A stretch of DNA of 64,000 bases from a virus. The notes under the pieces were generated by a model. It did not search any database. It was not told where the DNA came from and worked only from the letters and a program-made list of their open reading frames with translations. The position numbers and the translations under genes were made by a program. Shown here in pieces: positions 1 to 64,000 of this stretch (position 1 is the stretch's first letter; each line of letters begins with the position of its first letter). The stretch lies in IMG/VR virus record IMGVR_UViG_3300020196_000003. One strand, 5' to 3'.

Positions 1-2
1 CA

Positions 3-113
3 AGTAATTTGGCATTAAATTGGACTGTAGATAGTTATATTATATTGGCGGGTGATGTTGATAACGCATCAGATATATTAAATTGTCAATGGATAAGAAT
101 TACAAATGGCTAA
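3..113 (+). CDS. 3' end of a hypothetical protein, tandem paralog of 106..621 (partial)
   Basis: Frame 3 reads SNLALNWTVDSYIILAGDVDNASDILNCQWIRITNG*, matching the C-terminus of the next ORF (TTNWTTDQYLIVSGSVVSTSDTLSCQWIKASNG*). Its stop overlaps the next start (ATGGCTAA). Confidence 0.75.
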   Translation, partial: SNLALNWTVDSYIILAGDVDNASDILNCQWIRITNG

Positions 114-621
114 AATAATCGGGTATAATGTTGGTGTTAAATATAAAGTTGTAACCACTACAACACCTGCGGGTAGTGTAAACTCAATTTCTAATACTTT
201 AATTAATTCATTGTTAATTCCTGCAAATACATTTTCTTCAGGAGACATTGTTACGATAGAAACTTGTTTAACAAAAAGTGCAACTAATAATACTTTTAGT
301 TTTTATTTTTATGTTAATACATCCGCAACACTTGTTGGTGCGACTTTAGTTGCAACAAACACATCAGTTGCAAGTAATGTAAGAGCGGCTCAACTTTATC
401 GTAGACTTGCAGTCGATGTTGCTTCGGGTAGTGGTAATGGCACAATAATAATAAACACATCAATAGCTGCGAGAGATGATATAGGTGTCACAAATTATAC
501 TACAGGGTTTTCTACTTTAACAACTAATTGGACTACTGACCAATATTTAATTGTTTCAGGTTCTGTTGTTAGTACATCAGACACACTTAGTTGTCAGTGG
601 ATAAAGGCTTCGAACGGTTAA
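106..621 (+). CDS. Ser/Thr-rich beta-strand protein, putative virion/fibre component
   Basis: 171-aa ORF, very S/T/N-rich, paralog of the upstream ORF. Function inferred from composition only. Confidence 0.55.
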   Translation: MAKIIGYNVGVKYKVVTTTTPAGSVNSISNTLINSLLIPANTFSSGDIVTIETCLTKSATNNTFSFYFYVNTSATLVGATLVATNTSVASNVRAAQLYRRLAVDVASGSGNGTIIINTSIAARDDIGVTNYTTGFSTLTTNWTTDQYLIVSGSVVSTSDTLSCQWIKASNG

Positions 622-3567
622 CTATCTATTATCTATGTAAATTATTACTTCATTATAATATTCAATGAAGTGTTCGTTCCATAAATCCCATTTTATGTCA
701 ATACCATCAACAGAGAAAACTTGGTAATTTGGAAAATTTTTAAGGTAAGTGTTTCTAAATTTTCTAAAGTTTTCTTTACTTCCTTCATAATAATTTTCAT
801 TTAAGTGCCACTCTCCTACAATTTTTTTTACATTATTTTTAATAAACTCATAATTATCATCCGTAAAAATATCGTATTCACCACCCTCACAATCGGTTTT
901 TAAAAAATCAATTTTATCTATATTGTATAAGTTCAAAAATTTTGCAAAAGTAATACTTTCCATTTCATTTTGTGTACCCTTTACTGAGTTGAAAAGTCTG
1001 TCGTTTTTGGTAAGACAATCACTGTTCGATATTCCTTTCATGATATGTGTCACAGGGTTTCCTATTGTATTTTTTACAAGTGTTGGAAAAAGTTCTTTAC
1101 AAGGTTCGAAACAAAAAATGTGTTTTGGTTTTTTATGTAATATTGAATAAGTAAATGGCCCTAAACTTGCACCAATATCCAAAACAATGTCACCCTCCTC
1201 AACCTCGAAAAATTTTTCATATATTTTATGTTCAAAAATTTCCTTTTTTATCGTCTCACTACACCACTCGTTATTAGTTCCCCAATCAAATAAGACCTCA
1301 TGTACATGATGTGTATTTTCTTCTTTATTTATAATCTTATCTATTTCTTTTATCACCATTTCAGATGTTATTTGTTTTGAACATTCAAACATTTTTTCAC
1401 TTCCTTTATGTAAAGGACACCAATTCCAATCACCGGCATCTAACCTGTCCCAATTAAAACATCCATGACATACATCTTCATTTATGACTCTATATGTATC
1501 CAAAGTTGTTTCTGTCCATTTTTTACTAAATCCCGAAATAAGAACTATTGGTAACTTACAAGCCCAAGCCAACCATGAAAGGCCTGAACCGAGACCTACA
1601 AAAAATTCACATGTTGAAAGTTCATTTATTACTTCTTGTAAATCACCCCCATTGTATATTTTAACACCTTTTGGATAATAGTTACCCATATAACCATTTC
1701 CTTCTTTTGAATAAATTACACATTCATATCCAAGTGAATTCAAATAATCAACAACTTCTTGCCAACCATTTTTGTTATTCCAATATTTTGCTTGAGCTGT
1801 TGAGTGAAAACCAATACCTGCTTTTTTCTTTTTTGAAACCTCAGGAAGATTAAGTTTTGGTCTTATTTCATTATAGTCTAATCCAAGAATATCAGTTGCA
1901 GTTTTTTGTAGTGGTTGAAGTTTAAAATCATTTGGATGTCTATTTTGATTAAACTTACCACTTTCATTATAGTACCATCCAAGTTGATATTGTGCAAAGA
2001 TATTATAAACAATAACCCCTGGCTCAACAAACTCTATTTCAGGGTATTGGTCAACAAACAAACTATTTAAAAAAGTTGATACAATGAGTTTGCAATTATG
2101 TTTTTTTCTAAATTCTTCGCAGTAAGGCATCCAAGCCAAAGTGTCCCCTAATGACTTTGAGCCAAACGATATATATACTCTTTTATTTTCTAAATTTAAT
2201 ATATCTGAAAAAACAACATTTCCATTTTCTTTAATTTCAGTTTTCCATGCTGTAAAATATTCTCTATTAAGTTTGACCCAAGAATTCATATCAATATTGT
2301 TGTTATAAATTATATTATTTTTTTCATCATAAAATGCAACTTCAAATTTTGAATTGCCGTCACCTACTATTTCAAGATAAGGGTTTACAACAAAATGTTG
2401 GTTTATTTTATAATCCTTATCAATCTTTTTGTTTTCAACAAAATCACAATTTTGTACTTTGTTATAAAACTTAAATAACTGATTTCCAAAACTTTCTTCT
2501 TCTTTGATAATGTAAGTTTTTTTGTCCTCGATTAATTGAATTAATTTTTTTGAAATATCTTCGAAGTTATTTGAATCAATTGGAGTAATGTAGTCATCAA
2601 ACATTCCCATGTATTGAGGTAAATTTCTTGTTAAAATTTTAAGACCATAACTTATGGACTCACGAACCACAAGAGGATTACACTCAACTAATGAATTAAA
2701 CATTAAAACATCTGATGCAATCATAAAGGATTCAACATCATTTCTTTCACCCCAAATGGTTACGTTAGATGGTAAGTTTTCCATGAGTGGACCCCAATAG
2801 TATTCAAAATTTTCGGCCTGATTTCCAACAAAATGGAATTGAATGTTTGGATGAGTTTTTTCTAAAATACGAGCAATTTCAATACCTTCTTTTTGATTTT
2901 TTCCTTCTGTCCATAACCCAACATTAAGAACATGGGTTTTTGTTAAATCTAAACCTAATTGTTCTCTTCGATTAATTTTTTCAATCAACGGAACTTTATG
3001 TTCTGTTTTTGAAATTGTGTTTTTGTGGTATAAATAACTCACCTTATCCTCCAATGGATATGTAATGACTTCTTTAGGTGATTGTTTTTTATTATAAAGA
3101 TTTTCTAAATGATATGGCGTTACAAAACAATAATAATCTGGTTCAAAATTTTTATTGTTATTTGCATTGTACCAAATATTATGACAAGACTCAACAATTT
3201 TATAAGACCTATTGTTATTATAAATCTCGTTTAAAATATTAAGAGGTATTTTGTTAAAACTTTCAAAACCTTCAGGTACTTCTTCGAAATGAACAATATC
3301 TATATTGTTATTTTTTATTATATCAAATAACTCTATTTTTTTTTCTTTTTCTGTAAAAGAACCAAGAGAAATGAAATGATTATTTCCTAACAAATCTATA
3401 ATTTTATTTCTTTGTACCAAATAAATTGTGCTAAACTGCGAATATTCAACCAAATATACTTCAATTTCATTTTTGAATTTTTGCAAAGATTCAATTCTTT
3501 TTAATACAAATTGTGGCATCCCTCCTGTTGAAAGGTGAGGAACCACATACATCAACTTTAATTTCAT
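622..3567 (-). CDS. Fusion: GT4-type glycosyltransferase + autotransporter O-heptosyltransferase (TibC/Aah-like) + FkbM methyltransferase
   Basis: N-term GT-B motifs (PHLSTGG, KNQ, ECNPLVVRES). Middle SLGDTLAW...GLGSGLSWLAWA...CHGC-x13-WCP-x9-ECS, the four-Cys iron-finger pattern of TibC/Aah. C-term VLDIGASLG...FLKTDCEGGEYDI...VGEWH of FkbM. Confidence 0.8.
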   Translation of the reverse strand: MKLKLMYVVPHLSTGGMPQFVLKRIESLQKFKNEIEVYLVEYSQFSTIYLVQRNKIIDLLGNNHFISLGSFTEKEKKIELFDIIKNNNIDIVHFEEVPEGFESFNKIPLNILNEIYNNNRSYKIVESCHNIWYNANNNKNFEPDYYCFVTPYHLENLYNKKQSPKEVITYPLEDKVSYLYHKNTISKTEHKVPLIEKINRREQLGLDLTKTHVLNVGLWTEGKNQKEGIEIARILEKTHPNIQFHFVGNQAENFEYYWGPLMENLPSNVTIWGERNDVESFMIASDVLMFNSLVECNPLVVRESISYGLKILTRNLPQYMGMFDDYITPIDSNNFEDISKKLIQLIEDKKTYIIKEEESFGNQLFKFYNKVQNCDFVENKKIDKDYKINQHFVVNPYLEIVGDGNSKFEVAFYDEKNNIIYNNNIDMNSWVKLNREYFTAWKTEIKENGNVVFSDILNLENKRVYISFGSKSLGDTLAWMPYCEEFRKKHNCKLIVSTFLNSLFVDQYPEIEFVEPGVIVYNIFAQYQLGWYYNESGKFNQNRHPNDFKLQPLQKTATDILGLDYNEIRPKLNLPEVSKKKKAGIGFHSTAQAKYWNNKNGWQEVVDYLNSLGYECVIYSKEGNGYMGNYYPKGVKIYNGGDLQEVINELSTCEFFVGLGSGLSWLAWACKLPIVLISGFSKKWTETTLDTYRVINEDVCHGCFNWDRLDAGDWNWCPLHKGSEKMFECSKQITSEMVIKEIDKIINKEENTHHVHEVLFDWGTNNEWCSETIKKEIFEHKIYEKFFEVEEGDIVLDIGASLGPFTYSILHKKPKHIFCFEPCKELFPTLVKNTIGNPVTHIMKGISNSDCLTKNDRLFNSVKGTQNEMESITFAKFLNLYNIDKIDFLKTDCEGGEYDIFTDDNYEFIKNNVKKIVGEWHLNENYYEGSKENFRKFRNTYLKNFPNYQVFSVDGIDIKWDLWNEHFIEYYNEVIIYIDNR

Positions 3568-3620
3568 AATTTGAAAATAATTTATTCATATTATTTGTGA
3601 AGTTTCTTACATTTTAAGTG

Positions 3621-4607
3621 ATGAAAAAAGTTTGTTTGGATTTATCTCAATCAAGAGCTCTTGGTGATACATTATGTTCAACACCAACGATTAGAAAATT
3701 ATATAATTCTTATAATCAAAAAATTTCCATTATAACTCACCACAAAGAAATTTTTAAAAACAATCCATATGTTGATGTTATTTTCGATGTTGATGTGGAA
3801 AATCTAACAGATGAGTATGAAATTTTTAATTCCTTTGATGTTTTTTATAAACCAAATGGTGTTTGTAATAAACATAATGTTATGGATATACGACAATTTC
3901 ATGCAATTAATCTTGGGTTCATGTTAACAAAAAATGAAATGACCTTAGATTATATTCCATCACAAACTTCAATTATGAAAGAAATTCCAAGAAAATATGT
4001 TTTAATTCATCCCGTACAGAATTGGAATTCAAGAACTTGGTCAATTGATAATTGGAGGGTACTAACAAAATTATTAAACGAGCAAAATATAAATGTGGTT
4101 TCAATTGGAAAAAATTCATCTGAGTTTGGAGGTTCAAATGTGGAAAAACATGTTTTTGATTTTGATATTGATTTGGGGGTTAATTTAATGAACAAAACAA
4201 CTTTAGATGAAACATGGAACTTGATTGAATATTCATTGTGTTTTGTTACAATGGACTCAGGACTTTTACATTTGGCAGGAACAACCGATGCTCAAATAAT
4301 TCAACTTGGAAGTTCAATAAACTATGAATTTAGAGCTCCTTATAGAAATGGTTCACAAGATTACAAATATTCTTACGTTGGTGGTGGTTGTAATTTGGCA
4401 TGTGCTTCTGATATGAAACATGGGGTAAAAGAATGGGGGTCAATTCAAGGGATACCCCCACTTGTTAATTGTTTAGAAAATAAAAAATCATTTGAATGTC
4501 ATCCTACGGTATTACAGGTATATAGAAAAATAATGGAATTACTGCAGTCTGTATTTATAATATATGGCAACATTCAAGACATGAATTTTTTTCAAGTCAA
4601 AGTTTAA
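3621..4607 (+). CDS. GT9-family (heptosyltransferase-like) glycosyltransferase with C-terminal Cys cluster
   Basis: ALGDTLCSTP, RTW, VTMDSGLLHLAG motifs typical of GT9; C-terminal CNLAC...C...ECHP. Confidence 0.75.
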   Translation: MKKVCLDLSQSRALGDTLCSTPTIRKLYNSYNQKISIITHHKEIFKNNPYVDVIFDVDVENLTDEYEIFNSFDVFYKPNGVCNKHNVMDIRQFHAINLGFMLTKNEMTLDYIPSQTSIMKEIPRKYVLIHPVQNWNSRTWSIDNWRVLTKLLNEQNINVVSIGKNSSEFGGSNVEKHVFDFDIDLGVNLMNKTTLDETWNLIEYSLCFVTMDSGLLHLAGTTDAQIIQLGSSINYEFRAPYRNGSQDYKYSYVGGGCNLACASDMKHGVKEWGSIQGIPPLVNCLENKKSFECHPTVLQVYRKIMELLQSVFIIYGNIQDMNFFQVKV

Positions 4608-5178
4608 TTTTTCTTTGGTTTGAATTTTTTTAAGTATTGATGGTTTTTTGTTTTCAATTGGGTATTGAAGAACTTTTTTATAAACTTTTTCTAATTCGAA
4701 CGTTTTTAAATGATATGGAGTTACAAACAAATATGAGTCAGGACGAAATTTTCTGTTTTTTGGATCAAACCAAATGTTATGACATGTCTCAACAATCTTC
4801 CAAGTTCTTTTGTTATCATATAACTCGGTAAGAATACTAATTGGAATTTGATTGAAACTTTCAAACCCTTCAGAAATTTCTTCAATGTGAACAATATCAA
4901 TTTGATTTTTTTTTATGATATCAACTAACTTATTTTTTTTTTTCGATATGGTTTGGTGTTCCCAAAGAATAAAAATTATCTTCACCGATTAGGTCTATTA
5001 TTTTATTTCTTTGGACAACATATTGATTACCAAAATAAGAATATTCAACAACGTTTACTTTAAAATTATTATATAAAGATTGAATTCTTTTCAATGCAAA
5101 TTGGGGCATCCCACCTGTTGATAAGTGAGGAACAACGTATAATATATTAATTTTTATCGATAGAAAATTTTGTTTCAT
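4539..5178 (-). pseudogene. Frameshifted and truncated paralog of the GT4 domain of 622..3567
   Basis: ORFs 4930..5178 and 4539..4985 align consecutively with the N-terminus of the 981-aa protein (YVVPHLSTGGMPQF; IVHIEEISEGFESFN; HVLNV). Frameshift at T11 (4933-4943); homology stops at HVLNV. Confidence 0.75.
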
Positions 5179-5271
5179 TTAACTTAATAATAAAAAACAT
5201 TTAAAAAAAATCATTTATTTATTATTAATTTCGAACTATTTGAAATTAAAATCGATCTTTTACTTAAAAAA

Positions 5272-5694
5272 TTATTGTGTAATACACGGATTCCAACTTG
5301 GTGTTGGTGTTGGACTGTTGCTCACGGTAGGGGTTGGAGTTGGGGTTGATGTTGTGGTTGGTGTTAATGTTGGAACTTTACAAGGATCGATAGATGGTGT
5401 TGGTGTTATCGTTGAAGTTGGAGTTGGTGTGGGGGTTTTTGTTGGAGTAATAGTCGGAGTTGGTGTAGGAGTCGGTCTAACAACATCTAAAAAATAAGGA
5501 CAATTAGAAAAAACAGGTTTGATAGTATATGATCCATATATTTCTCTTGGTGGATATAATAAATGAGGTTCAAATAAGAATGGTAATGTTATTTCGTGTA
5601 AATTAATGACAACATCATCATTGTCTGGTTTGAATAACACTTCTGCTAATTCACCATCATAAAAAACACTTCGAATTATTATATTTTGACTCAT
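5272..5694 (-). CDS. Pro/Thr-repeat (mucin-like) putative virion protein
   Basis: 140 aa with long (PT)n tracts; starts immediately after the stop of 5695..7881 (TAGATG). Confidence 0.65.
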   Translation of the reverse strand: MSQNIIIRSVFYDGELAEVLFKPDNDDVVINLHEITLPFLFEPHLLYPPREIYGSYTIKPVFSNCPYFLDVVRPTPTPTPTITPTKTPTPTPTSTITPTPSIDPCKVPTLTPTTTSTPTPTPTVSNSPTPTPSWNPCITQ

Positions 5695-7881
5695 CTATGT
5701 ATTAATTATTGTGTATGTAAAATCATTAGGGAAACATGATGATGTGTCACATACAGGACAATCGGGGTCGAACATGCTAAACTTATCTTTTAATATTTTA
5801 AAATTGTGTTTCACCTCAGGACTAGAAATAGGTTGAGTATAAAATCTAAATTGAGAAATTGCACCGTCTAAAGTTCCTGCAAAATTTTCTTCCAATAAAA
5901 TGTGTGTTTTCAATTTATTTAAAGTTGTTGCACTCAATATGTTTTCAGGAAAACATTCGGGATCTTGAATATAATACCCTTCTGACGTATCGGTACAAGA
6001 AGATAAGGTAAGATTTTCATGAAGTCCTTGAGTTCCCCCACCCCAAGACATATTGAACGGAACGGCCACTTGTCTTTCTTTGTCGGTGTCTAAAGCCCTC
6101 GGAATTACTTCTTCAAAATTTTCGATAGTATAAAATATTCTTCCATTGATATAGATTTTTAATCTACCCAACCTAAATTTAGTTTCATCTAACCAAATTC
6201 GATTTAGTTGGACTATCTTTACTTGTTGTGGGATTTCATATCCATTTGTGTAAGGAGGTTGGATTAAGGATACTGTGTTATTTGCCAAACTTTGTAAAAA
6301 CTCTACTCTTGTTATTTGATCTAATCCACCAAACCATCTGAGGTCACAAAAATCTATAAAAGTATAACGTTCGAAAACAACATCCAATAAGAACCAATGC
6401 TCTAAGTTTAACCAAGCTGGATTTACTTCTAAACAATAAGGATAAATTGGTGGCGTACAAATATCTTGTATTGTATATCCAGTGACATAAGTTTGACCTG
6501 TTACACATGTTCCAGTAGTTTGACATTCTCCTGTAATTTTCAAAACTCGAATTCCAATACCAGGATTTTTTGGGTCGCCACACAAACGGATAGAAAAATT
6601 ATTTGACAAAGCGTCAAATTTTGGATCTTTTTCACAAGTATCCTCTATTGATTTAAAGACATTGGAAGGTTCAGTTGGCGGACATCCACAAGTATCACAA
6701 CCACAACTTGGACATGCCGTACAACAAGGTTTTGTTGGGCATGGTATCACATCAGAATATGTATCACATGATGGAGTTGGTGATGGAGTAGGTGTTGGTG
6801 TTGGTGTCGGGACAATTATTGTTTCACACTTATGTTCGAAACACATCCATCCACAGGTTTTACAGGGGTCCAAATCACAACCGCATCCACATGTCAGTTT
6901 TGTTTCATAATTCCCATTACATAAGTTACATCCGTAATTCACATGAGGATCGTATTCACCACCAATTGGTCTCGGCGGATATACGTAAATACATCTACTA
7001 TTTTTGATATCATAATTACAACAAGCACAAGTTTCGAAACAATTAGTTAAACCACTTGTAACTCTCGTATAATTTGAGTCGCATTTTGGTGAACCATCGG
7101 CATAATGATAAAATTTATTTTCTGCTCTTGTTCCCAAATAGAATAACGTATTTTTGTTTTTTGGATAAATTTCATTCAAAGTTGTATATCCAACAGGTGG
7201 GTTGTATTCATTAAAAAATCTTGGTTTTAACAAAACTTCAACTGACCATCCTTTATTGAATCGTTCAGGTAATATTTCATAGTCATAACCAAATAATTTA
7301 TAAAAACCTTGATAAAATCCACCATATAGTTCAATGTATCTCCCAACTTGGGGACTATACTTAGAAACCATTTCGTAAGAAGTGTAGTAAGTAACACCTG
7401 AAAATTTATTGTTCTTTGGTACATTTGTTGTTGTTTGAATAAGTTTCATTCTTCGGTCATAAAACATTCTATTAAATTTTACTTCATCACTAAAAAGTCC
7501 GTTTGTAAAATTTAATAATTCACCTTCAATTAAATTTACCAATCCGTTATCAACTCCCGTTAATCCAATATCACAAGTTGTTCCAGCGGTGAAACATTCA
7601 ATTCTTAAATCCTCGGGTTGATAAAAAGTTTCAGATATAACAACATTTTCAAAATTGTAGGACCCATAGTTTAATGTTAAATTTAAGGAAGATAGAGGGC
7701 TATTCAAATCAATATTAATGGGTAATTTTTTACCGTCATTAACACCTATTATATATGGTGAAAAAATAACTTCTTGATTGAAGTCGACCTCATCGGAAGC
7801 TAAAGACATATCTTGTCCATCATAAAGGACTTGTAATTTTAACTTTGGGTAAATATATTGATTTATATTTTGATAAGACAT
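5695..7881 (-). CDS. Cys-rich, PT-linker putative virion protein with possible LamG/ConA-like C-terminus
   Basis: 728 aa with dense Cys clusters, a PTPTPTPTPSPTP linker and a LKIYING...GAISQFRFYTQPISSPEV LamG-like ending; preceded by the TATTTAT motif. Confidence 0.6.
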   Translation of the reverse strand: MSYQNINQYIYPKLKLQVLYDGQDMSLASDEVDFNQEVIFSPYIIGVNDGKKLPINIDLNSPLSSLNLTLNYGSYNFENVVISETFYQPEDLRIECFTAGTTCDIGLTGVDNGLVNLIEGELLNFTNGLFSDEVKFNRMFYDRRMKLIQTTTNVPKNNKFSGVTYYTSYEMVSKYSPQVGRYIELYGGFYQGFYKLFGYDYEILPERFNKGWSVEVLLKPRFFNEYNPPVGYTTLNEIYPKNKNTLFYLGTRAENKFYHYADGSPKCDSNYTRVTSGLTNCFETCACCNYDIKNSRCIYVYPPRPIGGEYDPHVNYGCNLCNGNYETKLTCGCGCDLDPCKTCGWMCFEHKCETIIVPTPTPTPTPSPTPSCDTYSDVIPCPTKPCCTACPSCGCDTCGCPPTEPSNVFKSIEDTCEKDPKFDALSNNFSIRLCGDPKNPGIGIRVLKITGECQTTGTCVTGQTYVTGYTIQDICTPPIYPYCLEVNPAWLNLEHWFLLDVVFERYTFIDFCDLRWFGGLDQITRVEFLQSLANNTVSLIQPPYTNGYEIPQQVKIVQLNRIWLDETKFRLGRLKIYINGRIFYTIENFEEVIPRALDTDKERQVAVPFNMSWGGGTQGLHENLTLSSCTDTSEGYYIQDPECFPENILSATTLNKLKTHILLEENFAGTLDGAISQFRFYTQPISSPEVKHNFKILKDKFSMFDPDCPVCDTSSCFPNDFTYTIINT

Positions 7882-7934
7882 GCGTTTTTCTTATAAATAC
7901 AACAATTGAAAGTATTTATTGTAAAAAATATAAC

Positions 7935-8825
7935 ATGATTAAGTTGAACAAAGAGTATTTTCGAAAACCATATTATTTCTATTTGAAAGATAAAGGTGAT
8001 AAAATCTTAGTATACTTTTCTGTGTCAGATACTTTGAGTGAATCTAGACAAAATGATCAGTTTATTGAAATAGATAAGTCAGTATTTGAGGAAATACAAA
8101 ATATTATTACCAAAATATTGAAGTCAAACAAAAAATTAACCAAACAACAAGTTCATAAATTAATTGATTCTCAATCAAAAAAACAAACTACACCCAAAGA
8201 ATTGGATGAGTTGGTCAATCCCGATGGATCAATGATTAGTTCAAACATTCCGATTTTAAATCAAAGAAATTTGGCCAAAAAAACGATGGACCAAACTGTG
8301 AGAATGACAAAATCTAATCAATTTCCTTTCATCAGAGTTTATTATGGTGAGAGTGAAGAAAACAAAGGTAATATTTTAGATGAAGTTGATCAATCAGAAT
8401 CATTTGGGTTTGAAGAAACTGAGTTTGCAAAAAACTACAATCAAGCAAATAAAATTATGATAAACACATTAAAAGTTAAAGACAACATCCAAAGAGACAA
8501 AAGATTAAAAAGATTAGGTTTCGATAAAAAATTGGATAAAGAACTTCAGCAAGACAAAAAACGAGGAAAGTGTAAAAATTGTTTTACAAAAAGAAGATTA
8601 TCAGAATTAGAAAAAGAAAAAATGGAAATTTTAATTGACGAAATTCTTTTATCAAAAAAAACAAAACATTCCGATGTTGTTAAAAATAAAACAAGTGAAA
8701 TCGACACATCAAAACCTATTTCGAAAATATTGATGAGAAACATCGAAGCGATTAAAAAAATTGCAGAAAAGGAAAATATAAGTGTTGACAGTTTAGTTAA
8801 ACATTTAAAAAAAAGTGAACAGTAA
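7935..8825 (+). CDS. Hypothetical phage protein
   Basis: Long ORF; ATG at 7935 follows the TATTTAT motif (7913-7919). Confidence 0.7.
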   Translation: MIKLNKEYFRKPYYFYLKDKGDKILVYFSVSDTLSESRQNDQFIEIDKSVFEEIQNIITKILKSNKKLTKQQVHKLIDSQSKKQTTPKELDELVNPDGSMISSNIPILNQRNLAKKTMDQTVRMTKSNQFPFIRVYYGESEENKGNILDEVDQSESFGFEETEFAKNYNQANKIMINTLKVKDNIQRDKRLKRLGFDKKLDKELQQDKKRGKCKNCFTKRRLSELEKEKMEILIDEILLSKKTKHSDVVKNKTSEIDTSKPISKILMRNIEAIKKIAEKENISVDSLVKHLKKSEQ

Positions 8826-9285
8826 TTTATACAATAAAACAATTCAACTACCGGATAAGGTTGTAGAGTACTTACAAATTTGTTTTGATCATATACCAAA
8901 TTCAGATCCTTCAATCGAAGGACACAAAAGGAATGAAGAATTAAGAAATAGTGGGTATGCAACTTATCAACAGCTTGGTAGAATAAAAAATTGGTTCGAT
9001 AATTACAATGGTGATAAGACTGACGCCCCATTTATTTTGAATGGCGCGGACTATATGAAAAATTGGGTAAATACCACTTTAGAAGATTTAAGAAATCATG
9101 AAGATGCTTCCGAATTTATTCAACAAGAATTTATGCCAAATTCGACAGATGACTTAACATTAAAAAATTTGGGACCCCTTGGCGATATGATAAGTCCTTC
9201 AAAAGAACATTCAAGATTCGTTCAAGACATCTCAATAAAAGAAGACCTTGATAGGATAAACAATTTAATAAAAAAAATAATTTAA
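8815..9285 (+). CDS. Hypothetical phage protein
   Basis: 156-aa ORF in a tightly packed operon. Confidence 0.7.
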   Translation: MNSNLYNKTIQLPDKVVEYLQICFDHIPNSDPSIEGHKRNEELRNSGYATYQQLGRIKNWFDNYNGDKTDAPFILNGADYMKNWVNTTLEDLRNHEDASEFIQQEFMPNSTDDLTLKNLGPLGDMISPSKEHSRFVQDISIKEDLDRINNLIKKII

Positions 9286-9286
9286 A

Positions 9287-9571
9287 ATGCAAACAGAAAG
9301 ATTAGATTTTAGCCAACCACCAAATGACTTAACGGCAATTGCCGATCTTCAAAGAAAAAGTTTGATTGTAAAAAATGATTACAAAACAGATAACCCTTAT
9401 TCTGCGGTAAATCCTGACGCCCTTTCCGATGGAGATGAATCAGGTAAAGGTACAGGAATTTTCTTAGATACGGTCAATGGAGGTTCTTCTATTGATATTA
9501 TCGAAAGAAAAAATGAAATTAAAATAAACGAATATCAACCAGACAAACCCTACACTACTCCATCGGCTTAA
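9287..9571 (+). CDS. Hypothetical phage protein
   Basis: 94-aa ORF; stop overlaps the next start (TAATG). Confidence 0.7.
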   Translation: MQTERLDFSQPPNDLTAIADLQRKSLIVKNDYKTDNPYSAVNPDALSDGDESGKGTGIFLDTVNGGSSIDIIERKNEIKINEYQPDKPYTTPSA

Positions 9572-9951
9572 TGAAACTTTACAAAACATTAAATAATCTT
9601 ATTTTAGAAATAGCATCAAAAAATCAAATTGTTGACGCTATTAAAAATAAACAAGTGTGCGTAATTTATTATAACGGTGATGAACCAGGTGGAAAAGGTC
9701 TAAGAGTTATTGAACCTGTTGCATTTGGATTGAGTAAAAAAGGAAACCCCGTGTTAAGAGCTTGGGATAGAGAAGGAGCTTCTCACAGAGGTTATTTGGG
9801 TAAAAAACCATTACCAAGTTGGAGGTTTTTCAGGGTTGATAAAATGGAATTTATTAGACCAACTCAAGAAACTTTCGATACTCCAAGACCTAATTACAAT
9901 TCATCAGGAGATAAAAGTATGTCGAGACTAATTATAAACGCGGTATTTTAA
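9571..9951 (+). CDS. Stand-alone WYL-domain protein
   Basis: IYY...RVIEPVAFG...VLRAWD...WRFFRVDKM pattern of WYL domains. Confidence 0.75.
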   Translation: MKLYKTLNNLILEIASKNQIVDAIKNKQVCVIYYNGDEPGGKGLRVIEPVAFGLSKKGNPVLRAWDREGASHRGYLGKKPLPSWRFFRVDKMEFIRPTQETFDTPRPNYNSSGDKSMSRLIINAVF

Positions 9952-9960
9952 TCGAAAAAT

Positions 9961-10581
9961 ATGAACTCAGAAGCAGAATTACTACAGAAATTAATGATCT
10001 CAAAAAAGATCATGGAAAAACATCAAAATATCGAAAGAAATCAGGCGAGAAATATATCATCAGGATCAGGTTTGTCGGCACCAATTGTTGAAGACTACAA
10101 CGCTCCTTTGGCAAAATATAATATTCCATCCGACATATTGGAAGAGGCAAAACCTGTTGTACAACAGACACCCTCTAACATTTCGGTAGAACAACGAATT
10201 GCTAGCTCTAAACTCCCTGACGAAATCAAACGGTTGATGATGGAACACCCAATACAACAACCAACAATGGGAACTGCGACAGGAGCGGTATTGAGTGATG
10301 ATTTAGTTGAAAGAGCTAGTAGATTGATGAATACTAACACAAAAAATAATGTCTCTGAATCAGAAACTAAAAGACATGTTCAAACACAACAACATCCAAT
10401 ACAATCTACTTTGAGCGGAAAACAGATAAAAGATATTGTTAGAGGAACTGTTGAGGATGTTTTGAAGGAAAATGGACTGTTAATTGAATCTGAAATAAGA
10501 TCAAACGAAATATTTAAGTTTAGAGTTGGCGAACATTTATTCGAAGGTAAAGTTACCAAAATTAAAAAAATTGCAAAATAA
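9961..10581 (+). CDS. Hypothetical phage protein
   Basis: 206-aa ORF ending the operon before a terminator. Confidence 0.7.
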   Translation: MNSEAELLQKLMISKKIMEKHQNIERNQARNISSGSGLSAPIVEDYNAPLAKYNIPSDILEEAKPVVQQTPSNISVEQRIASSKLPDEIKRLMMEHPIQQPTMGTATGAVLSDDLVERASRLMNTNTKNNVSESETKRHVQTQQHPIQSTLSGKQIKDIVRGTVEDVLKENGLLIESEIRSNEIFKFRVGEHLFEGKVTKIKKIAK

Positions 10582-10604
10582 AAAAACTTTTCAGGCGTCC
10601 ACTC

Positions 10605-10632
10605 AATCCACCCATTAAAGGTGGATTTTTTT
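10605..10632 (+). terminator. Rho-independent terminator
   Basis: AATCCACC-cattaaa-GGTGGATT followed by a T run. Confidence 0.8.
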
Positions 10633-10663
10633 ATTGAAAATTACGATGAAAAAAAATTTAGAA

Positions 10664-10692
10664 TTGATAAAACAAAAAAATATGGTTATAAT
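10664..10692 (+). promoter_or_regulatory. Sigma70-like promoter upstream of the glycan island
   Basis: TTGATA-N17-TATAAT. Confidence 0.5.
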
Positions 10693-10756
10693 TCATAAGT
10701 AAGACGGGAAATGACTATTAAAAAATATTTTTCCTTTATTAGAATTGAAACCAAAC

Positions 10757-11971
10757 ATGAAAGAAAAAATCAAAATTTTAGTACTACCTTCAGACGCATC
10801 AGGAGTAGGAAAATATCGGTCAGTCGACCCACACATTATGTTACAAAATTTATATCCTGACGATTTCCACGTCGATATAGATTTCACACCGAAAGTTAGT
10901 GATTTTAATTATTGGAAAAATTACCAAATTGTTCATTTTCATAGAAATTTTGGAACCTTAGAACAATGTCCAACAATTATCAAAGCCCTTAAAAGTATGG
11001 GGATTATTGTTATTGCCGACCTCGATGATTATTGGTTACCAACAAAAGAACACCCTATTCACAATTTAATTTTGGCAGACAAAATGAATTCAAAAATTAT
11101 CGAGAATCTTAAGGCTGCCGATTATGTAACAACCACAACTGAAATATTTGCAAATGAAATTAGAAAAATTAACAAAAATGTTATTGTTTTTCCAAACGCA
11201 ATTGACCCGAAAGAAGGACAGTTTAATAAACCAACATTACCTTCAGACAAAATAAGAGTTGGTTGGTTAGGCGGTTCTTCTCATTTACATGATCTTAAAT
11301 TATTAGATGGAATGGTTGGCAAACTATCAAGTCAACAGGATAAATTACAATTTTATTTGTGTGGATTCGATATACGAGGTTCCGTAACCGAAATTAATAA
11401 AGACACTGGAGAAAAAAAACAAAGACCTATTAAACCTGAAGAAACTGTTTGGGCAAGGTATGAAGAGATTTTTACAAATAATTATAAAATTGTTTCTCCT
11501 GAATATAAATTATTTTTGAATCAATATAAGGAAGAAGATTTTCCTAACCTTTACAATGAAAATTATGTTCGTGTTTGGACTAGACCAACTGACTCATACG
11601 CAAAAAATTATTCAAAATTTGACATCTCATTAGCACCAATTAAAAACCACATATTTAATAGAATGAAATCCCAACTCAAAGTTATTGAAGCGGGATTTTA
11701 CAAAAAAACCATAATTGCATCAAATCTTGGACCGTACACAATTGATTTGAAACACGCCCTAAAAAATGGTCAATTTACGGATGGAAATGCACTTTTAGTC
11801 GATGAAGTAAGAAATCATAGTGATTGGGTCAAAAATATTAAAAAATTAGTTGATAATCCAAATATGATTGTAGATCTTGGCGAAAAATTATATGAAACCG
11901 TTAAAGACAAATATGACTTAAACTTTGTGACTCATCGAAGATCCGAATTTTACAAATCCTTAATTAAATAA
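10757..11971 (+). CDS. GT-B (GT4-like) glycosyltransferase
   Basis: GVGKYR, DLDDYW, VGWLGGSSH, DISLAP...FNRMKSQLKVIEAG motifs. Confidence 0.8.
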   Translation: MKEKIKILVLPSDASGVGKYRSVDPHIMLQNLYPDDFHVDIDFTPKVSDFNYWKNYQIVHFHRNFGTLEQCPTIIKALKSMGIIVIADLDDYWLPTKEHPIHNLILADKMNSKIIENLKAADYVTTTTEIFANEIRKINKNVIVFPNAIDPKEGQFNKPTLPSDKIRVGWLGGSSHLHDLKLLDGMVGKLSSQQDKLQFYLCGFDIRGSVTEINKDTGEKKQRPIKPEETVWARYEEIFTNNYKIVSPEYKLFLNQYKEEDFPNLYNENYVRVWTRPTDSYAKNYSKFDISLAPIKNHIFNRMKSQLKVIEAGFYKKTIIASNLGPYTIDLKHALKNGQFTDGNALLVDEVRNHSDWVKNIKKLVDNPNMIVDLGEKLYETVKDKYDLNFVTHRRSEFYKSLIK

Positions 11972-11973
11972 AA

Positions 11974-12699
11974 ATGATTAATATTCCAATAACAAAAATT
12001 TTATTTTTAGATATCGAAACCGTTGGTGGATGTGCTGATTACCAAACGTGTATCAATTTTAATCCCAAAGTTGCCGAACAATTTGATAAATACTTTGATT
12101 GGTTTTTGAAAAGATTTCCTGAAGATAAAGAATCGGGTAAAGAAAAAACAACTGAAGAACACATGGATATTGTTTTCAAAAAACGAGCGGCACTTGTTCC
12201 TGAGTTTGCAAAGATTGTTTGTGTATCCATGGCATTTGTTTTAGATAATGGAGAAACAAAAAGACAAACATTTTTAGGTGATGATGAACATAAACTACTT
12301 ACTGAAGTAAGAGACCTTTTGAACCGTTGTCATAAATTAGATTTTTATTTATGTGGACATAATTTAAAAAACTTTGATATTCCAATGTTAGCAAAACGAA
12401 TGATTGTAAATGGAATTATGCCATCTAAAATTCTACCGTCATACGATACTAAACCATGGGAGGTAAAAGCTATCGATACAAAAGAAATTTGGCAATACGG
12501 TGCATATACATCAATTGGATCTTTAGATTTAATGTGTGCTTGTTTAGACATCCCAACACCAAAAGATGGTGAGGTCAATGGTGGTATGGTACATGAGGCG
12601 TATTGGAGTCATAATAGATTAAAAGAAATCGCCGAATACTGTGAAAAAGATGTTAAAGTTTTGGTTGATACAATAATAAAATTAAAATCATTGAGATAA
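11974..12699 (+). CDS. 3'-5' exonuclease (DEDD, PolB-exonuclease-related)
   Basis: FLDIET, GHNLKNFDIP, YCEKDV. Confidence 0.85.
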   Translation: MINIPITKILFLDIETVGGCADYQTCINFNPKVAEQFDKYFDWFLKRFPEDKESGKEKTTEEHMDIVFKKRAALVPEFAKIVCVSMAFVLDNGETKRQTFLGDDEHKLLTEVRDLLNRCHKLDFYLCGHNLKNFDIPMLAKRMIVNGIMPSKILPSYDTKPWEVKAIDTKEIWQYGAYTSIGSLDLMCACLDIPTPKDGEVNGGMVHEAYWSHNRLKEIAEYCEKDVKVLVDTIIKLKSLR

Positions 12700-13313
12700 T
12701 GAGTAAAGAACTAAATAATAACGAAGAACAAGAAATAAACGCTCTTATAAAAATGTTAGAAGATCTAAATTCGAATGATAACGGAACTAGTGAGATTAAT
12801 TATAATTCCTTATTTGACACAATTGGTTTAGACTTTCAAGAATTAGAAGATGAAATTAAATCATATGTCCCGAAACTTGACGTAAGTTATAAAAAATCAA
12901 ATGAAAATACGATTGATCCAAAATATGTTTATGAGTCAGATTCTGGTTTTGATTTATATAGTGTTGAAGATAAGTGGATTCATCCTTTTGATAGGATCCT
13001 TATTCCTACGGGTCTTCATATTGATATACCTGATGGATACGAGATTCAAGTAAGATCTAAAAGTGGTTTAGCACTTAAACAGGGTTTAATGGTTTTGAAT
13101 TCACCAGGAACTGTAGATCAAGGATATTTAGGAGAAATACAAGTTATACTTTTCAATACCACAAATCAAAAAGTTAAAATCGAAAAAGGTCAAAAAATTG
13201 CTCAAGCGGTTTTATGTCCTGTGGTGTCGGGCAAATGGGTAAACCTAATTTCAAAAAATAAATTAGAAAATAAAGACCGAAATAATAATGGTTTTGGGTC
13301 AACTGGTTTATGA
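12699..13313 (+). CDS. dut: Trimeric dUTPase with N-terminal acidic extension
   Basis: SGFDL, RSKSGLA, GTVDQGYLGE, KIAQ, RNNNGFGSTG motifs. Confidence 0.92.
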   Translation: MSKELNNNEEQEINALIKMLEDLNSNDNGTSEINYNSLFDTIGLDFQELEDEIKSYVPKLDVSYKKSNENTIDPKYVYESDSGFDLYSVEDKWIHPFDRILIPTGLHIDIPDGYEIQVRSKSGLALKQGLMVLNSPGTVDQGYLGEIQVILFNTTNQKVKIEKGQKIAQAVLCPVVSGKWVNLISKNKLENKDRNNNGFGSTGL

Positions 13314-14689
13314 TTACAATAGGATTTAGTACAAAAACACCGAAACCAAATTTTATACAACAAATCAAAGAAACTTGTGGTATTGATGACGCCGAGATCA
13401 TAGAAAAAATAAATAATGGTGAAAAATCATTATCGGTTGTTTATAATGAAATATTAAATGAAAGTTCCAATAACATTGTTATATTATGCCATGACGACAT
13501 TATTTTTGAAAAAAAATATTGGGCAAAACGTGTGATTGAGCATTTCCAAAAAAGACCAGAGTATGGTATTTTGGGTGTTGCAGGTACAAGGTATTACCCT
13601 GAATCAGGTATGTGGTGGGAAGTATCATCTGAAATGATAGGTCAAGTTTATCACCAACACAACGGTAAAAAATGGTTATCAAAGTATAGCGAACCATTTG
13701 GTAATAAAGTTTTACAATCGGTTATTGTTGACGGTGTTTTCATGATGATACAAAAAGATAAAATATCCAAACAGTTCAATGAAAATGTTCAGGGATTCCA
13801 TTTTTACGATACTACGTTTACATTCGAAAATCATTTAGAGGGTGTTAAGGTTGGTGTAATATCTAATATTCCAATAACACACTTATCAATTGGTCAAACT
13901 AACCGACAGTGGGAAGAAAACAGAATTAAATTTATAGACACATTTAAATATAAATTACCTCAAATAATTGGTACTGATTTACCTACGTTTACACATGACT
14001 CAAAACAACCTTTAGTTTCTGTAATTATGCCGATCCATAATTACGGTAACATGTTTCAAAAATCATTAGAGTCAGTATTCAATTCGACTTATAAAAATAT
14101 TGAGTTAGTAATTGTGAATGATGGGTCTAACAACCAATATATTCTTAATAAACTTGAGAGTTTATCAAATCACCCAAACATTAAAATTATACATCAAAAA
14201 AATGCCGGTCCTTCTTCAGCAAGGAATACTGGTATTAAAAATTCTACTGGTGAGTATATTTTACCTTTAGATTCTGATGACATGATATCACCAGAATATA
14301 TCCAAACTTGTGTTAATTTAATTGAAAAAAATAATAAATTGAGTCCGGTGTATTGTGATACAAACCATGTTGGTCAAATGAACGGGGTTGAGAAGAGACC
14401 TGAATGGTCTAAAGAACGTTTAATACAAGGGCCATTCATTGTTAATTGTTCTATGTTTACTAAAGAAGCCTTCAGCAAATGTGGTGGTTATGACGAAAAT
14501 ATGAAAGGTTGGGAAGATTATGACTTATGGGTACGAATGATGAAATCAGGATATGTAGGTAAAAGAATACCAAAACCATTATTCACTTATTTTCATCACG
14601 AAAAGGATGGAACTGTATCTACCGAAGCTAATAAAAATAGTCAAGAACTTTATGACTATATTATGAAAAAAAATAATTTACAAAATTAA
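13310..14689 (+). CDS. Two-domain GT2 glycosyltransferase
   Basis: N-term CHDD...FHFYD; C-term VSVIMP...VNDGS...SARNTG...LDSDD...WEDYDLW. Confidence 0.85.
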   Translation: MITIGFSTKTPKPNFIQQIKETCGIDDAEIIEKINNGEKSLSVVYNEILNESSNNIVILCHDDIIFEKKYWAKRVIEHFQKRPEYGILGVAGTRYYPESGMWWEVSSEMIGQVYHQHNGKKWLSKYSEPFGNKVLQSVIVDGVFMMIQKDKISKQFNENVQGFHFYDTTFTFENHLEGVKVGVISNIPITHLSIGQTNRQWEENRIKFIDTFKYKLPQIIGTDLPTFTHDSKQPLVSVIMPIHNYGNMFQKSLESVFNSTYKNIELVIVNDGSNNQYILNKLESLSNHPNIKIIHQKNAGPSSARNTGIKNSTGEYILPLDSDDMISPEYIQTCVNLIEKNNKLSPVYCDTNHVGQMNGVEKRPEWSKERLIQGPFIVNCSMFTKEAFSKCGGYDENMKGWEDYDLWVRMMKSGYVGKRIPKPLFTYFHHEKDGTVSTEANKNSQELYDYIMKKNNLQN

Positions 14690-14695
14690 AATAAT

Positions 14696-15319
14696 ATGAC
14701 ACTTAACGATTTAACAGACTCAATTTACGTTATAAATCTGAAAGAAAGAACTGACAGAAAAGAACACATTTTAAATCAATTAGAAAAAATAGGATGCAAA
14801 GATTATATTTTATTTGAGGGTGTTAACGGTAAAAAAATTGAGAATCCCACAAAAATGCCTTCAGGTATGTTTGGTTTAATTAAGACTTATATAAACATGT
14901 ATAATGATTGGAAAAAAACACCTAAAGATAGTATTCTAATTATTGAGGATGATTGTATCTTCGTTGACGATTTTAATGAAAAATTAAAGGAGTATATGGA
15001 TCATGTTCCTGAAAACTGGGACATGTTGTATTTTGGGGCAAATCACAATTATCATGTCGGTGAAAAAACAGAAGTTGTTAATGAAAAATGTATCAAACTT
15101 AATAAGAGTTTTTCGGCACATTGTGTTATACTAAAATCTTATGTGTTTGAGGAATTGATGTTTGCACTACAAACATATTCAATTGAGAATGATGTAATGA
15201 TGGCAAACCTCCAAAGAAAATATAAGGCGTATTCAAGTGTTCCAGGTTTAACTTCACAAATTGTTAGTTTTTCTGATATACAAAATCAAGTAATGGATTA
15301 TAATTGGTTGATAAAATGA
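14696..15319 (+). CDS. GT25 glycosyltransferase
   Basis: YVINLKERTDR...LIIEDD...WDMLYFG. Confidence 0.85.
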   Translation: MTLNDLTDSIYVINLKERTDRKEHILNQLEKIGCKDYILFEGVNGKKIENPTKMPSGMFGLIKTYINMYNDWKKTPKDSILIIEDDCIFVDDFNEKLKEYMDHVPENWDMLYFGANHNYHVGEKTEVVNEKCIKLNKSFSAHCVILKSYVFEELMFALQTYSIENDVMMANLQRKYKAYSSVPGLTSQIVSFSDIQNQVMDYNWLIK

Positions 15320-16128
15320 TTGTAACTTCGTATTTGATGGGTGGGTTAGGAAATCAAATGTTCCAAATCGCCAAAGCAAAAACGGAAGGATTTAAAAATA
15401 ACATTGATGTAGTTTTTAGACCTATTTCATTTATTCCTATGGAGGGAAATCAACCAACAAAATATATGAATAACATTTTTAGGAATTTAAAATTTGATAA
15501 CATTACAGAACCACTAATAAGAATATCAGAACCATCTTGGTCGTATAATAAAATTGAACCGTTGTATCATACGTCCACTGAGTTTTTTGGTTACTTTCAA
15601 AGTAGTAAAAATTTTGGGGATTTTAAAAATCAAATTAAAAGTTTATTCCAACCAACTGAAGAGTTTATAAATAAAATAAAAAAATTATATCCTTTTGTTT
15701 TCAAAAATAACTCAATATCCATTCATGTTCGTAGGGGTGATTACTTAGGTGTTAGTGATATTTTACCTGTGGTTGATAAATCATATTTAAATGAGTGTCT
15801 TAGTCTAATTGATAAAAAAGGTTATATTTTTATATTCTCTAATGACAAAGATTGGGTCGAGAAGAATCTAAATTACCCCAATTCAACCATTGTTAATAAA
15901 TTAGATGATTATGAAGAATTATGGATGATGAGTTTATGTAATCATAATATTATGTCTAATTCTTCATTTTCTTGGTGGGGATCTTATCTTAATTTAAATC
16001 ACAATAAAAAAGTATTTGTACCATCAATTTGGTTTGGGCCTAGAGGGGAAAAACACTACCAAGATATATACGAAAATAAATGGATAAAAATAAATGTTAA
16101 ATATGAAAACGGAAAACTCATTGTCTAA
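15316..16128 (+). CDS. GT11 alpha-1,2-fucosyltransferase-like
   Basis: GGLGNQMFQ, GYFQS, SIHVRRGDY, NSSFSWWG. Confidence 0.9.
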   Translation: MIVTSYLMGGLGNQMFQIAKAKTEGFKNNIDVVFRPISFIPMEGNQPTKYMNNIFRNLKFDNITEPLIRISEPSWSYNKIEPLYHTSTEFFGYFQSSKNFGDFKNQIKSLFQPTEEFINKIKKLYPFVFKNNSISIHVRRGDYLGVSDILPVVDKSYLNECLSLIDKKGYIFIFSNDKDWVEKNLNYPNSTIVNKLDDYEELWMMSLCNHNIMSNSSFSWWGSYLNLNHNKKVFVPSIWFGPRGEKHYQDIYENKWIKINVKYENGKLIV

Positions 16129-16879
16129 TACATCAATCTCTGACGAAAACAACTTTAAAAACATATGTAAATTTGCATGTGAAGATAATTATATTTTTAA
16201 TAATTTTAAATCTAACCCTTCATTTAATCAGATATTAGAACACACAACATATGAACAAGGAGTTGGGTATATAAACGAAATAGAAAAATTAACAAAGATA
16301 GATATGTCGTTAATTGAAAAATTTAAAACTAACGATATACAAGGTAACCCAAAACAGTTTTGGTATAAAGAACCTTATGGTAATGTATCCCCATCAACAT
16401 TAAGGTATATTAAGGTTTTAAACGATTTAATCACATTATTCGGTAACCTTGACGATATGTCAATTGTGGAAATAGGTGTGGGTTACGGAGGACAATCAAA
16501 AATTATACAAGATCATTTTAATATAAAAGAATATAACTTTGTTGATTTACCTGAAGTTTTGGGACTCACAAAAAAATATTTAGATATGTACGATTACAAA
16601 AATCTTAATTTTTTAAATTTTAATAATCTACCAAATAAAAAATACGATTTGATAATATCAAATTATGCTATTACTGAGTGTAGTAAAGAAATGCAAGACA
16701 TTTACATCGAAAAGATAATTTATAATTCAAAGCATTGTTATATCACCGGAAACGATATTGGTGATCATTTTAATTTAAAAAATTACAATAAAGATGAGTG
16801 GGGTAAAAAAATACCTAACTCAATTTTTACAGAAGAAAAACCATTAACTCACCATAAAAACTATATATTATATTTTTAA
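16103..16879 (+). CDS. Putative sugar O-methyltransferase
   Basis: SPSTLRY, VEIGVGYGG, VDLP, LIISNYAITE (SAM-dependent fold). Confidence 0.7.
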   Translation: MKTENSLSNTSISDENNFKNICKFACEDNYIFNNFKSNPSFNQILEHTTYEQGVGYINEIEKLTKIDMSLIEKFKTNDIQGNPKQFWYKEPYGNVSPSTLRYIKVLNDLITLFGNLDDMSIVEIGVGYGGQSKIIQDHFNIKEYNFVDLPEVLGLTKKYLDMYDYKNLNFLNFNNLPNKKYDLIISNYAITECSKEMQDIYIEKIIYNSKHCYITGNDIGDHFNLKNYNKDEWGKKIPNSIFTEEKPLTHHKNYILYF

Positions 16880-16882
16880 ATT

Positions 16883-17677
16883 ATGGATATTTTTAATATG
16901 AAAAGTCAAATTTTTCTACACAATGGGTCATCAACTGTTAACCAAACACCGAAGTATTTTAAATGGGATTTTTTTAATGGTACAGGTGAGTATGATTTCT
17001 ATATCGATGGTGGGATTATTAATGGTATTAATAATAGATTAGACGGTAATAAAAAAGTTTTATGGACACTAGAATCACCGTACTTTAATAATGGGGTTTT
17101 TGATTATATAAAAAATAATTTAAAATTAGTTTTAGACGTTTTTGATTATATTTTCACATATAATGAGGAGTTATTATCGCTTAGTCAAAAGTTTTATTTT
17201 GTACCCGCAATGGGGTCATGGATAAAAGAGCCTATGATGTGTGATAAAAAAAAATTAGTATCAATGGTAACGTCAAATAAAACTTTTACAGAGCAACAAA
17301 AACTTAGGTTTGATTTCGCCAACAACCATAAAGATAAGATTGATGTGTATGGTAGAGGATTTAATGAAATACATAATAAAGAAGAAGGTTTATGTGATTA
17401 TATGTTTTCCGTTTGTATTGAGAACGCAACAATGGACACATATTTTACTGAAAAAATATTAGACTGTTTTGCAACCGGAACAATACCAATTTATAAAGGG
17501 TCTAAAAAAATAATTGATTATTTTGATAAAGATGGTATTCTTTTTTTAGATGAGATAAATATTAACGATTTAAGTGAAGATTTATATCTGTCAAAAATAG
17601 AGTCAGTTAAAAAAAATCTATATTTATGTAAAGAATTTATATTACCTGAAGATATTATATATAAAAAAATAAAATAA
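16883..17677 (+). CDS. GT10 alpha-1,3-fucosyltransferase-like
   Basis: YMFSVCIEN...YFTEKILDCFATGTIPIY GT10 signature. Confidence 0.8.
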   Translation: MDIFNMKSQIFLHNGSSTVNQTPKYFKWDFFNGTGEYDFYIDGGIINGINNRLDGNKKVLWTLESPYFNNGVFDYIKNNLKLVLDVFDYIFTYNEELLSLSQKFYFVPAMGSWIKEPMMCDKKKLVSMVTSNKTFTEQQKLRFDFANNHKDKIDVYGRGFNEIHNKEEGLCDYMFSVCIENATMDTYFTEKILDCFATGTIPIYKGSKKIIDYFDKDGILFLDEININDLSEDLYLSKIESVKKNLYLCKEFILPEDIIYKKIK

Positions 17678-17678
17678 A

Positions 17679-18368
17679 ATGAAAGTAGTTAGTTTTTCAC
17701 TTTTTGGTTCGGATCCACTATACACCATAGGTGCTGTTAAGAACTCTGAATTAATGTTTAAAATATTTCCGGAATGGAAAATGTGGGTTTACCATGACGA
17801 CACAGTACCAAATGAAATATTAGATAAATTAAAAAACAATAATGTTAAACTAATAAAATCCGAAAATAATGGGTTTTATAGGTCTATGTGGAGATTCTAC
17901 CCCTGTGGAAATAAATCTGTAGAATACTTTATATCTAGAGATGCTGACTCAAGGATTTCTCTAAGAGATAGGGCATCGGTATATGAATGGATAGATTCTG
18001 GAAAAGATTTTCATATAATTAGAGACCACCCAGTTGGTCATTCGTGGGTTATTAATGCGGGTATGTGGGGTTCTAAAGGTGGGTCGATAGATATAATACC
18101 CTTGATAGACCGATATAATAATAATCCCCACGAAAAGTTTATTGACCAAATATTTTTAAGGGATATCATTTACCCGATGACTAAAACATCTAGATTAGTG
18201 CACGATGAGTACTTTAATTATGAAGGGGATTGTCGTAAAATAATGAGAGATAGAAAAATAGATGACTTCGCATTTATTGGTGAATCTATAGACATTAACG
18301 ATCAATCAAGGTATACTACAAATCCAGGGGATCAAAGAAAAACAATAATAGAAAGATACACAAATTAA
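17679..18368 (+). CDS. Putative GT-A fold glycosyltransferase-like protein
   Basis: SFSLFG, MWRF, SRDADSR, RDHP, AGMWG, DQIFL; located in the glycan cluster. Confidence 0.5.
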   Translation: MKVVSFSLFGSDPLYTIGAVKNSELMFKIFPEWKMWVYHDDTVPNEILDKLKNNNVKLIKSENNGFYRSMWRFYPCGNKSVEYFISRDADSRISLRDRASVYEWIDSGKDFHIIRDHPVGHSWVINAGMWGSKGGSIDIIPLIDRYNNNPHEKFIDQIFLRDIIYPMTKTSRLVHDEYFNYEGDCRKIMRDRKIDDFAFIGESIDINDQSRYTTNPGDQRKTIIERYTN

Positions 18369-18373
18369 AGAAA

Positions 18374-19068
18374 ATGGATTTTACTTTTGGTATAGTGACT
18401 AATAAACATATAAGTGATTTGTTTGATGTGATACACTCAATAGACCAACAAAAAATCCCTAATTATGAAATTATAATAGTAGGTGGGGATATGGGGTCAT
18501 ATAACCATCCAAAAATTAAACATATACCGTTTAATGAATCTTCAAAAACAGGATGGATAACAAAAAAAAAAACTTAATAACTCAAAATTCTATTTTTGAA
18601 AACATAGTTTTTCTACATGATTATATCACATTTTCAGATGGCTGGTACAGTGGTCAGATATTATCAGGTAATTATTTTGACATAAGAATGGATATTATAT
18701 TAAATAAAGACGGTAGTAGATTCAGAGATTGGTGTCTATGGCCTCACAATCAAATAAATCACGGACAATCAACTGAAGACATAATTAAAAGTTCTGCACT
18801 ATTACCATATGAAATAAATAATTTAAATCAATTCCAATATATATCGGGAAGTTACTGGATTTCAAAAAAGAAAGTGATGGTAGAGTTTCCACTAAATGAG
18901 GATTTGACATGGGGAGAGGCGGAAGACGTGGAATGGTCTAAAAGAGTGAGGTTACATTATACATTTACCATGAATACTAAATCTATAGTACAATTTAAAA
19001 AACAAAAATCAGTGGTTTTTAACCTCACAACAAATGAAATAATAAAAAAATTAGATGAATTAGTATGA
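18374..19068 (+). pseudogene. GT2-like glycosyltransferase split by a frameshift in an A11 tract
   Basis: 18374..18577 (FTFGIVT...GWITKKK) continues in another frame as KNLIT...VFLHDY...EDVEWS. One extra A at 18562-18572 would restore a single ORF. Confidence 0.75.
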
Positions 19069-20420
19069 TAAAGTTAATAATATTTGATCTAGACGGTGTT
19101 TTAGTAGATGCTAAAATTATACATTTTAATTCTTTAAATGATGCGCTAGGACCTAATTACTCTATAGATTGGTCGGAACATTTAAGTAAATACGACGGAT
19201 TAAAAACTAACCAAAAATTAGAGATGTTAACAAAAGAAAAAGGATTACCAATTGAGGATTATGACAAGGTTTGGAATGAAAAACAAAGATTAACATTATT
19301 AAAGTTAGGGTTGTTGTCTCCGTCAATTGAGTTACAAAATTGTATGAAAAAATTATCGAATGATGGTTATAAAATCGCATGTTGTAGTAATAGTATTCGT
19401 AAGACCGTATTGACGGTACTATCTAAATTGGGGATTATCGAATATTTTGATTTAATTCTATCTAATGAAGATGTTAAAAATTCAAAACCTCATCCTGAAA
19501 TTTATTGGAAAGCCGTTTCTATGATGGGATATCTACCTGAAGAAACTTTAATTGTTGAGGATTCACCATATGGTTTATTGGCCGCTAGTAGATCTAAATC
19601 GAACATAATGAGGGTAAAGTCACCAAAGGAAGTTACCTACAATAATATAAATAAACACCTTGGAGAGACAAAAATGAACACAACACTTAAATGGAAAAAT
19701 GATAAATTAAATATTTTAATTCCAATGGCCGGCGCAGGTAGTAGATTTGAACAAGCAGGATACACCTTCCCAAAACCACTAATTGAGGTTAAAAATAAAC
19801 CTATGATCCAAGTAGTAGTTGAAAATTTAAATCTTGATGCGAATTATATATATGTGGTACAAAAATCACATAGAAAAAAATACAATTTAGACATATTATT
19901 AAATTTGATAACACCCAATTGTACTATTGTTGAAACTAAAGGATTAACTGATGGTGCAGCATGTACAGCACTATTAGCGAAAGAATTTATAAATAACGAG
20001 AATCCATTATTCTTTGCAAATTCAGATCAATTTGTTGAGTGGGATTCAAATGAGTTTATGTATAAAATGCAAGAGACTGACGCCGATGGTGGTATTGTCA
20101 CCTTCACCGCAACTCACCCAAAATGGTCTTTTGCTAAAGTTGATGAAAATGGTTTGGTAACTGAAGTGGCAGAAAAAAAACCAATATCTAACACTGCGAC
20201 TGTAGGATATTATTATTGGAAACATGGTTCGGATTTTGTTAAATATGCAGAACAAATGGTAAATAAAAATATAAGAGTAAATAAGGAATTTTATGTTTGT
20301 CCTGTTTTTAATGAAGCAATCAAAGACAATAAAAAAATTAGAACATTTAATATAGAAAAAATGTGGGGATTAGGGACACCTGAAGATTTAAAAAATTACT
20401 TAGAAAATTTTAAAAAATAA
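19065..20420 (+). CDS. HAD phosphatase fused to sugar-phosphate nucleotidyltransferase
   Basis: FDLDGVLVD...KPHPE...VEDS; then IPMAGAGSRF...PKPLI...GLGTPEDL. Confidence 0.85.
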   Translation: MIKLIIFDLDGVLVDAKIIHFNSLNDALGPNYSIDWSEHLSKYDGLKTNQKLEMLTKEKGLPIEDYDKVWNEKQRLTLLKLGLLSPSIELQNCMKKLSNDGYKIACCSNSIRKTVLTVLSKLGIIEYFDLILSNEDVKNSKPHPEIYWKAVSMMGYLPEETLIVEDSPYGLLAASRSKSNIMRVKSPKEVTYNNINKHLGETKMNTTLKWKNDKLNILIPMAGAGSRFEQAGYTFPKPLIEVKNKPMIQVVVENLNLDANYIYVVQKSHRKKYNLDILLNLITPNCTIVETKGLTDGAACTALLAKEFINNENPLFFANSDQFVEWDSNEFMYKMQETDADGGIVTFTATHPKWSFAKVDENGLVTEVAEKKPISNTATVGYYYWKHGSDFVKYAEQMVNKNIRVNKEFYVCPVFNEAIKDNKKIRTFNIEKMWGLGTPEDLKNYLENFKK

Positions 20421-20422
20421 AA

Positions 20423-20962
20423 ATGAATATCGTCATCCCAACATATAATAAACATTATCAATACAACATTAATTTTTTAGATTCATTTGATTTATACTGT
20501 TTAGATAAAAAAAACGATTATGTAATGTTAATTGTAGGTGAGGTTGATTGCCGAGTTCACCTACCAAAACAAATTCAATTGCAAAGTAGACCAATTGATG
20601 AGGTAATTATAGAATGTGTTGATAGATTTTTTAGAACCTATTTAGACCTAAAAGAAAGGGGATATAATGTAATTGGTTGGGGTGGCCACCCATCAACCAT
20701 ATCAGGACCTAGCGAAAACCCCTCAGAACCTATTATTGGGGATTGTCGTTTTAGAAATACAATAAGTTTAAAATGGGACTCATATATAGAATCTTTGTTT
20801 ATTGAAAACAACATACCGCACGTTTCAATAATTAAAGACCTTATAGGTATTGACGGACTAACTAAAATGAATTACTTTATGGATTATTGTCATTTAAAAC
20901 ATGACTTAGTTAAAGAAATCATACAAACAAAATTTAAAGAAATTGGAATCTATGTCTACTAA
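20423..20962 (+). CDS. Chimeric ORF: GT-like N-terminus joined to an SGNH-like C-terminal half
   Basis: MNIVIPTY (GT2-like start) switches after DKK to GEVDCR...DYCH; no GDS catalytic motif. Confidence 0.45.
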   Translation: MNIVIPTYNKHYQYNINFLDSFDLYCLDKKNDYVMLIVGEVDCRVHLPKQIQLQSRPIDEVIIECVDRFFRTYLDLKERGYNVIGWGGHPSTISGPSENPSEPIIGDCRFRNTISLKWDSYIESLFIENNIPHVSIIKDLIGIDGLTKMNYFMDYCHLKHDLVKEIIQTKFKEIGIYVY

Positions 20963-21650
20963 AAAAATATTTGTTAAACAACATTTAGGATTGGGGGATA
21001 ATATTGTCCATAATGGGATGGTAAGGAAGATTTCTGAGGATTACCCTGAATATGATATTTACGTACCCGCAAAATCACACAATATAGATAATGTTAAATT
21101 TATGTATCGGGACATCAATAAGATTAAAGTTGTTGAGATAAATAACGATAATGATATGGATAGGTACACATTAACGAATAGATTTCATAAAATAATTTCA
21201 TCGTTTCTAATAGGTCAAAAAACATTTGATTATTCTAAGGACTTTGATGACTCATTTTATATGATGGCCGGATATGACCCAAAAATCAAACACGAATATT
21301 TTCATATCGAGAGGGACATTAATGAGGAAAATAGGGTTTACCAAGAATTAATATTAAATAATAATATTAGTAATTATGTTTTTATACACGAAAAAAAAGA
21401 TGAAAACATACTAATAGATAGACGTAAAATTAATATTGATTTGCCAGTAATTTATGCGGATAGAAAATACAAAACTTTTTCATTATTAAAGGTAATTGAA
21501 AACGCAAAAGAATGTCACATAATTAGTAGTTCTTTCCTTTCACTACTAATGTGTTATAAACTTAATAATAACGTTTTTGCCCATATGTATTCCGATAGGG
21601 TTGAACTTAGCGAATATATTAGTAAAAATGGCATAAAAGTAATTAAATAA
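20952..21650 (+). CDS. Putative glycosyltransferase-like protein
   Basis: HLGLGD N-terminal motif, C-terminal SSF; context. Confidence 0.5.
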   Translation: MSTKKIFVKQHLGLGDNIVHNGMVRKISEDYPEYDIYVPAKSHNIDNVKFMYRDINKIKVVEINNDNDMDRYTLTNRFHKIISSFLIGQKTFDYSKDFDDSFYMMAGYDPKIKHEYFHIERDINEENRVYQELILNNNISNYVFIHEKKDENILIDRRKINIDLPVIYADRKYKTFSLLKVIENAKECHIISSSFLSLLMCYKLNNNVFAHMYSDRVELSEYISKNGIKVIK

Positions 21651-21671
21651 ATAAACAATTAAATAAATAAA

Positions 21672-21980
21672 ATGGCTGATACTTTAGGTAATGTTATCGA
21701 CAAATTAGTTACCGTTGATATGAAGATGTGGACTAATCAAGAGTTATTATATGAAATAAGAAGAATGACTTTTGATGAATATAAAGAAAAATATTTTAAC
21801 GATGAAGAGGGAGCTCAAAAACTTTGGGAAACCTTAAAGAAAGCGACCGATCTGAATGTTCAAAGAAACCAACTAATCAATGAAGTTGACGAAAAATTAA
21901 TCGAACTAATTAACGCTAAGTTTTCAGGTGAGGATCTTGATAACGGTAAATTTTTACAACGATCTCACAAGACATACTAA
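21672..21980 (+). CDS. Small helical protein (DUF4254-like)
   Basis: TLGNVIDKL...KMW...LNVQRNQLINEVDE. Confidence 0.55.
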   Translation: MADTLGNVIDKLVTVDMKMWTNQELLYEIRRMTFDEYKEKYFNDEEGAQKLWETLKKATDLNVQRNQLINEVDEKLIELINAKFSGEDLDNGKFLQRSHKTY

Positions 21981-21981
21981 T

Positions 21982-22226
21982 ATGAAACAATCCCATTTAG
22001 TCTTGCCGAGTATCAAGGATTACAAATTTTTAACGATCACATATCATATGGAAATATAGATTTTATGAAAAAATATTCTGATTTATGGAACTATATGCAC
22101 AGAATATATATAGAACATAATTTTGACATATCACATGCTGAAAAAGTTTTGAAATTTTATTTAGAAAATTATGTCACAACAGAAATAAACACAACAAGCA
22201 ATATAAATTATAATATATTAAAATAA
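21982..22226 (+). pseudogene. Gene remnant: ATG AAA start joined out of frame to a C-terminal fragment
   Basis: Open frame ETIPFSLAEYQGLQIFNDHISYGNIDFMKKYSDLW...HAEKVLKFYL...ILK* lacks its 5' part; the ATG at 21982 is in another frame. Confidence 0.5.
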
Positions 22227-22230
22227 CATT

Positions 22231-23121
22231 ATGGAAAAGGATTTTTTATTTTTTAACTACTCTTGGGTGTGGGGATCAACAACTTACTTTAAATATTTTG
22301 AAAAGATGGGTCATTCTATTGATATTGTTGATGAGAATACCATTCATTATTTTAACCCAACCGTTAGTTATAAAAATGTGGTTGTTTATTTGCACGAACC
22401 GAATCAATTGCGTAGAATAAATTCTTTATTAGATAATCAACTGAGAAATAGTTTCCTTATCCAACACGACGATACCGATGAAGAACAATTACAAAGATGG
22501 ACAATCAGAGAACCTGATATATTCATGCAAAGAGAATTGACAGATAATACACATATAACAACAAAATCACCTGTTATACCATTTCATTTCCCAATGAATA
22601 GTATATATGATGAAAATATAACAGATAAACCATATGATATATCTTTTATTGGTAACATGACAAATCCAAGAAGAAGACCTTTTGTTGATTACATTATTAA
22701 TTTATCACAAACGACTTTAAGTCATCTTAATTGGTATATAGATGTTAATGGAGCAAATTACAAACCAGGATTTGCAACTGAAAACTTTAGAAATATTACA
22801 AACCAATCTAAAATTGGTCTCCATTATTTTGGTAATTCCTACGACTCAATTAGGATTTGGGAAATCCTATCTTGTAAAACCGCATTATTAATGCCAAAAA
22901 TGAGAAGTCATTCCGTTGACTCAAACCACATGGAGTTGAGTAACTATGAAATATTTAATGATGATTACTCCAACCTTGAGGAAAAAATAAATTATTTGTT
23001 AGAAGACAATAGATATCTTGATTTAGGGTTAAGAGGTCATGAGGAATTTAAATCAAACCATAATATTGATAAATGTTGTGAATACTATTATAATTCAGTA
23101 ATGAAAGTTGCCAGAAAATAA
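22231..23121 (+). CDS. GT-B glycosyltransferase (Glyco_trans_1_2/CgeB-like)
   Basis: YDISFIG...RR...SKIGL...RIWEILSC. Confidence 0.7.
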   Translation: MEKDFLFFNYSWVWGSTTYFKYFEKMGHSIDIVDENTIHYFNPTVSYKNVVVYLHEPNQLRRINSLLDNQLRNSFLIQHDDTDEEQLQRWTIREPDIFMQRELTDNTHITTKSPVIPFHFPMNSIYDENITDKPYDISFIGNMTNPRRRPFVDYIINLSQTTLSHLNWYIDVNGANYKPGFATENFRNITNQSKIGLHYFGNSYDSIRIWEILSCKTALLMPKMRSHSVDSNHMELSNYEIFNDDYSNLEEKINYLLEDNRYLDLGLRGHEEFKSNHNIDKCCEYYYNSVMKVARK

Positions 23122-23133
23122 CTTACTGAATTT

Positions 23134-24228
23134 ATGATAAAAATCTATGAACCTTATCTAAATAAAAAAACATTATCTTACGCTCACGAAGCGTTAGATT
23201 CTACTTGGATCTCATCTCAAGGTTATTATTTAGATGCTGCAAAAGAAAAATTGAAATCAATTTTAAATGTTAAATGGATTGTATTAACAAATAATGGTAC
23301 CACGGCAACTCATTTATTGTCAAAATCATTAATCCATAAAAACCCTAACATCAATAACATTATTTGCCCTAATAATGTTTATGTCGCCGCTTGGAATTCA
23401 TTTTTATATGATAATCATTTTAATTTAAAACCGATTGATACCGACATAAAAACTTGGAATTTTAACGAAGATTTAATCAATCCTAAAAAAAACGACGCCA
23501 TTTTAGTTGTTCACAATTTAGGTAACATAGTTAATGTACCTAAACTACAGAATAAATTTAAAAACACTTTAATTGTTGAAGATAATTGTGAGGGATTTTT
23601 GGGAAAATACGATGACCATTATTCGGGAACTAAATCACTTTGTTCTTCAGTTTCTTTTTTTGGTAATAAGACAATAACAAGTGGTGAAGGAGGTTGTTTT
23701 ATAACAAACGACGATGAAACATTCGAGTATATAAATAACATCAGAAATCAGGGTCAATCAAGTGAAAAATTTATACATAACAATTTAGGTTATAACTATA
23801 GAATGACCAATATACAAGCAGCAATTCTATATGGTCAGTTAGAGATTATGAATGAAATTATTGATAAGAAAAATGAGATCTTTAATTTGTATCGTGAAAA
23901 TCTAAAAACGTTGGACAATGTTGAATTTCAAGAAATTGAGTCAGGTACTATTCACTCAAACTGGATGTTTTCACTAAGATTTAATAATATTGATATAGAC
24001 ATTAAAAGGTCTTTGGAATTGCATCTATATAAAATGGGTGTTGAGACTAGGCCTATGTTTTACTCAATTAATTCACACAAACATTTAAAAAATATAAAAT
24101 CAGATAACACCATATCTGACACACTAAATTCACAGGTATTATTATTACCAAGTTCCCCTAATTTGAATAAAGGTCAAGTATTATATATTTGCAGACTAAT
24201 AAAAGATTTCTTTAAATTAAAAAAATGA
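23134..24228 (+). CDS. DegT/DnrJ PLP aminotransferase, GDP-perosamine synthase-like
   Basis: WISSQG, NGTTATHL, EDNCE, SFFGNKTITSGEGG, GYNYRMTNIQAA; near gmd. Confidence 0.85.
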   Translation: MIKIYEPYLNKKTLSYAHEALDSTWISSQGYYLDAAKEKLKSILNVKWIVLTNNGTTATHLLSKSLIHKNPNINNIICPNNVYVAAWNSFLYDNHFNLKPIDTDIKTWNFNEDLINPKKNDAILVVHNLGNIVNVPKLQNKFKNTLIVEDNCEGFLGKYDDHYSGTKSLCSSVSFFGNKTITSGEGGCFITNDDETFEYINNIRNQGQSSEKFIHNNLGYNYRMTNIQAAILYGQLEIMNEIIDKKNEIFNLYRENLKTLDNVEFQEIESGTIHSNWMFSLRFNNIDIDIKRSLELHLYKMGVETRPMFYSINSHKHLKNIKSDNTISDTLNSQVLLLPSSPNLNKGQVLYICRLIKDFFKLKK

Positions 24229-24659
24229 TAAAAATTTCACACAGAGGTAATATTAATGGTAAATTTGAGTCTTATGAAAACGAACCGAACTACATTGATT
24301 TAGCAATATCAAAAGGATATGATGTTGAAGTTGACGTTTGGTTTATAGATAATATTCTTTGGTTGGGTCACGATAACCCTCAATACGGGGTTGATTTCAA
24401 TTGGTTTAAGGATAGATTATCTAAATTGTGGATACATTGTAAAGACATCGACTCAGTACTATTCTTTAAAGAATGTGGGTATGATTTTAATTATTTTTGG
24501 CACCAAGAAGACCACATAACACTTACCTCTTTAAATTTTATTTGGGCATATCCCGGAAAACAACCAATTAAGGGTAGTATTTCAGTATTACCTGAGATTA
24601 ATAACGAAGATATTAATTTATGTTTAGGTGTGTGTAGTGACTTTATTGAAAATTATTAA
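24225..24659 (+). CDS. Small PLC/GDPD-like phosphodiesterase-fold protein
   Basis: ISHRGN...EN...DVEVDVW...LGHD...WIHCK. Confidence 0.6.
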   Translation: MIKISHRGNINGKFESYENEPNYIDLAISKGYDVEVDVWFIDNILWLGHDNPQYGVDFNWFKDRLSKLWIHCKDIDSVLFFKECGYDFNYFWHQEDHITLTSLNFIWAYPGKQPIKGSISVLPEINNEDINLCLGVCSDFIENY

Positions 24660-24666
24660 TTTCACC

Positions 24667-26052
24667 ATGTTAAAACAAAAAAAAATTACATCAGAAAAGG
24701 ATATTGAGTTACTAAGGAATCACATAGATAATAGCCCAAAAGGAACAAAAACATTTAGGTACTTTCAAAAAAGAGATTTTTCAGTATTACAAAAACATAA
24801 AATCACTTTTTTATATTTTAATAATGGTAAATGTGTAGGTTATGGGCATTTAGATGAAGAAGATGGTAATGTATGGTTAGGGGTGATAGTTTTTGACGGA
24901 AATAATGGTATGGGGTATGGTAAATATATTGTCGAATCGTTGATTAATTCTTATAATGGTGATATACTTTTATCTGTAGATAAGGACAATATTATGGCAC
25001 TAAAAATCTACAAAAATTTAAATTTTAAAATAATTAAGGAAAACGAAAAATCATATATAATGAAAAAATCTAAAAAAAATAAAGCATTAATTACAGGTAT
25101 AAATGGCCAAGACGGTTCTTACTTGGCAGAACTTTTAGTAGAAAAAGGTTATGAAGTTTGGGGTACAGTTAAAAGAAATTCAGTATCAGAAACACAATCA
25201 ACAAGAATTGATCATTTAAGAGACGACAATAAAATTACTTTAGAGTATGCTGACTTAACGGATATGGCCTCATTAATTAGGGTTTTGAAGATGGTTCAAC
25301 CAGATGAGGTTTATAACTTAGCCGCTCAATCTCATGTTAGAATATCATTTGATCAACCGATATACACCGCGAACGCAACGGGATTAGGTACATTAAATAT
25401 GTTAGAAGCGGTTAGAATGGTTTCACCACACTCTAAAATTTATCAAGCTTCTTCTTCAGAAATGTTTGGAAATAACATAGATAGTGACGGGTACCAAAGG
25501 GAAACTACACCCATGAATCCGGTTTCGCCGTATGGGTGTGCTAAAGTTTTTTCATATAATATATGTAGAAATTATAGAAACTCTTATGGTATGAAAATAT
25601 GGAATGGAATTTTGTTCAATCATGAATCACCAAGACGAGGAACTAACTTTGTAACAAATAAAGTAGTTAAAGCCGCAGTAAGAATTAGTTTAGGTTTACA
25701 AGACAAATTACATATTGGTAATTTATCAGCAACAAGAGATTGGGGTCACGCAAAAGATTATGTTTATGCAATGTGGTTAATGTTACAAACCGAAAAACCT
25801 GATGATTATGTTTGTGCGACAGGTATTTCACATTCAGTAAAAGACTTATGTGAATACGTATTTAGTTCATTAGGTTTAAATTATTTAGAATATATTGTTG
25901 TTGACGAAAAACATTTTAGACCCGAAGAGTTAGAAAACCTTAAAGGTGATTCATCAAAATTAAGAAAATATTTAATGTGGCAACCTGAATACACATTTGA
26001 AACAATGTTAGCTGAAATGATTAAATATTGGTTAAAATATTATGGAAAATAA
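24667..26052 (+). CDS. gmd: GNAT acetyltransferase fused to GDP-mannose 4,6-dehydratase
   Basis: N-term GNAT (NGMGYG, LSVDKDN..ALKIYKNLNF), then ALITGINGQDGSYLAE, YNLAAQSHV, YQASSSE, SPYGCAK, RDWGHAKDY. Confidence 0.9.
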   Translation: MLKQKKITSEKDIELLRNHIDNSPKGTKTFRYFQKRDFSVLQKHKITFLYFNNGKCVGYGHLDEEDGNVWLGVIVFDGNNGMGYGKYIVESLINSYNGDILLSVDKDNIMALKIYKNLNFKIIKENEKSYIMKKSKKNKALITGINGQDGSYLAELLVEKGYEVWGTVKRNSVSETQSTRIDHLRDDNKITLEYADLTDMASLIRVLKMVQPDEVYNLAAQSHVRISFDQPIYTANATGLGTLNMLEAVRMVSPHSKIYQASSSEMFGNNIDSDGYQRETTPMNPVSPYGCAKVFSYNICRNYRNSYGMKIWNGILFNHESPRRGTNFVTNKVVKAAVRISLGLQDKLHIGNLSATRDWGHAKDYVYAMWLMLQTEKPDDYVCATGISHSVKDLCEYVFSSLGLNYLEYIVVDEKHFRPEELENLKGDSSKLRKYLMWQPEYTFETMLAEMIKYWLKYYGK

Positions 26053-26959
26053 AATTTTAGTAACAGGCGGTCATGGTTTGGTTGGGTCTGAATTTATTGG
26101 TGACCAATATTTCAAACCAACTTCTAAAGAATATGATTTAAGAAATCCACAAGAAGTTAATAGATTAATGTTAAAGAATTTTGATAGTGTAATACATACT
26201 GCGGGAAAAGTAGGTGGGTTAGGTGGTAATATGAATCATAAAGGAGAATTTTTTTATGACAACATAATGATAAACACTAACGTAATAGAGTCTTCAAGAC
26301 TTACAAAAGTAAAAAATTTAGTGGCATTTTTGTCAACATGTGTATTCCCCGATAATGTAGAATATCCCTTAACTGAGAAAAAAGTTCATTTGGGTCCACC
26401 CCACTTTTCTAATGACGCATATGCATATGCTAAAAGAATGACCGATATTCAAATAACAGCATATAAAGAACAGTATGGATTAAATTATAAATCAGTTATA
26501 CCATCAAATATCTATGGTCCTAATGATAATTACGATATTATTAATGGTCATGTTATACCGTCACTAATTCACAAATGTTATCTTGCAAGAGAAAATAAAA
26601 CCCCTCTTAAAATATGGGGATCAGGAAATCCGCTAAGAGAATTTATTTTTAGTAAAGATGTTGCAAAATTAACTGAATGGGCGCTGTTTAATTACAATGA
26701 AAATGAACCAATAATACTTTCAACATCAGAAGAAATATCAATTAAAGAGATTGTTAATATTATTATTGAGCTGATGAATTTTAAAGGTGAAGTAATGTTT
26801 GATTCATCTAAACCTGATGGTCAACATAGAAAACCTTCTGACAATTCTAAAATAAAAAATTATTTACCTGAATTTAAGTTCACTCCTATATATGAAGGGT
26901 TAAAAGAAACTATTGAATTTTTCGAAAACAATTATAGTTTTGTAAGAAAAAATGGATAA
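26042..26959 (+). CDS. fcl: GDP-L-fucose synthase
   Basis: VTGGHGLVG, GKVGG, YAYAKR, NIYGPNDN, WGSGNPLREF, KPDG. Confidence 0.9.
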   Translation: MENKILVTGGHGLVGSEFIGDQYFKPTSKEYDLRNPQEVNRLMLKNFDSVIHTAGKVGGLGGNMNHKGEFFYDNIMINTNVIESSRLTKVKNLVAFLSTCVFPDNVEYPLTEKKVHLGPPHFSNDAYAYAKRMTDIQITAYKEQYGLNYKSVIPSNIYGPNDNYDIINGHVIPSLIHKCYLARENKTPLKIWGSGNPLREFIFSKDVAKLTEWALFNYNENEPIILSTSEEISIKEIVNIIIELMNFKGEVMFDSSKPDGQHRKPSDNSKIKNYLPEFKFTPIYEGLKETIEFFENNYSFVRKNG

Positions 26960-27398
26960 ACAAAACAGAACTATAGGTATTACTTGTTCAACATTTGATC
27001 TTTTACACGCAGGCCATATAATAATGTTAGAAGAGTGTAAAAAATATTGTGACTATCTAATATGCGCACTACAAATAGATCCAACAATTGATAGACCAGA
27101 AAAAAACAAACCAATACAGACTTTGGTTGAAAGATATATTCAATTAGATGCAGTAAAACACGTAGATAAAATTATACCATATAATTCGGAGGAAGAGCTC
27201 GAATCAATATTTTTATCTTTAGATTTAGATGTTAGGATAATAGGTGAAGAATATAAAGAAAAGGACTTTACGGCAAAAAACATTTGTCAAAAAAGAGGCA
27301 TAAAGTTCGCCTATAACAAGAGAGATCATAATTTTTCATCTACTAACTTAAGAAATTTAATTTATGACCAAGAAACATCCAAAAGATTTGTAAGATAA
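26952..27398 (+). CDS. Glycerol-3-phosphate cytidylyltransferase-like (TagD family)
   Basis: TFDLLHAGH (HxGH) ... RDHNFSST. Confidence 0.85.
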   Translation: MDKQNRTIGITCSTFDLLHAGHIIMLEECKKYCDYLICALQIDPTIDRPEKNKPIQTLVERYIQLDAVKHVDKIIPYNSEEELESIFLSLDLDVRIIGEEYKEKDFTAKNICQKRGIKFAYNKRDHNFSSTNLRNLIYDQETSKRFVR

Positions 27399-27402
27399 AA
27401 TT

Positions 27403-28134
27403 ATGCAAAAAAGAAAAATAAACACGACAACCGAGGATACTAAAACTCCACAATCAAAAAAAGAGTTCATAAACACGGTAGTAAAGAAAAAACAAAGAAG
27501 TAAGTTTCTTACTGAAAATCAAAAAGAATATTACGATAGATTAATCACGAATCAAATCACAATATGTTCGGGACCAGCTGGTGTTGGTAAAAGTTATATT
27601 GCAATGAAGGCCGCAGTTGATCTTTTATTAGACGATGGAAACGCATATGAAAAAATTATAATTGTAAGGCCTGCGGTTGAGGCAGAGGAAAAACTTGGTT
27701 CACTGCCTGGAAACTTAGAAGAAAAATTAGATCCTTACATCTTCCCATCTTATTATTTATTGAATAAAATTATTGGTAAAGATGAGAGAGAAAAATTGAA
27801 GGAACATGAAATAATAGAAGTATTTGCTTTAGCATATATGAGAGGTATGAATATAGATAATTCGATTTTAATTTTCGAAGAAGCCCAAAACTCAACCCCC
27901 AATCAGATGAAACTCCTTCTTACTAGAATTGGATTCAATAGTAAGTTTTTTATATCTGGAGACATTGAACAAACTGATAGATATAAAGACAAAAAACAAT
28001 CAGGTTTATACGATGCTTTAACAAGATTCAAAGGGGTAAACGGAATAGGTATTTTTGAATTTGGAGAAAAAGATGGAGTAAGAAACCCAATTATTACAAA
28101 AATATTACAAAAATATGATGAGGATAGGCATTGA
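27403..28134 (+). CDS. phoH: PhoH-family ATPase
   Basis: GPAGVGKS, RPAVE, AYMRG, EEAQN, LLTRIG, GDIEQTD, VRNP. Confidence 0.92.
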   Translation: MQKRKINTTTEDTKTPQSKKEFINTVVKKKQRSKFLTENQKEYYDRLITNQITICSGPAGVGKSYIAMKAAVDLLLDDGNAYEKIIIVRPAVEAEEKLGSLPGNLEEKLDPYIFPSYYLLNKIIGKDEREKLKEHEIIEVFALAYMRGMNIDNSILIFEEAQNSTPNQMKLLLTRIGFNSKFFISGDIEQTDRYKDKKQSGLYDALTRFKGVNGIGIFEFGEKDGVRNPIITKILQKYDEDRH

Positions 28135-28777
28135 TATCAATGGTGTTTTAAGAGATACAATTGGAAAATTTTCTCAACTTTATGAGAAACATTTAATTGA
28201 ATCTGATGATAAAGATGTTGTTCACAACACTTATGAATTAGATATGTCTGGAAATACACAGATTATTAACAATCTTACGGAAAAGTTTGACTATAAAATT
28301 ATTTCGGAAGTTGATTCTCTAAATTTAGAAAACCATTTTGCGTTCAAAAACAAAGACGAGTTGTTTAATTTTATGTATGAAGAATACTCTATGGAATTAT
28401 TTGGTCATGCACCATCCACCGAAATGACGACTTTCAATATTTTAAACGATTTATATTTCAATTTGAGAAACGAGAACGAATTAGTAGTTGTCTCGAGCGA
28501 AATCGGAAAATCTAAACCATCTTCTCTTTTTTTTCTTTCTAAATTTGGATGTTTGTTAGAAAAAATATTTTTTTTCAGTGAGATCACAAAAAATAACATG
28601 TGGAATCAAATAGATGTTTTACTTACCGCAGATCCTAATCTATTATTAGAAAAACCAAAAGGAAAAATTGTAATACAATTCAATACTTCCTACAATAAAC
28701 ATGTTCAATCAGATTTACAAATAGACAGATTATGTGAATTTGAAGAAATTTTAAAAAAAATAAAGAAAAATGTTTAA
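28115..28777 (+). CDS. HAD-like 5'(3')-nucleotidase-related protein (degenerate motif)
   Basis: IGIDINGVLRD ... YN; the second Asp of DxD is replaced by Asn. Confidence 0.5.
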   Translation: MMRIGIDINGVLRDTIGKFSQLYEKHLIESDDKDVVHNTYELDMSGNTQIINNLTEKFDYKIISEVDSLNLENHFAFKNKDELFNFMYEEYSMELFGHAPSTEMTTFNILNDLYFNLRNENELVVVSSEIGKSKPSSLFFLSKFGCLLEKIFFFSEITKNNMWNQIDVLLTADPNLLLEKPKGKIVIQFNTSYNKHVQSDLQIDRLCEFEEILKKIKKNV

Positions 28778-29024
28778 AATTTTAGGAGAAAATTACTATG
28801 TCGATTTAGATAAAATCGAAAAAGAAGTTGAAATTATGAATTTGACAGGTGAATCCCAAATTCATTTAGTCAAATATGAAATGATTAAAAATATGTTGGA
28901 GACTGTTTTAACCGAAAATGAAACTGTGGATGAGAATATGGGATTTAAAACAAATGAAGTTACCATTCCATTTAAAATTTCATTTAACACTCTCTTAATA
29001 AAAAAAATAATAAATAAATTATAA
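28770..29024 (+). CDS. Hypothetical phage protein
   Basis: 84-aa ORF in the operon. Confidence 0.7.
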   Translation: MFKILGENYYVDLDKIEKEVEIMNLTGESQIHLVKYEMIKNMLETVLTENETVDENMGFKTNEVTIPFKISFNTLLIKKIINKL

Positions 29025-29029
29025 TTAAT

Positions 29030-30088
29030 ATGAATGAAGAACAAATTAAAAAATTAGAAAAATCTATCGACAACATGAAAGAAAAGTTGTCACGGATTTA
29101 TTTTATTGTGCAAGACACAAAAGGTAACGCTAAAGCATCGATAAGATACATTTATCAAATGGCTTTGACTTTAAAAAGAAACGGTTACAATTCCATTATC
29201 CTTCATGAAAAACCAGATTATTTTGGTGTTTCTTCTTGGTTAGGTGAAGAATATATGTTAGAATTAGAACATAGAGCAATCGAAGGAACAAGTTTAGAAA
29301 TTTCCCCTGATGATTTAATTATCATTCCTGAAATATATGGATTCATAATGGATCAAATCACAAAACTTCCTTGTGGTAAAGTTGTTTTATGTCAGGCTTT
29401 TGATCACATATTTGAAACTTTACAACCAGGTCAAACTTGGAGTCAATTAGGGTTTTACAAATGTATTACAACTTCAGAAAAACAAAAAGAATTAATCGAG
29501 GGTGTTATGAGACAAATTTCAGTTGATGTAATTTCCCCTTATATTTCCGATAATTTTCAAAAAAATACATTCCCACCAAAAACTGTCGTAAATATTCACA
29601 CTCGTGATCATAGAGATACAACAAATCTTATCAAAACTTTTTATGCTAAATTTCCACAATATAGATGGATCACATTTAGAGATTTGAGAGGACTGTCTGA
29701 AGAAGAATTCTCCTTAGCAATGAAAGACAGTTTTATTTCTGTTTGGATAGATCAAACAAGTTCTTTTGGGACATTTCCATTAGAATCTATGAAAATGGGA
29801 ATTCCTGTATTAGGTTTGGTTCCTGATCATGTACCAACATGGATGAATGAAGACAATGGGCTTTGGATGAATAATAAAACAATTATAGTTGATGTTCTTT
29901 CCGACTTTATTCAAAATTGGTTAGAAGACAATTTAAATCCAGAGTTGTTTTCTAACATGGAATCGACAATTAATTCAATTTCAAACTCACAAAAATTTGA
30001 AACGGATACTTTAGAACTTTTTAGTAAAATGTTCGAAAGCAGAATAACTTCATTTGAAGATCAACTTGAAAAATTACAAACAATTTAA
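29030..30088 (+). CDS. GT-B glycosyltransferase-like protein
   Basis: IIIPE...SFGTFPLESMKMGIPVLG (GT4-like C-terminal motif). Confidence 0.7.
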   Translation: MNEEQIKKLEKSIDNMKEKLSRIYFIVQDTKGNAKASIRYIYQMALTLKRNGYNSIILHEKPDYFGVSSWLGEEYMLELEHRAIEGTSLEISPDDLIIIPEIYGFIMDQITKLPCGKVVLCQAFDHIFETLQPGQTWSQLGFYKCITTSEKQKELIEGVMRQISVDVISPYISDNFQKNTFPPKTVVNIHTRDHRDTTNLIKTFYAKFPQYRWITFRDLRGLSEEEFSLAMKDSFISVWIDQTSSFGTFPLESMKMGIPVLGLVPDHVPTWMNEDNGLWMNNKTIIVDVLSDFIQNWLEDNLNPELFSNMESTINSISNSQKFETDTLELFSKMFESRITSFEDQLEKLQTI

Positions 30089-30090
30089 TT

Positions 30091-30897
30091 ATGAGCAACA
30101 AAAATAAAATATCAGTTATTTTACCAATTAAATCAGGTAAAGCAATCGACTTTCAAGAATTTTTTGATAAGTGTATCCAATCTGTCAAAAATCAAGGAGA
30201 TTTTTTAGGTGAACTAATAATCGTTCACGGATCAGAAGAATATTTAACTAACTTTTTAGATAAGTATGATTTCAGTGGTCTAACTGTAGTCAAAGAAGTA
30301 TGGACAACCAAACCAAATTTTGCGAAACAAGTAAACAAGGGTGTTGAAATCGCAAAAAATGAATGGTGTTCGATCGTGGAATTTGATGACGAATATTCGA
30401 ATATTTGGTTCAAAAACGTAATTAAATATATGAATATTTATAAAGATGTAGATGCGTTCTTACCTATAGTAGTTGACGTTGATGATAAGTTGGTATTTGC
30501 TGGATTTACTAATGAAGCAACTTTTGCGGCTAATGTATCAACTGACATGGGAATTTTGAGCAACGAAACATTACAAACTTATCAAAATTTTCAGACATCA
30601 GGTATGGTTTTCAAAAAACAAAAATACCAAGAAGTTGGTGGTTTGAAATCCAATATCAAACTAACTTTTGGTTATGAATTATTTTTACGTCTTACACACT
30701 ACTCAGCACGAATTATGACAATACCTCGTATTGGTTACAAACATATTAACTTAAGAGAAGGATCAATTTTTTGGAACTACAAAAACGGTGACGACAGATT
30801 GGATCAGGAAGAAGCAAGATTTTGGATCGAGACGGCAAAAAAAGAATTTTTTTTCAAAAACGAAAGGGATATAAATTATGAACCACAAGAAATTTGA
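30091..30897 (+). CDS. GT2 glycosyltransferase
   Basis: ISVILPI...VNKGV...EFDDEY. Confidence 0.75.
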   Translation: MSNKNKISVILPIKSGKAIDFQEFFDKCIQSVKNQGDFLGELIIVHGSEEYLTNFLDKYDFSGLTVVKEVWTTKPNFAKQVNKGVEIAKNEWCSIVEFDDEYSNIWFKNVIKYMNIYKDVDAFLPIVVDVDDKLVFAGFTNEATFAANVSTDMGILSNETLQTYQNFQTSGMVFKKQKYQEVGGLKSNIKLTFGYELFLRLTHYSARIMTIPRIGYKHINLREGSIFWNYKNGDDRLDQEEARFWIETAKKEFFFKNERDINYEPQEI

Positions 30898-31640
30898 TAG
30901 TAGTAAATGAAACTGAAATTATAAACAAAAAGAAAAAGAAAGGTAGAAAACCAAAAGTTAATAATTATTTTGATGAAAGAGAGGAGACGGCAGTTAGAAA
31001 TTTTTTAGTCGCCGAAACTTACGATGAAAAAAACAAAATTTATAACGATTATTTAAGAGTACCTTTAGACAAAATGATATCTTCAATTATTAGAAGATAT
31101 AAATTGTATAGGAAGGATATGAACTACGAAGAAATACACGTAGATACACATTCTTTTTTGATGACTAAAATTGAAAAATTTAAACCTTCAAAAGAAAAAA
31201 AGGCATATTCTTATTTCGGAACTATTTGTAAAAACTATTTGATGGGACAAATAATGAAAGATCAAAAAGAAACAAATAGAAAAATATCATACGAGGATAT
31301 TTCTAGTGATTTATCAAACAAAAGTGAAATGTCTTATTCAATTGATAATTATGACTTGAGTTCAGAAACTATCATTAAAAAGTTTTTAGAAAAATTAAAG
31401 AATAATTTGGAAAATCAAGAAATCAATGAACAAGAATATAAATTAGGTTCAGCAATTTACGATCTATTTGAAAATTACAATCAAATTTTTCATGACACCT
31501 CAAACAATAAATTTAATAAAAATTTAATTCTTTTTGAACTCAGAGAAATGACAAATCTTTCTACTAAAGAAATCAGAACTTTGATTAAAAAATATAAAAA
31601 ATTGTATTATGATTTAATCCAAGAATTACTTAAAGATTAA
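30894..31640 (+). CDS. Sigma-factor-like protein (gp55-like late sigma candidate)
   Basis: KFKPSKEKKAYSYFGTICKNYL resembles sigma region 2 of T4-like late sigma factors. Confidence 0.6.
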   Translation: MIVVNETEIINKKKKKGRKPKVNNYFDEREETAVRNFLVAETYDEKNKIYNDYLRVPLDKMISSIIRRYKLYRKDMNYEEIHVDTHSFLMTKIEKFKPSKEKKAYSYFGTICKNYLMGQIMKDQKETNRKISYEDISSDLSNKSEMSYSIDNYDLSSETIIKKFLEKLKNNLENQEINEQEYKLGSAIYDLFENYNQIFHDTSNNKFNKNLILFELREMTNLSTKEIRTLIKKYKKLYYDLIQELLKD

Positions 31641-31651
31641 TATTTATTATT

Positions 31652-32023
31652 ATGCCCCGACCAACAAAAAAAGAAATTAATTTATCAAAAGAATCAATGT
31701 TGTCTTTGATGCAAGAAATTTATAACGAACTTGTAGAACAAAGAAGTACTGCGATTAGAATACAAAACAAAATGTTAACAATGATGAAAGAACCTGAAGA
31801 TATGACTGTGATAGGTCCTGTGATTGAAAAACAACAAAAAATCATAAATGATTGTGTTGAGAAAAAACTAACTTTGTCAAAATTACAAGCGCAAATGTGG
31901 CAAAAATCCACAGACAAAGAAGAAGATTTTACTCTGTCAGATATAGACATGAATGATCTTGCAATCCAAAGTTTATTACAAAAAGATATCAATACGGACT
32001 CAAATTATAAAATGAAAAAATAA
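31652..32023 (+). CDS. Hypothetical coiled-coil protein
   Basis: 123-aa ORF preceded by TATTTAT. Confidence 0.7.
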   Translation: MPRPTKKEINLSKESMLSLMQEIYNELVEQRSTAIRIQNKMLTMMKEPEDMTVIGPVIEKQQKIINDCVEKKLTLSKLQAQMWQKSTDKEEDFTLSDIDMNDLAIQSLLQKDINTDSNYKMKK

Positions 32024-32029
32024 TGTTTT

Positions 32030-33949
32030 ATGGCAGTAGATATAAATGAAGAGTTAAAAAAGGCTGAAAATAAATCAGGCGTATATAAAAAATACAAAGA
32101 GTATAAAAAAGGGTATGAAGACCTAAAAAAAAAGGTTGGAAGTTCACAGGAAACTAGTAACAATTTTTTGAAAAAACCTTTGAATGATTTCACGGCTTGG
32201 AAAAAAAAACATGAAGCTAATGCTAAAACTTTTTTGGATGAACTAATAAAACAATTGAAACAACTCAAAGGTTCTGGTGTTGAATCAGATAAGTTGATCA
32301 AAAGAATATTTATCAATTCTTTAAAAAAAATCAAACCTCAGATAAAAAATCTCATTATCGATGAAGCGATCAAAGCATTAGGATGTAGTAACATAACTTT
32401 AACGATACCATCAACATACTACGTACCTGTTAAGTCTGTAGATTTATTTGGATCTTTTGAATTACCGCCGACCGACAAAATTGGAAAATTTTTCTATGAA
32501 CAAAATGAAATTTCATACAACGAATATCCATTTTCGATGAATAGAGAACTATATAATAGAATTCAAAATCTAAATCAACCATATTCTGCTGTTGCGAACA
32601 ACAACTATTTAGGTCTATCTCAACAAGGTATTTTTGATATAACCTATGTTGAAAGCTACGTTGATCCCATATCTCTACAACCAATACAAGGTAGTTTTTT
32701 TAAAGTGGATATAAGTACAAGATTAGGAGTACCGGCCGTTGATAAATTGTTGTCAGATTATTACGAATCAATTGACATTTTAGATTATAAACAATTTTTT
32801 ACAAATTTAGTAGATTATGTTACAGGAGTAATTTCTTTCGGAAGAGGTGACGGAAATTTAAAACTTAGTTCTATACAAAAAGTTTTAATTATTATGCAAA
32901 GAATATTAGGATTATGTTCTGATTCAAATAAAGAAATTAATGTCGGATCGTCTTCTAAAATATCTGAGGTTGATAATGTTGACGAATCTTTTTATGAATT
33001 TAACAACATTGACCTTAGAATTATAGAACAAAATATTTCTGATATAAAATTAGGTGTAATCGAATACGAAGAGTGTGATAAAATTAAATTTCCTCTTAAC
33101 CTTGAGGCGGTTTTGACCGCCTTAGATGAATTAACTTTCAACGAAGATACCACAGACGTAAATGAAATAGAGGCAGCCTCAGGTATTATTTATCCCGCTA
33201 CAGATGACACTTTTAAACTTTCTTTAGATGCAGGATTTTTTCAACAATTTATTAAAGCGTTAGTTAATTCTGTGTTATCGCCAAAGAATGTTTTACCTAT
33301 TATGACAGTTGCCGCAATGTTTAATCAACCTATTTATAAAGAAATTTCTAATATTGAGGACTTTCAAAAAAAATTCAGAACATTTTTTAACGAATTCATG
33401 ACTAAGATTACGGCAATTTTTACCAAAGAAGTTTTCAATGAACTTAAAAAAGAAATAAAAGCATTAGTGAAGTTGTTATTGGAAGACATAGGTACAGAGA
33501 AATCAAATAAAAAATATCGAATGATATTAGCAATTGCCGCTGTTATACCAGGACTATTAGTAATTGCAAAAGATTTCAGAGAATGTAGAAGTGTTTTAGA
33601 TGAATTGTTACAATTGTTGAATATAGGTATAAAAAAAGGATTGGATGCTATAGCTGCCAAGGGTGGTGATTTACCACTTCCTTTATTATTGTCGGCAAAA
33701 ATTTTGGATGGATATTCACCAACAAGAGCATTTCTAAACGTTATAGAAAATTTAGAAGAAATAGGAGTTCCTACTGGACCTATGCCAGATGGTAGCCCAA
33801 ACGAATTTTTAGCGTCAATCAAAGCAATTATTGATGGAAACGCTAAAGAAATCGAAGAAAACAGTAAAGTAGCAATCGGTATTGGACCATTAACCATAAC
33901 ACCAGCAGGTGTTACCACACCATCAGATGCATATGGAAAGTTTTTTTAA
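32030..33949 (+). CDS. Hypothetical protein, probably virion/baseplate-associated
   Basis: 639-aa ORF upstream of the gp5-like gene. Confidence 0.6.
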   Translation: MAVDINEELKKAENKSGVYKKYKEYKKGYEDLKKKVGSSQETSNNFLKKPLNDFTAWKKKHEANAKTFLDELIKQLKQLKGSGVESDKLIKRIFINSLKKIKPQIKNLIIDEAIKALGCSNITLTIPSTYYVPVKSVDLFGSFELPPTDKIGKFFYEQNEISYNEYPFSMNRELYNRIQNLNQPYSAVANNNYLGLSQQGIFDITYVESYVDPISLQPIQGSFFKVDISTRLGVPAVDKLLSDYYESIDILDYKQFFTNLVDYVTGVISFGRGDGNLKLSSIQKVLIIMQRILGLCSDSNKEINVGSSSKISEVDNVDESFYEFNNIDLRIIEQNISDIKLGVIEYEECDKIKFPLNLEAVLTALDELTFNEDTTDVNEIEAASGIIYPATDDTFKLSLDAGFFQQFIKALVNSVLSPKNVLPIMTVAAMFNQPIYKEISNIEDFQKKFRTFFNEFMTKITAIFTKEVFNELKKEIKALVKLLLEDIGTEKSNKKYRMILAIAAVIPGLLVIAKDFRECRSVLDELLQLLNIGIKKGLDAIAAKGGDLPLPLLLSAKILDGYSPTRAFLNVIENLEEIGVPTGPMPDGSPNEFLASIKAIIDGNAKEIEENSKVAIGIGPLTITPAGVTTPSDAYGKFF

Positions 33950-34169
33950 TATTGAAGATAAAAGAATAAAGGCAAATGAAGTTCTTAAAATTATTAAAGA
34001 GCATAAAGACAGATCGAACAGAGATTTGCAAATTGCCATGGAATTTATAAGTGAGGATCACAAAGTCACCAAAGAATCTATAATTAAGTTAACACACCAT
34101 TTGGACGCTTTGGAAAACACTTATAATGTTATACATAAAGAATATACAGAAAGAACAAAGGTCATATGA
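33933..34169 (+). CDS. Hypothetical phage protein
   Basis: ATG at 33933; overlaps both neighbours. Confidence 0.65.
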   Translation: MESFFNIEDKRIKANEVLKIIKEHKDRSNRDLQIAMEFISEDHKVTKESIIKLTHHLDALENTYNVIHKEYTERTKVI

Positions 34170-35719
34170 TAGACGATAAAAGAATGATTTTCCAAGGTTA
34201 TGTAATAAATAACCAAGATCCTTTAATGTTAGGTCGTATAAGAGCCTTACCAATCGATCAAGTTGAGTCCGATATTTTACCCATAGATTTCAATCCTGAA
34301 AAAGATATTTGGACTGAAAAAGATCCTCTAATTTTTCTTCCTTTACTACCTTATTATATAAGTCAAATTCCAAAAATTGATGAGTATATTCACATTTTTT
34401 ATCACAACACAGAAATGGTTGTTGACAATTCTAAATTTTATATTCAAGGACCTATTACTAGACCCCAAAATAACTTTTTTGAATCTTGGCATAATTCAGA
34501 ATCAATGTTAGCTAGTGGAGTTTTTTTAAAAAAAGCAAATAACATCAAAGACCCGTTAAGTTTTGAAATCAAAGCTGAAGCAAAAGGGATTTATCCTGAA
34601 CCAGGAGATAATGCTTTACTTGGAAGAGGGACCTCTGATGTTATTGTTAAACAAGAAGAAGTGTTAATTAGAGCAGGAAAAAATATACCAACACAAACTG
34701 CAGGATTTAATTTACCAACACCTAGACTTAATCGAGCATTTGTCCAACTTTCAAACTTCGAACTCGAAAGAGGTGAAAGACCTCCCAAAAAAGTTACTGA
34801 ATTAATTAATAAAGCTTTGGCGGTCAAAAAATTAATCGAGTGGGAAATTACAAATGAAAACAGTATTACAGGTCTAACACAAAATAATTCAGTAACAGGT
34901 GTGACATATTATGATGGTAATATTAAATTATATTCTTTACTACCTAAATCAAAGGTAACAACAATTGATATTCACATGAACACACCTTTAGATGATTCTA
35001 AAGCGGGGCCAGAGTATGAATTGTTTTTTACTGGTCAAACTTTAGAGGAAGGTGTAAAAATTATCAATCAATTTATTTCGGGGGTAAATAATGGAAAAAT
35101 CAATGTTCAAAATTATGAACAATATCCTTTCGATAGTAGTTTACAGATTTCAAGACAATTTCCCTTTTATTTTAGACCTTCAAAAAATAACGTTGATAAG
35201 CTTAGTTCGACAGGATCAACTGACTTTAACATGGTGAATAATTTTTTTACACAAATAAAATTGCTACCATCAAATAAAGAATATGGAAGTGTTTTAGTTT
35301 GGACAAAAAATATTGTGGGCCAACAACTTACAGTTCAAACAAATACACTTGATCAAAATGTTTACACATCAAATCCAATATCCTTCGGAACAATGGTCGC
35401 AGACACACTATATCTTCTTTCCCATAAAACAGATATCCCTTCCAAAAGAAAAATTGTTTTAGAACCGAAAAAAACTTTATATGGTATTCCACAACCTTTC
35501 TTCAACGAAATTATAAGTAAAAACACAGATCCTATGGTAAGAGGAAATGAACTTATGAAATTATTAACTCTTATTGTTGATTTTTTAGAGTCACATGTTC
35601 ATAACATAAATAAAGCGCCAATACCAGTTGCTGTCGATGGAACAAAGATAGAAGAAATAAGAAATATTTTGCAAAATTCTAGTAACACAATATTAAATCA
35701 AAGAATACGACTTAATTGA
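34166..35719 (+). CDS. Baseplate hub/spike protein (gp5/VgrG-like OB fold)
   Basis: N-term GYVINNQDPLMLGRIRA (gp5 OB-fold pattern); C-term PMVRG...HVH spike-tip-like motif. Confidence 0.65.
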   Translation: MIDDKRMIFQGYVINNQDPLMLGRIRALPIDQVESDILPIDFNPEKDIWTEKDPLIFLPLLPYYISQIPKIDEYIHIFYHNTEMVVDNSKFYIQGPITRPQNNFFESWHNSESMLASGVFLKKANNIKDPLSFEIKAEAKGIYPEPGDNALLGRGTSDVIVKQEEVLIRAGKNIPTQTAGFNLPTPRLNRAFVQLSNFELERGERPPKKVTELINKALAVKKLIEWEITNENSITGLTQNNSVTGVTYYDGNIKLYSLLPKSKVTTIDIHMNTPLDDSKAGPEYELFFTGQTLEEGVKIINQFISGVNNGKINVQNYEQYPFDSSLQISRQFPFYFRPSKNNVDKLSSTGSTDFNMVNNFFTQIKLLPSNKEYGSVLVWTKNIVGQQLTVQTNTLDQNVYTSNPISFGTMVADTLYLLSHKTDIPSKRKIVLEPKKTLYGIPQPFFNEIISKNTDPMVRGNELMKLLTLIVDFLESHVHNINKAPIPVAVDGTKIEEIRNILQNSSNTILNQRIRLN

Positions 35720-35739
35720 TATTTATTATAAAAAGATAA

Positions 35740-37206
35740 ATGTCAATTAATAACTCTTATTTTAGTAGAAATAATACAATAGTATTCAACAGTTATGTAA
35801 ATACAGGTAGGAACCCTGTTACGCAACTTTATTATGGGGATGGTGGTTTAGTAAATCCAATAGGGTATTCAAGGTTTATTTTTGATTTAGATTTGGAGCT
35901 ATTGAGAGAAAAGTTATTCACAGGTGTAATCTCCACAGGTTGTACAAACAACATGAGACACATTTTAAAAATGACAAATACTTCATCATTCGATAATGAA
36001 CTTTTGAATACGTCTATGCCTGATGGGAGTTTGAGAGCGACTTCTTTTGATTTGATCCTTTTTAGAATACCACCGAAAGATTTTGATCAAACAAGACCAC
36101 AATATTGGGATGAAGGTGTTGGTTATGATTTTTATGATGTACCAAATCAAATGATACCAAACAAATATTATTCCAACAGACCATCGAATTGGTATCAAAC
36201 AACAACAATAGAAAATTGGGAACAATCTGGAGTTTATGACAACATGAATATTGGACCTATACCCTTTTCTTCGTTGACAATTGTAGATATACAACATTTT
36301 GAATTCGGTAATGAAGACATCGAATTTGATATGACACAAGAAATCAATGATTTATTAAACGGAGACTACATAAATCCTACAGGTTGGGGAATCGCATATC
36401 TTCCAGATGTTGAAAATCTTGTAGGGACAAGTGGAATTTATTCTGTAGGTTTTTTTACAAGACATACCCAAACTTTTTATGAACCCTATTTACAAACAAC
36501 TTATGATGATTTAATTGAAGATGATAGAAATAACTTCACATTGGGAACTGCCAATAAATTATACCTATACATTTACGAAGATGGGGATTTCAAAAATTTA
36601 GATCAAACACCATTAGTAACCATTTCCGATTCATCGGGAACTGCAATACCTGGTTTAATAAACTTAATTTCCTGTTTGAAAACAAAAGGAGTTTATGAAG
36701 TTGAAATTCCGCCGCTAATTGGTTACAAAACACCTTGTTTATTTACGGACACATGGTCATATATAAAACTTAATGGATTTTCATTACCCAATCAAATTAA
36801 TGAATTTACTGTATATCCGTTGAAAAAATCAATCCAAATTGGAACGTCAACAAATGATCCTTCTCAATATGGATTTAGTTATTACGGATTAAAACAAAAT
36901 GAAAAAATCTTAAATACAGATGTTAGAAAAGTTGGGGTTATAATAAAACAGGCCTATACAACAAATAAACAACTTCCCAACGTAGATGGTCAATATAGAG
37001 TGTATGTTAGAGAAGGTCAAACTGAAGTTATTGTTCAAGATTGGACTTCATTGAATAGAACACCAAATGAGTATTATTTCATTTTTGATACAAGAGATAA
37101 AATACCAAATATGTATTTTGTTGATATCAAGGTAACGACCTCAGGTCAAGTAAATGTTTATAAACAACAAATTAATTTTCAAATCGTAAACGAGAAAACA
37201 GAATAA
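35740..37206 (+). CDS. Putative virion structural protein
   Basis: 488-aa beta-rich ORF after TATTTAT in the baseplate region. Confidence 0.6.
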   Translation: MSINNSYFSRNNTIVFNSYVNTGRNPVTQLYYGDGGLVNPIGYSRFIFDLDLELLREKLFTGVISTGCTNNMRHILKMTNTSSFDNELLNTSMPDGSLRATSFDLILFRIPPKDFDQTRPQYWDEGVGYDFYDVPNQMIPNKYYSNRPSNWYQTTTIENWEQSGVYDNMNIGPIPFSSLTIVDIQHFEFGNEDIEFDMTQEINDLLNGDYINPTGWGIAYLPDVENLVGTSGIYSVGFFTRHTQTFYEPYLQTTYDDLIEDDRNNFTLGTANKLYLYIYEDGDFKNLDQTPLVTISDSSGTAIPGLINLISCLKTKGVYEVEIPPLIGYKTPCLFTDTWSYIKLNGFSLPNQINEFTVYPLKKSIQIGTSTNDPSQYGFSYYGLKQNEKILNTDVRKVGVIIKQAYTTNKQLPNVDGQYRVYVREGQTEVIVQDWTSLNRTPNEYYFIFDTRDKIPNMYFVDIKVTTSGQVNVYKQQINFQIVNEKTE

Positions 37207-37231
37207 TTAGATATTTATAAAAAAAAATATT

Positions 37232-37621
37232 ATGCCATTTCAAAATTTTGAGTTATGTGATCAATCGGGAGTTTTTGTTCAAGTCGACGATAATGATGCA
37301 ACTTTAGTTACAGGTGACACGTATTCCGTAATAGATGGTTCTACAGGTGCAATATATTGTGCCACTTTTGTTGGGGGTGCTCCATCGGGACCTGAATATA
37401 CTTTAGGAACTTTATTTGATTCTTGTATTTCTTGTAATTCTAGTATTCCATTTTCCGCAGGAACAGAATACAAAGGTTGTGTTATCTGTTGTCCATGTGG
37501 AACAGGAACAACCGTAAATGAAGTAACATTACCACACCCAGAATGGACAGGGTTATATGGAAATCCAATTACACAGTTAGATGCAGTTCAATTAGGAGGA
37601 CAAAACGGATTATACATGTGA
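37232..37621 (+). CDS. Small Cys/Thr/Gly-rich putative virion protein
   Basis: CISC and CVICCPC motifs; preceded by TATTTAT. Confidence 0.6.
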   Translation: MPFQNFELCDQSGVFVQVDDNDATLVTGDTYSVIDGSTGAIYCATFVGGAPSGPEYTLGTLFDSCISCNSSIPFSAGTEYKGCVICCPCGTGTTVNEVTLPHPEWTGLYGNPITQLDAVQLGGQNGLYM

Positions 37622-37626
37622 AGATT

Positions 37627-38085
37627 ATGAAAAATTTAAATTATATTATTAGAAAAGTTTTATTAGAAACACACGACGAACAACATTCCTCGAGATATAT
37701 GTTTTTTTCCAATTTGGAACAAATGAGAAGACAATGTGATCTATTATTAGATTTGGATCAAAACATGATTGACGAAATTTTAGAAAACGGTCATGATTGG
37801 GCTCAAGATCACGTCAGTGAAGCAAAAAACAACATGGATCAAGTTTTTGATTTTTTGATGAATCAGACCAATTCAGAACACCATGAAGACAATATGTATG
37901 ACGATATGATGATGGAAGGTAGGAAAAAAACTGGAACAAAATTATGTGCTAGAGGTATTGCATCTGCCAAAGCAAAATACGACGTATATCCAAGCGCATA
38001 TTCAAATGGTCACGCTGTCCAAGTCTGTAAAGGGAAAATTAAAGGACTTGACGGAAAAAGAAGGTGTTCAGGAGCGTTTTGTTAA
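37627..38085 (+). CDS. Hypothetical protein with basic C-terminal domain
   Basis: ATG at 37627; C-terminal KLCARG..AKAKYDVYPSAY motif. Confidence 0.65.
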   Translation: MKNLNYIIRKVLLETHDEQHSSRYMFFSNLEQMRRQCDLLLDLDQNMIDEILENGHDWAQDHVSEAKNNMDQVFDFLMNQTNSEHHEDNMYDDMMMEGRKKTGTKLCARGIASAKAKYDVYPSAYSNGHAVQVCKGKIKGLDGKRRCSGAFC

Positions 38086-38246
38086 TGAACTAATCCTAAT
38101 TAGTTTTATTTTATATTCATTTCGATATTTGTAGAACAAACATAAACTACAAATAAATGAAAAAAGAAGAAACAAAAGTGAAATCGAAGTAAAAACAATA
38201 TAAAAAATTCTTTGGATTATATTTTAAAAAAAAAATTAATTCTAAT

Positions 38247-39014
38247 CTAAGAAGATTTAAGTTTTTGAATAATTGACAGTACCGTGGTATCTTCTTTTAT
38301 ATTCTTTTTTGGTTTATAAGAAGTCATCACAGGTTTTTGTCCTTTACCTTGTTGTGGATCTTTTTTTTCGGCTCTTCTTTTTTGAGCACAAGCACTCCTT
38401 TTTTGTGAGTCAGACATTTTACCAGCAACTCCCGCAGCTCTACACTTAGGATAAGAACCCTTAGAAGTATCACTTCGTCCACAGGGAGGATGCTTACCGT
38501 CGACTTTACGACAAATATCTACCCAAGGACCACTTGGTTGAGAAGATCCTTTGGGTTTCTTCTTTTTACCAAACCATACGGCCAAATCTTCGTTTATTAA
38601 ACCTTTGTCTGAAACTTCCACCCACTCATTAAAAGGGACCTTTTCTATAAATGGCGCCAATTTCCTATTATGATCAGGACTTTTACCATCATACATAAAT
38701 TGATTCACAGGGTTTCCATCTTGATCTGAAAAGGTTGAGTAAGGGTGGGATTTGATGTAATTCTGTATTTTTGAAGCGACTTTTTCCAACTCTATAATTT
38801 GATCTTTTTTTAGGTCAAACTTGTGGTCATAACTATCATATTGGACAAGTGGGCTTTTGAAATTAGATACAGACTTGTCAAATGGTCCCAAACTCGATTT
38901 TTTCCATGGTCTAAGACCTGGTTGCACGGGAGGTATATAACTTCCCCGACTTCCCGTAGCGTCACTCGTCGCCTCTCTAATTACCTTAGATATAATTTTA
39001 TTTAGATTTTTCAT
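38247..39014 (-). CDS. Hypothetical phage protein with basic Cys-containing domain
   Basis: LAVWF...WVDICRK...CGR...YPKC; leader ends VIRE. Confidence 0.65.
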   Translation of the reverse strand: MKNLNKIISKVIREATSDATGSRGSYIPPVQPGLRPWKKSSLGPFDKSVSNFKSPLVQYDSYDHKFDLKKDQIIELEKVASKIQNYIKSHPYSTFSDQDGNPVNQFMYDGKSPDHNRKLAPFIEKVPFNEWVEVSDKGLINEDLAVWFGKKKKPKGSSQPSGPWVDICRKVDGKHPPCGRSDTSKGSYPKCRAAGVAGKMSDSQKRSACAQKRRAEKKDPQQGKGQKPVMTSYKPKKNIKEDTTVLSIIQKLKSS

Positions 39015-39049
39015 TGAATAACATTTATAAATATCTTATAATTATAAAT

Positions 39050-39262
39050 ATGAATGAAGAAAAAGAAATTTATGGTAACCTTTTTGGGTCAATAGAACTT
39101 TTGAGTGAGGAACATTTAGAGGCAATTTTAGTGTCTATGGATAAGGATTTAGCAAATTATTATATAATTGAATCTGTTAAATTGGCCTACAGGAAAGGGG
39201 TTTATACAATTGGTGAAACAGAAGTTATTTCTAAAGCAATTAGAACTATGTTAAGACAATAA
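39050..39262 (+). CDS. Hypothetical phage protein
   Basis: 70-aa ORF from ATG at 39050. Confidence 0.55.
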   Translation: MNEEKEIYGNLFGSIELLSEEHLEAILVSMDKDLANYYIIESVKLAYRKGVYTIGETEVISKAIRTMLRQ

Positions 39263-39934
39263 TTTATTTGATTTTTTAATATTGTCAACACCCCACATAG
39301 GTTGTAAATTACCTAATGACCAACAATTCATAAACGCTTCATCGCCTATTTCTAAAATCATAAACGATGAAATGGGTTTAACGTGGTCAACGTGCCATTC
39401 ACCGTAGTTATCCCACGACATATTTTCACTGAATCTATCTTCCAAATGAGATATAAGTTGCTCGGGAGTATATTTTAGAATGTCAAAATAATGTCCGTTT
39501 TTATTTATGTCGTTTTCTTTAAGAACTTGATAAATAGCAGTTCTGAAATTGTTTATTAATTTATAGAGGGGGTCTCTTGATTTACGATTTCTTTCGTAAT
39601 TTCTTTTATTTTCCCTATGTCTTTCAATATTTTTTTTTCTCCATTTTTGATGATACTCATTAAGATGTTCTCTATTTTTTTCAGACCATTTTTTGTAATA
39701 AATTAATTTCTTTTCTTTGTGTTTTTGGTAGTTTCTTTTATCAGATGCACTTTTACCCCCTTTATATTTTCTTCCAGATGACCCAATCTTAACATTATTT
39801 TCTTTTAAAATTCTTAACACTATATGTTTTTTTATATCTAATTTTTCAGATATAGAAGGACTACCCAAATATTCTTCATTATAAAGTCTTATAATTTCAC
39901 ATTCTAAATCCTTATCAATAATTATTTTTTTCAT
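39251..39934 (-). CDS. HNH homing endonuclease
   Basis: WDNYGEWHVDHVKP...NLQPMW..DNIKKSNK; N-terminal HTH-like region. Confidence 0.85.
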   Translation of the reverse strand: MKKIIIDKDLECEIIRLYNEEYLGSPSISEKLDIKKHIVLRILKENNVKIGSSGRKYKGGKSASDKRNYQKHKEKKLIYYKKWSEKNREHLNEYHQKWRKKNIERHRENKRNYERNRKSRDPLYKLINNFRTAIYQVLKENDINKNGHYFDILKYTPEQLISHLEDRFSENMSWDNYGEWHVDHVKPISSFMILEIGDEAFMNCWSLGNLQPMWGVDNIKKSNKLLS

Positions 39935-39972
39935 ATAATATAAATATAACGTAGAACCTATTATTATAAATA

Positions 39973-40002
39973 AAAAAAGGTCAGATTTCTCTGACCTTTT
40001 TT
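39973..40002 (-). terminator. Terminator after the major capsid gene (bidirectional-type)
   Basis: AAAAAAGGTCAG-atttct-CTGACCTTTTTT. Confidence 0.8.
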
Positions 40003-40021
40003 CTTATAAAACTTTAATTGA

Positions 40022-41959
40022 TTATCTCAATTCTCTCAAATCGAATGTTCTAACACCATCCACGGTAATTCTCCCGTAGAATCTGTTGTTCACCATCTTC
40101 TTCGCGTATCTGGTCATAATACCTTTGATTGGCGTAAAGTTGAATGGGTTATACATTGTAGGTGTTAATTGTAGAGGAACATACGGTGCGTAAATGTAAC
40201 CTGTGTCTAATAATGAAGTTCCTTTGTGTCCGATCAAAACTTGGTTTGGTGGGAAGTAAGGATCACGATAAACTTGGTAACGTCCTGAAAGTGTACCTAC
40301 TCTTTCAATACCCATGTTGTATTGGTCTTGCTCAGGAGCCGCGTTAGATACGTGGAAGTATTCTAAATCGTCAAAGATAGCAGAAACCTCAGATGATACA
40401 ACAATCCAGTTAGCTCCACCTCTCAAAGTAGATTTGTGGATTTGTGCTGACAATTGGTTGATTGCAGTAATCATAGTTTGGTTCCAATCTTTCTGAGTAT
40501 AAGAAACTTGGTTGTTGATTCTTCTCCATCCGTTGTAGTCCCAACGTAACTGCCATGCCGCTCCTTTTCTCAAGTCACGTAAGATTTCACGGTCAATTTC
40601 AGCTGCAACTTGCTCTGATAACAAAGCCGTCAATTCGGCCTCAGCATCAATGTTGTGGAATGCAGCAACGTCTTGTGCTAACTCAGGTGACCACTGTGCT
40701 CTTAGTTTTCTTTCTGTAACAGATACAGTTACTGACTCAAGGTCAAAAGAAACCTCACCAATTTGATCTTCAAATTCCAAATTGGCATATCTTCTATACC
40801 ATGCGGTAAATGAAGATGCTGATGATCCTGATGAGATTGTTGTCCCTGTATATCCGTCTAACGAAGTCGCATCACAATCAGCACATACAGGACAAGATAA
40901 ATCAACCTCTAACCAAATACAACCATTTTCATCACAAATGTCATTATAGTTACCACCATTACCACCGTTAGATGGACTGTTTGGATAACCTGACGCATTT
41001 GTGAACACAGTTGCTGCGTTGCTACCATATTTTACAATACCTTTACCATAGATTTGAGTTACAACTCTAAATAATAGAGGAGCGTAAACTGTGGATCCAT
41101 TATAAGTAGTTGTTGTTACACTACAAGGTGTTGTTGCTGCTGAGAAACCATTAGCCGCGTAAATTCTAAGGTCAGAAAGGAATGACTCAGTGTCCATTTC
41201 GTTACCATCAGGACCGATAAGTTTTCCAGCTCCTGAATTCATGAAACCACAAAGTTTAACGATAACTTTTCTATAGTTACCTGCTGGAATAATTTCACCA
41301 GCACCAATGTTAGCGTTTACTAACTCAGAACCGGCCCATGCTTGAACTAACGTAGTTGCAGTGACCGCAGTCCACTTACCTTTAGAGTAGTCAAATAATC
41401 CAGGAGGATCTAATGACGCTTCGTTGCCTTCGTAAAATAAATCGTAAAGATTTTTTTTGTAGTAGTAATCATTGGTAGGATATCCTTGGCTAGGATTGTT
41501 CAAATTGGCATTAACCGCTTCTGGTGAACCGATTGGTGCGTAATGATCACCACCCGCTGTTGCGTTAGATGGTGAGGAATTTGGATAAAGGTTTGCATAC
41601 GTAGAACTAAGATTTTGATATCCTTGAATACGTGGTACAAAGTAGAACAATTTACCAATAGGTAAATTCATTGCTTGTACTGATACGATGTCGTTAGCTA
41701 ACAATTTAGAAAATACACGTCTTACAATCGGGAAAACAACTGTTTCGAATGCTCCATTTGAAGTTCCGTCAGAAGTTGCTTCGTTGATTAAAAAAGATGC
41801 TTGATTTTCGTATAATTGTGCTACGTTTTCTTTTAGGTGACCTCTTAGGCCATCTAAAAAACCTAATTTGTCCCATTTGTTAATTGTGTCTTCTTTGATA
41901 ACTTTAAGGTGTTTTAACCCGATGTTACCAACAAGACCTGATTCTAATAAAGCTCCCAT
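40022..41959 (-). CDS. Major capsid protein (T4 gp23-like) with a large insertion
   Basis: PIVRRVF..LLANDIVSVQAM; RKLRAQWSPELAQD...EIDREI; GYIYAPYVPL; GIMTRYAK. Confidence 0.95.
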   Translation of the reverse strand: MGALLESGLVGNIGLKHLKVIKEDTINKWDKLGFLDGLRGHLKENVAQLYENQASFLINEATSDGTSNGAFETVVFPIVRRVFSKLLANDIVSVQAMNLPIGKLFYFVPRIQGYQNLSSTYANLYPNSSPSNATAGGDHYAPIGSPEAVNANLNNPSQGYPTNDYYYKKNLYDLFYEGNEASLDPPGLFDYSKGKWTAVTATTLVQAWAGSELVNANIGAGEIIPAGNYRKVIVKLCGFMNSGAGKLIGPDGNEMDTESFLSDLRIYAANGFSAATTPCSVTTTTYNGSTVYAPLLFRVVTQIYGKGIVKYGSNAATVFTNASGYPNSPSNGGNGGNYNDICDENGCIWLEVDLSCPVCADCDATSLDGYTGTTISSGSSASSFTAWYRRYANLEFEDQIGEVSFDLESVTVSVTERKLRAQWSPELAQDVAAFHNIDAEAELTALLSEQVAAEIDREILRDLRKGAAWQLRWDYNGWRRINNQVSYTQKDWNQTMITAINQLSAQIHKSTLRGGANWIVVSSEVSAIFDDLEYFHVSNAAPEQDQYNMGIERVGTLSGRYQVYRDPYFPPNQVLIGHKGTSLLDTGYIYAPYVPLQLTPTMYNPFNFTPIKGIMTRYAKKMVNNRFYGRITVDGVRTFDLRELR

Positions 41960-41988
41960 TTTTTTTATTTTATTTTTTAGTTTATTTT

Positions 41989-43629
41989 TTATTTTATTTT
42001 TAACATCAAATCCTTCATTCTTAAAAATTGAGGATTCTCATACGTTTTTGACTCAATTAAGTTTACTGCTGAACCTGTTTCAACAGATTTATTTACAGTT
42101 CTTTCAATTGATTCGGTTAATTTTTGTTCTGAACCTGAACTTACTGAAGATGACAATTCATTTTTAATAGTTCGGTAAAGATTTTTAGATTCTTTCAAAG
42201 ATTCAACATTATCAAATCTTCTTAGAATATTTATTTTTTCTTGTTTAGTTGTTGAGTGTTCAGTGAACAAACGAGTTGCATAAGCTAAATTTGAATTAAA
42301 AACCGCAACTTCATTGATTTTGGTTCTGAAAACGTCTAAAGCTTTTTTATACTCGTTATTTTTTTCTTTTAACATTTCAACTTCTTCATTTATTCTTGTG
42401 TGCGGTCTTACTCTGATTTCTTTTCTGTTAACATTTTGATCAGAACCTTTTCTGTTTCCAACTTTATTGGCTCTGGTGTAACTATTAGTTCGTACGGCTT
42501 CTTTAGTTTCCATTTTTCTAACATTCTTGAAATCACCATTCGTTTCGTCCTTATATTCAAATTTTGCTTTACCTGTTCCCATGGCTTTAGTTCCTTTTCC
42601 AAAAGCTTCTTTTCTTTTTTCATTAAACCCTCCGCTCATGTTAGGTTTTTTACCATATGCAAATTTAGGACCACGACCAATACCGACACCTTTATTTTTG
42701 ATTGATTTTTTGGTTTTTTCAACGGCTTCAGCGATTGCATTTTCTAAGTCATCTCCTTCGAATTCATAAACTTTTTCTTCACTTCCGTAACCATCTTCTT
42801 CTTCAAGACCAATTCCGCCCATCATAGCACCTTTTGCGGCACCAGCCCAAGACCAACCTTCATTATATTCATGTTCAGGCTCGCTATCTATATCTTCGCC
42901 CAATTTATAATCGGATTCGTCATATATGTTCTTACCAAACTTGCTTGAAGTGTCCCCATCCATTTCTATTTCATATATTACTTCATTCATTTTTCTTTCT
43001 GATTCTCTTAGTCGTATCATATATTCGTTATCACCGTCTTCAAGGTGTAACATTTCACCTTCTTTTTTTATAACGATTCCATCATCATCTCCCATTGCTT
43101 TGAAAACTTTTAAGACTTCAGCGTCAGAAGCTCCTCTCATATCGATAGTTTCTCCTTCATCATCCATTTCCATGTCTTCATCATCCATTTCCATGTCTTC
43201 ATCATCCATTTCCATGTCTTCATCATCCATTTCCATGTCTTCATCATCCATTTCCATGTCTTCATCATCCATTTCCATGTCTTCATCATCCATTTCCATG
43301 TCTTCATCATCCATTTCCATGTCTTCATCATCCATTTCCATGTCTTCATCATCCATTTCCATGTCTTCATCATCCATTTCCATGTCTTCATCATCAACAT
43401 TGGTTTGAGTTTTCGCACTAGGCGCGGCTGGAGAGGTTCCTTGTTCCTTAACCCCTTTTTTCTTCTTAGATTCCTGAAGGGATTCTTTTACTAATTGTCT
43501 GATTTCTTCACTCATCGTAGATTGAAGTATTCCTTTTGCATTTTCTTGTAGAGTCTCCTCCAAATTCCTAATTTGGAAAAGAGCGTCTTCTACTACATTT
43601 TGGTTGTTTGCCATAGTTGTTTTATTCAT
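41989..43629 (-). CDS. Prohead core/scaffold protein with acidic repeat
   Basis: Immediately upstream of the MCP; acidic repeat, coiled-coil C-terminus, many [IL]xE sites. Confidence 0.75.
   Translation of the reverse strand: MNKTTMANNQNVVEDALFQIRNLEETLQENAKGILQSTMSEEIRQLVKESLQESKKKKGVKEQGTSPAAPSAKTQTNVDDEDMEMDDEDMEMDDEDMEMDDEDMEMDDEDMEMDDEDMEMDDEDMEMDDEDMEMDDEDMEMDDEDMEMDDEDMEMDDEGETIDMRGASDAEVLKVFKAMGDDDGIVIKKEGEMLHLEDGDNEYMIRLRESERKMNEVIYEIEMDGDTSSKFGKNIYDESDYKLGEDIDSEPEHEYNEGWSWAGAAKGAMMGGIGLEEEDGYGSEEKVYEFEGDDLENAIAEAVEKTKKSIKNKGVGIGRGPKFAYGKKPNMSGGFNEKRKEAFGKGTKAMGTGKAKFEYKDETNGDFKNVRKMETKEAVRTNSYTRANKVGNRKGSDQNVNRKEIRVRPHTRINEEVEMLKEKNNEYKKALDVFRTKINEVAVFNSNLAYATRLFTEHSTTKQEKINILRRFDNVESLKESKNLYRTIKNELSSSVSSGSEQKLTESIERTVNKSVETGSAVNLIESKTYENPQFLRMKDLMLKIK
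43156..43395. repeat. Perfect 21-nt tandem repeat, 11.4 copies, encoding DDEDMEM
   Basis: TTCATCATCCATTTCCATGTC x11 plus TTCATCATC. Confidence 0.97.
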
Positions 43630-43689
43630 TTATTTACAAATAAATATCATATAATTTAAAAAAAATTAGTTTATTTAAATTTTAACAAA

Positions 43690-43728
43690 AAAAAAAGGGA
43701 AATAGACAAAAGTCCTTTTCCCTTTTTT
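43690..43728 (-). terminator. Rho-independent terminator
   Basis: AAAAAAGGGAAA...TTTCCCTTTTTT inverted repeat. Confidence 0.7.
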
Positions 43729-43746
43729 CTTAGATTTTTTAAAAAA

Positions 43747-43959
43747 TCAGCTTTCAATCACCTCATCAATTTTTGATTCTACAATTGATGTTATTCTCCA
43801 ATCTTGAGAATACTGTTCATAAACTTTAGTTATTTTTGCCTCAACATCCGTTGGTGAAAAACCTTTAACTAATTTTTCTTCTCTTATTTTTTTGATTTTA
43901 CCTGTGTTTTCATCAGGTATATCAGACGTAATTTTTGTAATAAAATATTTTTCGTTCAT
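43747..43959 (-). CDS. DUF4494-like small protein
   Basis: YF..KI......GKIKKIREEKLV...SPTDVEAK...ESKIDEVI pattern, seen in Bacteroidota phages. Confidence 0.55.
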   Translation of the reverse strand: MNEKYFITKITSDIPDENTGKIKKIREEKLVKGFSPTDVEAKITKVYEQYSQDWRITSIVESKIDEVIES

Positions 43960-43966
43960 TTTTTTT

Positions 43967-44695
43967 TTATTTATGTAAATAATCGGACAATCTATTCATC
44001 AAGTCAAGTGATTTAGAACCTGCTTCACCAACATGTCTATTTGCATTCATTTTTTTTTCTTCATCTAAACTCTCCTCGAACTTCAATCTTTCATTAGGTT
44101 CTCTAAACAAATATGCACCTGGTGTAGATGGAGATGATACTAAATCAAAACAAATCAATTCAAAATCATCTTGAACTTCATTTTGTTCACCAACTTTTTT
44201 AAGAGACCCAACACCACGAGAAGAAATACCTAAAGTTACTCCTTGACGAAGGTAATTTGCCGCTAAATCACCTTTTGTCGACACAACACCCCTTTCATGA
44301 AAACCAGGTGATGTAAGTAATTTTAATTTGCCTAATAGTACAGGACCTTCCCACCAAATATCTGTTATCGAGTGTGATACACGATCCAAATCAATAAGAG
44401 ACGATTCAGGATGGTTTAACTCAGAAAGAGCGGTTCCTTTTTGAATAATTTTTTTATAATTCTCAACTTCTCGTTTTAATATCTTCTCGGGATATATTCT
44501 TCCATTTCTATTCGGAGTGTCATATTTCTGAAGTACCGCATAAAACTCGAATGGTTTCGAGTAGTCCAACATATCACGATTTTCTCTTATCATTGATAAA
44601 TTTCTTCTTTCATTTGGATCAATGTAACCCGCATCATATTCTACAAGAATACCACAACCTAAATCTCTTGGACCTAATATTTTCAAACTGTTCAT
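43967..44695 (-). CDS. Prohead protease (T4 gp21-like)
   Basis: NRNGRIYP, ELNHP, VSH, GISSRGVGS, FDLVSSPS. Confidence 0.92.
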   Translation of the reverse strand: MNSLKILGPRDLGCGILVEYDAGYIDPNERRNLSMIRENRDMLDYSKPFEFYAVLQKYDTPNRNGRIYPEKILKREVENYKKIIQKGTALSELNHPESSLIDLDRVSHSITDIWWEGPVLLGKLKLLTSPGFHERGVVSTKGDLAANYLRQGVTLGISSRGVGSLKKVGEQNEVQDDFELICFDLVSSPSTPGAYLFREPNERLKFEESLDEEKKMNANRHVGEAGSKSLDLMNRLSDYLHK

Positions 44696-44717
44696 TTAAT
44701 ATTTTTATTAATAAATA

Positions 44718-45185
44718 CTAAATAGTTTCAGTTTCTTTCTTTAATGACTTTGGATTTCCATTTTTTGTAAGATAAAATTTAAAATATGTATTTTTGTTAA
44801 TTATATCCCCATAAATTGATTTTATTAAACTTTTAACAAGTTTTTTAAGTTTTGGAGATTTGAAATCTATTTTGTTAATAAGAAATAGATTGATTTCTAA
44901 ATTCAAAAAAGATTTCTTTTTTATTTGAAGTCCACTTGTTCTCAGATCTAAATCTACTATAAATTTTGTGTCAAAATATTCTTTGTTTAAGTTTTCTAAA
45001 ACAGAGTGTTTTACCGATCTTGTCATGTTTAAAACAACACGGTTCCAATTTTCCACTTCATCTTTGGGTTCTGCCCATGTCTGAATGTTAATAAAAATTG
45101 ATTTTAAATTTGTTGAGTCGATTGTACCAAAATGGGATTTAAAGGACCGATATCCATTTAGTTTGATCGTTTTTCCTTTTTTCAT
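44718..45185 (-). CDS. Hypothetical phage protein
   Basis: 155-aa ORF in the head cluster. Confidence 0.7.
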   Translation of the reverse strand: MKKGKTIKLNGYRSFKSHFGTIDSTNLKSIFINIQTWAEPKDEVENWNRVVLNMTRSVKHSVLENLNKEYFDTKFIVDLDLRTSGLQIKKKSFLNLEINLFLINKIDFKSPKLKKLVKSLIKSIYGDIINKNTYFKFYLTKNGNPKSLKKETETI

Positions 45186-45264
45186 AAATAATTTTCATAT
45201 GCTTAAAGTTTATTTTTGATTAAATGTAAACATTATTTATATTTATATCAACAATGGAAAATTT

Positions 45265-45453
45265 ATGTTGAAAGTAGAGATAAAAAAAGGAAATATTGAA
45301 AAGGGCTTGAAAGAGCTGAAAGCGAAAATTGTGAAAACTAAACAAAACAATATTTTGTTAAATAGAAAAGAGTTTATTAAATTATCAGTTAGAAAAAGAT
45401 CTCAAATCAAAAAAGCTATATACATTCAAAAATTGAAACTGAAACTAGATTAA
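45265..45453 (+). CDS. rpsU: Ribosomal protein bS21 homolog
   Basis: 62-aa basic protein MLKVEIKKGNIEKGLKELKAK...RKEFIKLSVRKR fits the bS21 pattern (V...NIE+ALK.+K...R+EF.KPS..+R). Confidence 0.8.
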   Translation: MLKVEIKKGNIEKGLKELKAKIVKTKQNNILLNRKEFIKLSVRKRSQIKKAIYIQKLKLKLD

Positions 45454-46160
45454 AGATCTCCTTTCAGTTGTTTTAATTTATAATAATTTAATTCATTAAA
45501 AGATTCGGTTTGAATTTTTTCCATAACTAAATCTATTGTTTTTAAAGTTTCGTTATCTGAATTTTTTTTTTGTTCCTCTAATTTTTCTAAAACAAAAAGT
45601 TTTGTTTCATTATAATTTTCAATTAATTTTTCTTTTGGAATATTTAGAATTGTTTTGAGTTCTTTTTTTTCAGATTCAGTTAATGATTCAATGAATTTTG
45701 TAACCGTTCTATTTGCAACATTTATCATAGATTTCAAAGGAACATTAATTACTTCTTTTTTCTTGTCTTTTTTACTTTTGAGAGTTTCTAAAATTATTTT
45801 TTTGCTTTGAATTTTACTCTCTAACGATAAAATATTTTTTGAAAACAGGTTGTCAATATCTTGATAATTGTTTTTACATTTGATATTACCAACCCACATT
45901 TTTAGTTCTTTAATATGTATAGGTGCTATTTTGTTTAAAGTATTTTCATAAACCGTAATGGATTCATGAATAAATTCTGTTGCTAAACTTTCCTGTAATT
46001 CTTTTTTAGACGATAACTCATCATAAATAAAAAATATTTTCGATATATTTTTGTTTTTCAAAACAAGTTCTTCAAAGATAAACAAATGATCTTTTATTTT
46101 GTTTTTCTTATATGACTCTGTCAAACAAACTTCTATTTTTGATTTTAATTCTCCAAACAT
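45450..46160 (-). CDS. Hypothetical phage protein
   Basis: Helical ORF downstream of the portal; ATG at 46160 after TATTTAT. Confidence 0.7.
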   Translation of the reverse strand: MFGELKSKIEVCLTESYKKNKIKDHLFIFEELVLKNKNISKIFFIYDELSSKKELQESLATEFIHESITVYENTLNKIAPIHIKELKMWVGNIKCKNNYQDIDNLFSKNILSLESKIQSKKIILETLKSKKDKKKEVINVPLKSMINVANRTVTKFIESLTESEKKELKTILNIPKEKLIENYNETKLFVLEKLEEQKKNSDNETLKTIDLVMEKIQTESFNELNYYKLKQLKGDL

Positions 46161-46197
46161 TTTATTCAATTTATTAATAAATATAAGGTAAATTAAT

Positions 46198-48012
46198 TTA
46201 ATCTTTCAAAAGATTGGATAATTGATCTTTGATTGAGCCCAAAGAATTATTAATTTTTTGAAATTCTAAAAATTCATCTTCATCAAATTCATCTTTATTT
46301 TCCATAATAAGTTTGAAGTTATCTTTTTTTACGGATTCAGGTATTGGTGGTGTCGGTCCACCTGCCGGTGGAGCCTCAGGTGCTGCGGGTGGTCCTTCAG
46401 CCTCTGCGGCAGGAGCTACTCCTTCAGGTGCCGCAGTTGATGTTGATGATGTAGACGCTGTTACAGGTTTATATAATCTATCGAATGTATCAAATACACC
46501 GGTTTTGGTAATAATTGTTGCCGTGTTATCAAGTTCGGCAGAAACCGCTCTTTCCATTCTTATTTGAAGTAAATCGTTTTTAATTTCTTCATCAGAGAAT
46601 CCAAATATATGTTTTTTTGCCCAAGTTGCAGACACCGCTTGTATCGATTTAGGAATTTCAGCAACCATATCTTTATACAATGTCATTTTTTGTGTCATGA
46701 CCTCAACCATTAATAAATCTGCTTGTTTAGAGGGGTTTGTAAGTTGTAATGTAAAATTTGATAACTCATCTTCAAATCCCATAAGAAACAAATGGATAAT
46801 GGCTATCTTGTTCATTTCAGCAATTGCGGATTTTTGAATCCTATTAATTGTTCTTGCGAATCTAATGTCTAATAACGACAAGTTTTTACCATCTCCCACA
46901 GGTTCTTCAAATCCTAAATAAGCTTTAGGAATACGAAGTGCAGTAACTAATTTTTTTTGGATATATTCAATATCGGCAATTTCAGAAAGGTTTGCTGCGC
47001 CAGCCAGAGTGTCAATTGGACTTGCTTGTGTAGCATCACGAACGGGGATAAAATAATCTTGGTCTACAGCCATTTGATTGAATCTCAAGTCGACATTACC
47101 TGTTTTTCTGTCAACAACCTGATCTCTTTTGAATTTATTAGCGACTCTTTGGACATATGCCTCAACGTCTTTGTCGTCCATATTACCAACAAATACTTTA
47201 AAAACTCTTCTCTCGGGAGCTCTTGATGTACGATAAATTAACATCGCATCTTCTGCTAAAACTAATTGCTTCCAAATACGTCTAGCTTTTTCTAACATCG
47301 ATGTTCCATAAGGAAGTTTTCTATCATCCCCTAATAATCTAAAATGAGCTACTTCCCAAGTATTAAATTCCGCATCTCTTGTTTTCCAAGAAAATTTGAG
47401 TGCTTTTCTATTCACATTAATAGTTGCGTTATATGTCCTTGCGTCCTCACCTCTCTCTAATCTTTCAATTTCGATATTAGGTAATTGCAAACAACCCGTA
47501 ACCCCTTTTTCAGAATCTAATTTTAAATAAACAAAATTATCGCCATACTTACACATGTTTCTAATCCACATTGGTAAGTTTGTATTTATATCTAATGTAT
47601 TGACAAATAAATCTACTAAAATACTTTTAATTCTTTTTGATTCTGAATAAACTTGTAATACATAACCATCGTGATTTGGTGTGGTCGATTCTTCAGAGTA
47701 TATATCTAATGCGGTTGAGATTTCAGGAGTATATTCCATAGATTCATAATCGTAAAACGCTGCTAACCTTGTGGGTTCATAATATACTGCTTGGGTATAT
47801 AAATTGTTCTCAACTTTAGTCCAATTTGTACTTAGATATAAAGATTGTTGATTTTGGAGTTTTGCTCTTTCATACTCTTCCTTATCTTGGGTTTTTAATA
47901 TTTCTTTTTTATCTAATTTGTAGTCTGGTCTTCCTTGACCTAAAGTGCTATCAGGACCAAAAGTTTTGGCAAGTTTTTGCCAAACCGTTAGATTTTGATT
48001 GTTATTTTCCAT
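46198..48012 (-). CDS. Portal protein (T4 gp20-like)
   Basis: EDAMLIYRTSRAPERRVF, DYFIPVR, IDTLAG, ALRIPK; Pro/Ala-rich tail. Confidence 0.93.
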   Translation of the reverse strand: MENNNQNLTVWQKLAKTFGPDSTLGQGRPDYKLDKKEILKTQDKEEYERAKLQNQQSLYLSTNWTKVENNLYTQAVYYEPTRLAAFYDYESMEYTPEISTALDIYSEESTTPNHDGYVLQVYSESKRIKSILVDLFVNTLDINTNLPMWIRNMCKYGDNFVYLKLDSEKGVTGCLQLPNIEIERLERGEDARTYNATINVNRKALKFSWKTRDAEFNTWEVAHFRLLGDDRKLPYGTSMLEKARRIWKQLVLAEDAMLIYRTSRAPERRVFKVFVGNMDDKDVEAYVQRVANKFKRDQVVDRKTGNVDLRFNQMAVDQDYFIPVRDATQASPIDTLAGAANLSEIADIEYIQKKLVTALRIPKAYLGFEEPVGDGKNLSLLDIRFARTINRIQKSAIAEMNKIAIIHLFLMGFEDELSNFTLQLTNPSKQADLLMVEVMTQKMTLYKDMVAEIPKSIQAVSATWAKKHIFGFSDEEIKNDLLQIRMERAVSAELDNTATIITKTGVFDTFDRLYKPVTASTSSTSTAAPEGVAPAAEAEGPPAAPEAPPAGGPTPPIPESVKKDNFKLIMENKDEFDEDEFLEFQKINNSLGSIKDQLSNLLKD

Positions 48013-48061
48013 ATTAATAATTTAACTATAGATATAAATATTTCAATAGTTATTTAAATGA

Positions 48062-48820
48062 CTATGGTGCTGGTGTTGTTGTAATTGGATTTGAAATTTT
48101 ATATGTCTTATTATCTGAACTCGGACTTCCCATGGCAAAACTGTCTGTATACGGTGTAGTCAACGATGGGAATAAACATGGATTGGAACTTGTAAAATTA
48201 TTTGTTGTTAATTATATACTAGATCCTGAACTATTTCTTATTTGAACATAAACAATCGAACCAACAGGAACTGTTATTGTTCCATATAATGTGTTAGATG
48301 GACAAAATGCTAAAGTTTGTGATAAACCTAATTGTAACCATGTTTGCCCGAGTGGGAAAGGTTGAGTTCCATCATATGTTCCTGATATCGCATACCATAC
48401 AGTCGCATCAGTGGATGGTATAAATGAGTCCGCAGCAACTCTAATATTAAGATATCCCACAATAGGGCTTGGTGTTGGGGTTGGTGTGTTAGTGGGTGTG
48501 TTAGTTGGTGTAACTGTAGGTGTTTGTGTGGGTGTTATTGTAGGTGTGTTAGTTGGTGTAACTGTAGGTGTTTGTGTGGGTGTTTATGTCACGGATGGAG
48601 TTGGTGTAGGTGTTTGAGTTGGAATCGGAGTCGAAGTTGGTGTTGGATTAGGAGTTAAAAATGGTAGTATTTGTTCTAATAAATCATTATCTTTGGGGGC
48701 GGATTTTTTATATTGAAAAGCAGGTTGAAATACTTTTTGTCCTGTTGTAACTTCACCAGAAACAACTAATCTTGATCCATTTGCAATTCTTCCAGATTTA
48801 TTTCTAAATGATAATCCCAT
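48062..48820 (-). pseudogene. PT-repeat putative virion protein interrupted by two in-frame TAA codons
   Basis: One continuous frame of 252 codons with TAA at 48584-48586 and 48212-48214; coding-like sequence continues after each. Confidence 0.6.
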
Positions 48821-48824
48821 ACTT

Positions 48825-50603
48825 TTATTTTATTAATCCACCGAACAACCAACCATAATTTTTATAATCATCTATTGTTGAACTACTATTATTTAATCCC
48901 ATCCGTTCGTTCAAAACATTTTGATTTGGAATTAATGGATCAAAATGTACTTCTTTTTTAACAGATTCACCATTAACAACCGCCCAAGAATCAATCATAA
49001 CTTTTGCTTGTTCGGTTGCCTTTTCTAACTTTGAAAATGATGACTCGGCGATATAAATCGCCATTGAGATTCCCATAATTAAGTCGTCATGTTGCCCCTT
49101 TTGGTGATCTGGTCTTCCGTTGATATAAACAAAAGTATTCATCTCATTATATAAACGAACACTTCTTATTTTGAATTTGTGTCTTACCCACTCCTCAAAA
49201 GCCGCAATAATTTGAACTCGTTTATTATTAAAGTTTATACCTGGTATTTTTTCTGTTGATGATTTATTGACCGCCCAAATATTAAAAGGATCTATTCCAT
49301 CAACATATAAACTTTTATATCCAAGTTCTTGCATTTTTCTAATTGTAGTTATACCCATACCACCAGTTATATCCACTACAACAAAAGCGTTATACATCAT
49401 ACCCCACTTATAGGCAATTTCAGCTAAATTATCAGGTGGTATTTTTCCAACATATTCCAAAACTTGTTCTCTTTTATCAAAATCAATAATTTGTATTGAC
49501 GAAAAGTCTTCACTATCTCCACGAGAAACGTCAACGCCCATTATGTACTTATGACCCTCAACAGGCTCTTTCCAAATCCATAAAGAGTTACCCATTAATT
49601 TAGAAGGAGGGTCCATTAAATAGTTGTTTTTTATTTCTTCAAGCTGTTTGTTTTCAAAAACATTATCACCAGAACCTAGAAACTCACAATTCAACTCCTG
49701 ATTAATTTTTCTTTTATCGTATTTAAGTTTCTTAACCATTTTTTCATACCATGTTGAACATGGTTTATATCCTTGTTTAAAAAACATTTCTAATTCTTGA
49801 TAATCTCTTTGATACGGGTCAACATGCGCAAAAGATATATTTTTTGATTCATCATATTCTTCTTTATTTATAAGATAATGTATTAAATCATCTGTTGGAA
49901 CTAAATAAAGATCCTTTGTGTATCTAGGATCTCTGTACCAATACATTTCAGAAATTTTGAATTGGTTCATTCCTTTTAAAGCTTGATCGTAAATTTCATA
50001 ATAAATTTGGTCATAACCATTTGGTGTTGATACTACAATTACTTTACCACCCGTAGATAAGGAAGCCATACAAGCCGCCCAAAAGTCGTTGTCCGCCTCA
50101 ATAAACGCCGCCTCATCAAATACAAGAATTGTAGGTGTGAATCCACGAAGTGCATCCTTTGATGTTGCAACCGCCTTAACCTCAGAACCATTATTTAATT
50201 TATAATGTCTTTGTGAATTTTTTTCAACAGCAAAACCAGCACCAACCCAAGAAGGCCATTGATCAATAAAAGACCTAATCTTATTTGCCATTTCTTGAGA
50301 TGTATCAAGTTTGTTTGCAATAATTAGAATTTTTTCAGGTTGTGTTTTTTTTGCAAAAACTAATCTTTTTGAAATCCATGCAGCAGTCACGGTAGAAACT
50401 CCGGCTTGTCGATATTTCAGAGCAATATTTTCTTCGTATTCTTCATAGTCTTTTAAAAGTAATATTTGATCAGGAAATAATTCTAAAGGGACATACTTAG
50501 AAACCGTATTGTCGTATGTTTGAAGATACGTTCTAAGAGCATATGGAGTATCTTTGAGACACTTCACATATTCTATCATTACTTGTTCTTTACTTAGACC
50601 CAT
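48825..50603 (-). CDS. Terminase large subunit (T4 gp17-like)
   Basis: KYRQAGVST (Walker A variant), VFDEAAF, VSTPNG, QELNCEFLGS, GVDVSRG, HDDLIM. Confidence 0.93.
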   Translation of the reverse strand: MGLSKEQVMIEYVKCLKDTPYALRTYLQTYDNTVSKYVPLELFPDQILLLKDYEEYEENIALKYRQAGVSTVTAAWISKRLVFAKKTQPEKILIIANKLDTSQEMANKIRSFIDQWPSWVGAGFAVEKNSQRHYKLNNGSEVKAVATSKDALRGFTPTILVFDEAAFIEADNDFWAACMASLSTGGKVIVVSTPNGYDQIYYEIYDQALKGMNQFKISEMYWYRDPRYTKDLYLVPTDDLIHYLINKEEYDESKNISFAHVDPYQRDYQELEMFFKQGYKPCSTWYEKMVKKLKYDKRKINQELNCEFLGSGDNVFENKQLEEIKNNYLMDPPSKLMGNSLWIWKEPVEGHKYIMGVDVSRGDSEDFSSIQIIDFDKREQVLEYVGKIPPDNLAEIAYKWGMMYNAFVVVDITGGMGITTIRKMQELGYKSLYVDGIDPFNIWAVNKSSTEKIPGINFNNKRVQIIAAFEEWVRHKFKIRSVRLYNEMNTFVYINGRPDHQKGQHDDLIMGISMAIYIAESSFSKLEKATEQAKVMIDSWAVVNGESVKKEVHFDPLIPNQNVLNERMGLNNSSSTIDDYKNYGWLFGGLIK

Positions 50604-50641
50604 ATAAAATAAATATCATTTCGGGACTTTTGTTGTAAAGA

Positions 50642-51493
50642 TTATTTTTTACCAATAGAAAACATTTTACCAATTGGTAATTCAACAGGTGCTTCATCAG
50701 AAAACATTGTATTTTTTTTTGGTTTTCTAATGATCATTGATTTGAAATTTTTAGACTTTTTTTTTACAGCCTCAATAAGATCTTTTTTAGTCATTCTTGG
50801 TTTGATTTGCGAATCTACCATTTCAAAAATTTTTTTTTCTAAAAATTTTTCTAAATTTTCGTTTGTTTTCTTCTTCTTTTTATAATCTACCGTTTTTTCG
50901 GGGTGTTTTTTCTCGGGCATATCTTTGTATTGTTTTTTAGAGGTTGAGTCCGAGAACTCTTTTGCCATTTTACACCACTTACAATTTTTAGACGCACATT
51001 TATTACAACGTGCCCAAAACAAACCTTGTTGAGCCTTTGACTCGAACTTTTCATTAATTTCAGACTCCGCCATACCCATCATTGATCGATTATTTCCTGA
51101 ATCATTGTCCATACCATCATCCGCCATGTCATTAGCGTCGTGAGGTGCCTCTTGCCCTGTGTAAGCTTGTGTTGCAATTTTACCTAACGCATTTGATGAT
51201 GTGACACTATCAGTTTGATCTTCAGTCATTTCAGTTTCAACAACTTCAACAGTTCCTGGTTCGGCATTTGCCACTGGTTTCAAACTTACTTGTGTTTGAC
51301 CGGGTTTTAAAGGTACAACACCACCCTTAGGTCCAACAGTAGTTGTTTGTTGTACTTGCTCCTTATTTTCCTTTTTATTTAATTTTTTAAACTTTTCAAC
51401 CAAAACATTGATCTGTCGATCAGTCATCTTATTTATCGTGGTTGACGATATCCCGTTTTCGATGAGGAAAATTATATTTTTTTTAGTTTTCAT
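50642..51493 (-). CDS. Hypothetical phage protein
   Basis: ATG at 51493; contains an ESKAQQ..F...MAKEF motif. Confidence 0.65.
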   Translation of the reverse strand: MKTKKNIIFLIENGISSTTINKMTDRQINVLVEKFKKLNKKENKEQVQQTTTVGPKGGVVPLKPGQTQVSLKPVANAEPGTVEVVETEMTEDQTDSVTSSNALGKIATQAYTGQEAPHDANDMADDGMDNDSGNNRSMMGMAESEINEKFESKAQQGLFWARCNKCASKNCKWCKMAKEFSDSTSKKQYKDMPEKKHPEKTVDYKKKKKTNENLEKFLEKKIFEMVDSQIKPRMTKKDLIEAVKKKSKNFKSMIIRKPKKNTMFSDEAPVELPIGKMFSIGKK

Positions 51494-51890
51494 ACACCAC
51501 TTCTTTTTCAAATTGTAACACGATATCTCTTTCGTATAATTTATTTTTTACATTCTCTTCAGTCTCTCCGAAATGAAATACCAATCTTTTTATTAAAGAA
51601 AAATCTTTATCGTCATTTTCTTTTTCCCAACCCAAAGCAATCACTCCGTCCATAGAGTCGATCATTGAAAACACATCGGAATTTTGAACTAAATCAAACT
51701 CAACATTTTCATTAATTAAAGTTCCAACTTTTTTTATGTATTCGATGTCAGGAGGAGAAGGGTATCCATTTGATGGTTTGGATTCCCAATTTTCTCCAAA
51801 AACTTCAATGTTGTCCGAATAAATAAATTCATAAATGTTGTCTCCTTTATAGTTAGGTCCTAAACCATTTATGTAAATTAAATAATTCAT
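51483..51890 (-). CDS. Hypothetical phage protein
   Basis: 135-aa ORF overlapping its neighbours. Confidence 0.7.
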   Translation of the reverse strand: MNYLIYINGLGPNYKGDNIYEFIYSDNIEVFGENWESKPSNGYPSPPDIEYIKKVGTLINENVEFDLVQNSDVFSMIDSMDGVIALGWEKENDDKDFSLIKRLVFHFGETEENVKNKLYERDIVLQFEKEVVYEN

Positions 51891-53434
51891 AAAATTAATC
51901 CATTAACAGTAATTTTAACTTCGTTGATTCCTTGTTTGAAAATTAAATTCTTTTTGTTAGACAAACCTATTAATTTAGTTTTAGGATTTTTTTTAATAAA
52001 ATCTAAAGCTTGATCTAATTGAGAAACAGTTTTGGCAAGTTTAATAATACTATCTTTATTATTCTTATAATTTATCTCATGTAATACTTTTTCTTTAGGG
52101 GTTACAGAAAAATAGTTGCTCAGTATTTTATCAACGGTTGATTCGCCAAACGTTCCATGAGAGAGTCTTTCTGTATCGGGATAAAGATGTCTTTTTCTTC
52201 TATGGGAACGGTAGTCATCCTCCCCTACGTCTTCGAAATCAATTTCTTCTAAATCAGGATCATACTCTTCAACTTGTTCACCCGACATTTTACTCATGGC
52301 CAAATTACCGTATGCTGCTGGTATATAATCTCTTAATGCTCCTCCTAAGGTATCGTATCCTTCACCCATTTCAGGTGGTGCGGGAATTTCTCCACCCTCT
52401 ATTGGCGGTTCAGGTAATTCTCCTTCGGGTGCGGGTGGCGGCTCGGGAAGTTCTCCTTCAACATCAGTTTCAATTTCTTCCCCTTCTTCCTCTTCATCAC
52501 CCTCAACACCTTCTAATTTTGATATAATTGATTCTATGTCGTCCTCATCTAAAACATCAACATCGAGAGCTGATAAAATAGAGTTAACAATATATTTAAC
52601 ATTTTGAGAAGAAAGTTCTTTTTCTTCGCCATATGACCTGATTTTTTGAGCTAATTTACCAACTAAAATTTGAATTCTTTTGAGATCAGATACTTTTTTT
52701 TCTTTTGGTTTTTCTTCCGCATCAAATTCCATTTCTTCCTCTTCTCCTTCTACAGGTGGTAATTCTCCTTCCTCTCCTGCTGCATTCGGAGCAGGTGGTA
52801 ACCCTTCTTCCTCTCCTGTCGCACTTGGAGTAGGTGGTAATTCTCCTTCCTCCCCTGTCGCACTTGGAGTAGGTGGTAATTCTCCTTCTACAGGGGGTAA
52901 TCCTTGTTCTTCTGCACTTGGAACGGGTGGTAATTCTGCTCCACCTTCTGTATTGGGTACAGGCGGTAATCCTGCGTCGCCTTCTCCACTAGGAACAGGC
53001 GGTAATCCTGCCCCACCTTCTGCGCTTTGAGCAGGTGGAGACTCAACTTTTTTTTTGGTCTTTAGTATGAACTTTTTTTTTTGCTCACCAATTAGTGCGG
53101 TTCCTTCTTCATTTTCATGAAGTGCATTAATTTCTTTTGTGATTAGATTTAATCTTTTTAGAGCTTGTGAGTATGCGTTATAATATCTTCTTGCCTTCAT
53201 AGGCTCGATGTATTCTGACTCCGATTCATTAATCGCCAATTTGATTATATAACCTTGTCTTTCTTTTTCGATACGATAAACATTACCGTCAGCCAAGTGG
53301 ATACTATATTCTGTGGATTTAGTTTCATTTATTTGTTGTGGGATATTTTCTTTAAAACGAGCAATTTCCATAATTCGTCTAAGTTTATTCATCCCTTCGA
53401 GTCTTTCACTTCCAATAGGTTTTATTCCTCCCAT
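51887..53434 (-). CDS. Hypothetical protein with long Pro/Glu/Gly low-complexity region
   Basis: Repeated GELPP/GLPP units; preceded by two TATTTAT motifs. Confidence 0.7.
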   Translation of the reverse strand: MGGIKPIGSERLEGMNKLRRIMEIARFKENIPQQINETKSTEYSIHLADGNVYRIEKERQGYIIKLAINESESEYIEPMKARRYYNAYSQALKRLNLITKEINALHENEEGTALIGEQKKKFILKTKKKVESPPAQSAEGGAGLPPVPSGEGDAGLPPVPNTEGGAELPPVPSAEEQGLPPVEGELPPTPSATGEEGELPPTPSATGEEEGLPPAPNAAGEEGELPPVEGEEEEMEFDAEEKPKEKKVSDLKRIQILVGKLAQKIRSYGEEKELSSQNVKYIVNSILSALDVDVLDEDDIESIISKLEGVEGDEEEEGEEIETDVEGELPEPPPAPEGELPEPPIEGGEIPAPPEMGEGYDTLGGALRDYIPAAYGNLAMSKMSGEQVEEYDPDLEEIDFEDVGEDDYRSHRRKRHLYPDTERLSHGTFGESTVDKILSNYFSVTPKEKVLHEINYKNNKDSIIKLAKTVSQLDQALDFIKKNPKTKLIGLSNKKNLIFKQGINEVKITVNGLIL

Positions 53435-53510
53435 GTTTTTTTATTTTAACAGAAATTATTTTTTATTAATAAATATATCGATAAATACAATTATTTTTGT
53501 TTCTATTGAT

Positions 53511-54248
53511 TTATTGTTTCATAGAGAGTTTTTTGTCTATGACTTTATTTGGAACATCGTATAGTTTTTCGATGTACCCGTTTCTTCTTAGTAATTTAAA
53601 AACTAAATTTTCTAAAGACATTTCGCCATCTTTTTCTAAACCACAGTTTCTAAACTTCTTAAGTTTTTCTTTATATTTTTTTACCAAAGATTTAATTTCG
53701 TTAGGATTTTCATCTTCTATGTTGTCAACAACACCATCAATTATTCTCATCCATTGTGACGCTTTGTCTTTTAATAATTTCTTATCAATATTATCAACAC
53801 CAAGTTTTTTTGGTTCATTCATCCACATATCATAAAGAATAGAATAGATACCACTACTAAAAGTTGTTTCATCTTCCTTCTGTACAAAACACTCAACATC
53901 ATAACCAAACATTGTAATATTATGTTTTTGATTAAAAACTACTTTTTTTAGATCAAAGAATTCGAGATATAAATCTTTTGAGTTTTCAGAAAACTGATCG
54001 AAATTAACAACTACGTGTAAATCAATATCAGAATATTTTGACCAGTTGTAATTAACTAAAGAACCAATCATAATAATATCAGTGATTATTAAATCAACCC
54101 CTAATGAATCGATAAAAAGGTTGGCAACCTCCAAAAGTCTTTCTCTAACGTCAGGTCTCATCATATACGACTTACCATCCTTTTCCCAAATTTTTAAATT
54201 GAGTTCGTCTTGAGATTTAAAACTTTTAATAACATCGGTATTATACAT
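53511..54248 (-). CDS. Pol-beta-superfamily nucleotidyltransferase
   Basis: GS-x9-SDIDLHV...DVE motif. Confidence 0.75.
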   Translation of the reverse strand: MYNTDVIKSFKSQDELNLKIWEKDGKSYMMRPDVRERLLEVANLFIDSLGVDLIITDIIMIGSLVNYNWSKYSDIDLHVVVNFDQFSENSKDLYLEFFDLKKVVFNQKHNITMFGYDVECFVQKEDETTFSSGIYSILYDMWMNEPKKLGVDNIDKKLLKDKASQWMRIIDGVVDNIEDENPNEIKSLVKKYKEKLKKFRNCGLEKDGEMSLENLVFKLLRRNGYIEKLYDVPNKVIDKKLSMKQ

Positions 54249-54267
54249 ATTAATAAATACCTACTGA

Positions 54268-54510
54268 TTATAGTTTCTTATACTTATGAACTTTTGAAAT
54301 GTTCGTATTGAAAAAATTACCCTGTGATTGTGCCGATCTGAATTGAGTATACTTTTGATGAGGTACATCATCATATTCATATTTTGCTCCGTTTTTAAAC
54401 TCAGCAATCATTTTTTTTGTTAAAGTATCGTATTGTGTTCTAACAATGTTTGAAGATTCTACTTCATTTAAAATTGTAGTTCCACTAATTATTTCGCTTG
54501 TTATTGCCAT
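54268..54510 (-). CDS. KTSC-domain protein
   Basis: VESSNI...YD.....EFKNGAKYEYDDVP...SQGNFFN. Confidence 0.85.
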   Translation of the reverse strand: MAITSEIISGTTILNEVESSNIVRTQYDTLTKKMIAEFKNGAKYEYDDVPHQKYTQFRSAQSQGNFFNTNISKVHKYKKL

Positions 54511-54805
54511 CTTCGTCTCTTAATGGGGTTATGTCATCTATGTGACTAAGTTTTTTTATAATATAATTACTAACTTCTTGTCCGTCAACATCAAAACCAT
54601 AATCTCTTATTGTTCGGTCTGTTTCTCGAACTAATTGTTGGAATTTTGAATGTAAAGTCATCAAGTCATTTGGATAATATGGTGGCCTTTCAACATCTTT
54701 TTGTGTCCAACCTTCTATTTGAAAAATTTCTCTAATTTCGAAATACATATCTTCTAACTCATTTGTTAATTCTAAAGTTTCTGCGAATTTTTTCCAAGCT
54801 TTCAT
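54485..54805 (-). CDS. Hypothetical phage protein
   Basis: 106-aa ORF after TATTTAT. Confidence 0.65.
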   Translation of the reverse strand: MKAWKKFAETLELTNELEDMYFEIREIFQIEGWTQKDVERPPYYPNDLMTLHSKFQQLVRETDRTIRDYGFDVDGQEVSNYIIKKLSHIDDITPLRDEDGNNKRNN

Positions 54806-54820
54806 GACTATAAATATATG

Positions 54821-54848
54821 AAAAAAAAATCCACCCGAAGGTGGATTT
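54821..54848 (-). terminator. Terminator downstream of dnaK
   Basis: A run + AATCCACC-cgaa-GGTGGATT (same stem as at 10605). Confidence 0.8.
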
Positions 54849-54870
54849 AATTTATTTCAATCTTGAGAGA

Positions 54871-56739
54871 TTATTTTACTTCTTCGAACTCAACATTTTG
54901 GAAGTCTTCTTCTGTAACTTCATCATTAGGTGTTGTTTGATTTGTTTGTTCATACAACTTTTGACTTATCTCTTGAAACTTTTTATTGACTTCTTCGGTA
55001 AGTGTTTTAACTTGTGAAATATCTTTCTTATTACAAGCTTCTCTTAATTTCTCAACTTTGGAGTTAATTTCAGATTTTTCTTCTTCAGAGATTTTGTCAC
55101 CAAGATCCTCGAGTGATTTACCAACTTGGAACATTAATGAATCTGCCGAATTTAAAGTATCAGCGTCTTCTTTAAGTTTTTTGTCCGCCTCAGCATTTAT
55201 TTCAGCCTCCCTTTTCATTCTTTCAACTTCTTCTTTTGAAAGACCTGATGATGACTCAATACGAATAGATTGAACTTTATTTGTTGCTTTGTCGACCGCA
55301 GATACATTGATTATACCGTTCGCGTCAATATCGAAAGTTACTTCGATTTGAGGAGTTCCTCGTCTTGCTGGTGGAATACCGTCCAAATTAAATTTACCAA
55401 TAGTTCTGTTGTCTTTTGCCATCGCTCTTTCTCCTTGAAGAACATGAATTTCTACCGTTGGTTGGTTATCAACTGCCGTTGAGAATGTTTCAGATTTTTT
55501 TGTTGGAATAGTTGTGTTTGCATCAATTAGTTTTGTAAATACGCCACCCATTGTTTCAATACCCAATGAAAGTGGAGTTATATCCAATAATAATACATCA
55601 GTAACATCACCACCCAAAACACCACCTTGAATTGCGGCCCCTAAGGCAACCACCTCGTCGGGATTAACCCCTTTTGAAGGATCTTTACCAAAAAATTTTT
55701 TTACGGCTTCTTGAATTGCTGGAATACGTGTTGATCCTCCCACCAAAATAATCTCATCAATATCACTTGGTTTTAAACCAGCCTTTTTCAAGGCCGATTC
55801 ACATGGTCTAATTGTTCTTTTTACCAAATCCTCAGTTAGTTGATCGAATTTTGATTTTGTGATTGTTACAACAAGGTGTTTGGGCCCTGTTGAATCTGCC
55901 GATAAATAAGGTAAATTAATTTCAGTTTGTGGTGAAGATGATAATTCTATTTTTGCTTTTTCACCTGCCTCTTTTAATCTTTGAAGTGCCATAGGATCTT
56001 TTGTCGCATCGATTCCTGTATTTTGTTTAAATTCTGACGCCAAAAAATCAATAATTACCTGATCAAAGTCATCACCACCCAAATGAGTATCCCCGTCAGT
56101 GGATAATACTTCAAATACACCATCACCAAGTTCCAATACAGATACGTCATGTGTTCCACCACCACAGTCAAATACAACTATTTTCATGTCTTTTGAAATT
56201 TTATCTAATCCATATGCTAAAGCCGCTGCGGTAGGTTCGTTGATGATTCTTTTAACATTTAGACCAGCAATCTCACCAGCTTCTTTTGTTGCTTGTCTTT
56301 GTGCGTCATTAAAGTATGCAGGAACCGTAATCACCGCATCTGTGACCTTTTGACCTAAGTAGTCTTCAGCGGTTTGTTTCATTTTTTGAAGAATTGCCGC
56401 GGAGATTTCTTGTGGAGAAAAACTTCTATCATCAATTTTAACCTTTGGTGTTTGATTTTCGTTTATGATTTTATAAGGAACTTTCGATATTTCACTTTTT
56501 GTTTCCTCGAATTTACTTCCCATAAATCTTTTGATTGAGTAGATTGTTTTATTTGGATTTGTTACAGCCTGTCGTTTTGCTGGATCTCCAATTTTTCTCT
56601 CACCATCTTTAATAAATCCAACAACAGATGGTGTTGTTCTTTTACCTTCGCTGTTTGTGATTACCACAGGTTCGCGACCTTCCATTACTGCCACACAAGA
56701 ATTAGTAGTCCCTAAATCTATTCCGATAATTTTTCCCAT
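54871..56739 (-). CDS. dnaK: Chaperone DnaK (Hsp70)
   Basis: [32 protein letters not shown], full length. Confidence 0.97.
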
Positions 56740-56910
56740 TTTGAATACATTTTTTTAATAAGTTTATTTTTTACCATTCTAAACCAATAATGTGCCATTT
56801 TTAAAAAAAAATAAAAATACTGTTATTTTGTCATACTAAAATTAAAAAACATGACAAATGTTCAGTTATGGACTTTATAAAAAGATAATTGTATAATTTG
56901 AAAAAAAGTT

Positions 56911-58953
56911 ATGTTAGAATTTATGGATGAAGAAAACGACAAATCAAAAAAGAAGAGTGACAGTGTAACACCTGTTTTAGATAATTTCAGCAAGGATTTA
57001 AATAAGTTTGCACAAGATGGGAAACTTGATCCTGTTATTGGAAGAAAAAAAGAAATCTTGAGAATTGCTCAAATTCTATCTCGTAGAAAAAAAAATAATC
57101 CAATTATTATTGGTGAACCTGGAGCAGGTAAAACGGCAATCGTCGATGGTCTTGCTATGATGATTCACAAAGGAGAATGTCCCAAAAATCTTATGGATAA
57201 GAGAATCGTGTCTTTGGATATGAATTCTTTGGTTGCAGGAACAAAATACCGTGGTCAGTTTGAAGAAAGGATGAAAGTAATAATCGAAGAACTTCAGAAC
57301 ACTCCGAATATTATTTTATTTATTGATGAAATTCATACGATTGTTGGTGCAGGAAATAGTTCAGGATCGTTAGATGCGTCGAACATCTTCAAACCAGCAC
57401 TTTCTCGTGGTGAAATACAATGTATTGGAGCAACAACCTTAGATGAATATCGAACAAACTTTGAAAAAGACGGAGCATTAGAGCGAAGGTTTCAAAAAGT
57501 TGTGGTTGATCCATCTTCAAAAGAAGAAACATTGGAAATATTAAAATTAAGTAAATTAAAATATGAGGATCATCATAAAGTCTCATACGACGATGAAACA
57601 TTAAAAATATTTGTTGAGTTAGCAGATCGTTATATTACAGATCGCGAATTTCCTGACAAGGCCTTTGATATTTTAGATGAGGTTGGAGCAAGAATGCAAA
57701 TCGACGTTAAATTACCAAAGGAAATTGAAGACCTCAAGCAACAAGCAAACAACATCAAACAAGAGAAATTCAACGTAATTAAAAAACAAAATTACGAACA
57801 AGCGGCAGAACTAAGAGACCGTGAAAGAAGTGTACTATCAAAATTGGAGGAAGAAAAAAAGAAATTTGAGCAACACTTAAGAAATAGTAAAAGAAATATT
57901 CCTGAAGAGTTGATTTATGAAGTTGTATCAAATATGACTAAAATTCCAATTTCAAATATCAACGTAGATGAAAGAAATAGTTTAATTAGTTTGAATGAAA
58001 ACTTGAACTCAAAGGTAATTGGTCAAGAAGAGGCGGTAAATAAAATATCAAAAGCAATTAGAAGAAACCGAATGGGTATTAAAGATCCAAACAAACCCAT
58101 AGGATCATTCATTTTTCTTGGTTCAACAGGAGTTGGAAAAACATACTTGGCAAAACAATTGGCAAAAGAAATTTTTGGAAGTCCTGACAACATGATTAGA
58201 GTGGATATGAGTGAATATCAAGAAAAACACACAATATCTCGACTTATTGGATCTCCTCCAGGATACGTTGGATATGACCAAGGTGGTCAATTAACCGAAC
58301 AAGTCAAAAACAAACCTTATTCTGTTGTATTATTCGATGAGATTGAAAAGGCTCATAAAGACATATTTTCAACATTATTACAGTTGTTAGACGATGGTCA
58401 TATTACCGATTCTTTGGGTCGTAAAATCAATTTCAAAAATTGTTTAATAATCATGACATCCAATATTGGTGTTAAGAAATTACAAGATTTTGGAACTGGC
58501 ATGGGATTCAAAACCACAAAAAGTGATGTTGTATTAGAAGAAGAAAAACAAGAGGTTCTAAAAAAAGAGTTGAAGAAGTTTTTCGCACCCGAATTCTTAA
58601 ATAGAATTGATGATGTTGTTATTTTTAATTCTTTAGAAAAAGACCATATCGATAAGATCACAAAACTCGAGGTTGATAAACTATTAAGTAGAGTTTTAGA
58701 AAAACATTATATCTTCACATATAATCAAGATTTAATTGAGTATATTTCAAAAGTCGGTTTTGATGAAACTTTCGGGGCAAGACCTATAAAACGGGCAATC
58801 CAAGAAAAAATTGAAGACTTAATTTCAGAAAAGATATTGATGTCGGAAATCGAAGAAAATAAGGAGTATGTTTTGGTTGTTGAAAACGATGAAATTCTTG
58901 TGGTAACCAAAGAAGAAAACCCAAAAAGAAGGGGAAGAAATAAAACTAAATAA
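56911..58953 (+). CDS. clpC: ClpC-type AAA+ ATPase lacking the N-terminal domain
   Basis: Two Walker A motifs ([16 protein letters not shown]), short UVR-type M-domain ([13 protein letters not shown]), MGF ClpP-docking-like loop; starts directly at TPVLDNF. Confidence 0.85.
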
Positions 58954-58992
58954 AAATATTGTTTTAATTTTTTTTATTAGAGAAATTAATTT

Positions 58993-59000
58993 TACATTTG
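58993..59000 (+). promoter_or_regulatory. Bacteroidota-type -7 promoter element
   Basis: TACATTTG (TAnnTTTG). Also TACCTTTG at 60591, TATTTTTG at 61255 and TATATTTG at 63462, each just upstream of a gene. Confidence 0.6.
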
Positions 59001-59017
59001 TAGTATAAATCTAACAA

Positions 59018-59530
59018 ATGAAAACATTATCAATTTTTATCTTCTTTCTTTTCTTTCACAGCTTTGGTCAAACTGTAAATGATCTAATCATTAAAAAAGT
59101 TAATCAATATCGAAAAGAATATGGTCTCTCACCATTAAAGTATTCTTCTGAAGCAAAATTGGCAAATAGTCAAATGCTAACTTACATGGTTGAGACATCA
59201 ACAATGCCTTTCGATCACTCACAAACGATACAATCATCTTTTGGTCAAACTTTTAATAATTTTACCGATCGAATCACCTACCTATATGGTTATAACTATA
59301 AATACATTGGTGAAAATTTATGTACATTTGACGATAAAAAAACAGATGAAGAAAGGGCCAATCGAGTTTTAGAAATATGGAAAAATTCTCCATCACATAA
59401 TGCACTTTTACTTGATACAAAATACGATGGTGTTTGTGTGGGATCTAAAATATCGAATAAAATATATTATGGGAATGTGTTCTATCAAAATAATCCAACT
59501 TTTTACTGTGTTTTGACAATGTATAAATAA
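59018..59530 (+). CDS. CAP/SCP-domain protein with signal peptide
   Basis: VNQYRKEYGLSPL...H...GENL...WKNSPSHNALLL. Confidence 0.85.
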   Translation: MKTLSIFIFFLFFHSFGQTVNDLIIKKVNQYRKEYGLSPLKYSSEAKLANSQMLTYMVETSTMPFDHSQTIQSSFGQTFNNFTDRITYLYGYNYKYIGENLCTFDDKKTDEERANRVLEIWKNSPSHNALLLDTKYDGVCVGSKISNKIYYGNVFYQNNPTFYCVLTMYK

Positions 59531-59534
59531 AAAG

Positions 59535-59562
59535 AAACCCCCTCTTTAGGATGGGGGTTTTT
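59535..59562. terminator. Bidirectional terminator between convergent genes
   Basis: AAACCCCC...GGGGGTTT stem. Confidence 0.75.
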
Positions 59563-59595
59563 GTATAAAAAAATCAAATTATTTGGTTGTAAATA

Positions 59596-60522
59596 CTAAA
59601 GAGACTTTCCAAATGTTGCGGTTATTCCTGGATATTGGGCTTTAGCTTGTTGTAATAATTTTGGTGTATTTTTTATTGTTGTCGCGATTGAATTATTATC
59701 CTTAGCTTCAAGTCTACCTGTTTTTAGATTTGGGTCGTTATACATAGTATTTAATTGATTAATTTTATCCTCTATTTCTTGTTGACTACCCATAGGAGAT
59801 GAAGAAACTAATGTAAATAACTCACTATAAAGTTTATTGAAAGGCTCCGAAAATGAAGCTGCCGAAGTTTTTGCCTCTAAGTTTTTGGCATTTGCAGCTG
59901 CGGTTCTAGCATCCATATCGGCCTTCTCTTTAGCCGCCTCAGCATCTTTTACTTTTTGAGCATCTGCGTCAGCAGTTGCTTGAGCTTGTTGTTGTTTTTC
60001 AGCCGCTTGAGCATTCATATAAATAGAACATTGATTGTTATAATCCCAATATGTTTTAGCGTTCAGTTTTGGACAATTTTCAGCTCTCCAATTATTAACA
60101 AATGAATACGCAGAACTACAATTTTTTTGTAGTATTTGTTCCCAATTTCCATGCAATATTGTGTTGTTTCTTACATCATTGTAATTTTGATCCATTAGGG
60201 ACCCTGTTTTGAAAATTGTAGGGCTGACATCGACCTCTTTTTTACTTGCTCTTGGGTCTCTTATACAGTTATAATAAAGTGTAATCCCATTTATATCTAC
60301 AAGTTGGACGAAAGTCGCCCCTCCAGCCGCCTTTAATCCGCCTGTATTAGAATCGGTAGTATCTGCAGGTGATATACTTCTAATTCCAGCATTTTTTAAT
60401 TCTTTACCGCTACCATCATCATCGCCAGAAGCTTCATTAAGAACCCATTCTTTTCTAACGGCTCTTTTGTGCATTTCTAAAATTCGGTTTTTTTCTGATT
60501 CTGATATTAAAAATTTTTTCAT
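59596..60522 (-). CDS. Hypothetical protein with N-terminal leader (possible head cargo)
   Basis: MKKFLISESEKNRILEMH...VLNE leader; Ala/Gln-rich coil. Confidence 0.65.
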   Translation of the reverse strand: MKKFLISESEKNRILEMHKRAVRKEWVLNEASGDDDGSGKELKNAGIRSISPADTTDSNTGGLKAAGGATFVQLVDINGITLYYNCIRDPRASKKEVDVSPTIFKTGSLMDQNYNDVRNNTILHGNWEQILQKNCSSAYSFVNNWRAENCPKLNAKTYWDYNNQCSIYMNAQAAEKQQQAQATADADAQKVKDAEAAKEKADMDARTAAANAKNLEAKTSAASFSEPFNKLYSELFTLVSSSPMGSQQEIEDKINQLNTMYNDPNLKTGRLEAKDNNSIATTIKNTPKLLQQAKAQYPGITATFGKSL

Positions 60523-60627
60523 ATGTTTTTTATTTAATTATAAATACACCAAAAAAAAATAAAAAGTTTTTTTTTATTTAATTTTTTATATACCTTTGTT
60601 TTATTATCAATTTAAAACACAATTATT

Positions 60628-61050
60628 ATGAAAACTTATTTCTTATCAATTCTTTTATTCTTCTTCTCTTTTTCTTTTTCTCAAAAAATAGTAATTGAGA
60701 TGTTTGAAAGACAAGAAATGGTTTCATTTAGAAGCACAACTTTAGATTCGGTCTTGATGAGTCCTGATATTTTACGTGATCCTGAGTCAACAAAAACAAC
60801 TTATGTAATTGACTTGAGTGATGAAACATCCTCTTATTATGTAAATGATGAATTTTTAAGTGTATTACCAATAAAAACCATAAAAACAAATGATGGATTG
60901 TTGATTGTGAAAATTTTGGAAGAAGGGTTTGATTACGGTTTAATTATTCACATAAGTCAAAAACAGGATAATGTTCTATGGTATTGGAATTCTGTGGGAA
61001 TGACCACCGTAAAAAAAACAAATAAGTTTAATATTATTAAATCCTCTTAA
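60628..61050 (+). CDS. Hypothetical secreted protein
   Basis: Signal-peptide-like MKTYFLSILLFFFSFSFSQ (Bacteroidota-type Q at +1). Confidence 0.65.
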   Translation: MKTYFLSILLFFFSFSFSQKIVIEMFERQEMVSFRSTTLDSVLMSPDILRDPESTKTTYVIDLSDETSSYYVNDEFLSVLPIKTIKTNDGLLIVKILEEGFDYGLIIHISQKQDNVLWYWNSVGMTTVKKTNKFNIIKSS

Positions 61051-61085
61051 AACTCAAATCCTGATCTGTTTTGGATTGGGGTTTT

Positions 61086-61208
61086 TTATTTTTGAGTTGG
61101 TACCACTAAATTTTTCACTACTTGTTCGGTCAATTGTTGTCTTTCGTTGATAACTCGTCTTACAATACGAGTTAAATCTGATTCTGTAAGTCTTATGACT
61201 CTTTTCAT
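61086..61208 (-). CDS. 40-aa peptide consisting mostly of the leader motif (not in the ORF track)
   Basis: MKRVIRLTESDLTRIVRRVINERQQLTEQVVKNLVVPTQK*, with TATTTAT upstream and a hairpin downstream. Confidence 0.65.
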   Translation of the reverse strand: MKRVIRLTESDLTRIVRRVINERQQLTEQVVKNLVVPTQK

Positions 61209-61267
61209 AACTAATTTATTTTATAAATACTTTGTTAAGTTGAAAACTTTTATTTATTTTTGTATAA

Positions 61268-62296
61268 ATGAATATGAACACAACAAAACTTAAAGAACTA
61301 TTATCGGTTCCAACCAAAACTTATCAAGAAGATAAGATGGTAGATTATATACTAAATGAACTTTCAAAATTAGATGGCATTAAAGTTACATGTGATGAAC
61401 ATAAAAACATATATGCAACCAAAGGCATATTAAATGAAGGTGAATTTTATCCCATGTTTATTTCTCATACCGACACGGTTCATAATCTTGTGGATGAAAT
61501 CATTGTTAAAGAAGAATACCTTTCAAGACCATATACTTTTGGAAAAGATTTTGGAAATGAAAAAGTATTATGTTTAAAGGCTTATGATAAAAACAATAAA
61601 CCAACTGGTATTGGTGGTGATGATAAATGTGGAATTTTTATTTGTTTAGAATTACTTAAACAATTAGATAAAGTAAAAGTCGCATTTTTTGTTTCAGAAG
61701 AAACGGGTTGTCATGGGTCAAGAAACTTAGATAAGGACTTTTTAAAAGATGTTGGGTATTGTACCCAATATGATGCTCCTGGTGATCACTTGATTTCTTA
61801 TAGTTGTTCAGGAACAATATTATTTGATAAAAATGGTGAGTTTTTCCCTTTGGCATTACAAGCGATCTCAGAGGGTTTTGAAAATGAAATGATGGTTCAA
61901 TCACACCCTTATACCGATATTATGATGGTTAAACAATATGGTGATTTTTCTTGTATCAACATGTCATGTGGTTATTATAATATGCATACAACAAATGAAT
62001 TCGTATCAATCTCGGATGTTGAAAGGGCGATTGTTGCAGGAAAAAATATGGTTGATAAGTTGGGTTTAAAAAAATATGAATTCAAAGAAGAAATTAAACC
62101 CCAACCAAGCATTTTTGATTTTCAAGATGATAAACCTTTTTATGATGAAGTTCATCAATTATCCACAGTTGATGTAATAGAAGAAAAGAATGGTATAATA
62201 ATTTCAGATCTATACGACGAAAACCAACTTTATATCGATGATGAAGACGGATATAAATTATACGAGATTCTAAAATATCGTTATTCGTTAGATTAG
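61268..62296 (+). CDS. Zinc metallopeptidase (M20/M28-like)
   Basis: SHTDTVH, GGDDKCG, EETG, D, YNMHT metal-ligand pattern. Confidence 0.8.
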   Translation: MNMNTTKLKELLSVPTKTYQEDKMVDYILNELSKLDGIKVTCDEHKNIYATKGILNEGEFYPMFISHTDTVHNLVDEIIVKEEYLSRPYTFGKDFGNEKVLCLKAYDKNNKPTGIGGDDKCGIFICLELLKQLDKVKVAFFVSEETGCHGSRNLDKDFLKDVGYCTQYDAPGDHLISYSCSGTILFDKNGEFFPLALQAISEGFENEMMVQSHPYTDIMMVKQYGDFSCINMSCGYYNMHTTNEFVSISDVERAIVAGKNMVDKLGLKKYEFKEEIKPQPSIFDFQDDKPFYDEVHQLSTVDVIEEKNGIIISDLYDENQLYIDDEDGYKLYEILKYRYSLD

Positions 62297-62298
62297 TT

Positions 62299-63423
62299 TT
62301 AATCAATTCTATACTCAGTCGGGTTAAATAAACCTGGCTGAGTTACCATTGCAATCACACTATCAACATCTGATACACCTATTTTTGTTGGGATTTGTTG
62401 TGAGGTCCCAACTCTAAATGTTACTTTAAGTGTTTCAGGATCTACCTTTACAACTTTAAGGTAATGTTTTTTATCGGGTAATTTTTTGAAACTAAATAAT
62501 CCGAGTTTTCTAATTTTTTTCATTACTTCGAGATAATCTGAATCAATATCCTCATAAGCCCTTTCAATATACTCATCCATCAAGTCTTCCAATTTTTCAC
62601 AAGTCTCACTTTCGAAAATCTCATTATCCCAAACAGTATGTTCAATCTCATAATACTCAGGTGGGTGACCACTAAAACCCTTTTCAACTGAGTTAAATAA
62701 CAAGTCCAACACATTCTCATCAAAATCACCTTTATCAATAAATAACTGAACAAGATTTCCCCAACTTATAAAATAGGTTCTAAAACATCCTGCTCTTCCA
62801 CCCCAATTTTCAATACCAAATTGTTTCAAACTATCACAATAGGTGTCTTTCATCAAGTCTGATGCACCTTGTAAGGTTGCACGATCTTTTCCTCTACAAA
62901 CTATCTCGTCAATTTCATCACCGAGTTCAGGAAAAAACTTATCAAGTATACTTGTAATATGGCCTGCACCATCATAGTACAAACGACCGTTAGGGTGTAT
63001 TCTAAAATCTTTACTTGTAGATGGATCTAGAAACTCTGCAAGTTGTTTTAGTTTCATTGTTGCAGAGTCACAAAAATAATCTAAGGTATATCCCTCATGC
63101 CAATCGTCGTACGCTCTATCTTGACACTCACCATAAAAGTCCCAATTACCATAATACATTCTATCGTAGTTAACTGCATCCCATTCACCATCAGAATTCT
63201 CACTATATGTTTCAGGAAAGAAAAACTTCAAAAACTTTTCTAAATCATCAAAATGGAACATTAAACCATGTGCGGTTACTTCAACAGTATCTCTGAAGTT
63301 ATTTCCATCTTTATTATAGAACTCAACATCATTATAATCTAACTTTTTTTTATTTAAAAGTAGAATTTTTCTGAAATCTTCTAGATCATCTATGTCGTTT
63401 TCTATAAGAAGTCTTTTTTTCAT
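62299..63423 (-). CDS. Hypothetical acidic phage protein
   Basis: 374-aa ORF after TATTTAT. Confidence 0.7.
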   Translation of the reverse strand: MKKRLLIENDIDDLEDFRKILLLNKKKLDYNDVEFYNKDGNNFRDTVEVTAHGLMFHFDDLEKFLKFFFPETYSENSDGEWDAVNYDRMYYGNWDFYGECQDRAYDDWHEGYTLDYFCDSATMKLKQLAEFLDPSTSKDFRIHPNGRLYYDGAGHITSILDKFFPELGDEIDEIVCRGKDRATLQGASDLMKDTYCDSLKQFGIENWGGRAGCFRTYFISWGNLVQLFIDKGDFDENVLDLLFNSVEKGFSGHPPEYYEIEHTVWDNEIFESETCEKLEDLMDEYIERAYEDIDSDYLEVMKKIRKLGLFSFKKLPDKKHYLKVVKVDPETLKVTFRVGTSQQIPTKIGVSDVDSVIAMVTQPGLFNPTEYRID

Positions 63424-63506
63424 ATATTTATAAATATATTGTCAAAGTGAAATCTTTGTATTATATTTGTTCTATAGTTCTTTGAAAATAGTCATTTAAG
63501 ATATAT

Positions 63507-63913
63507 GGGCCTATATCGGATTTGACGGGCGTTGGTTGAATAAAAGAAGCATGTCGGGTCTGAATTAAACTCGTTAAAAACTGATTCGAACAACAATTGG
63601 CAATGTGCTAAACAAAATGGAAACTCTTGGTTTACTAAGAGGTTCTGAAGTTACTGTAGCTTAATAAGATACGGAAACGCGAGCCGGTTCACATACGCTC
63701 AGGAACAGAAGTGATAAAAGTGGATTACCATTAAACTATAAATTGAGTGGTTCATTGGTTGTTAGTTTACGATGGTAAAGAACAAACTAACCTTGTTTTT
63801 GATCAGGACAAAATCAAATATTTTGGGGTATTAGAAAATACCAACCTAAACATGTAGTTGTCTTTTAGACAAGACGAGCCGGACGAGGGAGTCGGAGCCC
63901 TCTAGGTCCACCA
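63507..63913 (+). ncRNA. ssrA: tmRNA
   Basis: 5' GGGCCTA pairs with TAGGTCC-ACCA (G3:U wobble, Ala identity); GGATTTGAC 5' motif; T-stem GAGGG/CCCTC; internal tag ORF ending in two TAA. Confidence 0.9.
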
Positions 63914-63917
63914 ACTG

Positions 63918-63949
63918 ATCCCATCATTTAATTATGGTGGGATTTTTTT
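63918..63949 (+). terminator. Terminator after the tmRNA
   Basis: ATCCCATCAT...ATGGTGGGAT followed by a T run. Confidence 0.75.
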
Positions 63950-64000
63950 ATGCCCTCGAAATTTTTGTTTGTTTGATTGTGATTTTTTTAAGCACAAAAA

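Follow-up and report, generated by a model that had tools for sequence, protein, structure and literature searches.

A large uncultured lake phage carries a gene for a predicted three-enzyme fusion whose middle domain is, by profile and by alignment to TibC, a genuine relative of Escherichia coli TibC and a variant within the known TibC/Aah-type (BAHT) family. To our knowledge, BAHT enzymes have been described solely as modifiers of autotransporter adhesins in bacteria, in association with virulence. In related phages the fusion gene lies beside genes for giant collagen-like fibres, and the phages' own fibres are therefore probably sugar-coated. We favour, with moderate confidence, the hypothesis that this locus encodes a phage module for protein glycosylation in the cytoplasm of the host, for which the likeliest acceptor would be a (Gly-Thr-Ser/Asn)n fibre. 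All support for such a module is genomic. The locus lies near one end of a 64,000-nucleotide stretch of viral DNA (IMG/VR record IMGVR_UViG_3300020196_000003), hereafter called the window, whose relevant features are these:

106..621 (+), TNF/C1q-like jelly-roll fibre-tip knob, 171 aa; convergent with the fusion gene, the two stop codons abutting
622..3567 (-), GT4 + TibC/Aah-type (BAHT) + FkbM methyltransferase fusion, 981 aa in a single ORF
772..1185 (-), FkbM-family SAM methyltransferase domain of the fusion, aa 795-932; PF05050, TIGR01444, SAM motif VLDIGASLG at aa 795
1333..2352 (-), TibC/Aah-type domain of the fusion, aa 406-745; TIGR04414 and alignment to TibC 4RAP
2428..3567 (-), GT4 (retaining GT-B) domain of the fusion, aa 1-~380; PF00534 and EX7E motif E295...E303
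3618..4607 (+), partner GT9, 329 aa; PF01075 6e-16; divergent to the fusion gene
4539..5178 (-), decayed second copy of the GT4 N-half of the fusion (aa 1-~225), frameshift-split and truncated at the 3' end of the GT9 gene
5272..5694 (-), 140-aa protein (W140); 70-aa N-domain and a PT-rich tail at nt 5290-5478
5695..7881 (-), 728-aa Cys-rich protein (W728); 16-aa PT linker at nt 6769-6816
10745..31640 (+), glycan-synthesis island: GT2, GT25, GT11, GT10, a HAD + sugar-1-P nucleotidyltransferase fusion, DegT, GNAT-GDP-mannose dehydratase and epimerase

A sequence-only reading of this DNA had described the fusion as GT4, heptosyltransferase-like and FkbM domains with an SLGD motif and four cysteines; matches to Pfam, TIGR04414 and 4RAP agree with this description, and all ORFs lie at the coordinates it gave. 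Pfam Glycos_transf_1 (PF00534) covers aa 199-351 (4.8e-16; 59 bits, cutoff 26.4), and the EX7E motif of this GT4 domain is kept in 22 of 24 full-length fusions. At the other end of the protein, both Pfam FkbM/Methyltransf_21 (PF05050; aa 797-932, 7.6e-10, 39.6 bits, cutoff 22.7) and NCBIfam TIGR01444 (2.3e-12, 47.6 bits, cutoff 37.7) are matched, and the SAM motif is conserved among fusions. Full-length homologues with 54-68% identity occur on many IMG/VR contigs. By sequence, one polypeptide joins GT4, BAHT-type and FkbM domains, each with its active-site motif intact.

The assignment of the middle domain to the BAHT family, rather than to the GT9 enzymes of the LPS core, holds by a wide margin. 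TIGR04414 (hepto_Aah_TibC), a curated equivalog model with a cutoff of 200 bits, is matched with 281.1 bits (E 1.2e-83; fusion aa 406-745, model positions 27-374), versus 17.9 bits for the NCBIfam LPS heptosyltransferase I model, whose cutoff is 185. The match to TibC itself (PDB 4RAP) reaches 1e-63. SLGD occupies aa 472-475, and D475 aligns with Asp110, the catalytic base of TibC, a position held by Asp in 151 of 151 relatives. Residues T590, K594 and W665, likewise invariant in the 151 relatives, correspond to TibC Thr226 and Lys230, which hold the beta-phosphate, and to Trp305, which contacts the sugar O4 (PMC4358343). C700/C703/C717/C729 align with the iron-finger cysteines C339/342/358/370 of TibC and are also invariant in relatives, so that the predicted 1Fe-0S iron finger is preserved. 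The alignment begins at TibC residue 40, and the tip of the thumb hairpin, F265/V266 in TibC, is Y/M in the fusion, with a 3-residue deletion ahead of it. The fused flanking domains may be unsuited to the ring dodecamer that TibC forms.

One part of the active site departs from TibC, where Arg286 contacts adenine N1 and is the stated basis of ADP-sugar specificity (PMC4358343). This residue is V646 in the fusion, and TibC Pro300 is replaced by Gly. Arg286 is kept in all three aligned bacterial BAHTs, yet its column is non-Arg in 142 of the 151 relatives (V 100, L 32, R 9, I 4, S 4, A 2). Moreover, the scanned window ORFs include no heptose-pathway gene (GmhA, HldE or HddA-type), and they do include genes for GDP-mannose-derived sugars. 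Because of the Arg286 replacement and the lack of heptose-pathway genes among these ORFs, ADP-heptose is a doubtful donor and is probably not used, which leaves the earlier proposal of a heptosyltransferase unsupported. The glycan-synthesis island could supply both donors and extending enzymes to the module. Several candidate assignments were rejected. The recurrent neighbour families fam1, 2, 5 and 10, considered as a heptose pathway, are given by NCBIfam as aminotransferase fragments, a NeuD-type acetyltransferase and unknowns. A 639-aa window ORF shows no relation to the equally long 'cytidylyltransferase-like' protein of Mel-JY01, a cultured Microcystis phage, and a 408-aa window glycosyltransferase shows none to the PF11397 enzyme of related locus L003.

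The island also contains a dUTPase/dCTP-deaminase-like gene, which is compatible with DNA hypermodification, in which GT-B enzymes glycosylate modified bases of phage DNA. Phage GT-B enzymes can indeed add hexose or heptose to 5hmC, but the enzymes that do so resemble T4 beta-GT rather than BAHTs (bioRxiv 10.1101/2023.12.21.572611). No TET/5mYOX, C5-methyltransferase or hydroxymethylase gene is found among the scanned window ORFs, and the linkage to fibre genes would be left unexplained. We consider this explanation very improbable.

Divergent to the fusion gene lies the partner GT9 gene, with its true start likely the ATG at 3621. Its description as a divergent GT9 with a cysteine cluster of its own stands, since the Cys4 finger (C258/262/285/294) is invariant in 21 orthologues; the LGD motif is invariant too. 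Orthologues at 64-71% identity adjoin the fusion in most close loci. Comparison with the BAHT profile gives an hhalign probability of 96.3% (E 1.6e-9) with the fingers aligned, and relative to TibC the donor-contact positions carry the changes T226->N, K230->R and W305->H. By these comparisons the partner is a second BAHT-like core that lacks the N-terminal barrel and is a conserved companion of the fusion.

Could the two enzymes instead be host-directed auxiliary functions that remodel the LPS core, an adhesin or S-layer protein, or the capsule, and thereby block superinfection or alter the cell? Virome GT9 matches are usually read as waaC/F/Q LPS genes (PMC8066274), a 20-kb glycan island lies nearby, and the partner GT9 scores slightly higher with the LPS heptosyltransferase I model (38 bits) than with TIGR04414 (31 bits). 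Every LPS-model score is nevertheless far under its cutoff: with the NCBIfam models for LPS-core heptosyltransferases (WaaC/WaaF/WaaQ) the partner reaches 38, 32 and 31.5 bits, against cutoffs of 185, 135 and 170. Its homology to BAHTs runs through the Cys finger, the fusion domain prefers the BAHT model as described above, and phage fibre genes are repeatedly found in close linkage with the module. Host remodelling is thus an unlikely purpose for this locus.

Related loci point to an acceptor. In 15 of 28 such viral loci, counted without redundancy, a gene for a giant (Gly-Thr-Ser/Asn)n collagen-like fibre is found no more than 6 kb from the enzyme gene, usually convergent, although these phages share ancestry and their synteny is therefore non-independent evidence. 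All 28 are of the non-Arg type; among Arg-type loci the corresponding count is 0 of 8. The fibre gene is convergent with the fusion and 0-2 kb from it in L002, L003, L004, L005, L010, L012, L024, L026 and L034, and it also accompanies other architectures, namely a split TibC+FkbM pair (L048), a stand-alone TibC (L061) and the TibC-like fusion of Mel-JY01 (PP395634), where a structural-protein gene stands between fibre and fusion. The encoded Pfam-Collagen proteins are 644-3263 aa long, 32-49% Ser+Thr and proline-free, with repeats that also lack Lys, and their non-collagen part weakly matches trimeric fibre proteins of Bdellovibrio. In L003, L007 and L024, the gene for the 171-aa knob and those for two paralogues separate the fibre gene from the fusion. 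In phages of 340-370 kb, terminase and tail-sheath genes adjoin the fusion.

The family is widespread in viral DNA: IMG/VR contains 138 stretches with it, and the single length class that was searched gave 3950 proteins at E<=1e-10. Among 185,579 species genomes, close relatives yielded a single hit, a broken TibC-like gene on a contig of 56% GC. We found no report of BAHT-like enzymes from phages in our literature searches. When the first 20 kb of the window were compared by megablast with a phage collection, no match was obtained. The canonical BAHT loci L082 and L083 carry an adjacent autotransporter, and a Gluconobacter BAHT adjoins a Hint-domain protein. As the sequence-only reading had noted for the window, no autotransporter is found there, nor in the viral loci, and gp23 capsid, portal and terminase genes mark the window as phage.

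Among the more distant TibC-like loci, about half lack a flanking Gly-X-Y gene, and there the TibC-like gene sits within large clusters that encode glycosyltransferases, aminotransferases and acetyltransferases. This arrangement would suit a polysaccharide, free or attached to a carrier, that surrounds the virion or fibre without a covalent bond or through a different linkage, made by enzymes whose TibC-like domain is not protein-directed, and polysaccharides do occur on Mimivirus fibrils (PMC9614988). Yet every characterised BAHT O-glycosylates protein, and does so in the cytoplasm (PMC4358343), and of the two elements with which TibC binds its protein substrate, the iron finger keeps its cysteines and the N-terminal barrel appears to be retained. 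We regard such a coat as decidedly unlikely.

The neighbouring proteins in the window, which had been described as Ser/Thr- or PT-rich, fit this description only in part. W140 does have a PT-rich tail of ~65 aa (tract aa 73-135). The 171-aa knob, at 29% Ser+Thr, is a folded jelly roll with no mucin-like tract, and W728, at 14% Ser+Thr and 5.2% Cys, is mainly Cys-rich, with a single PT linker of ~16 aa (aa 356-371). The AF2 model of the knob has a pLDDT of 92. Foldseek returned nothing for this model at E<=0.001; VIA-align gave middling Z scores (7.3-9.4) for the Pgp3 C-terminal domain, a cyanophage tail-fibre CBD, a Bdellovibrio fibre tip, TNF ligands and the C-terminal domain of BclA (Z 7.3). 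The knob family has 629 representatives at E<=1e-3, in which the domain stands alone or forms the extreme C-terminus of fibre-like proteins of 240-1119 aa.

W140 matches phrog_15511, of unknown function, and is 80% identical over 139 aa to the N-terminus of a 502-aa protein of L025; by this alignment it is a truncated form of the 502-713 aa PT-rich proteins of related phages. W728 is situated beyond a recombination junction. It is highly conserved: its homologues, at 60-83% identity, number more than 1600, and Peptidase_C1 is present in some of them. W728 itself has no sequence match in Pfam, PHROG or the PDB. It is possibly LamG-like (atlas score 0.94), which stays a lead because its AF2 model is unusable (pLDDT 41). 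Between W140 and the enzyme genes lies the decayed GT4 copy, with an 82-aa ORF 60% identical to fusion aa 1-77 and a 148-aa ORF 47% identical to fusion aa 65-225. Given these rearrangement scars, the present adjacency of the genes is partly accidental. A promoter and terminator scan performed no better than on shuffled sequence.

These observations bear on the earlier choice of acceptors, namely mucin-style modification of the PT-rich linkers in W140 and W728, primed with heptose. PT tracts are present in both proteins, homologues of the two share fibre gene blocks in L025 and L034, and PT linkers are O-glycosylated in other systems. However, W140 is a remnant, with the decayed GT4 copy between it and the enzyme genes, W728 is not rich in Ser+Thr, just 2 of 80 loci have either family close to the fusion, and priming with heptose meets the objections raised above. 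We find these linkers improbable acceptors. A phage protein is still the best reading of the acceptor, with the collagen-like fibre and its knobs, which recur, in place of the two PT-rich neighbours.

In the fibre-glycosylation mechanism that we propose, the BAHT-like domain would place the first sugar onto Ser/Thr of newly made phage fibre proteins during infection, the GT4 domain would extend the primed glycan, and the FkbM domain would methylate the extended product. The partner GT9, given its altered donor-contact residues, probably would add another sugar or act at another site. The likeliest acceptor would be the giant proline-free fibre encoded convergently with the fusion in related phages, and its TNF-like knobs, including that at 106-621, are possible further acceptors. 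The BAHT substrates known so far are passengers with a beta-helical fold rather than repeats of the collagen type, which counts against this choice. A more specific and tentative version, which we hold to be unlikely, is that the non-Arg branch is a viral lineage dedicated to proline-free (Gly-Thr-Ser/Asn)n fibres that uses a donor other than ADP-heptose, a candidate being a GDP-linked manno-sugar from the phage's own island, and that dense Thr/Ser O-glycosylation enables a collagen-type helix that lacks proline to fold and remain stable, as galactosyl-Thr does in the cuticle collagen of Riftia. The enzyme would then be a fibre assembly factor, beyond any role in decoration.

If the fibre-glycosylation hypothesis is correct, then large aquatic phages resemble giant eukaryotic viruses in producing glycoprotein fibres of their own, and virome GT9 matches now counted as LPS auxiliary genes need to be re-read. 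Glycobiology would also gain a compact enzyme that primes, extends and methylates, possibly with a new donor specificity. A family known from adhesins is in any case very abundant in environmental viral sequence, where its members occur in fusions with enzymes for extension and methylation and are tied to collagen-like fibres of giant size. Mel-JY01 is cultured and has the same arrangement, and so the idea is directly testable there.

The closest known systems are the TibC-TibA and Aah-AIDA-I pairs of E. coli (TIGR04414; PDB 4RAP/4RB4; PMC4358343), whose enzymes belong to the same family as the fusion by curated HMM; plasmid-borne BAHTs found by tblastn are ~37-41% identical to the fusion domain. 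TibC and the fusion share the catalytic Asp, the beta-phosphate Thr and Lys, the sugar Trp and the iron-finger Cys, and probably the N-terminal barrel region and the thumb hairpin. TibC acts in the cytoplasm, and its substrate is a fibrous, repetitive protein rich in Ser/Thr whose gene adjoins its own; the same is proposed for the phage enzyme. The fusion differs in being phage-encoded, set between GT4 and FkbM domains, without an autotransporter and with Val and Gly for Arg286 and Pro300; its neighbour in relatives is a collagen-like fibre rather than an AIDA-type beta-helix. Chlorovirus PBCV-1 A064R likewise combines, in a single viral polypeptide, a pair of glycosyltransferase domains with a domain for sugar methylation, and it builds and methylates a virion-protein glycan independently of the host (PMC9614988). 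Its folds are unrelated (GT-A-like rhamnosyltransferases), its virus is eukaryotic, and it extends an N-glycan on the capsid protein without priming (PMC9614988). Mimivirus, with L230 and collagen-like proteins (L71 and others; PMC9614988), also combines a Gly-X-Y surface fibre with dedicated glycosylation. There, a GT25-like domain glucosylates hydroxylysine, whereas the phage repeats have neither Pro nor Lys. Bacillus BclA is a collagen-like spore-surface glycoprotein with a TNF/C1q-like C-terminal knob, and it carries rhamnose and anthrose on the Thr of GPT repeats, added by enzyme families other than BAHT. In 2023, Freeman and colleagues reportedly described mycobacteriophages (Che8, Corndog and Myrna) whose own glycosyltransferases decorate Ser/Thr-rich tails of structural proteins. 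Glycosylation of mycobacteriophage virions involves GT2-type enzymes, short C-terminal tails of capsid and tail-tube proteins as acceptors, and actinobacterial hosts. The enzymes are from different families, and the likeness to the fusion lies in phage-encoded glycosylation of the phage's own structural proteins, as we propose here.

The ORF coordinates of the sequence-only reading proved to be exactly right, and the make-up proposed there for the 981-aa fusion protein (622-3567, minus strand) is borne out by domain matches. Pfam matches to GT4 (PF00534, 4.8e-16) and FkbM (PF05050, 7.6e-10) span aa 199-351 and aa 797-932, respectively, and the middle region gives nothing but a weak GT9 match. 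With NCBIfam, aa 406-745 score 281 bits (cutoff 200) on TIGR04414, an equivalog model for autotransporter strand-loop-strand O-heptosyltransferases, versus 17.9 bits for the highest-scoring LPS heptosyltransferase model. This is the comparison that had been proposed for the heptosyltransferase-like domain, and the grouping with GT9 enzymes of the LPS core that would have spoken against the earlier assignment was not seen. A phmmer search of PDB sequences matches TibC (4RAP/4RB4) to the fusion at 1e-63 across 340 residues.

We carried the residue roles established for TibC (PMC4358343) onto the fusion by HMMER alignment, and compared 154 non-redundant domains by MAFFT, of which 151 are environmental or viral and three are plasmid-encoded bacterial autotransporter heptosyltransferases (BAHTs). 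The catalytic base (TibC D110, D475 in the fusion), the beta-phosphate contacts (T226 and K230, here T590 and K594), the sugar contact (W305, here W665) and the four cysteines of the iron finger (339/342/358/370, here C700/703/717/729) are invariant in all 151 relatives. The donor site differs from that of TibC at two positions, R286 (V646) and P300 (G660). In TibC, R286 bonds adenine N1, which is the authors' stated basis for ADP-sugar use, and P300 determines heptose C6 stereoselectivity (PMC4358343). The alignment around R286 is unambiguous (LQE-V versus LQE-R), and the R286 column of the 151 relatives holds V in 100, L in 32, R in nine, I and S in four each and A in two, and Arg is kept in all three bacterial BAHTs; the P300 column holds G in 138 relatives. 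With its catalytic residues intact and R286 and P300 changed, the middle domain is a BAHT family member with an intact catalytic core and an altered nucleotide pocket. The flanking domains are intact as well: the EX7E motif of the GT4 part (E295...E303) and the SAM motif of the FkbM part are conserved among full-length fusions.

The R286V change is compatible with a non-adenine nucleotide, but is no proof of one. No GmhA-, HldE- or HddA-type gene occurs among the scanned ORFs of the window, and heptose-pathway identities suspected for neighbour families in related loci were ruled out. The name 'heptosyltransferase' is thus an annotation for this protein and not a finding. The minority of viral domains that keep Arg286 (loci L036-L042 and L076-L077) retain one additional residue in the loop before it as well, and these loci sit in large glycosyltransferase clusters.

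The 329-aa partner GT9 (3618-4607, plus strand) is not incidental to the locus: in most close loci the fusion is flanked by an orthologue of it (64-71% identity). An LGD motif and four cysteines (C258/262/285/294) are invariant in 21 unique orthologues. In a profile-profile comparison, this protein aligns with the BAHT profile over 267 columns at 96.3% probability (E 1.6e-9), starting at the LGD motif and taking in the Cys finger. It lacks the N-terminal barrel, and its donor positions are changed (T226 to N, K230 to R, W305 to H and R286 to T). The locus thus encodes two BAHT-like enzymes together with a GT4 enzyme and a methyltransferase.

The source of the window (GC approximately 30%) is a large uncultured phage, as is evident from the following features.

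40022-41959, minus strand: T4-type major capsid protein (Gp23), 645 aa
46198-48012: portal
48825-50603: large terminase
approximately 10.7 to 31.6 kb: co-directional sugar-metabolism and glycosyltransferase block

The block carries GT2, GT25, GT11 and GT10 genes, a HAD and sugar-1-phosphate nucleotidyltransferase fusion, a DegT aminotransferase, a GNAT-GDP-mannose 4,6-dehydratase and an epimerase. The window also has Hsp70 and ClpB genes, back to back at 54871-58953, one encoding a full-length Hsp70/DnaK of 622 aa (862 bits) and the other a 680-aa double AAA+ disaggregase of the ClpB type. The Gp23 domain occupies only aa 392-630 of the capsid protein, leaving an N-terminal extension of approximately 370 aa. 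Directly upstream of the capsid gene lies the gene of a 546-aa protein (41989-43629, minus strand), probably an acidic component of the scaffold or prohead core; its approximately 13 tandem copies of DDEDMEM account for the extreme skew in GC and AT at 42-44 kb. A search of the phage collection with the first 20 kb of the window found no close DNA relative.

In IMG/VR, 138 stretches match the fusion, including full-length three-domain relatives (54-68% identity) on contigs of up to 373 kb, and other architectures comprise GT4+TibC, TibC+FkbM, stand-alone TibC and forms of 1113-1527 aa. A set of 5.8 billion proteins yields 3950 domain matches of 201-641 aa at E<=1e-10, and the best 120 of these are all metagenomic. 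Among annotated phages the domain occurs in Microcystis phage Mel-JY01 and in the 'uncultured phage' records LR756501, LR756503 and LR756504 (636-735 kb). The BAHTs of bacterial plasmids are 35-41% identical and adjoin AIDA-type genes. When 185,579 species genomes were scanned by pattern, a single locus came up, on a 56% GC contig (L085), where a broken TibC-like gene in two pieces (4595-7128, 47% identity) adjoins a short (GSS)n ORF approximately 1 kb upstream. This contig is filed as a Paceibacteria MAG, and its housekeeping genes look proteobacterial by eye.

When ORFs were called in all 80 viral loci, the recurrent neighbour of the fusion was found to be a very large protein with Collagen matches in Pfam (E 1e-61 to 4e-83). 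These proteins (644-3263 aa, 32-49% Ser+Thr) are built of Gly-X-Y triplets in which X is Thr/Ser, Y is Ser/Asn/Asp and Pro is almost absent. Their genes are arranged as follows.

L002, L004, L005, L010, L012, L026 and L034: convergent with the fusion, 3-609 bp away
L003, L007 and L024: 1.8 kb from the fusion, with knob genes in between
340-370 kb phages: 5 kb upstream
L048 and L061: beside unrelated enzyme architectures, 43 bp and 1.1 kb away, respectively

In cultured Mel-JY01 (PP395634), an ORF (2-3052, plus strand; at least 1016 aa) that contains 202 G-T/S-S triplets runs off the start of the record and is followed by a 'structural protein' and then by a 1227-aa FkbM...TibC fusion; in GenBank it is the opposite strand of this stretch that is annotated, with hypothetical proteins. 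Of the non-redundant loci whose downstream flank is at least 2 kb long, a collagen-like gene lies within 6 kb in 15 of the 28 in which the R286 equivalent is replaced versus none of the eight that keep Arg (hypergeometric chance approximately 0.007 by hand calculation, which is not a clean probability since the loci are related). The non-collagen part of the fibre weakly matches Bdellovibrio trimeric fibre proteins (8OND, 1.6e-4; 8OL4, 8e-4). Remodelling of the host surface, assembly of a non-protein glycan and hypermodification of DNA are conceivable roles for such enzymes, but each explains the linkage to fibre genes less well than does glycosylation of the fibre itself.

Two further families accompany these genes. 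In several loci (L003 17948-18244, L005 12591-12887, L034 5479-5775) a 98-aa Cys-containing protein, possibly a factor for assembly or trimerisation, lies directly upstream of the collagen-like gene; the window showed no copy of it. A PF11397 'GlcNAc' transferase (2.6e-72) and an HtrL_YibB protein stand beside the module in L003 (7682-8926 and 5107-6774) and also in L002, L012 and L026. PF11397 is the family to which the cytoplasmic GlcNAc-transferase of Skp1 hydroxyproline belongs. The 408-aa glycosyltransferase of the window is not related to the PF11397 enzyme.

For the 171-aa protein beside the fusion (106-621, plus strand), 629 representative relatives were counted at E<=1e-3, roughly half of them stand-alone proteins of approximately 170 aa. 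In the remainder, which are proteins of 240-1119 aa whose N-termini resemble phage tail fibres by eye, the domain lies at the very C-terminal end; classical collagen repeats occur in seven of 68. In L003, L007 and L024, three paralogous knob genes separate the collagen-like gene from the fusion. The AF2 model is a jelly roll (pLDDT 92) whose top structural matches are trimeric tip domains, including the chlamydial Pgp3 C-terminal domain, the cyanophage A-1(L) short-tail-fibre CBD, the cyanophage A4 tail chain, the Bdellovibrio Bd2734 fibre tip, TNF ligands, C1q, PRD1 P5 and the BclA C-terminal domain. Their Z scores (7.3-9.4) are middling when taken alone; a fibre-tip knob is supported once the placement of the domain at the C-terminus of fibre proteins is considered as well.

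The Pro/Thr-rich neighbours on the other side are W140 (140 aa, 5272-5694, minus strand) and W728 (728 aa, 5695-7881, minus strand), whose families occur near the fusion in only two of the 80 loci each. W140 corresponds at 80% identity to residues 1-139 of an L025 protein that is 502 aa long, and it also resembles the N-terminal part of a 713-aa L034 protein; since it matches only the start of these proteins, the gene is truncated. On this side the locus bears a recombination scar, marked by the following feature between W140 and the partner GT9.

4539-5178, minus strand: decayed second copy of the GT4 N-half of the fusion (first approximately 225 codons), 47-60% identical

A frameshift splits this copy into ORFs of 82 and 148 aa, and it is cut off at the end of the GT9 gene. 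W728, which is recorded on contigs of up to 168 kb, is highly conserved, with more than 1600 homologues at 60-83% identity; many of these (e.g. P0306-P0381) have lengths of 943-989 aa and include a papain-like Peptidase_C1 domain. A language-model atlas suggests LamG for W728, and a profile search of PDB and AF2 modelling (pLDDT 41) both yielded no usable result. With 14% Ser+Thr, 5.2% Cys and a single PT linker of 16 aa, W728 does not fit the description 'mucin-like' that it had been given. Such PT linkers could themselves be the acceptors, but this again explains the fibre linkage less well than does modification of the fibre. In L034 and L025 a W728 homologue heads the gene block that holds the fibre, and W728 may belong to the fibre module.

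Taken together, the earlier observation is confirmed, and its interpretation as a virion glycosylation system is supported in part only, all of the evidence being genomic. We propose that the BAHT-like domain would prime Ser/Thr residues of the nascent fibre in the infected cytoplasm, after which the GT4 domain would extend the glycan and the FkbM domain would methylate it. The partner GT9 would probably add a different sugar or serve different sites, and the donors possibly come from the phage's own GDP-sugar island.

We found no description of phage BAHT-like enzymes in the literature, and GT9 hits have been counted as LPS genes in virome studies (PMC8066274). Compared with BAHTs, the fusion belongs to the sequence family but lacks two of its functional hallmarks: an autotransporter as partner and the Arg that reads adenine. 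The closest functional likenesses lie elsewhere, and one of these is the glycosylated collagen-like fibre BclA of Bacillus spores. Also among them are the glycosylated collagen-like fibres of Mimivirus and PBCV-1 A064R, a GT-GT-methyltransferase for a virion glycan (PMC9614988).
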